From: Campylobacteraceae bacterium
GTDB taxonomy: Bacteria; Campylobacterota; Campylobacteria; Campylobacterales; Campylobacteraceae
NCBI GenBank assembly: GCA_012521935.1
Contig: JAAYLJ010000014.1
Span: forward strand, 1 to 37,753
Direction: 5' to 3'
DNA: 37,753 nt
A program made the position numbers and the translations under genes. Below are positions 1 through 37,753 of this stretch, in pieces. Each line of letters starts with the position of its first letter. Within the stretch, counting starts at the first letter, position 1. The notes beneath the pieces were generated by a model. It had not been told where the DNA came from and did no database searches. It worked only from the letters and a program-made list of their open reading frames with translations.

Positions 1-570
1 AAGACTGGCTCAGGTGAGTTCATTGCACTTGATGCAAAAATGGGCTTTGATGATAGTGCTATCTTTAGGCAAAAAGATATAGAAAATATGAGAGATTTAA
101 GTGAGGAAGATCCAGCTGAACTTGAAGCTTCAGAGTACGGACTTAGCTATGTAAAGCTTGATGGATATGTTGGTTGCATGGTAAATGGAGCTGGGCTTGC
201 CATGGGTACAATGGATACCATTAATTATGTAGGAGGAGAGCCTGCAAACTTTTTAGATGTAGGTGGTGGTGCTAATCCTCAAAGTGTGGCAAAAGGGTTT
301 GAAATTATCTTAAAAGACCCAAATGTAAAATCAATATTTGTAAATATTTTTGGTGGAATTGTAAGATGCGATAGGATTGCAAATGGAATTCTTGAAGCAA
401 CTAAAATGGTAAAAGTAGATATTCCTGTAGTGGTAAGGCTTGATGGTACCAATTCAAAAGAGGCAGCTGAAATTTTAAGAGATGCAAATATTTCAAATAT
501 TATAACTGCATCTGATCTTGAAGATGGAGCAAGAAAAGCTGTTAAAGCCGCTAAAGGAGAGTTAAAATGA
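1..570 (+). CDS. sucC: Succinyl-CoA synthetase beta subunit, C-terminal part (5' end outside window)
   Basis: Frame 1 is open from base 1 ([18 protein letters not shown]...). C-terminal CoA-ligase domain strings are present ([25 protein letters not shown]). The stop overlaps the sucD start (ATGA at 567-570). Confidence 0.9.
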
Positions 571-1445
571 GTATATTAGTTAATAAAGATACCAAGGTTA
601 TAGTCCAAGGCTTTACTGGCAAAGAAGGTACTTTCCACTCATCTCAGTGTATTGAGTATGGTACAAAAATTGTTGGTGGAGTAACTCCTGGAAAAGGCGG
701 ACAAACTCATTTAAACTTACCAGTTTTTGATAGTGTGATAGACGCTGTTAAGAGCACTAACGCAACAGTTAGCATGATATTTGTTCCTCCAGCTTTTGTA
801 GCTGACGCGGTTATGGAAGCAGCTGAAGCTGGGATTGAGCTTTGTGTCATCATCACTGAAGGAGCTCCCGTTAAAGATATGCAAGTTGCAAAAGCTTATG
901 CAATAAAAAAAGGGATGAAAACCATAGGACCAAACTGCCCAGGAATCATAACTGCACAAGAGTGTAAGATTGGGATTATGCCAGGAGTCATATTTAAAAA
1001 AGGGCCAGTTGGGCTCATTTCAAAGTCTGGCACGCTAACATATGAGGGTGCAAATCAGATAGTTAATGAAGGGCTTGGGATCACAACTGCTGTTGGCATT
1101 GGGGGAGATCCAATCATTGGACTTAGCTATAAAGAGTTGCTTCCAATGTTTGAAGCAGATCATGAGACGAAAGCTATTGTAATGATAGGAGAGATTGGAG
1201 GAGATTTAGAGATTGAAGCTGCTAAGTTTATAAAAGAGAAAATTACAAAACCAGTCATTGCTTTTATAGCAGGGCAGAGTGCTCCAAAAGGAAAAAGAAT
1301 GGGGCATGCTGGAGCAATTGTGAGTGGCAATAGCGGTACAGCAGCAGAAAAGATGAAAGCTTTGGAAGAGGTTGGTGTGCATGTTGTAATTTCACCTGCA
1401 GATATAGGTAAAAAAGTTTTATCTGTCTTAAAAGATAGAGTTTAA
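567..1445 (+). CDS. sucD: Succinyl-CoA synthetase alpha subunit
   Basis: 292 aa. N-terminus [24 protein letters not shown], then GPNCPGII and the phospho-histidine loop MGHAGAIV. Translationally coupled to sucC. Confidence 0.95.
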
Positions 1446-1460
1446 TAAAGGAGAATAGGT

Positions 1461-1778
1461 ATGAGTCTTATGAAGGCGCCAGAAGGGGTTCCTGTCTGGG
1501 TAGATATATCACGCTGTAAAGCTTGCGATATTTGTGTAAGCTTGTGTCCCGCAGGAGTTCTTGCAATGACTCCAGCCCCTGGAGCGATATTGGGCGCTAC
1601 TATTGAAGTAATTGAACCAGATGCGTGCATTGGGTGTAAAGATTGTGAATTGCACTGTCCTGATTTTGCCATATATGTAGCTGAAAGAAGTGAATATAAG
1701 TTTGCAAAACTTACCGATGAGGCAAAAGAGAGAGCAGAAGCTATTAGAAAAAATAAATTTAAAAAACTAAGCGCATAG
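1461..1778 (+). CDS. oorD: 2-oxoglutarate:acceptor oxidoreductase delta subunit (2x[4Fe-4S] ferredoxin)
   Basis: Two CxxCxxCxxxCP motifs (CKACDICVSLCP, CIGCKDCELHCP). AGGAG Shine-Dalgarno upstream. First gene of an oorDABC-ordered set next to sucCD. Confidence 0.85.
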   Translation: MSLMKAPEGVPVWVDISRCKACDICVSLCPAGVLAMTPAPGAILGATIEVIEPDACIGCKDCELHCPDFAIYVAERSEYKFAKLTDEAKERAEAIRKNKFKKLSA

Positions 1779-1786
1779 GAGAAGGG

Positions 1787-2920
1787 ATGGCTAGAGAAGT
1801 AGTATCAACAGGAAACTCTCTTGCGGCTTTAGCAGCTGTTGAGTGTGGATGTAATTTTTTTGGTGGCTATCCTATAACTCCATCAAGTGAGGTAGCCCAT
1901 GATTTAAGTGTTTTACTTCCAAAGTATGGTGGAACTTTTATTCAAATGGAAGATGAGATAGCTGGAATTTCAGTTGCATTGGGAGCTTCAATGAGTGGGG
2001 CTAAGGCAATGACTGCATCTTCTGGGCCAGGGATTTCTTTAAAATCAGAACAGATTGGACTTGGATTCATCGCTGAAATTCCTTTAGTTATAGTAAATGT
2101 TATGAGAGGAGGCCCATCTACTGGACTACCTACTAGGGTTTCTCAAGCAGACATTGGGCAAGCTAAGTATCCAACTCACGGAGATTTTGAATCTATCGCT
2201 CTTTGCCCTGGAAGTTTAGAAGAGGCATATACTGAAACTGTTAGAGCGTTTAATATTGCTGAGAAGTACATGACTCCTGTTTTTGTCTTACTTGATGAAA
2301 CACTTGGACATATGCATGGAAAAGCAATGCTACCTGATTTGGAAGAGGTTCAAAAAAGCGTAGTTAAAAGAGAGGTTTTTAAAGGTGATCCAAAAGATTA
2401 TAAGCCTTATGAGGCCAAAAAAGATAAGCCAGCTGTGCTAAACCCTTTCTTTAAAGGTTATAGATACCATATAACTGGACTTCATCATGGACCAACGGGT
2501 TTTCCAACAGAAGATGAGCATATTTGCCAATATAATATTGAAAGACTTATGAATAAAATAAGAGCTCATCATGAAGATTTAGTTAAATATGAAGAGTATA
2601 TGCTTGATGATGCTGAAGTTTGTATCATTGCTTATGGATCTATCTCAAGGGCTGCTAAAGAAGCAGTTATTAAGTTAAGATCTGAGGGGATAAAAGCTGG
2701 ACTTTTTAGGCCAATTACTCTTTGGCCAAGCCCTAAAAAAAGATTAAGAGAGCTTGCAAAAGAGTTTGATAAGATTTTTGTAACTGAGCTTAATATGGGG
2801 CAATATCTGCAAGAGATACAAAGAGTTATGAAAAGAGATGATTTTCAAACTCTACATAAAGCAAATGGTAGGCCAATAGCGCCTCTTGAAATGGTAGCTA
2901 AAGTTACGGAGATGATCTAA
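1787..2920 (+). CDS. oorA: 2-oxoglutarate:acceptor oxidoreductase alpha subunit
   Basis: 377 aa with a 2-oxoacid:ferredoxin oxidoreductase alpha-type N-terminus (GGYPITPSSE). Lies between the ferredoxin and TPP subunits. Stop/start overlap (TAATG) with oorB. Confidence 0.9.
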   Translation: MAREVVSTGNSLAALAAVECGCNFFGGYPITPSSEVAHDLSVLLPKYGGTFIQMEDEIAGISVALGASMSGAKAMTASSGPGISLKSEQIGLGFIAEIPLVIVNVMRGGPSTGLPTRVSQADIGQAKYPTHGDFESIALCPGSLEEAYTETVRAFNIAEKYMTPVFVLLDETLGHMHGKAMLPDLEEVQKSVVKREVFKGDPKDYKPYEAKKDKPAVLNPFFKGYRYHITGLHHGPTGFPTEDEHICQYNIERLMNKIRAHHEDLVKYEEYMLDDAEVCIIAYGSISRAAKEAVIKLRSEGIKAGLFRPITLWPSPKKRLRELAKEFDKIFVTELNMGQYLQEIQRVMKRDDFQTLHKANGRPIAPLEMVAKVTEMI

Positions 2921-3747
2921 TGGCATTTAACTATGATGAATATTTACGCACTGACAAAATGCCGACCTTATGGTGTTGGGGGTGTGGCGATGGTGTTATT
3001 TTAAAGTCTATCATTCGTACAATAGAAAAGCTAGGTTGGAGTATGGATGATGTATGTTTAGTCTCTGGGATTGGTTGTAGTGGAAGAATTAGCTCATATG
3101 TTAACTGCAACACTGTTCACACAACTCACGGCAGAGCAGTGGCTTATGCAACAGGTATTAAGCTAGCAAATCCTGATAAGAAAGTGATTGTAGTAACAGG
3201 AGATGGAGATGGGCTTGCAATTGGTGGGAACCATACTATTCATGGATGTAGAAGAAATATAGATTTAAACCATGTTTTAATAAATAACTTTATTTATGGA
3301 TTAACAAACTCTCAAACCTCTCCAACAACTCCACAAGGGATGTGGACTGTTACAGCTCAATATGGAAATATTGATCCATCATTTGACGCGGCAAAGTTGG
3401 CTGAGGCAGCAGGAGCTACTTTTGTAGCAAGAGAGAGTGTAGTTGATCCTAGAAAGATTGAAAAAGTTCTTTTTGAAGGATTTAGTCACGAGGGTTACTC
3501 ATTTTTTGATATTTTTTCAAATTGTCACATCAATTTAGGTAGAAAAAATAAAATGGGTGAAGCTTATCAAAATTTAGAGTGGATAAAAAACCAAACAGTA
3601 TCTAAAAGAAAATATGAAACGCTTGAGGATAAGAGCGGGTTTTTCCCAACTGGAGTATTAAAACATGATACTACTAAGCTAGAGTACTGCAAAGGGTATC
3701 AAAAAGTAATAGAAGCTGCGCAAGAAAAGCGCATGGTCAAGCTTTAG
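2920..3747 (+). CDS. oorB: 2-oxoglutarate:acceptor oxidoreductase beta (TPP-binding) subunit
   Basis: Cys cluster WCWGCGDG and GIGCSGR. TPP-binding GDGDGLAIGGNH motif. Confidence 0.9.
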   Translation: MAFNYDEYLRTDKMPTLWCWGCGDGVILKSIIRTIEKLGWSMDDVCLVSGIGCSGRISSYVNCNTVHTTHGRAVAYATGIKLANPDKKVIVVTGDGDGLAIGGNHTIHGCRRNIDLNHVLINNFIYGLTNSQTSPTTPQGMWTVTAQYGNIDPSFDAAKLAEAAGATFVARESVVDPRKIEKVLFEGFSHEGYSFFDIFSNCHINLGRKNKMGEAYQNLEWIKNQTVSKRKYETLEDKSGFFPTGVLKHDTTKLEYCKGYQKVIEAAQEKRMVKL

Positions 3748-3756
3748 GAGGCCACT

Positions 3757-4314
3757 ATGAGAAATCAATTGCGTTTTGTGGGAGTAGGTGGTCAAGGTGT
3801 TATTTTAGCTGGAGAGATATTGGCTGCAGCAAAGATAAAAGATGGTGGATATGGTGTAAAAGCTTCTACTTATACCTCACAAGTAAGAGGAGGGCCAACC
3901 AAGGTTGACATACTCCTTGATGAGGGAGAGATACTATTTCCTTATGCAAATGAGGGCGAGATAGAGTTCATGCTTGCAACTGCTCAAGTTAGCTATGATC
4001 AGTTTAAAAGTGGGGTAAAAGAGGGCGGTATAATTGTAGTAGAGCCAAACTTAGTTAAACCATCAAATGAAGATAGAAAAAAATGGAAAATATATGAAAT
4101 TCCAATAATCACCATAGCAAAAGATGAAGTTGGCAATGTTGTTACTCAATCTGTTGTTGCTTTAGCCATCGCTTTGGAAATGACTGAGGTTTTAAATGAA
4201 GAGTTGGTTAAAGAAGTCATGTTATCTAAAGTTCCACCAAAGGTGCATGAAGCCAACATTAAAGCTTTTGATCTTGGGGTTAAGTACGCAAAAGAAGCTA
4301 TGAAGGATAACTAA
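3757..4314 (+). CDS. oorC: 2-oxoglutarate:acceptor oxidoreductase gamma subunit
   Basis: 185 aa with a gamma-subunit type N-terminus (VGVGGQGVILAGEIL). Last gene of the oorDABC string. Confidence 0.85.
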   Translation: MRNQLRFVGVGGQGVILAGEILAAAKIKDGGYGVKASTYTSQVRGGPTKVDILLDEGEILFPYANEGEIEFMLATAQVSYDQFKSGVKEGGIIVVEPNLVKPSNEDRKKWKIYEIPIITIAKDEVGNVVTQSVVALAIALEMTEVLNEELVKEVMLSKVPPKVHEANIKAFDLGVKYAKEAMKDN

Positions 4315-4331
4315 AGGGACTTCCCCTTTAG
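4311..4331. terminator. Hairpin between the convergent oorC and marC-family genes (candidate bidirectional terminator)
   Basis: CTAAAGGG-ACTTC-CCCTTTAG: a perfect 8-bp stem with a 5-nt loop. It overlaps the oorC stop codon and lies 6 nt beyond the end of the minus-strand gene. The flanking U-tracts are weak. Confidence 0.4.
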
Positions 4332-4336
4332 TTATC

Positions 4337-4921
4337 TTAAATTTCAAAAAAACCTTTTATGCCAGATAATACCATTTGAGCAGAGAGTGCTGCTAAAACT
4401 AATCCAGTTATCTTACTTAAAACAATTAGTCCAGATTTTTTGGTAACTTTTTCTATCTCATTTGCAAAATATAAAAGTAACCCAATGCTAAAAACAGCTA
4501 GATATAAAGCTAGCCAACCTTTAAGTACTTCACTTGTCTCTTCTAAACTAGCGCCCATAACTAAAATAGCTCCAATAGTTCCAGGCCCAATGGTTATTGG
4601 GATGGCTAAAGGAACTACGATTGAACTATTTATATCCTCAAGCGGTTCACTTGGCAACGGCCCATTTATCAAAGATATAGCTGTTATGAAAAGCAGAGCC
4701 CCAGCACCAACTCTAAATGCTTCTAGAGTTATGCCAAGCATAAAGAAGATATGATTGCCAAAAAATAGAAGTATTGAGACTAAAATGGAGATGGTTAAAG
4801 TTGTTTTAAGTGCTAGTTTTTTTCTACTCTCAAGGCTATTTTTGGTTAAAATCAAAAACATTAAAAGAGAAAAAAATGGTGTCATTAAAAAGAAAAATTT
4901 TATATATGTTGTAAATATCAT
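4337..4921 (-). CDS. MarC/UPF0056 family integral membrane protein
   Basis: 194 aa, about 6 hydrophobic spans. Family-typical string GNHIFFMLGITLEAFRVGAGALLF. Confidence 0.75.
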   Translation of the reverse strand: MIFTTYIKFFFLMTPFFSLLMFLILTKNSLESRKKLALKTTLTISILVSILLFFGNHIFFMLGITLEAFRVGAGALLFITAISLINGPLPSEPLEDINSSIVVPLAIPITIGPGTIGAILVMGASLEETSEVLKGWLALYLAVFSIGLLLYFANEIEKVTKKSGLIVLSKITGLVLAALSAQMVLSGIKGFFEI

Positions 4922-4937
4922 TTAAAAAACTTTTCAA

Positions 4938-5609
4938 TTAATGAAATATGGTAGAGCCTAATCTAACCATGTTTGAACCACAACTAATTGCAAGCTCATA
5001 ATCCCCACTCATTCCCATTGAGCAAATTGAAGCTCCATGAGATTTTAAAGATTCAAATATCTTATATGTAGCTTCAAAGCTTTCTTGAACAAGTTTTCTA
5101 TCATCCTCGTGAGCGCCCATACTCATTACGCCTAAAAGATTTATATTTTTACACTCACTTAAAATTTTCAAATACTCTTCATTTGCAACCTCAGGCATAA
5201 CTCCAGATTTTGAATCTTCTTTTGCGCTATTTATTTGCAAAAGAATATTTACTTTTTTACCCTTTGCTTCTAATCTTTTATCTATCTCTTTAGCTAATGA
5301 AAAACTCTCACACGAGTGGATCAAGCTAACATTTTGATCCAAAAGTGCATTTATCTTATTTTTTTGCAATCTTCCAATAAAATGCCACTCTAAAGGTAAA
5401 TTTTCTAACTCTTCACTCTTTTTTGCAAGCTCTTGAACCCTATTTTCCCCAAATGCTCTTTGTCCAGCGTTATATAGCAGTTCCACCTCTTTTGAAGTCA
5501 CGCTTTTACTAACTGCAACTAGCTTTATGATTTGGTGTTCACTAACTTTTGTCCTAGCTTTTTCAATTTTTTCAAAAACTGCGTCTAATCTTTTTTCATA
5601 AATATTCAC
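4938..5609 (-). CDS. yggS: YggS-family pyridoxal-phosphate homeostasis protein
   Basis: 223 aa. PLP-lysine context LVAVSKSV, FGENRVQE, HFIGRLQKNK, and a C-terminal MVRLGSTIF typical of the YggS/PROSC family. Confidence 0.85.
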   Translation of the reverse strand: MNIYEKRLDAVFEKIEKARTKVSEHQIIKLVAVSKSVTSKEVELLYNAGQRAFGENRVQELAKKSEELENLPLEWHFIGRLQKNKINALLDQNVSLIHSCESFSLAKEIDKRLEAKGKKVNILLQINSAKEDSKSGVMPEVANEEYLKILSECKNINLLGVMSMGAHEDDRKLVQESFEATYKIFESLKSHGASICSMGMSGDYELAISCGSNMVRLGSTIFH

Positions 5610-6661
5610 TGATATGCTTCTGATATTCTTAAAATATTATTTGTAATAGTAAAGGCCATTAAGCTTATAAGAATAGACCATCCAGCATAAGTTAGATTGA
5701 TGTAAACCTTCTCATTTGGTGGCCTTTTAAAAAGTAACTCATATAGATTGAAAATAATGTGCCCACCATCAAGTGCGGGAATTGGAAAAAGATTTATCAC
5801 CCCTAGGTTAACTGAAATTAAAGCAGTGAGTAAAAACAGTGTTACTATGCCACTTTTAGCAGCTGAAGATGTTATTTGGACAATGGAGATAACTCCACCC
5901 ATCTCTTTTGGAGAGATAACTCCCTCAATCATTTTTTGTAAACTTTTTAAGATTAAGGTTGCTGATTTTATGGTTTCATTGTAAGCATAAATAAAAGGCT
6001 TTGTGCCTGTTAAATAAAGTGTAGTAACCTCACCAATGGGAGATATGCCAATTAGTTTTTCATGTATAGTTTCACCAAAAATATTTCTATTTTCACTTAA
6101 CTTTGGAGTTAATGAGATAAGATGAGTTTTTCCATCCCTTTCTATCTTAAGCTCAATTTGGCCATCAGTTTTTAAAACCATTGGTTTAATTTCATCCCAT
6201 GAATTAATTGAAATATTAGCAATTTCTAAAATCTTATCGCCCTCAATTAACCCAGCGCTTTGCGCACTTGAGTTTTCAGATATATTGCCAATTACTGGTG
6301 CTAAAGTAGGCACTCCAAGCACTCCAACAGCAATATAAAGAAAAAAAGCTAATAGAAAATTTGCAAATGGTCCAGCAAAAAGAATAGCTATTTTTTGAAG
6401 AGGTGGCTTTGACATATAGCTATCATGATCAAAGTTTTTCTTAGATGGATCGCTATCATCTTGTCCTTTCATTTGAACATATCCGCCAAGGGGGACTGCG
6501 CTTATGCAGTAAGTTGTATCCTTATGAACCCAAGATAGGATTTTTTTACCAAAACCTATACTAAAAACCTCTACCTTAACTCCAAAAAATCTTGCAACTA
6601 CAAAGTGTCCAAGTTCATGAAAAAAGATTAAAAAAGAGAGGATTAAGATAGAAATTAGCAC
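5606..6661 (-). CDS. rseP: RIP site-2 zinc metalloprotease (RseP family)
   Basis: HELGH zinc motif in the first TM region, a central PDZ-like segment, and the NLFPIPALDGGH second motif. ATGA-type overlap with yggS. Confidence 0.85.
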   Translation of the reverse strand: MLISILILSFLIFFHELGHFVVARFFGVKVEVFSIGFGKKILSWVHKDTTYCISAVPLGGYVQMKGQDDSDPSKKNFDHDSYMSKPPLQKIAILFAGPFANFLLAFFLYIAVGVLGVPTLAPVIGNISENSSAQSAGLIEGDKILEIANISINSWDEIKPMVLKTDGQIELKIERDGKTHLISLTPKLSENRNIFGETIHEKLIGISPIGEVTTLYLTGTKPFIYAYNETIKSATLILKSLQKMIEGVISPKEMGGVISIVQITSSAAKSGIVTLFLLTALISVNLGVINLFPIPALDGGHIIFNLYELLFKRPPNEKVYINLTYAGWSILISLMAFTITNNILRISEAYQ

Positions 6662-7197
6662 TACTCATCCTCTTTTGTAAAATTAACTATGTACTCCCAC
6701 CCAGAATATAGAGTCATTGCTACTGCTATCCAGAGTAAAAATTGAGCTAAAGGCCAATCCATAATTAAAAAACCAATAGCTATCATTTGCATAACAGTTT
6801 TAACTTTTCCAGCAAATGAAGCAGCTATATTAGCCCCCTCGCTTGCAGCCATAACTCTAAGTCCAGTTATGAAAAACTCTCTAGTTAAGATAAGATATAT
6901 AGCCCAAGGATTAGCCCTGCCAATAAGCATTAAACCTAAAAAAGCAGCTAAGGTTAACATTTTATCTGCAAGTGGGTCTAAAATTGCACCAAGTTTTGTT
7001 TTTTGATTCCATTTTCTAGCGATGAAGCCATCAAAAAAGTCTGTAATACTGGCTATTACAAAGATTAATGCTGCATAATAATCAAGCCAACTTATGTGGA
7101 TTGATTCAAAAAAATCTCTTTGAATGAGTAAAATAAAAAGAAGTGGTGCTAAAAATACTCTAATAAGAGCTAGTGCATTTGGAAGGTTTAATCTCAT
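6661..7197 (-). CDS. pgsA: CDP-diacylglycerol--glycerol-3-phosphate 3-phosphatidyltransferase
   Basis: 178 aa. CDP-alcohol phosphatidyltransferase motif DFFDGFIARKWNQKTKLGAILDPLADK. Confidence 0.85.
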   Translation of the reverse strand: MRLNLPNALALIRVFLAPLLFILLIQRDFFESIHISWLDYYAALIFVIASITDFFDGFIARKWNQKTKLGAILDPLADKMLTLAAFLGLMLIGRANPWAIYLILTREFFITGLRVMAASEGANIAASFAGKVKTVMQMIAIGFLIMDWPLAQFLLWIAVAMTLYSGWEYIVNFTKEDE

Positions 7198-7961
7198 TTA
7201 AATGTGGTTCCCCCATCAATTATTAGTGTATGTCCTGTAATCCAATTTGCACTACTTGAACATAAAAATAGACACGCTCCTGCCATGTCTATTGGTTGCC
7301 CCATTCTGTTTAATGGAGAGAGACTAGCAGTTTTTTCTTTTACCTCTTCATAGTTTGTAAAGGCTCTAAGTGCATCAGTTTCGATTGGTCCTCCGCTTAT
7401 AGCATTAACTCTAATGCCTTTTTCTCCAAGCTCAGTTGCTGCGTATCTAACCATAACCTCAACCGCAGCCTTGCTAGCTCCATGTCCTGCATAGTTGTCT
7501 ATATATACTAAGTTTCCAGTAGATGAGAGAGATATGATGCTTCCACCACCTATTTTTTCCATTCTTTTTGCTGCTTCTTGAGCTCCAACAACAAAAGCAT
7601 TTACAGTTGCGGTAAAGATATTGTTTATTCCTCTAGGTCTTAGCTTCATAAATTTTGTATATCCACCAACAACAGCTCTTCCAGAGATGATTGCATTAGA
7701 TATGAAAAAATCAACCCTATCAAAATCCTCATCTATCTTTTTAAAAAGCTCTTTATATTCATCTGGTACTAAAATATTTAGTGGATAAGCTCTAGCTTTA
7801 ATCCCATACTCTTTCTCTAACTCTTTAGCTTGATTTTGAGCAAGCTCTTCATTTGAATTGTAGGTAAAGGCGATATTCACACCTTTTTTGGCAAATTCAA
7901 TTACAATTGCCCTGCCAATACCCCTTGTTCCACCACTAATTACTAAACACTTCCCCTTCAT
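7194..7961 (-). CDS. SDR-family enoyl-[acyl-carrier-protein] reductase, FabL-like
   Basis: GGTRGIGRA dinucleotide-binding motif. The active-site spacing is Y-x6-K (NYAGHGASK), as in enoyl reductases, rather than the classical YxxxK. Sits between dapA and pgsA. Confidence 0.65.
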   Translation of the reverse strand: MKGKCLVISGGTRGIGRAIVIEFAKKGVNIAFTYNSNEELAQNQAKELEKEYGIKARAYPLNILVPDEYKELFKKIDEDFDRVDFFISNAIISGRAVVGGYTKFMKLRPRGINNIFTATVNAFVVGAQEAAKRMEKIGGGSIISLSSTGNLVYIDNYAGHGASKAAVEVMVRYAATELGEKGIRVNAISGGPIETDALRAFTNYEEVKEKTASLSPLNRMGQPIDMAGACLFLCSSSANWITGHTLIIDGGTTFK

Positions 7962-8854
7962 TATAAACCTTTTATCTCATACTTTGACATAACTTTTTCA
8001 ATATTTTTAAGATTCTCTTTACTAGGAGAACTAAGCGGCAGTCTATATTCTAGAGTATCTATGAGCCCAGCTATATAAAGTGCTGCTTTTATTGGGATAG
8101 GATTGCTTTCACAAAAAAGGACTTTATTTATCTCATAAAGAGTATCATTTATGCTTTTAGCCTTTGCAAAATCACCATCCATAGCGTAGTGAGTAAGTTT
8201 TGATAGATAATTGGGTAAAAGATTTGCAGTAACAGAAATGATCCCTTTACCTCCATTTGAAAGAACTGGATAGTTTATGACATCTTCACCGCTAATAACA
8301 GCTAATTTTGGCTCATGAGCTAAAAGATCTACGCATCTTTCAATGGATCCTGTTGCCTCTTTTACCCCATATATGTTTGGACACTCATTAAATAGTTTAA
8401 ATATTGTCTCAGGCAACAAATCACACCCTGTTCGTCCTGGAACATTGTATAGTAAAACAGGAATATCAATGGAGTCTGCTATGCTTTTATAGTGCAAAAA
8501 TAGCCCCTCTTGCATAGGTTTATTGTAATAAGGTGTAACAGATAATATACCATCAGCTCCATGTTTTTGTGCAAATTTAGCTAAATCTACAGCTTCATGA
8601 GTGGCGTTACTTCCAGCTCCTGCTAAAACTTTTGTGTCACTGTTTTTACACACTTCAACAGCGATTTCAATACACCTTCTATGCTCATCATGAGTTAGCG
8701 TTGCACTCTCTCCTGTTGTGCCAACAGGAACGACAGTATCAATACTATTATCAATCTGTCTTTTTATAAGTTTTGCATAACTCTCTTCATCTAATTTGCC
8801 ATTTTTCATAGGCGTAACAAGGGCAGTCATTGCCCCAATGGGTGGGTTACTCAT
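7961..8854 (-). CDS. dapA: 4-hydroxy-tetrahydrodipicolinate synthase
   Basis: [10 protein letters not shown] motif and Schiff-base lysine context YGVKEATGS. 297 aa. Confidence 0.92.
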
Positions 8855-10151
8855 GGTTTTCCTTTCTTAAAATAAGAGTTGTTGAACTCTTTTTGTTAAA
8901 GTAGGTTTTCGCTACTTTGACTAACTCTTCTTTGGTGATATTATTAATATCTTTTTCATAATTTAAAAGCGGTAAAACGTCCCCTCTAGCAAGATAACTT
9001 CCAAAAAGATTGGCTAAGGCGCTTGAGCTTTCAAGCGAAAAGATAAAATCTGCTTTAGTTGTAGTTTTTACTTTTTCTATCTCTTCATCTTGAATTTTTC
9101 CATCTTTTATTAAATCTATAATTTTTAAAATCTCACCCTCTACCTCTTCAGCTTTAACTCCTGGGTTACATACAGCTAAAAATAGAAATAGTGAAGGATC
9201 TTTACTCTCAAGATTGTAAGCATATATTTGATTTACTAGCTTTTTTTCATCAATTAAAATCCTATTTAAATAGCTACTTTTTCCATTGCTAAGTAGTTCA
9301 CTTATGGCTGATAGTGCCACTTGATCTTGATGTTTAAAGTTTGGAATTTTGTAAGAAAGTGCTAGCAGTTCTACCTCGCTATCTTTAAAAATCTCTACCC
9401 TTTTTGCACCTTTTTGCTCTGGCTCTACCTCATGCTTAACTGGAAGAGGTGCTCTATTTTCAATATTTTCAAAATTTTTCTTTACTAGCGCAAAAGCTTC
9501 ATCTTTATTAATATCTCCAGAAATTACTACAATGGCATTTTTAGGTTGATAGTAAGTTTCATGAAAAGCTTTAATATCTTCAATCGTCCAATTTTTAATA
9601 TCTTCAATAAAACCAATTGGAGTCCAATGATATGGATGGTAGATAAAAGCGTGATTAAAAAGGTTAAAATATAAAAAGCCTATGGGAGAGTTATCTGTTC
9701 TCCAAAGCCTCTCTTCAAGTACAACATCTCTTTCAGGCTGAAACTCTTCATCTTTTAAGTTTAAATTTGACATAAGTTCAGAAAAAAGCTCCAGTGATTT
9801 TTCAAGATTAGATGAAGCGCTTTTTATGTAGTAATGAGTGTAATCAAAACCAGTTGAAGCGTTATTTAACCCTCCAAAGCCTTTTACAATCTCATCAAAC
9901 TCACCAGCTTTTAAATTTTTAGTAGATTTAAAATTTAAGTGCTCTAGCATATGGGCAATGCCACTCTTACCCATAATCTCATCGCCACTGCCAACTTTAT
10001 AAAATATATTTGTACTTACAACATTTGAGTTATTTAAAATTGGAATAACTACAACTTCTAATCCGTTTTTCAATGTTTGTGTATGATATTTAGGCAAAGA
10101 ACTCGCCATTAAAACTCCTGTTAATAAAATATAAAATAGTATCTTTTTCAT
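8847..10151 (-). CDS. Exported M16-family zinc peptidase (pitrilysin/PqqL-like)
   Basis: N-terminal signal-like peptide ([18 protein letters not shown]). Inverted zincin motif HMLEH in [11 protein letters not shown]. 434 aa. Confidence 0.85.
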
Positions 10152-11200
10152 AGCTTTGCACCAATTGCTTCGCTTATATGATAAAAACCATCCCTATCTA
10201 AAAAGCTAAGTAATCCTTCATTTATCTCTTTTAGTAAAGATGGGCCTTTAAAAATGAAAGCGCTATAAATTTGAATCAGACTTGCACCAAGCAAAATCCT
10301 CTCATAAGCTTCTTGTGCTGAGTCAATCCCTCCTACACTAATAAGAGTTGTTTTACCAAAAAGCTCTTTTGAGAGCTCTTTAAAAAGCTCTTTACTCTTT
10401 TTTTGCAATGCCTTTCCACTAATGCCACCAAAATCTTTCGCATTTGGAAGAAGCGAGTATTCAACCGTAGTGTTTGTCGCAATTATCCCGCTAGCACCGC
10501 TTTTAATGGCAGAGTTTGAAACTCCTAAAGCAGTGTCAATTGACATGTCTGGTGCAATTTTTAGTAAAATTGGCTTAGTGGTTAACTCTTTTGCCATTTC
10601 AAAAAGCTCAGTTATAAAAGCTTCATTTTGCAAATCTCTAAGGCCTGGAGTATTTGGAGATGAAATGTTTATAACTATGTAATCACACAACTCTTTTATG
10701 CCAGCTATTAAAGTTTTATAATCATTTAGCGTGCTATTTGAAGCAGTGAGTTTGTTTTTGCCAATATTTGCCCCAAGAGGAGTGATGAATGGGTAATTCT
10801 CCCTCACCCTTTGTTTTACTCTTTCAAGTCCATCATTATTAAAACCCATAGCGTTTTGAATTGACTCTTCTTTTGGAAATCTAAAAAGTCTAGGCTTTGC
10901 ATTTCCTTCTTGCGCTTTTGGGGTGATAGTTCCAAACTCAATATGCCCAAACCCTAGTGCAACTAAACCTTTTAGCATGGTTGCATTTTTATCAAAACCA
11001 GCTCCAAGCCCAACTGGGTTAGAAAAGGTAGTTCCTAGTAGGTTTTGAGTAAGTCTCTCATCTGCAACAAAAAATCTTTTTGCGCCCCAAGAGAGCAAAA
11101 ACGGGGCATATTTTGCGCCATTTGCTAAAATGGATTCTGCGATTAAATGCGCAGATTCAGGCTGAAATTGAAACATGATTTTTTTAATTATTCTATACAT
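10148..11200 (-). CDS. pyrD: Dihydroorotate dehydrogenase (quinone), class 2
   Basis: 350 aa with an N-terminal extension. Catalytic-serine loop NISSPNTPGLR. GGISG and SVGGI strings. Confidence 0.9.
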   Translation of the reverse strand: MYRIIKKIMFQFQPESAHLIAESILANGAKYAPFLLSWGAKRFFVADERLTQNLLGTTFSNPVGLGAGFDKNATMLKGLVALGFGHIEFGTITPKAQEGNAKPRLFRFPKEESIQNAMGFNNDGLERVKQRVRENYPFITPLGANIGKNKLTASNSTLNDYKTLIAGIKELCDYIVINISSPNTPGLRDLQNEAFITELFEMAKELTTKPILLKIAPDMSIDTALGVSNSAIKSGASGIIATNTTVEYSLLPNAKDFGGISGKALQKKSKELFKELSKELFGKTTLISVGGIDSAQEAYERILLGASLIQIYSAFIFKGPSLLKEINEGLLSFLDRDGFYHISEAIGAKL

Positions 11201-11278
11201 AACTCTCCTATATAAGCCAAATGATTGTATCTAAATGAAGCTAAAATAAGAATTGTTTTAATAGATTAAAACTCCATT

Positions 11279-12667
11279 TTAATAGAGTTTTTCCCACTTT
11301 GTCCCTTCTTTAGTATCCATTAAAACTATATTTTTCTCTTGCAGTTCATCTCTAATCTTATCTGCTTTAGAAAAGTTTCTCTCTTTTTTAGCTTCATCTC
11401 TAGCTAAGATTAATGATTTTATCTCTTTTTTCTCTTCATCACTAACTCCAAGTTGAAAATAGAGCTCTTCATTAATAGTGCCAATGCCAAGAAGTTCTTT
11501 TGAATAGTCTATTATCCATTTTGCATGGCTTTTTAAGAGAGTATCTTTGGAGTTTTTATCTAAACTTTCATTTAAAGAGGTAACTTTTTTATCTAAAACT
11601 GCTAAAGCTTTTGAAATATTTAAATCATCTTTTAAGGCCTCTAGTATCTCATTTTTAAAACTCTCATCAATCAAGCTTTCATTATGAGAAGTAACTCTTT
11701 TTTTAAGTCTATAAAATTTATCTAGCCTCTTTTTTGAAGCTAAAAGATCTACTTCATTAAAGTTAAAATCAGCCCTGTAATGAGTGCTTAAAAGATAAAA
11801 TCTTAAAATCTCTCCATGATAAACTCTTAAAGCATCTTTTATGTAAAAGCTATTTCCCAAACTTTTACTCATCTTTTCGCCATCAATTGTCACAAATCCA
11901 TTGTGCATCCAATATTTTGCAATATTTTGCCCCATCCCGCACCTAGTTTGAGCAGCTTCATTTTCATGATGAGGAAACAAAAGATCCGCTCCACCTGCAT
12001 GAATATCTATTTGAAACTCCCCTTTTTTAGCCAAATGAGTATCTATCATGGCTGAGCACTCAAGATGCCAACCAGGTCTTCCTTTGCCAAAAGGTGAGTC
12101 AAAAGAGGGTTCATTTGTGGAAAATTTCCATAATGCAAAATCTTTTTGATCCTTTTTCTTTTCATCACTTTCAACTCTTGCTTGCGCATTTTGAATGATT
12201 TGATTGCTTAGACTTAAATATTTTTTATCTTTATTTGTATCAAAATAGATCCCATCATCAGTCTTATAAGCAAACTCTTTATTTAAAAGTTTTTCAATAA
12301 AATCAGTCATATTTTTAAGATTTTCAGTAGCTTTTGGCTCAATTGAAGGCTCTATCACATTTAAAGATGACATATCATTTTTATAGTTTTTTATATAAAA
12401 ATCTGTTATCTCTTCTAAACTTTTACCAGTTGTGGTCATTTTTGCAATGATTTTATCATCAATATCAGTAAAGTTTTTAGCAAAGGTAACCTCGTATTTT
12501 AAAGCCACAAGGACTCTTCTTAAAAGATCAAAAGCTATGGCACTTCTAGCATGTCCTAAATGAGCATCATCATAAACTGTTGGCCCACAAACATAAATAG
12601 TAACTCTCTTTTCATCAATGGGAACAAAAGGGACTTTTTTTCGTTTTGATGTATCATAAATATGCAT
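11279..12667 (-). CDS. cysS: Cysteine--tRNA ligase
   Basis: Class I signatures HLGHAR (HIGH) and KMSKS. 462 aa. Confidence 0.95.
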   Translation of the reverse strand: MHIYDTSKRKKVPFVPIDEKRVTIYVCGPTVYDDAHLGHARSAIAFDLLRRVLVALKYEVTFAKNFTDIDDKIIAKMTTTGKSLEEITDFYIKNYKNDMSSLNVIEPSIEPKATENLKNMTDFIEKLLNKEFAYKTDDGIYFDTNKDKKYLSLSNQIIQNAQARVESDEKKKDQKDFALWKFSTNEPSFDSPFGKGRPGWHLECSAMIDTHLAKKGEFQIDIHAGGADLLFPHHENEAAQTRCGMGQNIAKYWMHNGFVTIDGEKMSKSLGNSFYIKDALRVYHGEILRFYLLSTHYRADFNFNEVDLLASKKRLDKFYRLKKRVTSHNESLIDESFKNEILEALKDDLNISKALAVLDKKVTSLNESLDKNSKDTLLKSHAKWIIDYSKELLGIGTINEELYFQLGVSDEEKKEIKSLILARDEAKKERNFSKADKIRDELQEKNIVLMDTKEGTKWEKLY

Positions 12668-14048
12668 TTAAAATTTCCTTAAAAATAGTCAATAAAAATA
12701 TCTCTAAAATGAGCACGATGGCTAAAATAGCTATCTGTTTTAGATGAAGTATAGCTAAAAACTTTTTAGTTCCATAGGCTTTTATAGTTAAAATAAAGAG
12801 TAAAAAACCGCTAATTGAACTAGCTAATGCTAATCCAGAAGCTCCGTAAGGTGAAATGAGCAAGATTGAGAGAATTATATTTAAAATTAAGCTAATAGCG
12901 CTTATTTTGGCGGCTTTTGCTTGTAATCCCATGGAGTAAAGCCATAAAGAAAATAGTCTTGATAGTCCAAAAGGCGCAAGTCCTATCAGGTACATTTGCA
13001 AAACTTTAGCTGTTTGCAAGGAGTCCTCTTTTAAAAATGCGCCTCTTTCAAATAGAATTTTTACAATCTCTGGAGCTAGCATGTATCCGCCAACTGTTGA
13101 GGGAAGTAGCAAAAAAGCAAGTACCCAAAAGCCATCTTTTAGTGTTTTATTGGCGCTTTCTACCTCTTTTTTATTTACCTGTTTTGCAATTTTTGGAAAT
13201 AAAGAGATGGATAAAGCTATGGCAAAAAGAGCTAGGGGGAGTTGGAAAATTCTATTTGAATAGTATAGATAACTAATGCTACCTGAGACTAAAAAACTTG
13301 CTAACCAAGTGTCTATAAATGAGGCTAATTGAGCAGTAGAATTGCCAAGCACTGAGTGCCAAAAGTTTTTATAAAACTCTTTATAGTTCCTTTTTTTCTC
13401 TTTAAACTTAAATAAGCCTACTTTTAAAACCCTCCAAACCCTTTTTCTTTTAATGGCTATTAAATGAGTCATTAACTGTAAAATTCCACCAACAATAACG
13501 CCAATACTTAGGTAATATACTCCATTTTGAGGCTCATTTGGATTTGAGAACAGCAAAGCAACAATCATGGCTATGTTTAGTAAAGCAGTTGAATAAGCTG
13601 TGGTTGCAAAGTGTCCTTTAAAGTGCAAAAGAGCTGATAGAAAAGTTACAATATAAATTAAAGGCAAATACCAAAAATTTATCCTAACAAGTGGTGTTGC
13701 TAGAGTTATAGTCTTTTCATCAAAGCCAAAAGCTATTAGTTTTGTAATAAATGGGGCTAGAAGCATTACAAGTAGGGTTAAAAACAGGATAAAGCTTAAA
13801 AATCTAATTAAAATTAAAGAAGCAAATCTACCTTTCTCTTTTGTTTTTATAAAAGCTGGCAAAAAAGCTTGAGAAAAAGCACCCTCAGCAAAGATTCTTC
13901 TAAATAGATTTGGTAGTTTAAAGGCAACAAAAAATATATCACTATATATATTTGCACCTATGGTTGAAGCGGTTAATAAATCTCTAATAAATCCTAAAAT
14001 TCTTGAAAAAAGGATACCGCTACTATTTGTCATAAAAGCTTTAAACAT
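12654..14048 (-). CDS. murJ: Lipid II flippase MurJ (MviN)
   Basis: 464 aa polytopic protein. MviN-type N-terminus (SGILFSRILGFIRDLLTASTIGA...AFLPAF). 14-nt overlap with cysS. Confidence 0.88.
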   Translation of the reverse strand: MFKAFMTNSSGILFSRILGFIRDLLTASTIGANIYSDIFFVAFKLPNLFRRIFAEGAFSQAFLPAFIKTKEKGRFASLILIRFLSFILFLTLLVMLLAPFITKLIAFGFDEKTITLATPLVRINFWYLPLIYIVTFLSALLHFKGHFATTAYSTALLNIAMIVALLFSNPNEPQNGVYYLSIGVIVGGILQLMTHLIAIKRKRVWRVLKVGLFKFKEKKRNYKEFYKNFWHSVLGNSTAQLASFIDTWLASFLVSGSISYLYYSNRIFQLPLALFAIALSISLFPKIAKQVNKKEVESANKTLKDGFWVLAFLLLPSTVGGYMLAPEIVKILFERGAFLKEDSLQTAKVLQMYLIGLAPFGLSRLFSLWLYSMGLQAKAAKISAISLILNIILSILLISPYGASGLALASSISGFLLFILTIKAYGTKKFLAILHLKQIAILAIVLILEIFLLTIFKEILNAYL

Positions 14049-14175
14049 TAAAAATCAACCTCAATTTGTAGGGCTATAAAATAGCTTAAAAATCCACACT
14101 AATGGGAAGTTTACTTTATTTTAATCAATCTTGTATCATAATATAAAAGAGTTTAAATCAATGTGAGGAAAGTTT

Positions 14176-16089
14176 GTGAAAGAGCCAAAAAGAACAGACA
14201 AAAAGAGTATAAATGATGAATCTCCATTTGCATTTGAGCCAATTATCGTAGATACGGTTGATGTTGCAGATGAGTTAAAAAGAGTATCTACTGTAAATAA
14301 TGTTGATTTAAAGCTTATTGATTTTCATATTTTAAATATATCTACCTCATACTATACCCCGCAAGATGAAGAGCCTAAATGGCTAGAAGAGAAGCAGTTA
14401 AATGCTTTTGATGATGACTCTTTTTTTCTAAATCCAGATTTAAAAATTGATCAACACTTTAAGGTTGAGATTTTTGATAAAAGATCCAAAGTAGATACTG
14501 GAATATTGCCTAACTTAACACTAGGGGCTAATAAAAACTTAACAAAGATTGTAGTTGGAATTAAACAGAATTTAAATATAAAATATTTTCATAATCTTGA
14601 AGAGAGGCTCATTGAGGAGATAAATAAAAGGAAAATTAGATCTTCAATTTTAGTAGGGATTAGAGAAGCCGCAATGCGCGAAGAGATAAGAAAATTAGTT
14701 GCTTTTGTTAGGGTGAATAACTACATTGAAAAAGATATAACTTTAGTAGTTATGGAGGGAGTTGAGCCCTTATATCCAGTTAATGATAACTTCATAGAGC
14801 ATTTTAAGAAAAAAGTTGAGCCAGACGAGAAGAGCGGAAGGGTGGATTACTCAAGAAGAGGCTTTTTGCAATCAGTTGGCGAAAAAGAGATAATTCTTGA
14901 GTACATTAAACCTCAAGAAGGTAGTCCAGGAAAAAATTGTAGAGGTGTTTATCTGCCTGTAAATGAGCCAAAAATAGCACATGATGGCAATGTTAATATT
15001 GGTGAAAATATTGAAAAAATTGAAGATGATAAGTCTATAAAATTTTTAGCTAAAAGAAGCGGGTATGTAAAGTTTGAGAATGGAGTTTACGATGTTCAAG
15101 AAGAGATGGAAATAGGGGAGATTAACTTTAAAACAACAGGATCCATTGAAGCAGGGCTAGATAAAAATATAAAAATAAACATTAAAGAGGCTGACGCTCT
15201 AACAGACGCTGTTGGAACAGGAATGAGTGTTGAGAGTACTGAGTTAAATGTTGATGGAAATGTTGGTAGTCAAGCTAACATAAGAGCTAGGCTTGTTAGG
15301 ATTGGTGGGCAAACACATAAAACATCAAACATTACAGCTGATAGCGCCCAAATTGCGGTACATAGAGGAAATCTTGAAGCAAAAGAGGTAAACATAGATA
15401 GATTAGAAGGCGGTACAGTCGTAGGAGATGTAGTTAGAATCAAGATGGCTTCTGGAGGAGAAGTGTTTGGAAGAGAAGTTTACATTGAAGAGCTTTTTTC
15501 TCACGCACAAATTACAGCTAGCGAACTCATTGAGATTAAAAAATTAAAAGGATCTAACAATAGATTTGCCATAGATTCTGGAAGTTCAAAAGCTTTTAGC
15601 TCAGATATTGCTTCACTAAAAGAAAAAATTAAAGAGTATAAGAAAAAAGAGGAGCAGCTTCCAAAGCAGTTAGAGGGTAAAAAACTCTTAATTGATGCTA
15701 ATAAGGCATCAGTTGAAATGATTAAAGATAAGATAGCAGAACTTAGAAGTGAAAATATTAAGCCACCTGCTACTTTTTTAGGTAAATTAAAAGAGTATCA
15801 GCAGCTTATCAATGAGTATAATATATTGCTAAAACAGGCAAAAGAGATAAAAGTAGAGTTGCAACACTTTAATGATGAGTTAAATTCTATGCAAAATAAA
15901 ATATTTGATGCAAAGATTATAAACTACTCTCCTTGGCTTGAGTATAATGAGATAAAGTTTAAACTCATTTCACCTGAAATTGAGATAACTTACAACACTA
16001 TTGAAAATGAAACTACAAGAGTTTTTACTCTCATTGAAACCGCAGATGATGGATATAGAATCAACCGCTCAAGTGAAATACGAAAATGA
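14176..16089 (+). CDS. DUF342 / FapA-like protein (beta-helix plus C-terminal coiled coil)
   Basis: GTG start with a GAGGAA Shine-Dalgarno. DUF342-type G-x-PG-x-N-x-x-G string (EGSPGKNCRGVYLP). A run of short V/I-x-G-x-V/I beta-helix-like repeats (aa about 355-450). Lys/Glu-rich coiled coil near the C-terminus. ATGA overlap with ruvA. Confidence 0.6.
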   Translation: MKEPKRTDKKSINDESPFAFEPIIVDTVDVADELKRVSTVNNVDLKLIDFHILNISTSYYTPQDEEPKWLEEKQLNAFDDDSFFLNPDLKIDQHFKVEIFDKRSKVDTGILPNLTLGANKNLTKIVVGIKQNLNIKYFHNLEERLIEEINKRKIRSSILVGIREAAMREEIRKLVAFVRVNNYIEKDITLVVMEGVEPLYPVNDNFIEHFKKKVEPDEKSGRVDYSRRGFLQSVGEKEIILEYIKPQEGSPGKNCRGVYLPVNEPKIAHDGNVNIGENIEKIEDDKSIKFLAKRSGYVKFENGVYDVQEEMEIGEINFKTTGSIEAGLDKNIKINIKEADALTDAVGTGMSVESTELNVDGNVGSQANIRARLVRIGGQTHKTSNITADSAQIAVHRGNLEAKEVNIDRLEGGTVVGDVVRIKMASGGEVFGREVYIEELFSHAQITASELIEIKKLKGSNNRFAIDSGSSKAFSSDIASLKEKIKEYKKKEEQLPKQLEGKKLLIDANKASVEMIKDKIAELRSENIKPPATFLGKLKEYQQLINEYNILLKQAKEIKVELQHFNDELNSMQNKIFDAKIINYSPWLEYNEIKFKLISPEIEITYNTIENETTRVFTLIETADDGYRINRSSEIRK

Positions 16090-16640
16090 TAGTTGGCTTA
16101 AAGGGCAAGATTAGCCATAAAGAGCCCACTTTTGTGCATGTTGAAACAGTAAATGGCATAACTTATAAAATAATTATCTCTCTTTTTACAAGTAGCAGCC
16201 TTAAAAGTGGTGATGAAGTTGCTTTAAAAACTACTCAAATCTTTAGAGAAGATGCGCAGATTTTATTTGGTTTTTTAAGCGATAATGAGCAAAAAATGTT
16301 TGAAACTCTCATTAAAATTAATGGGGTAGGGCCAACAACAGCCATGGCTTTTTGTTCAACTTTAACTCCTGAAGATTTTGCTACCGCTTTAGTTAAAAAT
16401 GATGCACAAACCCTAAAAACAGTACCAGGCATTGGGCCAAAGAGTGCGAAAAGAATTTTAGTTGAACTTAGTGATTATGCACTTAATTTTGACCAAGCCT
16501 CAAATAAATCTTACCAAGAAGCTCTACTCGCACTTGAGAGTTTGGGTTTTAAGAAAGAAAGAGTTAAAAAAGCTTTACTTGAATGTAAAGCAAAAGATAC
16601 TGCAATGCTGGTAAAAGAGGCTTTAAAGAAACTTACATAA
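16086..16640 (+). CDS. ruvA: Holliday junction branch-migration complex subunit RuvA
   Basis: 184 aa. Two helix-hairpin-helix motifs (INGVGPTTA, VPGIGPKSAKRI). Confidence 0.9.
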   Translation: MIVGLKGKISHKEPTFVHVETVNGITYKIIISLFTSSSLKSGDEVALKTTQIFREDAQILFGFLSDNEQKMFETLIKINGVGPTTAMAFCSTLTPEDFATALVKNDAQTLKTVPGIGPKSAKRILVELSDYALNFDQASNKSYQEALLALESLGFKKERVKKALLECKAKDTAMLVKEALKKLT

Positions 16641-16650
16641 AAAGGAATAG

Positions 16651-17706
16651 TTGGTGAAAATTGCACTTTTGTTCGGAGGAGAAAGTTATGAGCATGAAAT
16701 TAGCATAGTAAGTGCTATAACATTAAAAAAAGTTTTAAATTTTGAATTGGAATTTATCTTTTGTGATGGAGATAGAAACTTTTATCAAATCCCAGAAAAA
16801 TCAATGAAAGCTACCCATTTTTCAAGCAAAGAGTACGAAAAAAATAGAAAACTTTACTTAACAAATGGAGGTTTTTTTCATAAAACTCTTTTTGGAAAGT
16901 TTGATGATATTAAATTTGATTATATTCTCAACCTAATTCATGGAGCTGATGGAGAAGATGGAAAGATAGCTGGAATGCTAGATTTTTACAATATAAAATA
17001 TGTAGGCCCAAGATTAGAGGGCTCAATCCTTAGCTTCAATAAAGTTTTAACAAAAAGTTTTGCAAAAGATTTGAGCGTAAAAGTTTTAGAATATGAGGTT
17101 TTTCATGGAAATAAAAGAGATTTAGAAAAGTTAAATTTTCCCATTATTTTAAAGCCAGCTAGACTTGGCAGTTCTATTGGAGTTAGTATTGTTAGAGGGA
17201 AAAAAGAGTTAGATTTTGCTTTAGATAAAGCTTATGAATTTGATAATGTAGTATTAGCTGAGCCTTTCATTGAGGGCATTAAAGAGTACAATTTAGCAGG
17301 ATATAGAGCAAAAGACGGGATGAGATACTCCATTATTGAAGCTCCTTTAAAAGGTGAGCTTTTAGATTTTGAGAAAAAATATTTAGATTTTTCAAGAAGT
17401 GAGGGCGCAATAGAAGCTAACTTATCAAAAGATTTGGTTAAAAAAATAAGAGAAGTTTTTGATAAAATTTATTCTCCATATTTTGAGGGAGCATTAATAA
17501 GATGCGATTTTTTTATCCATGAGGATGAAGTCATTTTAAATGAAATCAATCCAAATCCTGGCTCATTAGCCCACTATCTTTTTAAAGATTTTAACTTTGA
17601 AATTGAAAATTTAATTTCAAATTTGCCTATAAATAGAAAAATTTCAGTTAGTTATGAATATATAAATTCAATAAAAAAAGCCAAAGGGAAAGCAAGGCAG
17701 GGCTAA
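16651..17706 (+). CDS. ddl: D-alanine--D-alanine ligase
   Basis: ATP-grasp enzyme. IALLFGGESYEHEIS, HGADGEDGKIAGMLD, EINPNPGS. Start is TTG at 16651 or GTG at 16654. Confidence 0.9.
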   Translation: MVKIALLFGGESYEHEISIVSAITLKKVLNFELEFIFCDGDRNFYQIPEKSMKATHFSSKEYEKNRKLYLTNGGFFHKTLFGKFDDIKFDYILNLIHGADGEDGKIAGMLDFYNIKYVGPRLEGSILSFNKVLTKSFAKDLSVKVLEYEVFHGNKRDLEKLNFPIILKPARLGSSIGVSIVRGKKELDFALDKAYEFDNVVLAEPFIEGIKEYNLAGYRAKDGMRYSIIEAPLKGELLDFEKKYLDFSRSEGAIEANLSKDLVKKIREVFDKIYSPYFEGALIRCDFFIHEDEVILNEINPNPGSLAHYLFKDFNFEIENLISNLPINRKISVSYEYINSIKKAKGKARQG

Positions 17707-17724
17707 GAAAACTTTAGGTATTAT

Positions 17725-17746
17725 TTTACATATTTTTATATGTAAA
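17725..17746 (+). promoter_or_regulatory. Perfect palindrome directly upstream of the Phd-like ORF (candidate operator or SD-occluding hairpin)
   Basis: TTTACATAT-TTTT-ATATGTAAA: 9-bp arms with a 4-nt spacer. It ends 8 nt before the TTG start, and its right arm overlaps the AAAGGG Shine-Dalgarno (17744-17749). The function is inferred only. Confidence 0.35.
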
Positions 17747-17754
17747 GGGTTAGT

Positions 17755-17973
17755 TTGGCAAAATATTCTCAAGAAGAAATATATACTGCAACGCAGGTAG
17801 TTAGGCACTTTAGCGATACTTTATCAAAAGTTAGCAGTGGTGAGAAAAAAAGAGTAGTCATAGTAAAAAACAATAGATTTGAAGCTATTTTATTGAATGT
17901 AAAAGAGTATGAAAGAATGCTTGAAGCTGTTGAAATATTGGAAAAAATCTACAATAAAACTAAGCGCCCATAA
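17755..17973 (+). CDS. Small Phd/YefM-family antitoxin-like protein (orphan)
   Basis: 72 aa with a TTG start. The pattern IYTATQVVRHFSDTLSKVSSGEKKRVVIVKNNRFEAILLNVKEYERM fits the Phd/YefM N-terminal signature (T-x-(A/T)-x-x-R-x-x-F-S-x-x-L...G-E...V-x-I-x-(K/R)-x-x-x-x-x-A-V/I-L-(L/V)-x-x-x-E-Y-E). Confidence 0.55.
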   Translation: MAKYSQEEIYTATQVVRHFSDTLSKVSSGEKKRVVIVKNNRFEAILLNVKEYERMLEAVEILEKIYNKTKRP

Positions 17974-18699
17974 ATGGCAATTAGAAGCGTTAAATACATG
18001 GGAGATGAGTTTCTTATCTCTTATGATAAAGTTACAAATAAAGCCAATAAAGTAGCTCTATTTCTACATGGATGGGGTTCAAGTAAGGAGTTAATGAAGA
18101 GCGTTTTTGCAAAAACTCTACCCCAGTTTGATCACTACTATGTAGATTTGCCTGGATTTGGAAATTCAACCATTCCTAAAGCGTTAAATAGCTATGAGTA
18201 TCACAAGGTTTTAAAACTCTTTTTAAAAGAGTTAAATATTGAGCCAGATATGATTATAGGGCACTCCTTTGGTGGTAAAATAGCCACTTTGTTAAATCCT
18301 CCACTATTAATTTTACTAAGTAGCGCTGGAATTTTTAGAAAAAAATCAATTAATATCAGAATGAAAATCTATATTTTTAAGATTTTAAAAAGAGTTGGTT
18401 TGGGAAAATTTTATAAGCTCTTTGCATCAAAAGATGTGAAAAATGCAGATAAAACTCTGTATGAAACTTTTAAAAAAGTTGTTGATGAGGATTTTAAAGA
18501 AGAGTTTGCAAACTTTAAAAATAAAGCTTTAATCTTTTGGGGAGTAAAAGATAGGGCAACCCCACTAGCTAGCGGTAAAATGATTGAGAGTTTAATAGAA
18601 AAAAGCCACTTTTATGCACTAGATGGGGATCATTTCTTCTTTTTAAATAGTGCTAATTTCATTGAGCAAACCATAAGGAAAAATTGTGAAAATATTTGA
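17974..18699 (+). CDS. Alpha/beta-fold hydrolase (esterase-like), function unknown
   Basis: HGWGSS oxyanion motif, GHSFGG nucleophile elbow, and a C-terminal LDGDHFFF putative catalytic His. The ATG directly follows the upstream TAA. 14-nt overlap with murF. Confidence 0.8.
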   Translation: MAIRSVKYMGDEFLISYDKVTNKANKVALFLHGWGSSKELMKSVFAKTLPQFDHYYVDLPGFGNSTIPKALNSYEYHKVLKLFLKELNIEPDMIIGHSFGGKIATLLNPPLLILLSSAGIFRKKSINIRMKIYIFKILKRVGLGKFYKLFASKDVKNADKTLYETFKKVVDEDFKEEFANFKNKALIFWGVKDRATPLASGKMIESLIEKSHFYALDGDHFFFLNSANFIEQTIRKNCENI

Positions 18700-20119
18700 A
18701 TTAATTACCCATTTTGTGTTCATGATGGCTTTAGGCTACTACCTAATAACCGCTCTTCAATGGTATAGCTATAAAATTAAAAGAGTACTATTTCACTACA
18801 ATAAGCCAGCTTGGCATTTTCTTTTTTTTATTTTGCCCATATTTATCTACTATTTTGCAGGTAAATGGGCTTGGATATATATCTATTTTGCTTACATTCC
18901 ATGGCTTATTGCGTGGCATAAAAGACTTGATAAGCCTTTGGTTTTTACAAAAAGAGTTAAAAGATTTTTAACATTTTTAGCATTTTTTACTATATTTCAA
19001 GATTTATTATGTTTTTTTACACAAAAATGTGTAAATTATGGACTATTTTTACCAATCATCGCCGCTATTTTCTTTGGTACTTTTTATGAAAAATTACTTT
19101 TTCATGGATTTTATAAAAGGGCTCAAAAAAAATTGAAAAAAAATCCAAATCTAATTATCATCGCCATTACTGCGAGCTTTGGCAAAACAAGCATAAAGCA
19201 CTTTTTATATGAAATTCTTTCAAAAAAATATAAGTGCTACCATAGTCCAAATAGCATAAATACCCTTACTGGCTTAGTGCAAGATGTTAACACTTCATTA
19301 AGTGAAGATGTGGAGGTTTATATTGCAGAAGCAGGAGCTAGAGAGGAGGGGGACATTGAGGAGATTGCTAAATTTTTAGAACCTCAAGTTGTCATTGTAG
19401 GGGAGATTGGATTGCAACATATTGAGTATTTTAAAACGCTAGAAAGAGTAAGAAATACTAAAATGGAGCTTACTTTGTCTCCTTCATTAAAAAAAGCTTT
19501 TGTACACAAAAGTGCAAATATAGCGCCTAGTGAAGTGGTGGTAGAGTATGGAGATGAGTTAGTTGAGATAGATGCTAGTTTGGAAGGGACTATATTTAAA
19601 ACCCTAATAGAAGGAAAAGAAGATAGTTTTGAAACACCTATTTTAGGGGAGTTTAGTGCAAGAAATTTACTTGCTGCTATCTTAGTTGCAAAATATTTAA
19701 AAGTTGATGATTTGAAAATAAAAGATGCCATAAAAAACTTAAAACATACTCCTCATAGATTAGAACCCATAAGGGTAGGTGGTAAGCTCATTTTAGATGA
19801 TAGTTACAATGGAAACCGCTCTGGGATGGAGCTTTCTTATAAGTTAGCATCATTATTTTTAGGAAGAAAGGTTTTAATAACTCCTGGGATAGTTGAGAGC
19901 AATGATAGTGAAAATGCACTTCTAGGCAAAGCGATAAATGAAGTATTTGATGTAGTGATAATCTCATCACCTTTAAATGCACAAGTTTTGCTAAAAGAGT
20001 TAAAAAAACCAAAGGTACATATCTTAAAAGATAAGAAAAAATTAGAAGAGCTTTTAGCCGCAGTAACTAAAGAGGGGGATCTCATTTTATTTTCAAATGA
20101 TGCCCCTAGTTACATTTGA
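18686..20119 (+). CDS. murF: UDP-N-acetylmuramoyl-tripeptide--D-alanyl-D-alanine ligase with an N-terminal polytopic membrane domain
   Basis: GTG start. Mur-ligase P-loop ITASFGKTS (aa about 161-169), Mur-ligase central-domain string YIAEAGAREEGDI, and a MurF-type DDSYNGN near the C-terminal domain. Residues about 5-135 form about five aromatic-rich hydrophobic spans. Confidence 0.8.
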   Translation: MKIFELITHFVFMMALGYYLITALQWYSYKIKRVLFHYNKPAWHFLFFILPIFIYYFAGKWAWIYIYFAYIPWLIAWHKRLDKPLVFTKRVKRFLTFLAFFTIFQDLLCFFTQKCVNYGLFLPIIAAIFFGTFYEKLLFHGFYKRAQKKLKKNPNLIIIAITASFGKTSIKHFLYEILSKKYKCYHSPNSINTLTGLVQDVNTSLSEDVEVYIAEAGAREEGDIEEIAKFLEPQVVIVGEIGLQHIEYFKTLERVRNTKMELTLSPSLKKAFVHKSANIAPSEVVVEYGDELVEIDASLEGTIFKTLIEGKEDSFETPILGEFSARNLLAAILVAKYLKVDDLKIKDAIKNLKHTPHRLEPIRVGGKLILDDSYNGNRSGMELSYKLASLFLGRKVLITPGIVESNDSENALLGKAINEVFDVVIISSPLNAQVLLKELKKPKVHILKDKKKLEELLAAVTKEGDLILFSNDAPSYI

Positions 20120-21296
20120 CAACTCTTTTAGTCTCTAGGGCTATCTCAAGCTCTTCATCTGTTGGCACAACTAAGATTTTTACTCCTTGGCCATCTTTGC
20201 TAATGTCGCAAATTGCTCCTCTTTGGATGCTTTTATTTTTTATAGAGTCTATCTCTATTCCCAAAATTTGTAGCTTATTGCAAATTTTATATCTTAAATC
20301 ACTATCATTTTCTCCAATGCCGCCTGTAAAAATAAGAGCATCAACTCTATTTAATACCGCGCTATAAGCCCCAATATATTTTTTAATCCTATATGCAAAC
20401 ATTTCAATGGCTAAAATGGCTTTCTCATCCCCATCTTGTGCCATTTGTCTAACTTCTCTCATATCGCTTTTGCCACAAATTCCACGCAAACCACTTTGCT
20501 TATTTAGCAACTCATCAAACTCTTTCACCCCATAATTTAACTCTTTATGCAAATAAAAGAGAATGGCAGGATCTATATCACCACTTCTAGTACCCATTAT
20601 TAAGCCCTCAAGCGGTGAGAGCCCCATGGATGTATCCACGCTTTTACCATTACTAATAGCAGTTGCACTTGCTCCATTTCCTAAGTGTAAAGAGATAGCA
20701 TTAAAGTCTTCTTGTGCAATATTTAAAAATTTAGCTGCCTCTTTTGAGACATAATGGTGCGATGTTCCATGAAAACCATACTTTTTAACATCCATTTTTT
20801 CATATAATTCATATGGAATTGCGTAAGTGTGAGCATAATTTGGGATAGTTTTATGAAATGCTGTATCAAAAACAGCAACATGTTTTACCCCCTTGCTTTG
20901 CCTAATTGCAATCTCTATACCTACAATATGAGAAGGATTGTGAAGAGGGGCTAGGGGTGAAATCTCTTTTAACCTTTCTATGACACTCTCATCAATTAAA
21001 ATTGGCTTAGAAAAGCTTTTTCCACCATGAACTACGCGGTGTCCTATGGCGTCAAGCTCTTGCAAAGAGTTTAAAGCACCACTTTCAAAAAGAGCCCTCT
21101 CCATAGCCAAAAAGCCCTCTTCATGATTTTTAATAGTGGTTTTTTTAGTTATCTTCTCTTTAGTTAAAAGGCTAATAGTTGAACTATCTCCACCCACCTC
21201 TTCAATAATCCCTGAAGCTAGTCTATTTTTTTTATCTAAATTAAAAAGTTGAAACTTAATGGAAGAGCTTCCTGAGTTTATAACAAGTACTCTCAT
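20106..21296 (-). CDS. ackA: Acetate kinase
   Basis: MRVLVINSGSSSIKFQLF N-terminus, GHRVVHGG, FHGTSH. 396 aa. Immediately downstream of pta. Confidence 0.95.
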   Translation of the reverse strand: MRVLVINSGSSSIKFQLFNLDKKNRLASGIIEEVGGDSSTISLLTKEKITKKTTIKNHEEGFLAMERALFESGALNSLQELDAIGHRVVHGGKSFSKPILIDESVIERLKEISPLAPLHNPSHIVGIEIAIRQSKGVKHVAVFDTAFHKTIPNYAHTYAIPYELYEKMDVKKYGFHGTSHHYVSKEAAKFLNIAQEDFNAISLHLGNGASATAISNGKSVDTSMGLSPLEGLIMGTRSGDIDPAILFYLHKELNYGVKEFDELLNKQSGLRGICGKSDMREVRQMAQDGDEKAILAIEMFAYRIKKYIGAYSAVLNRVDALIFTGGIGENDSDLRYKICNKLQILGIEIDSIKNKSIQRGAICDISKDGQGVKILVVPTDEELEIALETKRVVKCN

Positions 21297-23387
21297 CTAC
21301 TCTCCTTGAGCTTGAATTGCAGTAATTACAACAGTATTTACAATATCTTCGACTAAGCAACCTCTGCTTAAATCATTAATTGGTTTCCTTAAACCCTGCA
21401 AAACAGGCCCAATGGCTAAAGCTCCAGAAGATCTTTGTACTGCTTTATAGGTATTGTTACCTGTATTTAAATCTGGAAATATAAAAACAGTAGCCTTACC
21501 TGCAACTTTGCTACCAGGTAGTTTTGCTTGCGCAACCAAGGGATCTATGGCAGCGTCATATTGGATTGGTCCTTCTATAAGCAAGTCTGGTCTTAACTCT
21601 TTTGCTTTTTTGGTAGCTAATCTAACTTTTTCAACCTCGCTTCCCCTTCCTGAATCGCCAGTTGAATAAGAGAGCATTGCGACTTTTGGCTCAATCCCAA
21701 AAGCTTTTGCTGTATCAGCAGATGAGATAGCAATTTGTGCTAACTCCTTAGCATTTGGATCTTGATTTACAGCACAATCCCCATAAACTAAAACTCTAGT
21801 TTGTAAACACATAAAAAATACGCTTGAAACTACGGAAACATTATCTTTTGTTTTAATGATTTGAAGAGCAGGGCGAATGGTTTCAGCCGTTGTATTAATA
21901 GCTCCTGCTACCATTCCATCCGCGTATCCTAAATGCACCATCATAGTTGCAAAATAGACACTATTTACCATAGCATCTTTTGCTGCGGCCATTTTTAAAC
22001 CCTTATGTTTTCTTAAATCATAAAAGACGGTTGTAAACTCTTCAAGAAATTCAGAGTTTGTAGGATTGATGATTTTAACCCCTCTTAAGTCAAGCCCTAA
22101 GCTTAAAGCTTGATGCATTACATCATTTTCATCACCAAGAAGTATGACATTCACAACATCTCTTCTTAGTAGCATTTCAGTAGCTCTTAATATTCGTGGA
22201 TCTTTACTTTCTGGAAGAACGATTGTTTTTTTATCTTGCCTTGCTTTTTCAAAAAGACTGTATTCAAACATAATTGGAGTTATGGATTGGGATTTAACTG
22301 TAGTAATCTTCTCTTCAATCTTAAATTTATCTACATTAGCATTATAACTTCCCATAGCTAGAGCAATTTTTCTTTTGCTTTGCGGCGTAATTTTAGCAGG
22401 TACCCTCTCTACCATTAAAGCTGTTTGAAATGTATCGTGTGGGCTTATTAGAACAGGTAAGCTAAATTGATTTAAACCTTTAATAAGAGATAAAATTGAC
22501 TCTTTTGGAGTAAAACCACCTGTTAAAACTATCCCAGCAATAGTTGGAAACTGTTTTGAATAGTTAGCAACTATGGTTGCTATCATTATTTCAGGCCTAT
22601 CTCCAGGAACTATTACTAAATCCCCATCCTCAAGCCTGTCTAAAAAGTGCTCTAGTGTCATTGCTGCAACTTTGCACTGCCTTACAACTCTTCTTAAATC
22701 TTGCTCATCTCCTAAAATAAGCTCACTTTTTAACTTTTTTTTAACCTCAGCAATAGTTGGTGAGTCTAACTCTGGAATTTCAGGTAGTAAAAAAATGGGA
22801 GATTTACTCAATCTATCTAAGTTTTTCTCCTGTTTTAGGGCTTTAAAGACATCTTCACTTAATCTATTTGCAAAAGTAGCAAAATGAATACAGCCCTCTT
22901 TTACAATGGCTTTAGACTCTATGCTAATCTCTTCACTAACCTCTTTTAAAGATTTATTGCTTCCATTTAATACACTTACAATAGGAGAGCCTAAATGTTT
23001 TGCAATTTCAATATTTATATCAAAATCAAAAGATGAAGTAAAAGAACCACTACTAAGTCCCTCACAAAGGATAAAATCATAATGTTTGCTTAAGAGTTGA
23101 AATTTATCGATGATTTGCTCAATCAGTTCTCTAGTTTTTCCTTTGGCCACCATAGATTCTACTTCATCAACGCAAAAACCATAAGCTTCATCATACTCTT
23201 GGGATAGTGCAAAATGTTCAAGCATGAAGATGATGTCGCCATCTTTTTCTTTTTTTGTTGGGATTACTGGTCTAAAGAATGCTACTTTATCTATTCTAAT
23301 TTTTAGCATCTCCATAAGTCCCATAGAGACGATTAAACTCCCAGCTCCAGGCTCAAGCGATGATATGTACAAACTTTTTGTCTGCAT
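21297..23387 (-). CDS. pta: Phosphate acetyltransferase (long form with an N-terminal regulatory/P-loop-like domain)
   Basis: 696 aa. C-terminal PTA_PTB-type region (YGDCAVNQDPNAKELAQIA, GPVLQGLRKPINDLSRG). Confidence 0.92.
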   Translation of the reverse strand: MQTKSLYISSLEPGAGSLIVSMGLMEMLKIRIDKVAFFRPVIPTKKEKDGDIIFMLEHFALSQEYDEAYGFCVDEVESMVAKGKTRELIEQIIDKFQLLSKHYDFILCEGLSSGSFTSSFDFDINIEIAKHLGSPIVSVLNGSNKSLKEVSEEISIESKAIVKEGCIHFATFANRLSEDVFKALKQEKNLDRLSKSPIFLLPEIPELDSPTIAEVKKKLKSELILGDEQDLRRVVRQCKVAAMTLEHFLDRLEDGDLVIVPGDRPEIMIATIVANYSKQFPTIAGIVLTGGFTPKESILSLIKGLNQFSLPVLISPHDTFQTALMVERVPAKITPQSKRKIALAMGSYNANVDKFKIEEKITTVKSQSITPIMFEYSLFEKARQDKKTIVLPESKDPRILRATEMLLRRDVVNVILLGDENDVMHQALSLGLDLRGVKIINPTNSEFLEEFTTVFYDLRKHKGLKMAAAKDAMVNSVYFATMMVHLGYADGMVAGAINTTAETIRPALQIIKTKDNVSVVSSVFFMCLQTRVLVYGDCAVNQDPNAKELAQIAISSADTAKAFGIEPKVAMLSYSTGDSGRGSEVEKVRLATKKAKELRPDLLIEGPIQYDAAIDPLVAQAKLPGSKVAGKATVFIFPDLNTGNNTYKAVQRSSGALAIGPVLQGLRKPINDLSRGCLVEDIVNTVVITAIQAQGE

Positions 23388-23516
23388 TTAACTCCTTTAG
23401 AGACTCCAATTTTGCAAGATTAGCATAAATTTATGATAAAAGAATAATAAACTTAACCTTTTCAAAATTTTATCATTATCTTGTAAGTTAAAGGCTTAAG
23501 TTTTAAACTTTAAAAA

Positions 23517-23533
23517 TGGAACTCTATTTGCTT
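23517..23533 (+). promoter_or_regulatory. Sigma54 (RpoN) -24/-12 promoter of flgH
   Basis: TGGAAC-TCTAT-TTGCTT: GG (23518-23519) and GC (23530-23531) are separated by exactly 10 nt, matching TGGAAC-N5-TTGCTT. It lies about 35 nt upstream of the flgH ATG, with a GGAG Shine-Dalgarno at 23557-23560. Confidence 0.8.
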
Positions 23534-23565
23534 AAATTGTTTAGTTTATACAACATGGAGTAAGA

Positions 23566-24279
23566 ATGAGATATTTAATAACATATTCACTTTTTTTGTC
23601 ACTTTTTTTGACAGGTTGCGCTACAACTGTTGCTGATCCAAAGATAGATATGTCGCCACCAGCTTATGTAGAAGAGTTGCCACCAAAAGCACCTGCTAGC
23701 AATATATCTCACCCAGGTTCTTTATTTGGAAGAGGGGACAATCCTTTGTTTGGCGATAGAAAAGCTATGAATCCAAATGATATTGTTACAGTATTTATAA
23801 GTGAAAGTCTTATTCAAAGCTCAAAAGCAAGCAAGAGTCTTTCAAAGTCAAACACTAGCAATCTTGGAGGTGGAGCAATCACAAATGGGGTGCCAAATAC
23901 TCCATTAGCACCTGTAACTGATGAAAGTAATAAATATACTAGCATTGGATTTGAAACAAACTCTGGCAGTAATTTTGCAGGTAGTGGATCAAACTCTAGA
24001 AATGAGAGTTTTTCTACAACTATATCTGCAAGAATTATTAAAGTGATGAATAACGGTAACTACTTCATTGAAGGTAGTAGAGAGTTACTTTTAAATGGAG
24101 AGAAGCAAGTTATTCAAATAAGTGGAGTGATTAGGCCTTATGATATTTCACAAAACAATCAAATCGACTCCAAACATATTGCTGACGCAAAAATACTATA
24201 TTTAAGTCAAGGCGATATTCATAAAAGTTCAGTCAAGCCTTGGGGTACAAAGATTATAGAATCTATTTGGCCCTTTTAG
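23566..24279 (+). CDS. flgH: Flagellar L-ring lipoprotein
   Basis: Lipobox LFLTGC. FlgH-type C-terminal region (ISARIIKVMNNGNYFIEGSRELLLNGEKQVIQISGVIRPYDI). 237 aa. Confidence 0.9.
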   Translation: MRYLITYSLFLSLFLTGCATTVADPKIDMSPPAYVEELPPKAPASNISHPGSLFGRGDNPLFGDRKAMNPNDIVTVFISESLIQSSKASKSLSKSNTSNLGGGAITNGVPNTPLAPVTDESNKYTSIGFETNSGSNFAGSGSNSRNESFSTTISARIIKVMNNGNYFIEGSRELLLNGEKQVIQISGVIRPYDISQNNQIDSKHIADAKILYLSQGDIHKSSVKPWGTKIIESIWPF

Positions 24280-25517
24280 TTCTTAACTGCTTGCGCCATA
24301 TCCCACATTGGCATGAAAATGCCAAGAGCTAGTAAAAGCACAATGGCTGCAATAAAGCCAATTAATATTGGCTCAATATAGCTTGCGATATTGTCAATGA
24401 TGTTGTTGAATTTTGATTTGAAATAGTTAGTTACCTTTTCAAGCATAGTGTCTAAACTACCACTTTGCTCTCCAGCCCCAATCATTTGGATAAGCATTCC
24501 TTCATAAAGGCCTGTCTCTTCAAATGATTTGGTTAAAGAGACTCCTCTTTGAACAGATATTTTAACACCGCTTAATTTTCTTTTTAAAAAACTATTGCTA
24601 ATGGTGAGTAAAGAGGTATCAAGCGCGTCACCCACTGGGATACCAGCTCTTACTAACTCTGTAAAAACAAGATTAAATCTACTCATAGTTGAGTAAAAAA
24701 CTATATCACCAATGAGATATACTTTAAAAATATGTTCATCAACAAAATTTTTAAACTCTTCATTATTGTTGTACATATATTTAGATACAAAAAAAACTCC
24801 AACTATTCCAGCCAATACAAAAAATCCATAATTGCTTATTAAATTCTCTAGCCATAGTAAAATTTTAGTAGGGAGGGGTAGTTCGGATTTGAATTTATCA
24901 AATATAGATTTAAATTTTGGAACTACATAAACCATAAGAATGGTAAAAGCGATAGCGATGGCTATTACTACTGTGATTGGATATCTTATTGCTTTTTTAA
25001 ATTTTTGCCCATTTTCGTAAACTTCTTCCAAAATTTCGGCGAGTTTTTCTAAAGATTCTGCCATATTCCCAGTATTTTCCCCAAGTTCTACCATGGCAAT
25101 GGTAACATCACCTAAATCATCTTTAAAATTGGTTAAAGATTCAGTTAAGCTAAGTCCTGAGTTAAGATCATCGTCAGCTTGAGCAAAAATCTCTTTTAAT
25201 CTTTTGTCTGAAGATGCATTAGAAACCTCTTTTATACTATCGTGTATAGATATGCCAGCATTTGCCATTACGCTTAATTGCCTAATAGCTACAATCAAAG
25301 CTGGCATTTTAACACCCTTTTTAAACATGGTGGCTAAAATTTTATCTTTATATATAGAAAATTGTTCTTCTATTGGAGGTGCGCTTTCAATGACTTTTAA
25401 AACGATGCCAGAAGTTCGGTTTTTAGCAATTGTTAAAGCATCATTTCTATTTTGAGCTTTAAGTAACTTTTTCTCTCTTTTGCCTTTAAATAGGTACTCT
25501 ACTTCAAAATATTTCAT
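24276..25517 (-). CDS. ctsF: GspF/PilC-family inner-membrane platform protein (Cts-type)
   Basis: 413 aa. Two T2SS-F type repeats, each followed by hydrophobic spans, and a C-terminal GIFMPMWDM string typical of GspF/PilC. ATGA overlap with the upstream ATPase gene. Confidence 0.85.
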   Translation of the reverse strand: MKYFEVEYLFKGKREKKLLKAQNRNDALTIAKNRTSGIVLKVIESAPPIEEQFSIYKDKILATMFKKGVKMPALIVAIRQLSVMANAGISIHDSIKEVSNASSDKRLKEIFAQADDDLNSGLSLTESLTNFKDDLGDVTIAMVELGENTGNMAESLEKLAEILEEVYENGQKFKKAIRYPITVVIAIAIAFTILMVYVVPKFKSIFDKFKSELPLPTKILLWLENLISNYGFFVLAGIVGVFFVSKYMYNNNEEFKNFVDEHIFKVYLIGDIVFYSTMSRFNLVFTELVRAGIPVGDALDTSLLTISNSFLKRKLSGVKISVQRGVSLTKSFEETGLYEGMLIQMIGAGEQSGSLDTMLEKVTNYFKSKFNNIIDNIASYIEPILIGFIAAIVLLLALGIFMPMWDMAQAVKN

Positions 25518-27265
25518 GATTTTGTCACCCTTAATATTTCATCAATTGTAGTAACGCCAGAGGCTGCTCTAATTACACCATCTTTAAACATATCGATAAA
25601 TCCTTCGCTTAAAGCCTGTTTATGCAGCTCTTCTTTTGTGGCACCTTGAGCTATCAAGCTAGCAATTTTTTCGCTAATTGGTAAAATTTCAGAAAGCATC
25701 TCTCTTCCTAAGTAGCCTGTTTGAGAGCATTTTTCACACCCAACACTTTTATAAAACTCAAATTTATTAGGTAGATGCTCTTTTATTTGATCAAATAGTG
25801 TTTTTGGTAGATTAACCTTACTTTTACAGTGTGGACATAGTTTTCTAACTAATCTTTGAGCTTCAATAGCTACCAAAGCCCCACTTACTAAATAAGACTC
25901 AATTCCCATATCTAAAACTCTAGTAACAGCACATATAGCGTCATTTGTATGGAGGGTGGAGAAAACTAAATGGCCTGTAAGCGCTGCTTGAATTGCTATG
26001 CGCAGAGTCTCTTGATCTCTAACTTCACCAATCATAATAATATCAGGATCTTGTCTTAGTATTGATCTTAAAGCTGAAGCAAAAGTTAATCCAGCCTTTT
26101 CATTGACTTGAGTTTGTTGGGTTAAATTTAACTGATACTCTACAGGATCTTCTACCGTGATAATCTTAGTTTGTATGCTTTTAATGGCATTTAAAGCGGC
26201 ATATAAAGTGGTTGTTTTACCACTTCCTGTTGGGCCTGTTACAAAAATGATTCCATAAGGAACTTTCATGGCTTGTGAGAATTTTGTAAAATTATCTGGA
26301 TGCATTCCTAGATTTTCAAGCTTTATGACTACTTTTGATTTATCTAAAATTCTTAAAACAATGGATTCACCTTGCATTATAGGAAGTGTTGAAATCCTAA
26401 AGTCATACTCTTTTCCCATTATGCTAGCTGAAAATCTTCCATCTTGGGGTTTTCTTCTCTCTGCTATATCCATATTTGATAAAAGCTTAAGCCTTGAAGA
26501 AAGTGGAGGGTAGATATCTTTATCGAAAATGAAAGCTTCTGTAAGCATTCCATCGATCCTAGTTCTAACTATACAGTTATTTTCTGTTGGCTCAATGTGC
26601 ACATCACTAGCTCTTGATAGGATTGCAGTTTTTAAAATGATTTCAATGAGTTTTAAAATCCCAGAAGACTCTTGAGGATTTTCTGAAGCGCTTGAGGAGA
26701 GCTCTTTTCTAATCTCTGAAATTAAACCCTTAATACTCTCACTTAATTCCATCTTATTTAAATATTTTTCTATCTGATTTGGCTCAGCTACGACTATTTT
26801 TATAAGTTTTCTATTAAATACTCTTTGGATGCCCTCTTGTGCTAGCATATTTGTTGGATCTTTTAATGCTATATATACATTAATTTCATCCTCTTTTATG
26901 GGTAGAGCGCTATATTTTTTAAGTTGCGATAGTGGGGCTTTGCTAGCTATCCTATAGTCAATATCGATTGAGTCTAAATCCATATACTCATATCTTAAAT
27001 TTGCTGCTAAGTTTTTTAGAAAAAAATCAATATCAAGCGAGAGTTCGCTATTTATCTCATCAAAAGAGAGAGTTCCATTTTTGTAAAGCTCTATGGCTAA
27101 GGTTATTAAACTATCTTGATCAAAGATTTTCTCTTCAACTAAAAAAGAGCCAATAGTGCTTACCCCATCTTCAATCTTTTGCTCTATCAAAGAGGCGGTA
27201 TGATTATCTACAATACGGTTTCTATTTAAATATTCAAAAAGTTTTTTTCTTCCTAGCATTACCAA
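25514..27265 (-). CDS. ctsE: GspE/PilB-family secretion/assembly ATPase (Cts-type)
   Basis: Walker A GPTGSGKTTT, Walker B DPDIIMIGEVRD, His box GHLVFSTLHTND, and a tetracysteine motif CPHC...CEKC. 583 aa with a GspE-N-like N-terminal domain. Confidence 0.9.
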   Translation of the reverse strand: MVMLGRKKLFEYLNRNRIVDNHTASLIEQKIEDGVSTIGSFLVEEKIFDQDSLITLAIELYKNGTLSFDEINSELSLDIDFFLKNLAANLRYEYMDLDSIDIDYRIASKAPLSQLKKYSALPIKEDEINVYIALKDPTNMLAQEGIQRVFNRKLIKIVVAEPNQIEKYLNKMELSESIKGLISEIRKELSSSASENPQESSGILKLIEIILKTAILSRASDVHIEPTENNCIVRTRIDGMLTEAFIFDKDIYPPLSSRLKLLSNMDIAERRKPQDGRFSASIMGKEYDFRISTLPIMQGESIVLRILDKSKVVIKLENLGMHPDNFTKFSQAMKVPYGIIFVTGPTGSGKTTTLYAALNAIKSIQTKIITVEDPVEYQLNLTQQTQVNEKAGLTFASALRSILRQDPDIIMIGEVRDQETLRIAIQAALTGHLVFSTLHTNDAICAVTRVLDMGIESYLVSGALVAIEAQRLVRKLCPHCKSKVNLPKTLFDQIKEHLPNKFEFYKSVGCEKCSQTGYLGREMLSEILPISEKIASLIAQGATKEELHKQALSEGFIDMFKDGVIRAASGVTTIDEILRVTKS

Positions 27266-27807
27266 AAAGCCCTTGTTTTAATTAATTTATCTTCTTGAAA
27301 AGTTTTGATTATTAGTTTATAAAAATCATCATTTGATTTAACTACATTAACTCTATATGTAAACTCTTCATCTTTAAAAATGAGCTCATCTCCATTTTTT
27401 TCATAATTTTGAGTGACATAAAGATCAAAAATCGTTGATAATATATGTTTTGTTCTAGGTAGCCTAACATAAGATATGTCAACATTATCAACTAGCGCAT
27501 GGTAGAGTAGTTTTTTTTGATATAAAACAGTTGCAAAATAGACTGAATTTGCCCTAGTTTGTGGAGATCTAATGAGTTTGTTTATAGGGTTTACTGTTCT
27601 ACTTATCATATCTGTTTCCACGCAAGAGTGTCCATACATATTAACAAACTCTTCATTATCGTGATAGTGTTCATAGATTGTAGTAACCTCTTGACTGCAA
27701 ACCTTACTATATTCACCATTTTCATACCAAGTTTTAATAGTTTCAATGGGTATGATGGCATAAGAGTAGAGTGAAAAGAGTGTTAAAAGTGTGAAAAATC
27801 TCATCAT
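27259..27807 (-). CDS. Exported or membrane-anchored protein of unknown function inside the cts-like operon
   Basis: 182 aa. N-terminal hydrophobic signal/anchor (MMRFFTLLTLFSLYSYA) and two Cys residues. No motif I recognise. Coupled by overlaps on both sides (4 nt and 7 nt). It sits in the position immediately upstream of ctsE. Confidence 0.55.
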   Translation of the reverse strand: MMRFFTLLTLFSLYSYAIIPIETIKTWYENGEYSKVCSQEVTTIYEHYHDNEEFVNMYGHSCVETDMISRTVNPINKLIRSPQTRANSVYFATVLYQKKLLYHALVDNVDISYVRLPRTKHILSTIFDLYVTQNYEKNGDELIFKDEEFTYRVNVVKSNDDFYKLIIKTFQEDKLIKTRAFW

Positions 27808-28598
27808 TGGAAAGTGCCCCTTTTTAAGCTAATAAGTAAAGACTCTATTTTGCCAGAATTATTATTTTTTAAATACTCTTCTAAAGCCATAATCCCTTCA
27901 TCAGGAAGATTAAGCTTAGCTTTAGACATTGCAAAAATCATCCAGCTTTTTTCATTTTTAGGATTAATTTCATTAGCAGTAAGTGCCCATCTAAGCGCAT
28001 TTTGGTACTCATTATTTGCATAATACTCCTCAGCCACCATTAGTGCAAATATAACATTTCCAGTTGAATCAAATTTTTCTTTTAAATAGTTTATAGAATT
28101 TCTATCAACTGGCTGCATATCAATATGAATTTTTGGTCTATTTTCTACTACTATCGTATCTTCATTTTTAGGCTTACTACTCTTTTTTGCTACTGTTTCT
28201 TCTGGATTAGGTGCAACTTCTTTAGCTTCGTTAATCTCTTTTACCGCTACATCTTCTGGCTCAAGCGCAATCTCTTCAGTTTTTGGAGTGCTTAATTTAC
28301 TTACTGTTTTTGGTTTTGGAGTGTAAGTAGAGGGTGGCAGTGATTGGATTGAGAGTTTTGGCGGCTCATCAGCACTATTAACTAACTGCTGCTCTTCTTC
28401 TTTCAAAGGAGTTTGTTCTTTTTTAATTGTTAATTCATTTTTTTTATTATCAAAAGGCATGTATTGATAGGCTGAGTATATTAAACAAGGGGCAATAATC
28501 AAAACAAAAAGGGATAAAAATAGCTTCATTAGCCTTTTTAATTTCCACTTCTTCCATCTTTTTTCTAGTTCAAAAATATGTTCGGGACTAAGCATCAA
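27804..28598 (-). CDS. Bitopic membrane protein: short basic N-terminus, one TM, Pro/Lys/Glu-rich linker, C-terminal TPR-like domain
   Basis: 264 aa. TM span LFLSLFVLIIAPCLIYSAY, then about 110 aa of low-complexity P/K/E/T sequence. The C-terminus fits TPR periodicity (AEEYYANNEYQNALRWALTANEINPKNEKSWMIFAMS...). 11-nt overlap with the upstream AAA gene. Confidence 0.55.
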   Translation of the reverse strand: MMLSPEHIFELEKRWKKWKLKRLMKLFLSLFVLIIAPCLIYSAYQYMPFDNKKNELTIKKEQTPLKEEEQQLVNSADEPPKLSIQSLPPSTYTPKPKTVSKLSTPKTEEIALEPEDVAVKEINEAKEVAPNPEETVAKKSSKPKNEDTIVVENRPKIHIDMQPVDRNSINYLKEKFDSTGNVIFALMVAEEYYANNEYQNALRWALTANEINPKNEKSWMIFAMSKAKLNLPDEGIMALEEYLKNNNSGKIESLLISLKRGTFQ

Positions 28599-29403
28599 TT
28601 AGCCCTGAACTTATTGCTGCTAATTCAATATATTTTGTTTTTGCTACCTTATTATTTATCTTTGAAGGCTTGCTGTTTTCAAAATACTCATAAATTTCAA
28701 AAAATTTATGTAACAATTTATTCACTGTCCTTAAGTTTCCATTAGTTAGTTTACAAATATAGTTTAACTGCTTTTTTTTAAAAAAAGATAAAAACTCAAA
28801 AAACCCATGAAAAAGGAATTTTTTCTCTAAATATAGCCTTACTTCATCTGAATTAGAGTTTGGTAGTTCAATGGTTTCCCAAATTCTAGTTGTAAAGTAA
28901 TCTTTAGCTAACAACTCCTCTTTTTCAGTTTTATGAACTGTAAATAAAAATTTAAAGAGCCTAGTATCTGCCATTAATCTAATTTTTTCAATAAGCTCAT
29001 TTGGGTATAGCTGCGCTTCATCTAAAAGAACTGTTATGGCTATATTTACATCTGTTTCTTGATGATTTTTATAAAGTTTTAAAAAATGCTCATAACCATC
29101 TATTTTGGGGGCAGTTTCATTGAAGATAGATTCATACAAAGAGAGTAAAAACTGCTCTTCATCAAAAAAAGGTTGCGGGAAAAATATGATTGGTTGTTTG
29201 TTTTTTAAATCTTGATTTATTTTTCTTAAAAGATAGGTTTTGCCAGTACCAGGTTTGCCGTAAAAAAGTATCAGTTTTAGTGGTTTTTGTAGTGCTTGAA
29301 CTAGTGCTTCATAAGAGAGGGTAGATTTATCTAAATTGACATAGTCAAAAACCGTACCCTCAATAAAAATATTTTTAACATCACCATATCGATTTTTATT
29401 CAT
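28588..29403 (-). CDS. ctsP: ExeA/GspA-like P-loop AAA ATPase (Cts-type)
   Basis: Walker A GKPGTGKTYLL and Walker B-like VLLDEAQL. 271 aa with no TM span and no recognisable peptidoglycan-binding domain. Immediately downstream of the secretin gene. Confidence 0.7.
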   Translation of the reverse strand: MNKNRYGDVKNIFIEGTVFDYVNLDKSTLSYEALVQALQKPLKLILFYGKPGTGKTYLLRKINQDLKNKQPIIFFPQPFFDEEQFLLSLYESIFNETAPKIDGYEHFLKLYKNHQETDVNIAITVLLDEAQLYPNELIEKIRLMADTRLFKFLFTVHKTEKEELLAKDYFTTRIWETIELPNSNSDEVRLYLEKKFLFHGFFEFLSFFKKKQLNYICKLTNGNLRTVNKLLHKFFEIYEYFENSKPSKINNKVAKTKYIELAAISSGLIDA

Positions 29404-30883
29404 AGATAGATTTTGAAAACCCTAAATCTTTTAGTGTTTGCACATGTTTTGTCTCTGCTCCTATAATTCTTGGAGTTATAACAAAAACAAGTTCTGAACT
29501 TCTAGAGACATTTTTAGTACTTTTGAAAGCATGTCCTAAAATTGGTAAATCCCCAAGAAGAGGTACTTTAGTATTAGATAGTCCAGTAAAATTTTCAATC
29601 AAACCACCAAGAATGATAGTATCTCCACTTTTAACTTTTGCAACTGTAGAGAGTTTTTTCTCAGTAGTATCTGGCGCCATTACTCGCTCCTGTCTAGCGT
29701 CATCTTCTTCATACTTGAAGCTACTTATGGATGGATTTATTCTTAGCATTATATCATCATGATCTGAAATTTCAGGAAGAAGATTGAGTAAAACACCTAT
29801 AAAAACTGAATAGTTATTGTATGTAGTTGTTATATTGTCTCCATCGGACCTACTTGTGTCTTCTTGTACTCTATAATTTATATTATCTCCCACTGTAATT
29901 AGCGCTTGTTGGTTATTCATGGTTATAACTTTTGGACTAGAGAGTACTTTTGTTTCACCATTTGTTTTTAGAAAATTAATCAAGCCTTCCATAGAAAAAG
30001 TTAAGTTATTAACTATATTTATATTTTTAGTCCAGCTTTTTCCAGAGTTATCTCTTGTGCTTTGGAAAAAAGCAGTTGAAGGATCTAGTGGATTGCCATC
30101 TCTATCTAAATTAATCCCTAATTCAAACTTACTCCAATCAATCCCTGTTGTATGTCCTGAATCTAGCTCAACTGAGATAACTGATACATCAATCATAACT
30201 TGCTTATGAAGCCTCTCTTTTAAATCATCAAGATAAAGTTCAGCTCTTTTTAGTTGAGACTCTGTGCCAGTAATAGTAATAAGCCCAGCTTTTCTATTTA
30301 TGATAGGTGATTGGGCTTGATATGATTCAACTCCACTATTTAAAATAGAAGTTAACTCACTATCTAATGTTTCCCAAAAGTCAAACTCTTCAGAAACTCT
30401 AATCTCATTTTCTGACATAGTAGCAGTATCTCTTCTATCCCCATCTTCTATTGGGATGGCGGAAACAGAGGCATTTAAGATAGCAGTTCCTTGTCTGATG
30501 GAAGTTATATAATCAAGCCTATAAGTTTTAGTTTGAAGAGCAGAGACTCTTAGTATATTGTTTTCATATATGTAGTTAAGGTTATGTTCTTCTAATAAAA
30601 TGTCAAAGATTTCTCTTAAAGTTAAATCTTTTATATTAAACCCATTTAACTCTTCTCTTAGAGCGCTTGCAGCATATGGATCTTTGATGGCAACACTAAA
30701 GCCACACATGTCTGAAAACTGATTTACAACTTCTCTAATGGTAACTGATTCATTAATTTTCACACTAAAAATTCTATAATCACAGCTTTTTTCTACCTCA
30801 GCGTTAAGACTATTAACAAAAAATAGTAGTAAAAAAGCAAAGAGATAAAAAAGCTTATTTGGTAGAGATGATGACATTTTCAT
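29396..30883 (-). CDS. ctsD: Outer-membrane secretin (PilQ/GspD family, Cts-type)
   Basis: Signal peptide ...FFVNSLNA. Secretin domain strings NNQQALITVGDNINY, VPLLGDLPILGHAFKS, SELVFVITPRII. 495 aa. No AMIN-like N-terminal repeats and no lipobox. Confidence 0.9.
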   Translation of the reverse strand: MKMSSSLPNKLFYLFAFLLLFFVNSLNAEVEKSCDYRIFSVKINESVTIREVVNQFSDMCGFSVAIKDPYAASALREELNGFNIKDLTLREIFDILLEEHNLNYIYENNILRVSALQTKTYRLDYITSIRQGTAILNASVSAIPIEDGDRRDTATMSENEIRVSEEFDFWETLDSELTSILNSGVESYQAQSPIINRKAGLITITGTESQLKRAELYLDDLKERLHKQVMIDVSVISVELDSGHTTGIDWSKFELGINLDRDGNPLDPSTAFFQSTRDNSGKSWTKNINIVNNLTFSMEGLINFLKTNGETKVLSSPKVITMNNQQALITVGDNINYRVQEDTSRSDGDNITTTYNNYSVFIGVLLNLLPEISDHDDIMLRINPSISSFKYEEDDARQERVMAPDTTEKKLSTVAKVKSGDTIILGGLIENFTGLSNTKVPLLGDLPILGHAFKSTKNVSRSSELVFVITPRIIGAETKHVQTLKDLGFSKSIYE

Positions 30884-31295
30884 ATCCTTTATTAGATAAC
30901 TTTAAATTTAGTGAATTTTGCTGACCAACTAAGGTAGCACTATTTTGAGTAATTTTAGCTACGCGGTAACCATCTATATTTTCTCCAACTTTAAGCCAAG
31001 TTTTATTTATCTTAGCTCTATTTTCAATGACTGCGTAGAGTATGTATGATATTTTTTTAGGAGCAGCGTCGGAAGCTTTGCCCTCACCGTTACTTGCTTG
31101 AGATGGTTTAAATAAAAAAGGATCTTTAAGCTTTTGAAAACTACTTTTCTCTAGCCCAAATCTTTTTGTATTTATCGAATCAAATAAATTGTCATAAGCT
31201 TGCAAATTTTCTTCCATAGAAGAGTCTGCTTTTAGAGCTAAAGTAGCTAAAAGCAAGATCGATATATATTTTATTTTCAATATTTCATCCCCCAT
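30855..31295 (-). CDS. Small exported protein, PilP/GspC-HR-like (by position and topology)
   Basis: 146 aa. Signal-like ISILLLATLALKA. The beta-rich C-terminus YILYAVIENRAKINKTWLKVGENIDGYRVAKITQNSATLV resembles the PilP/GspC secretin-contact domain pattern. Directly upstream of the secretin gene (29-nt overlap). Confidence 0.45.
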   Translation of the reverse strand: MGDEILKIKYISILLLATLALKADSSMEENLQAYDNLFDSINTKRFGLEKSSFQKLKDPFLFKPSQASNGEGKASDAAPKKISYILYAVIENRAKINKTWLKVGENIDGYRVAKITQNSATLVGQQNSLNLKLSNKGYENVIISTK

Positions 31296-31915
31296 ACAGC
31301 TATTTTCATACTTCCATCTAATTTATCACTACTTACGATTTCTACCTCATAAATATCTACAACTAAACGATTTTCCTCTATAGTATTGATAAATTTTAAT
31401 ATATCTATAAATCTGCCACTAAAATCTAGCTCAATAGTCAATACTTGCTCGATTTTTTGAAGTGAAGGCTCTTTAAATTCATTGGAAATCTTTTTTAGAT
31501 TGATTCTATTCTCTTTGGCTAAAAAAGCTAAATTGTCTAAAAATAAAGACCAATTTTTGTCATTAAAAAGTAAATATGATAGATCTTTTAGCTTATTATC
31601 TACATAAGAGTTAGTATTTATTGTCTTTTCTAAATCAATTTTTGCTTGCTCTATCTCATTGTTAAACTTTGTAACATAGTAGTTTCTATCTCCATTTATG
31701 GCGATAGATTGCTCATAATTTTTCTCTTCTTTGTATTTTGCAAGAGTTTGTTTATGTTCATTTGAAGTTTTCTTCAAAAAATTAGTAGAAGAGTCAAAAC
31801 TGTAAGTATAGGTTAAAAAAGCTATAAGTACAGCAAATATTAAAATCAAAAGCCTCGCTTCATTTGGCTTTTTGCCATTTAAATACAGATCAATTTTTTC
31901 AAATATAGTTTCCAT
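31277..31915 (-). CDS. Bitopic protein, PilO/GspM-like (by position and topology)
   Basis: 212 aa. One N-terminal TM (ARLLILIFAVLIAFLTYTYSF), a coiled-coil segment, and a C-terminal alpha/beta-type region (LTIELDFSGRFIDILKFINTIEENRLVVDIYEVEI). It holds the third functional position in an M-N-O-P-Q ordered string. Confidence 0.5.
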   Translation of the reverse strand: METIFEKIDLYLNGKKPNEARLLILIFAVLIAFLTYTYSFDSSTNFLKKTSNEHKQTLAKYKEEKNYEQSIAINGDRNYYVTKFNNEIEQAKIDLEKTINTNSYVDNKLKDLSYLLFNDKNWSLFLDNLAFLAKENRINLKKISNEFKEPSLQKIEQVLTIELDFSGRFIDILKFINTIEENRLVVDIYEVEIVSSDKLDGSMKIAVWGMKY

Positions 31916-33445
31916 TTACTGCACCTTTACACTAACATCACTACTATAATAAGAGCTTTTATCCTCTTTGACTATCTCTTTAGTTGAAACTGAATATATC
32001 TCTTTGTGCGTAAAATCTTTTAATAATTCTGTAAGTTTTTTCTCATCTTTGCTAAGCAAAGAGAGAATTATTTTAGCCTTTTCAATCTCAATTTTTTCTA
32101 ATCTCACGCCTCTTTGGTTAGTTAGTGAAATTAAATCATTTAAAATTACACCCTTCATTGGATATTTATTCTTTTTATCATGAATTTCAACTAAAAGTTT
32201 TTTTCTAAAATCTAACTTCTCATTTTCAGCTTTTTTCTTTTCATTTAAGGTGGTTTTTTCTGCTTCTAGTTGAGAGAGTATCTCTTTTGTTTGATTATTT
32301 TTTTTATGCAACTCTATGTACTCATTGTAGATAGATTTTTGTTCAAATGAGAGATATGCCCCATAGCCAAATTGATAAGCAGGGTAGGCTATGGTTGCTA
32401 AAAAAGCAATCCCAGCAGCTATTAAAAGCTTACCACTTGCTCTTTTATTGAAAGCTGGAGGTCTTTTGTAAATGGTAAAATTGATACTATCATCAAACTC
32501 TTCAAGGTATGTTTGAGCAGTTAGTACCATTAGGATATGCATTTGATCTACATACCATTCTTTAGAGTTAATGGCGATATTAAAGTTAAAGTCATACGAT
32601 TCTAACCCAAGATATGTTTTAGAGTACTCTTCTATTCCGCTTATCGCGCCAATTTCACTACCTATATAAAATCTATCAATAGAGTCAATGGAGTAGCCTC
32701 TTTTTGCAAAAATTAAGACATCATTAATGTATAGAAAAACTTCTCCAAAAAGTTGCATTAAAAATTGCTGGTAGGTTGGGTTTGAAAGTTTCATCCCCTC
32801 ATTTGATAAAAGAGTATAAAAATCCTCTTCCTCAACTCTTTCGCCTAATAGTTCGCAAAATTTTTCACTAATCTCTTTGAGAGAGTATCTAAGTGGTTTT
32901 GAGTAAAGATATTTTCCATCTCTATATATAGCTAAAAATGAGTCATTTTTTTGAAGATAGACAAAACAGTGAGTACCACCTTTTTCTAATACATTTTTAC
33001 TATATAAAGCACCTAATAAAAATGGAGCAGTGGTGATGTAGTCTATATATTTTGTTTTTGTTCTAACAGATTCAAACTCTGTTTTAACTAAATTTGCGTC
33101 AATAGCAAAAACATTTAATAGCCTATTTGAAGTATTGTTAGCTTCTAGCTCAATAAATGAAATTTTATATTCAGTTCCAGTGTCTAAGCCTAGTTCATCA
33201 TAAGCCTTTATTTCTACTGCGTCTTGTAGATCTTCTTCTGGAATTGATCTACTAATTTCAAAAGAGGAGGTTATGACATCTCTAGCTTTAATGTAAGAGA
33301 CTACAAATTCGCTACTATGAGAAGATTTGCCTAGATTGTGGGGCTTTATCTCATTTCTAAAAAACTTATATGAGCGAGCCGACTGGGGATCAACTGTAAC
33401 AATGGATGTCAGTTTTTTTAATGAATTACTATTTTCCATACCCAA
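31916..33445 (-). CDS. PilM-PilN fusion / GspL-like protein (cytoplasmic actin-like domain + TM + periplasmic coiled coil)
   Basis: 509 aa. Residues 1 to about 335 are soluble with PilM-like strand patterns (THCFVYLQKNDSFLAIYRDGKYLYSKPLRYSLKEI; FYIGSEIGAISGIEEY). TM at about aa 339-364, then a Lys/Glu-rich coiled coil and a C-terminal domain. Start is TTG 33445 or ATG 33439. The call rests on topology and gene order. Confidence 0.5.
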   Translation of the reverse strand: MGMENSNSLKKLTSIVTVDPQSARSYKFFRNEIKPHNLGKSSHSSEFVVSYIKARDVITSSFEISRSIPEEDLQDAVEIKAYDELGLDTGTEYKISFIELEANNTSNRLLNVFAIDANLVKTEFESVRTKTKYIDYITTAPFLLGALYSKNVLEKGGTHCFVYLQKNDSFLAIYRDGKYLYSKPLRYSLKEISEKFCELLGERVEEEDFYTLLSNEGMKLSNPTYQQFLMQLFGEVFLYINDVLIFAKRGYSIDSIDRFYIGSEIGAISGIEEYSKTYLGLESYDFNFNIAINSKEWYVDQMHILMVLTAQTYLEEFDDSINFTIYKRPPAFNKRASGKLLIAAGIAFLATIAYPAYQFGYGAYLSFEQKSIYNEYIELHKKNNQTKEILSQLEAEKTTLNEKKKAENEKLDFRKKLLVEIHDKKNKYPMKGVILNDLISLTNQRGVRLEKIEIEKAKIILSLLSKDEKKLTELLKDFTHKEIYSVSTKEIVKEDKSSYYSSDVSVKVQ

Positions 33446-33474
33446 ACCTATTTGTGTATTTTAGACAAAATTAG

Positions 33475-34353
33475 CTATTCGTGATAGCCCATTTTTTTTA
33501 ACTGCTTAGTATCTTGAGTCCACCCTGGCTTAACTGCTACAAAAAGTTTAAGGAAAACCTTCTTCTTGATAAACTCTTCAATCAGAAGTCTCGCATGTTT
33601 TCCTATCCTGCTTATTGTTGTTCCAGATTTTCCTATTAGGATATTCTTTTGACTCGGTTTTTCGATTATTATTGTAGCATAAATTTTTTCTAAATCATAC
33701 ATTTCTTCAACTTTTTCAACTAAAACATCACTAACATAAGGGATTTCTTCGCTAGTTTTTTCAAAAATAGCTTCTCTAATAAATTCTCTATAAATCTCCC
33801 TTATAGGGGCGTTAGTTAAGTTTTCTGGATCATAAAGATGAGGATGAATTGGTAGATATTTTACTATCTCCTCAAGAATGGCTCTTTTAGTAATACTTTT
33901 TTTTGTAGAGGTAGGAATCAAAGCTTTAAAATGGTTTTGAAACTTTTCATACTCTTTTATCTTTTTTAAGATTTTTCCCTCATCATAAAGATCACTTTTT
34001 GTTAAAAGTAAAATATGAGGAGCTTTTGGATTTAACTCTAAAAACTGTTCATACTCTTTTGTTGAGTCAGTAATTGGGGCTAAAAAGAGGATTAAATCAC
34101 AATCTCCTATGGCTTTTAAAGCTTCTTGAAGCATAAATTGGTTTAATTTTTTCTCTTTTTTATGAAGCCCTGGAGTGTCAATTAGTATTATTTGATTATT
34201 TTCATGCATTAAAATAGCTAAAAATCTCTTTCTAGTTGCATTTGCTTTTTGAGAAACTAAAGCTAACTTTTCACCAACTAGCCAATTTATAAGCGTGCTT
34301 TTTCCAGCGTTTGGTTTGCCAATAATCGATACAAAGCCAGTTTTAGTGCTCAA
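33475..34353 (-). CDS. era: GTPase Era
   Basis: G1 GKPNAGKST, G3 DTPG, G4 TKSD, and a C-terminal KH domain. 292 aa. ATGA-type overlap with hslU. Confidence 0.93.
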   Translation of the reverse strand: MSTKTGFVSIIGKPNAGKSTLINWLVGEKLALVSQKANATRKRFLAILMHENNQIILIDTPGLHKKEKKLNQFMLQEALKAIGDCDLILFLAPITDSTKEYEQFLELNPKAPHILLLTKSDLYDEGKILKKIKEYEKFQNHFKALIPTSTKKSITKRAILEEIVKYLPIHPHLYDPENLTNAPIREIYREFIREAIFEKTSEEIPYVSDVLVEKVEEMYDLEKIYATIIIEKPSQKNILIGKSGTTISRIGKHARLLIEEFIKKKVFLKLFVAVKPGWTQDTKQLKKMGYHE

Positions 34354-35672
34354 AGAATATACCTTGCGCTATCCTCATCTTCTATGATTGAGTCTAGTTT
34401 TTCATGAATTATTTTTTTATCAATATGTAAGGTTGTGCCCTCATAATCTTTTGCGTTAAAGCTAATATCTTCAAGAGTTTTTTCTATGATGGTATGAAGT
34501 CTCCTAGCTCCAATATCTTCCATCTTTTCATTTGCTATTTGGGCGGTATGAGCTAGAGCCTTAATGGCTTCATCTTCAAAAACCAACTCAACTCCTTCGG
34601 TTTTTAAAAGAGCTTCATATTGCCTTAATAATGAGTGTTTTGGCTTAGTCAAAATCTGATACAAAACCTCTTCATTTAGACTCTCAAGCTCAACTCTTAA
34701 AGGAAATCTTCCTTGAAGTTCTGGGATTAAATCTGATGGTTTTGTTAAATGAAATGCCCCAGCAGCGATGAAAAGAATGTGATCAGTTTTAATCACTCCA
34801 TATTTTGTAGATACGGTTGAGCCTTCAACTATGGGTAAAAGATCCCTTTGAACCCCTTCTTTACTTGGATCTTGTCTATTTTGAGATCCAGATGAGACTG
34901 CTATTTTATCTATCTCATCAATGAAAATTATCCCACTTTCTTCTGCTTTTTTCAAAGCCTCACTTTTTATAAGCTCCATATCTAGCAATGCTTCAGATGC
35001 TTCAACTCTTAAAGCATCCTTTGCATCTTTAATTTTTAACTCTTTTTTAACTGGCTTATTTCCCATTCCTAAAATTTTTATAAAATTTTCTTGAACTTTT
35101 ACAACTTCAGGTGGTAAGTTTTCTGGAGATTCTTGGGTTGTTTGTCTAATCTCTACTTCAATTTTCAAATCATCCAAATCTCCATCTCTTAGTCTTTGTC
35201 TCATCTTATTTGAGCTAATTTCATAATCTCTTTGTTTTTCACTACTTGCACCTTTTGGAAGAGGGGGCAAAAGTCTTTCAATAATCTTATCTTCAACAAA
35301 GAAGTCAATATTTTTTCTATTTTTCTCTCTATACTCATTTTTAACTAAATTTAATGAAGCGTTTACTAAATCTCTAACCATTGATTCAACATCTCTTCCA
35401 ACAAACCCAACTTCAGTATATTTACTAGCTTCAACCTTTACAAAAGGAAGAGACATCATCTTTGCAAGTCTTCTTGCAATTTCAGTTTTACCAACACCTG
35501 TTGAGCCAATCATAAGTATATTTTTAGGGATAATCTCCTCTTGAAGCTCTTTTGGGAGCTGCATTCTTCGGCGTCTCTGTCTTAGAGCGACAGCTCTTAT
35601 TTTTTTAGCATCTTTTTGCCCAATGATATACTCATCTAAGTATTTAACTATCTCTTTTGGTGTTAAATTCAT
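34350..35672 (-). CDS. hslU: ATP-dependent protease ATPase subunit HslU
   Basis: LTPKEIVKYLDEYIIGQKDAKK N-terminus, Walker A GSTGVGKTEIARRLAK, Walker B IIFIDEIDK. 440 aa. Confidence 0.95.
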   Translation of the reverse strand: MNLTPKEIVKYLDEYIIGQKDAKKIRAVALRQRRRRMQLPKELQEEIIPKNILMIGSTGVGKTEIARRLAKMMSLPFVKVEASKYTEVGFVGRDVESMVRDLVNASLNLVKNEYREKNRKNIDFFVEDKIIERLLPPLPKGASSEKQRDYEISSNKMRQRLRDGDLDDLKIEVEIRQTTQESPENLPPEVVKVQENFIKILGMGNKPVKKELKIKDAKDALRVEASEALLDMELIKSEALKKAEESGIIFIDEIDKIAVSSGSQNRQDPSKEGVQRDLLPIVEGSTVSTKYGVIKTDHILFIAAGAFHLTKPSDLIPELQGRFPLRVELESLNEEVLYQILTKPKHSLLRQYEALLKTEGVELVFEDEAIKALAHTAQIANEKMEDIGARRLHTIIEKTLEDISFNAKDYEGTTLHIDKKIIHEKLDSIIEDEDSARYIL

Positions 35673-35677
35673 CTATT

Positions 35678-36214
35678 TTAATCCTCTAAAGAATATATAT
35701 TTATATTTTTATTTGTATATATACATAGTTCTGCGGCAATGTTTAAACTCTCTTTGACTATCTCTTGTGGTGAAAGATTTGAGTGTTTATCTAACGCTCT
35801 TGCTGCGCTTAATGCAAAGTTTCCACCACTTCCAATAGATGCAATCTTACCATCTTCTGGCTCAACCACATCCCCATTTCCACTTAAAATAAATAGATTT
35901 TTCCTATCAAGCACCAACATCATCGCTTCAAGTCTTCTTAAGTATTTATCTTTTCTCCATGCTTTTGAAAAATCAATCGCTGCTTTTAGCAAATCACCTT
36001 TTCTTTGCTCTAAAAAACCTTCAAACATATCAAATAGATTAAAAGCATCTGCTGTACTTCCAGCAAAACCAGCTAAAATCTTCCCTTGATAAAGCTTTCT
36101 TATCTTAATGGCATTTGATTTTAATACAGCATTTCCAAAAGTCACCTGCCCATCACCGCCTATGACGGACTCTTTTTTACCTTTATAGGCTAAAATTGTA
36201 GTTGCTTCAAACAA
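35678..36214 (-). CDS. hslV: ATP-dependent protease subunit HslV
   Basis: N-terminal TTILAYKG (catalytic Thr after Met removal) and [14 protein letters not shown]. 178 aa. Confidence 0.95.
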
Positions 36215-36216
36215 AA

Positions 36217-36663
36217 CTACTCTCCTATTACTTCTAGTGATAGTTTAGCAACTATCCCGTGTCCTAATTTTATACCAATATCATATCCACCAATAGTTTT
36301 AATGGGTTTATCAACCTCAACTGTCTTTTTATCAACCTCAAATCCATGTTCTTCATTTAAACTATTTGCAATCTCATCTTTAGTAACAGCTCCAAAAAGA
36401 CTTCCATTAGCACCAAGCGGCCTAGCAATGGTTAGTTTAACTTTTTCTATCTTCTCTTTTAAAGCTTTTAACTCTTCAATTTTTGCTGCTTCTTCCTCAG
36501 CTTCTCTTTTTTTCTTTGCTTCAAACTGTCTAATCACCTCTGGTGTAGCTAGCTTTGCAAAACCTTTTGCTATTAAAAAGTTTTGTCCATATCCATCTTT
36601 AACCTCTTTGATTTCACCAGCTTTTCCTAAACTTTTAACATCTTTTATAAGTAAAACTTTCAT
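36217..36663 (-). CDS. rplI: 50S ribosomal protein L9
   Basis: [32 protein letters not shown]-terminus. 148 aa. 1-nt TAATG overlap with argG. Confidence 0.95.
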
Positions 36664-37753
36664 TATTTTCCTTTTCTGTTTTTTCTTGCTCTTCCAGCTA
36701 TTATGAGTCTTAGGGCATTTAGTTTAATAAAACCGCCCGCATCTTTTTGATCATAAACCTCATCTTCTTCAAAAGTTGAAAACTCTGCATCAAATAGATT
36801 ATCTGTTTTTGACTCTCTTCCTAAAACAATCACATTTCCCTTGTAAAGTTTTAATCTAACAGTTCCATTTACATGCTCTTGCGACTTATCAATGGCTGCT
36901 TGAAGCATTTCGCGCTCTGGCGCGAACCAAAAACCATTATAGATAAGTTTTGCATATTTTGGCATGAGTTCATCTTTTAAATGAGTAGATTCTCTATCTA
37001 GCGTGATGCTTTCAATCGCTCTATGAGCTTTTAGCATGATAGTTCCGCCAGGAGTTTCATAGCAGCCTCTGCTTTTCATGCCAACAAATCTATTTTCAAC
37101 TATACCAACCCTTCCAATCCCATGTTTTGAGCCCAAATCATTCAATGTTTTTAACATAGTTGCAGGCGAGAGCCTCTTTCCATTTAATGAGACTGGATCG
37201 CCTTTTTCATAACCAATCTCTATGATTTCAGCCTTATTAGGAGCATTTTCTGGACTATTGCTCCATCTCCACATATCATCTTCTGGCTCTTTATTTGGAT
37301 CTTCTAAAACTAACCCCTCATATGAGATATGAAGCAAGTTTGCATCCATAGAATAGGGCGATTTATTTGGTTTAGAGTCAATTTTAATATTGTGTTTTTT
37401 AGCATAATCTAATAGTTTTTCGCGAGAATTTAAATCCCACTCTCTCCAAGGTGCAATGATTTTAAGATCTGGATTAATTCCTAAATATCCAAGTTCAAAA
37501 CGAACTTGATCATTTCCTTTTCCAGTTGCCCCATGACTAACAGCGTCTGCCCCAGTAAGTGCAGCAATCTGGGCTTGTCTTTTAGCTATAAGAGGTCTAG
37601 CTATGGAAGTTCCAAGAAGATACTCCCCCTCATAGATTGCATTTGCTCTAAACATTGGAAATACATACTCTTTTACAAACTCTTCTTTTAAATCTTCAAT
37701 GAATATATTTTCTGGCTTTATGCCAAGCTCTATTGCCTTTTGTTTTGCACTCT
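36663..37753 (-). CDS. argG: Argininosuccinate synthase (N-terminal end outside window)
   Basis: The frame stays open to the window edge (reverse translation of 37656-37753 gives ...[32 protein letters not shown] before [10 protein letters not shown]). [13 protein letters not shown] and RGCYETPGG motifs. Confidence 0.93.

What the first reader, a model, noticed from the sequence alone, without database searches (positions are those of the whole stretch)
24276..33445. Gap-free nine-gene operon fusing a pilMNOPQ-type alignment/secretin module to a Cts-type (ExeA-like, GspE, GspF) module
Seen in sequence: nine minus-strand ORFs with zero or negative intergenic distance (junctions 0, 19, 29, 8, 11, 4, 7 and 4 nt of overlap). 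The order is [509-aa cytoplasmic domain + TM + periplasmic coiled coil] - [212-aa bitopic] - [146-aa exported, beta-rich] - secretin - P-loop AAA - bitopic TPR protein - 182-aa exported unknown - GspE/PilB ATPase - GspF/PilC platform. Established knowledge, from memory: the M-N-O-P-Q order is the canonical type IVa pilus alignment/secretin operon, and the D-P-X-E-F order is the C. jejuni cts natural-transformation locus (Wiesner, Hendrixson and DiRita 2003). Inference: here the two modules form one translationally coupled unit, an almost complete envelope-spanning T2SS/T4P-like machine. The window contains no pilin or pseudopilin, no prepilin peptidase, no PilT-type retraction ATPase and no ComEA/ComEC. 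As far as I know, an M/N/O/P-type alignment subcomplex has not been described as part of the Cts machine. So the accessory half of this operon (five of nine genes) is essentially unassigned. Whether the machine takes up DNA, builds a fibre or secretes a substrate cannot be told from sequence.
Basis: partly seen in the sequence, partly recalled or inferred. Interest (0 to 1): 0.7.

Follow-up and report, generated by a model that had tools for sequence, protein, structure and literature searches.

The report
MSHA-type pilus assembly operon, Campylobacterota
The nine tightly packed genes are real, but they are not a new fusion of two modules: they are a Campylobacterota copy of the known MSHA-type type IV pilus assembly operon (mshI-J-K-L-M-N-E-G plus one extra gene), so this is an ordinary though poorly annotated member of a known kind.

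Summary
Nine minus-strand ORFs lie at 24276-33445 with the stated junctions, and their order is conserved in more than 40 Campylobacterota genomes, including named Campylobacter species.

The order is PilM-PilN fusion, PilO-like, small exported HR-type protein, secretin, ExeA-like AAA, bitopic TPR, GspE-type ATPase, GspF-type platform. That is gene for gene the mshI-J-K-L-M-N-E-G order of the Aeromonas caviae MSHA locus I fetched for comparison.
- The secretin passes NCBIfam's MshL equivalog cut-off.
- The 509-aa protein folds as PilM plus TM, coiled coil and a ferredoxin-like domain.
- All 25 scanned members of the 212-aa family hit Pfam PilO.
- The 146-aa family aligns to Aeromonas MshK (hhalign E 2e-6).

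Denise, Abby and Rocha (2019) already reported MSH-type systems in Epsilonproteobacteria. [quoted passage not shown]

Three things depart from the textbook locus: one extra 182-aa exported protein of unknown fold, loss of the MshE c-di-GMP motif, and conserved linkage to era-hslUV. The biological role (DNA uptake as in C. jejuni Cts, or adhesion) is inferred, not shown.

Verdict: new member of a known kind, modest interest.

The parts
31916..33445 (-). g1, MshI-like: a PilM-PilN fusion. Cytoplasmic actin-like domain, TM helix at about 336-354, long coiled coil, periplasmic ferredoxin-like domain. The true start is probably the ATG at 33439.
   Evidence: AF2 model with pLDDT 81.4. Top Foldseek PDB hits are PilM (5eoy, 5eou, 2ych, 3jc8_Ma; E 1e-13 to 1e-10), then FtsA, then the GspL cytoplasmic domain. 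Pfam finds nothing in the window protein, and only 1 of 24 relatives hits PilM_2. TM position.
31277..31915 (-). g2, MshJ/PilO-like bitopic protein (TM 22-40).
   Evidence: Pfam PilO in 25 of 25 family members (best 2e-7) and T2SSM_b in 12. The best PDB profile hit is M. xanthus PilO 3jc8_Oa, E 0.025. Aeromonas MshJ gives the same weak PilO/T2SSM signature.
30855..31295 (-). g3, MshK-like small exported protein with a C-terminal HR-type (GspB/GspC/PilP-like) beta domain. It has no Cys, so it is not a lipoprotein.
   Evidence: hhalign of the family against Aeromonas MshK: probability 89.5%, E 2e-6, 39 columns. 6 of 28 members hit Pfam T2SSB. Aeromonas MshK itself hits Y4YQ_C, T2SSC and T2SSB. 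The start MGDE is conserved.
29396..30883 (-). g4, MshL-type secretin with a signal peptide and no lipobox.
   Evidence: TIGR02519 pilus_MshL 257.5 bits against a cut-off of 250.2. GspD, PilQ, SctC and HofQ models all score far below their cut-offs. Pfam Secretin 3.8e-46, plus weak sub-threshold matches to Secretin_N_2 and STN. Its best match in the Aeromonas chromosome is the MshL gene (H4).
28588..29403 (-). g5, MshM-like (ExeA/GspA-type) cytoplasmic P-loop ATPase. Walker A is GKPGTGKT at residue 49 and the Walker B-like motif is VLLDE at 125. No TM helix.
   Evidence: Pfam AAA_22 1.1e-9. BLASTP to Aeromonas MshM: 26% identity, E 3e-11. Motifs.
27804..28598 (-). g6, MshN-like bitopic protein: short cytoplasmic N-terminus, TM 23-41, Pro/Lys/Glu-rich linker, C-terminal TPR domain.
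   Evidence: ANAPC3/TPR in 21 of 23 family members. It has the same position and architecture as Aeromonas MshN. Direct sequence homology was not detected.
27259..27807 (-). g7, lineage-specific exported protein of unknown fold. Two invariant Cys (C37, C62), a helical N-part and a beta C-part. It has no counterpart in the Aeromonas MSHA locus used for comparison.
   Evidence: No Pfam or NCBIfam hit and no PDB hit. The single-sequence AF2 model is unusable at pLDDT 51.6. Conserved in 24 loci and absent from others.
25514..27265 (-). g8, MshE-type extension ATPase: MshEN N-domain, T2SSE core, Walker A at residue 344, two CxxC motifs.
   Evidence: Pfam T2SSE 5e-131 and MshEN 2.8e-16. 36% identity, E 1e-125 to Aeromonas MshE. 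Its best place in the Aeromonas chromosome is the MshE gene (H32). Its NCBIfam score pattern matches that of Aeromonas MshE, except that the c-di-GMP motif NF053729 is missing.
24276..25517 (-). g9, MshG-type (GspF/PilC) inner-membrane platform with three TM segments.
   Evidence: Pfam T2SSF x2, 4.6e-50. 32% identity, E 1e-67 to Aeromonas MshG. TM segments.
33475..34353 (-). era, the immediately upstream same-strand neighbour (29-35 nt gap). This is context, not a machine part. It may be co-transcribed with the nine genes.
   Evidence: Translation. era-g1 adjacency is conserved across Campylobacterota.

Best explanation
This is a Campylobacterota version of the MSH (MSHA-type) type IVa pilus assembly operon, mshI-J-K-L-M-N-(x)-E-G.

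How it most likely works (inferred from homologous machines, not shown here):
- MshG (g9) forms the inner-membrane platform.
- The hexameric ATPase MshE (g8) docks on it from the cytoplasm and drives insertion of pilin subunits into a growing fibre.
- MshI (g1, fused PilM-PilN) and MshJ (g2, PilO-like) form the bitopic alignment ring. It couples the cytoplasmic motor to the periplasm.
- The HR-type domain of MshK (g3) contacts the N0 domain of the MshL secretin (g4), through which the fibre leaves the cell.
- MshM (g5, a GspA/ExeA-like P-loop ATPase) and its membrane partner MshN (g6, TPR) help the secretin assemble or anchor.
- g7 is an added periplasmic accessory of unknown role.

Pilins, the prepilin peptidase and any retraction ATPase must be encoded elsewhere, as is usual for MSH loci.

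Most likely role: a short competence or adhesive pilus. I favour DNA uptake (about 55%) over adhesion/biofilm (about 35%). The only experimentally studied relative in this phylum that I know of is the C. jejuni ctsD-P-X-E-F system, and it is needed for natural transformation.
For: - The gene order and gene count match a bona fide MSHA locus from the Aeromonas caviae chromosome (L001).
- The secretin passes the MshL equivalog cut-off. So do its Campylobacter orthologues (261-278 bits) and the Aeromonas control (279 bits).
- BLASTP to the Aeromonas proteins: MshE 1e-125, MshG 1e-67, MshL 9e-35, MshM 3e-11.
- Within the Aeromonas chromosome, the best places for g4 and g8 are the msh genes rather than the other secretin and ATPase matches in that record.
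- g1 has a PilM fold followed by TM, coiled coil and an alpha-beta-beta-alpha-beta-beta domain.
- g2 is PilO in 25 of 25 scanned family members.
- g3 aligns to MshK by hhalign, E 2e-6.
- g6 has the same topology, TPR domain and position as MshN.
- The published survey found MSH-type systems in Epsilonproteobacteria, found no prepilin peptidase in MSH loci, and treats mshA as a possible loner gene (PMC6668835).
- The GspB HR domain binds the secretin N0 domain and works with the GspA ATPase (PMC9239104).
- The operon is conserved in 56 genome loci and in named Campylobacter species.
Against: - No pilin gene is in the window, so the mandatory mshA could not be shown.
- g1, g2 and g6 show no direct sequence similarity to Aeromonas MshI/I1, MshJ or MshN. 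Their assignment rests on fold, Pfam family, topology and position.
- The ATPase scores about equally against the GspE and PilB models. Its catalytic core is 47% identical to E. coli GspE, against 36% overall to MshE.
- g8 lacks the MshE c-di-GMP motif.
- g7 has no MSHA counterpart.
- The functional role is pure inference. No Cts protein sequence was available to test orthology.
Confidence: 0.8

Rival explanations
1. One reading: a previously undescribed chimeric machine in which a classical T4aP pilMNOPQ alignment/secretin module has been joined to a separate Cts-type (secretin-P-X-E-F) module.
For: The upstream three genes are M/N-O-P-like. The downstream order resembles ctsD-P-X-E. No paper found in the library describes MshI/J/K-type proteins for Cts.
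Against: - The same complete order exists in the Aeromonas MSHA locus, so no fusion event is needed.
- The secretin fails the PilQ model (113.7 against 284) and passes MshL.
- PilM and PilN are fused, and the P-like protein is not a lipoprotein, unlike classical PilMNOP.
- The arrangement is found in every Campylobacterota lineage sampled here, which suggests it is ancestral.
Confidence: 0.07
2. A type II secretion system (or T2SS-like exporter) that secretes folded proteins using a pseudopilus encoded elsewhere.
For: The GspE model gives the top ATPase score (530 bits) and GspF the top platform score. The ATPase core is 47% identical to E. coli GspE. GspA/GspB-like accessories (g5, g3) are known from T2SS. 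The g1 fold also matches the GspL cytoplasmic domain at E about 1e-5.
Against: - All Gsp equivalog scores are well below their cut-offs: GspD 161 against 351, GspE 530 against 630, GspF 256 against 424.
- Bona fide Aeromonas MshE and MshG show the same sub-threshold Gsp scores.
- The locus holds no GspC and none of GspG-K.
- PilM is a much better structural match than GspL.
Confidence: 0.06
3. The machine is the same MSH-type one, but its role is surface adhesion or biofilm formation, as for Vibrio and Aeromonas MSHA pili, rather than DNA uptake.
For: All well-studied MSH pili are adhesins (established knowledge; PMC9815625 and PMC4624765 appear). Many carriers are biofilm- and mat-forming environmental Campylobacterota. 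MSH-like T4P genes have been proposed to build the cell-connecting filaments of Thiovulum (PMC9938260).
Against: The c-di-GMP switch that couples MSHA to surface attachment is not conserved in g8. The only experimentally characterised relative in this phylum that I know of serves natural transformation.
Confidence: 0.3

Closest known systems
[quoted passage not shown]
   Same: - The order I-J-K-L-M-N-E-G is identical.
- The secretin is MshL-type and passes the equivalog cut-off.
- An ExeA-like MshM and a bitopic TPR MshN sit between the secretin and the ATPase.
- The ATPase has an MshEN N-domain.
- The locus holds no prepilin peptidase.

   Different: - No mshH, no mshF and no adjacent pilin operon (mshBACDOPQ).
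- PilM-like and PilN-like parts are fused in one protein, whereas in Aeromonas they are split into MshI and MshI1.
- There is an extra 182-aa exported protein between N and E.
- MshN is shorter.
- The secretin is not a lipoprotein.
- The MshE c-di-GMP motif is not detected.
- I, J and N are too diverged for direct sequence detection.
- The operon is embedded behind era-hslUV.
Campylobacter jejuni Cts natural-transformation system, ctsD-ctsP-ctsX-ctsE-ctsF (cj1474c-cj1470c; Wiesner, Hendrixson and DiRita 2003)
   Same: Same phylum. The locus numbering in PMC8308473 gives the order secretin, small P-loop NTPase, small CtsX component (a bitopic membrane protein as I recall the literature), GspE-type ATPase. 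That ctsF, a GspF-type platform, follows is from memory. The pilins lie elsewhere.
   Different: - From the literature, Cts proteins are shorter: CtsP 202 aa against 271, CtsX 195 against 264 or 182, CtsE 519 against 583.
- No MshI/J/K-type genes have been described next to ctsD; a 105-aa ctsR (cj1475c) carries the adjacent locus number.
- As far as I recall, the cts locus is not next to era.
- Sequence orthology could not be tested because no C. jejuni sequence was reachable with these tools.
Classical type IVa pilus PilMNOPQ alignment/secretin operon (Pseudomonas, Myxococcus, Neisseria)
   Same: g1 has a PilM fold followed by PilN-like topology. g2 is in the PilO family. g3 is a small periplasmic HR-type protein sitting before the secretin. 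The functional logic of a trans-envelope alignment complex is the same.
   Different: M and N are fused. g3 is not a lipoprotein and matches T2SSB/MshK rather than the PilP model. The secretin fails the PilQ model. In the classical system, PilB/PilC are never in the same operon as the secretin with MshM/N-type genes between them.
GspA-GspB (ExeA-ExeB) secretin-assembly pair of type II secretion systems
   Same: g5 is an AAA_22 P-loop ATPase like GspA. g3 carries a T2SSB/HR-type domain like GspB, which binds the secretin N0 domain (PMC9239104).
   Different: g5 has no TM segment or peptidoglycan-binding domain. g3 is exported rather than bitopic. The two genes are not adjacent.

Membership tests
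MSH (MSHA-type) type IV pilus system | MshL-type secretin | tested here: met
   TIGR02519 equivalog: 257.5 bits against a cut-off of 250.2. Campylobacter orthologues score 261-278 and the Aeromonas MshL control 279.
MSH (MSHA-type) type IV pilus system | MshE ATPase (MshEN N-domain plus T2SSE core) and MshG platform | tested here: met
   Pfam MshEN, T2SSE and T2SSF. 36% and 32% identity to Aeromonas MshE and MshG. The best place for g8 in the Aeromonas chromosome is the MshE gene. The NCBIfam score pattern matches that of true MshE and MshG. No MshE- or MshG-specific equivalog model matched either the window proteins or the Aeromonas controls, so this is best-hit evidence only.
MSH (MSHA-type) type IV pilus system | MshM (ExeA-like AAA_22 ATPase) directly after the secretin, followed by a bitopic TPR MshN | tested here: met
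   g5: AAA_22, and BLASTP 3e-11 to Aeromonas MshM. g6: TM helix plus TPR in 21 of 23 family members. Direct g6-MshN homology was not detected.
MSH (MSHA-type) type IV pilus system | MshI/MshJ/MshK alignment genes directly upstream of mshL, giving the overall order I-J-K-L-M-N-E-G | tested here: met
   The order is identical to Aeromonas locus L001. g1 has a PilM fold. g2 is PilO. g3 aligns to MshK, E 2e-6.
MSH (MSHA-type) type IV pilus system | Major pilin MshA and minor pilins (mshA is mandatory in the MacSyFinder model but may be a loner) | tested here: not met
   No prepilin motif occurs in any frame of the 37.7-kb window. The rest of the genome is not available, so presence elsewhere is not testable.
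MSH (MSHA-type) type IV pilus system | c-di-GMP-binding tandem motif at the MshE N-terminus (a Vibrio/Aeromonas trait) | tested here: not met
   NF053729 scores 73.6 bits in Aeromonas MshE. It is not among the 25 (of 31) families listed for g8. The strict motif regex matched neither protein. A looser one found both motifs in Aeromonas MshE and none in g8. Orthologues keep only the second motif partly.
C. jejuni Cts transformation system | Gene order secretin - P-loop NTPase - small membrane protein - GspE-type ATPase - GspF-type platform | tested here: met
   g4-g5-g6(-g7)-g8-g9 follows this order. The Cts order is taken from locus numbers cj1474c-cj1471c (PMC8308473).
C. jejuni Cts transformation system | Sequence orthology to CtsD, CtsP, CtsX, CtsE and CtsF | not testable with these tools
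   No C. jejuni sequence could be obtained.
C. jejuni Cts transformation system | Required for natural transformation | not testable with these tools
   This needs genetics.
Classical T4aP PilMNOPQ | PilQ-type secretin | tested here: not met
   TIGR02515: 113.7 bits against a cut-off of 284.35.
Classical T4aP PilMNOPQ | Separate PilM, PilN, PilO and lipoprotein PilP | tested here: not met
   M and N are fused in g1. g3 has no Cys or lipobox and no PilP hit.
Type II secretion system | GspD, GspE and GspF equivalogs | tested here: not met
   GspD 160.9 against 351, GspE 530.5 against 630, GspF 256.4 against 424.

The most novel reading that the evidence does not exclude
The era-linked nine-gene operon is the ancestral competence-pilus (Cts) machine of Campylobacterota. 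On this reading, the well-studied C. jejuni ctsD-P-X-E-F locus is a relocated, trimmed derivative. Its MshI/J/K-type alignment proteins would then be either lost or still unrecognised. The uncharacterised 'transmembrane' Cj0660c and 'periplasmic' Cj0659c, which I recall lying next to era, are candidates. The 182-aa g7 family would be a new, phylum-specific periplasmic component, possibly a pilotin-like secretin factor.
Probability: 0.3. Interest if true: 0.5.

Novelty: new member of a known kind. Interest (0 to 1): 0.3.

Why it matters
- **Annotation.** In the genomes where a source gives a name, the g1 family is almost always 'hypothetical protein', and the precomputed Pfam tables show nothing for most accessory genes. 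Recognising the operon as mshIJKLMN-x-EG assigns eight of the nine.
- **Campylobacter competence.** If the Cts system belongs to the MSH class, the missing alignment components of the C. jejuni DNA-uptake machine should be MshI/J/K-like. Non-jejuni Campylobacter species that keep the full operon would be good models for testing this.
- **What it does not do.** It does not reveal a new kind of machine.

Tried and rejected
1. Direct sequence detection for g1 failed. phmmer and a family profile against PDB gave nothing. hhalign against Aeromonas MshI and MshI1 gave nothing. The assignment rests on the structure model.
2. hhalign of the g2 family against MshJ, and of the g6 and g7 families against MshN, gave nothing.
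3. A word-indexed search with g3 found only two near-identical proteins, so no usable alignment for structure prediction was obtained.
The single-sequence model was too poor to search with (pLDDT 51.6). A family profile against PDB returned zero hits.
5. Attempts to reach C. jejuni sequence failed:
   - No Campylobacter chromosome is in the plasmid collection.
   - The two Cts papers are not held.
   - The literature on Cj0658c-Cj0660c gives only generic labels.
6. Promoter and terminator scans are at chance level and say nothing about transcript boundaries.
7. The roughly 2.3-kb insert between era and g1 in Sulfurimonadaceae was checked for pilins. It encodes two exported proteins with no prepilin leader; from their sequence they look like peptidoglycan-related enzymes, though no domain search was run on them.
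8. The Deferribacter megaplasmid secretin locus is a different, conjugation-associated (MPF_I-typed) pilus cluster and was not pursued.

Full report
**Observation**

The junction overlaps of 0, 19, 29, 8, 11, 4, 7 and 4 nt follow from the coordinates. Two qualifications apply.
- The ORF listing reports longest ORFs. g1 probably starts two codons in: M3 is invariant and an identical 507-aa protein is in the database. By my own reading g8 probably starts at its third codon. The genes remain abutting or overlapping either way.
- The tight same-strand run does not start at g1. era ends 29 nt upstream, preceded by hslU, hslV, rplI and argG with gaps of -4 to 5 nt. Consensus promoter and terminator scans are at chance level. 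The 5' end of the transcription unit is therefore undefined.

Downstream, flgH converges on g9 and the two stop codons overlap.

The stated absences hold. No prepilin leader motif occurs in any of the six frames. The 20 ORFs scanned in window 40-18699 are housekeeping genes; three long ORFs between 18686 and 23387 were not scanned.

**What the proteins are**

Pfam and NCBIfam give:
- Secretin for g4.
- AAA_22 for g5.
- TPR/ANAPC3 for g6.
- MshEN plus T2SSE for g8.
- T2SSF x2 for g9.
- A weak PilO match for g2.
- Nothing for g1, g3 or g7.

The decisive hit is the secretin. It passes NCBIfam's MshL equivalog (257.5 bits, cut-off 250.2). It falls far short of GspD (161 against 351), PilQ (114 against 284), SctC and HofQ.

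That pointed to the MSHA-type pilus. Its biogenesis operon in Vibrio and Aeromonas runs mshH-I-J-K-L-M-N-E-G-F (established knowledge).

**Comparison with a real MSHA locus**

A tblastn search with the secretin found a 4.9-Mb Aeromonas caviae record, filed among plasmids but evidently the chromosome. The region around the hit (L001) holds a textbook MSHA locus:
- a 647-aa first ORF, in the position of mshH
- a 291-aa MshI
- a 197-aa PilN-family MshI1
- a 215-aa PilO-family MshJ
- a 121-aa MshK
- a 581-aa MshL
- a 295-aa AAA_22 MshM
- a 394-aa TPR MshN
- a 570-aa MshE
- a 406-aa MshG
- a 152-aa ORF in the position of mshF
- then four prepilins

(Domain calls are; the sequences are.)

The window's order is the same gene for gene, with one extra gene (g7). 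It runs PilM/N fusion, PilO-like, small exported protein, secretin, AAA_22, bitopic TPR, (g7), ATPase, platform.

BLASTP gives E 1e-125 (36% identity) to MshE, 1e-67 to MshG, 9e-35 to MshL and 3e-11 to MshM. Within the Aeromonas chromosome, the best places for g4 and g8 are the msh genes rather than the other secretin and ATPase matches in that record.

As controls, Aeromonas MshE and MshG show the same sub-threshold PilB/GspE and GspF scores as g8 and g9. Aeromonas MshL passes TIGR02519 at 279 bits.

**The three upstream genes**

*g1.*
- An alignment of 24 relatives gave an AlphaFold2 model with mean pLDDT 81.
- Residues about 14-316 form an alpha/beta domain. A single very long helix (336-427) includes the predicted TM segment 336-354. 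The C-terminus is a ferredoxin-like alpha-beta-beta-alpha-beta-beta domain.
- Foldseek against PDB puts PilM first (P. aeruginosa 5eoy and 5eou, T. thermophilus 2ych, the M. xanthus machine model 3jc8; E 1e-13 to 1e-10). FtsA follows, and the GspL cytoplasmic domain appears at about 1e-5.
- g1 is therefore a PilM-PilN fusion, the MshI architecture.
- Sequence methods do not see this. Only 1 of 24 relatives hits PilM_2.

*g2.*
- All 25 scanned orthologues hit Pfam PilO (best 2e-7) and 12 hit T2SSM_b.
- The best PDB profile hit is M. xanthus PilO.

*g3.*
- The family has a signal peptide, an R-x-G...NPF motif and a roughly 55-residue C-terminal beta domain.
- 6 of 28 members hit Pfam T2SSB. Bona fide Aeromonas MshK gives the same weak Y4YQ_C, T2SSC and T2SSB signature.
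- hhalign of the family against Aeromonas MshK gives probability 89.5% and E 2e-6.
- GspB's HR domain binds the secretin N0 domain and works with the GspA ATPase (PMC9239104).

These genes are alignment-complex proteins.

**The remaining accessories**

g5 has intact Walker A and B-like motifs and no TM segment.

g6 has a short cytoplasmic N-terminus, one TM segment, a low-complexity linker and a C-terminal TPR domain in 21 of 23 orthologues. This is the architecture and position of MshN, but direct homology was not detected.

g7 is the one truly unassigned gene.
- It is an exported 182-aa protein with two invariant cysteines, a helical N-part and a beta C-part.
- It has no Pfam, NCBIfam or PDB match.
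- The only structure model I could obtain (single sequence, pLDDT 51.6) is unusable.
- It is absent from some otherwise complete operons.

**Distribution**

The g1 family has 357 representative clusters at 50% identity in the 1.84-billion-protein library. The genome-collection scan returned 56 loci. They come from Sulfurospirillaceae, Sulfurimonadaceae, Nitratifractor and 'Arcobacter' MAGs, and nearly all with enough flank show hslU-era-g1...g9 with flgH convergent.

The genus Campylobacter has the operon too.
- C. pinnipediorum and an uncultured Campylobacter sp. carry all nine genes after argG-rplI-hslV-hslU-era.
- A second uncultured Campylobacter contig shows the same order until it ends just after the AAA gene.
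- Campylobacter sp. CCUG 57310 lacks only g7.
- C. sputorum has era-I-J-K-L-E-G with no M, N or g7.

Tight or overlapping junctions are conserved. The 19-nt g2/g3 overlap is dual-coding...AVWGMKY* and MGDEILK share the same DNA, and both peptides are conserved in all orthologues.

The organism is an uncultured relative of Sulfurospirillum, with best matches of 63-73% identity.

**Prior knowledge**

Denise, Abby and Rocha (PLoS Biol 2019, PMC6668835) define the MSH class. Their points relevant here:
- mshA, E, G, L and M are mandatory, and mshA is allowed as a loner.
- Their models detected MSH systems in Epsilonproteobacteria.
- MshN is homologous to TadD.

A Thiovulum genome paper also mentions MSH-like T4P genes (PMC9938260). 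I found no paper that describes this operon gene by gene in Campylobacterota or links Cts proteins to MshM/MshN.

The C. jejuni order ctsD-P-X-E (cj1474c-cj1471c) and the protein sizes come from PMC8308473. CtsD and ComEC are needed for DNA uptake (PMC10046745).

**Mechanism**

By homology this is an envelope-spanning type IV pilus assembly machine.
- The inner-membrane core is the MshG platform, with the MshE motor acting on it from the cytoplasm.
- MshI and MshJ form the alignment ring.
- MshK is the HR-domain connector to the MshL secretin.
- MshM and MshN act as a GspA-like secretin assembly or anchoring pair.
- g7 is a lineage-specific periplasmic accessory.

Pilins, the peptidase and any retraction ATPase are encoded elsewhere, which is normal for MSH loci.

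The role is inference. I favour a competence pilus because the only experimentally studied relative in this phylum that I know of, Cts, serves transformation. The c-di-GMP switch typical of adhesive MSHA pili is also not conserved. NF053729 scores 73.6 bits in Aeromonas MshE and does not appear for g8, and the first motif is degenerate in all orthologues. Adhesion remains a serious alternative.

**Verdict**

The feature is real and well conserved. It is a new member of a known kind and was misread as a chimera. The residual points of interest are:
- the unassigned g7 family
- the phylum-wide linkage to era-hslUV
- the testable idea that C. jejuni Cts is a trimmed MSH-type system whose alignment proteins are lost or unrecognised

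I could not test the last point, because no C. jejuni sequence was reachable.

Noticed in passing
window 33475-37655 (minus strand): The tight same-strand gene run continues upstream of the nine genes as argG-rplI-hslV-hslU-era, with gaps of -4 to 5 nt and then 29-35 nt to g1. This housekeeping-to-pilus linkage is conserved in Sulfurospirillaceae, Sulfurimonadaceae and genus Campylobacter; era-g1 adjacency is also seen in Nitratifractor. It suggests co-transcription with era.
   Followed up: partly
window 31277-31295: The 19-nt overlap is dual-coding. The g2 C-terminus ...AVWGMKY* and the g3 start MGDEILK are read from the same DNA in two frames. Both peptides are conserved in all orthologues.
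   Followed up: partly
window 27259-27807: g7 belongs to a Campylobacterota-specific exported protein family with two invariant cysteines and no detectable relatives in Pfam, NCBIfam or PDB. It is present in most of these operons but absent from a Sulfurospirillum cavolei-like clade, Campylobacter sp. CCUG 57310 and C. sputorum.
   Followed up: partly
window 27050-27265 (N-terminus of g8): The tandem c-di-GMP-binding motif of MshE is not conserved. NF053729 scores 73.6 bits in Aeromonas MshE and is not among the families listed for g8. The first motif lacks its Gly, and the second is only partly kept in orthologues.
   Followed up: partly
window 24276-24279: flgH (plus strand, 23566-24279) and g9 (minus strand) converge, and their stop codons overlap by 4 nt. 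A weak hairpin at 24344-24360 lies inside the 3' end of g9.
   Followed up: no
L059 10001-17202 (Campylobacter sputorum / sp. RM12327, CP019685.1): This is a reduced version of the operon: era-MshI-MshJ-MshK-secretin-ATPase-platform, with no MshM, MshN or g7. The M/N pair therefore appears dispensable in at least one lineage.
   Followed up: partly
L049 7725-9992 (also L043-L048): Sulfurimonadaceae carry a roughly 2.3-kb insert between era and g1. It encodes two exported proteins of 320 and 434 aa. From their sequence they look like peptidoglycan-related enzymes, but no domain search was run.
   Followed up: partly
L001 (NZ_AP026896.1, PLSDB): The 4.94-Mb record labelled 'Aeromonas caviae plasmid pKAM479_3' is evidently the chromosome. 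It holds hslU and a full MSHA locus, and is nearly unannotated in the collection.
   Followed up: no
window 14176-16089: A 637-aa protein with a FapA_N (flagellar assembly protein A) domain sits immediately upstream of ruvA and ddl.
   Followed up: no
window 40-4314: A succinyl-CoA ligase pair is followed by a four-gene 2-oxoacid:ferredoxin oxidoreductase cluster (ferredoxin, POR_N, TPP_enzyme_C, POR). I read this as typical Campylobacterota central metabolism.
   Followed up: no
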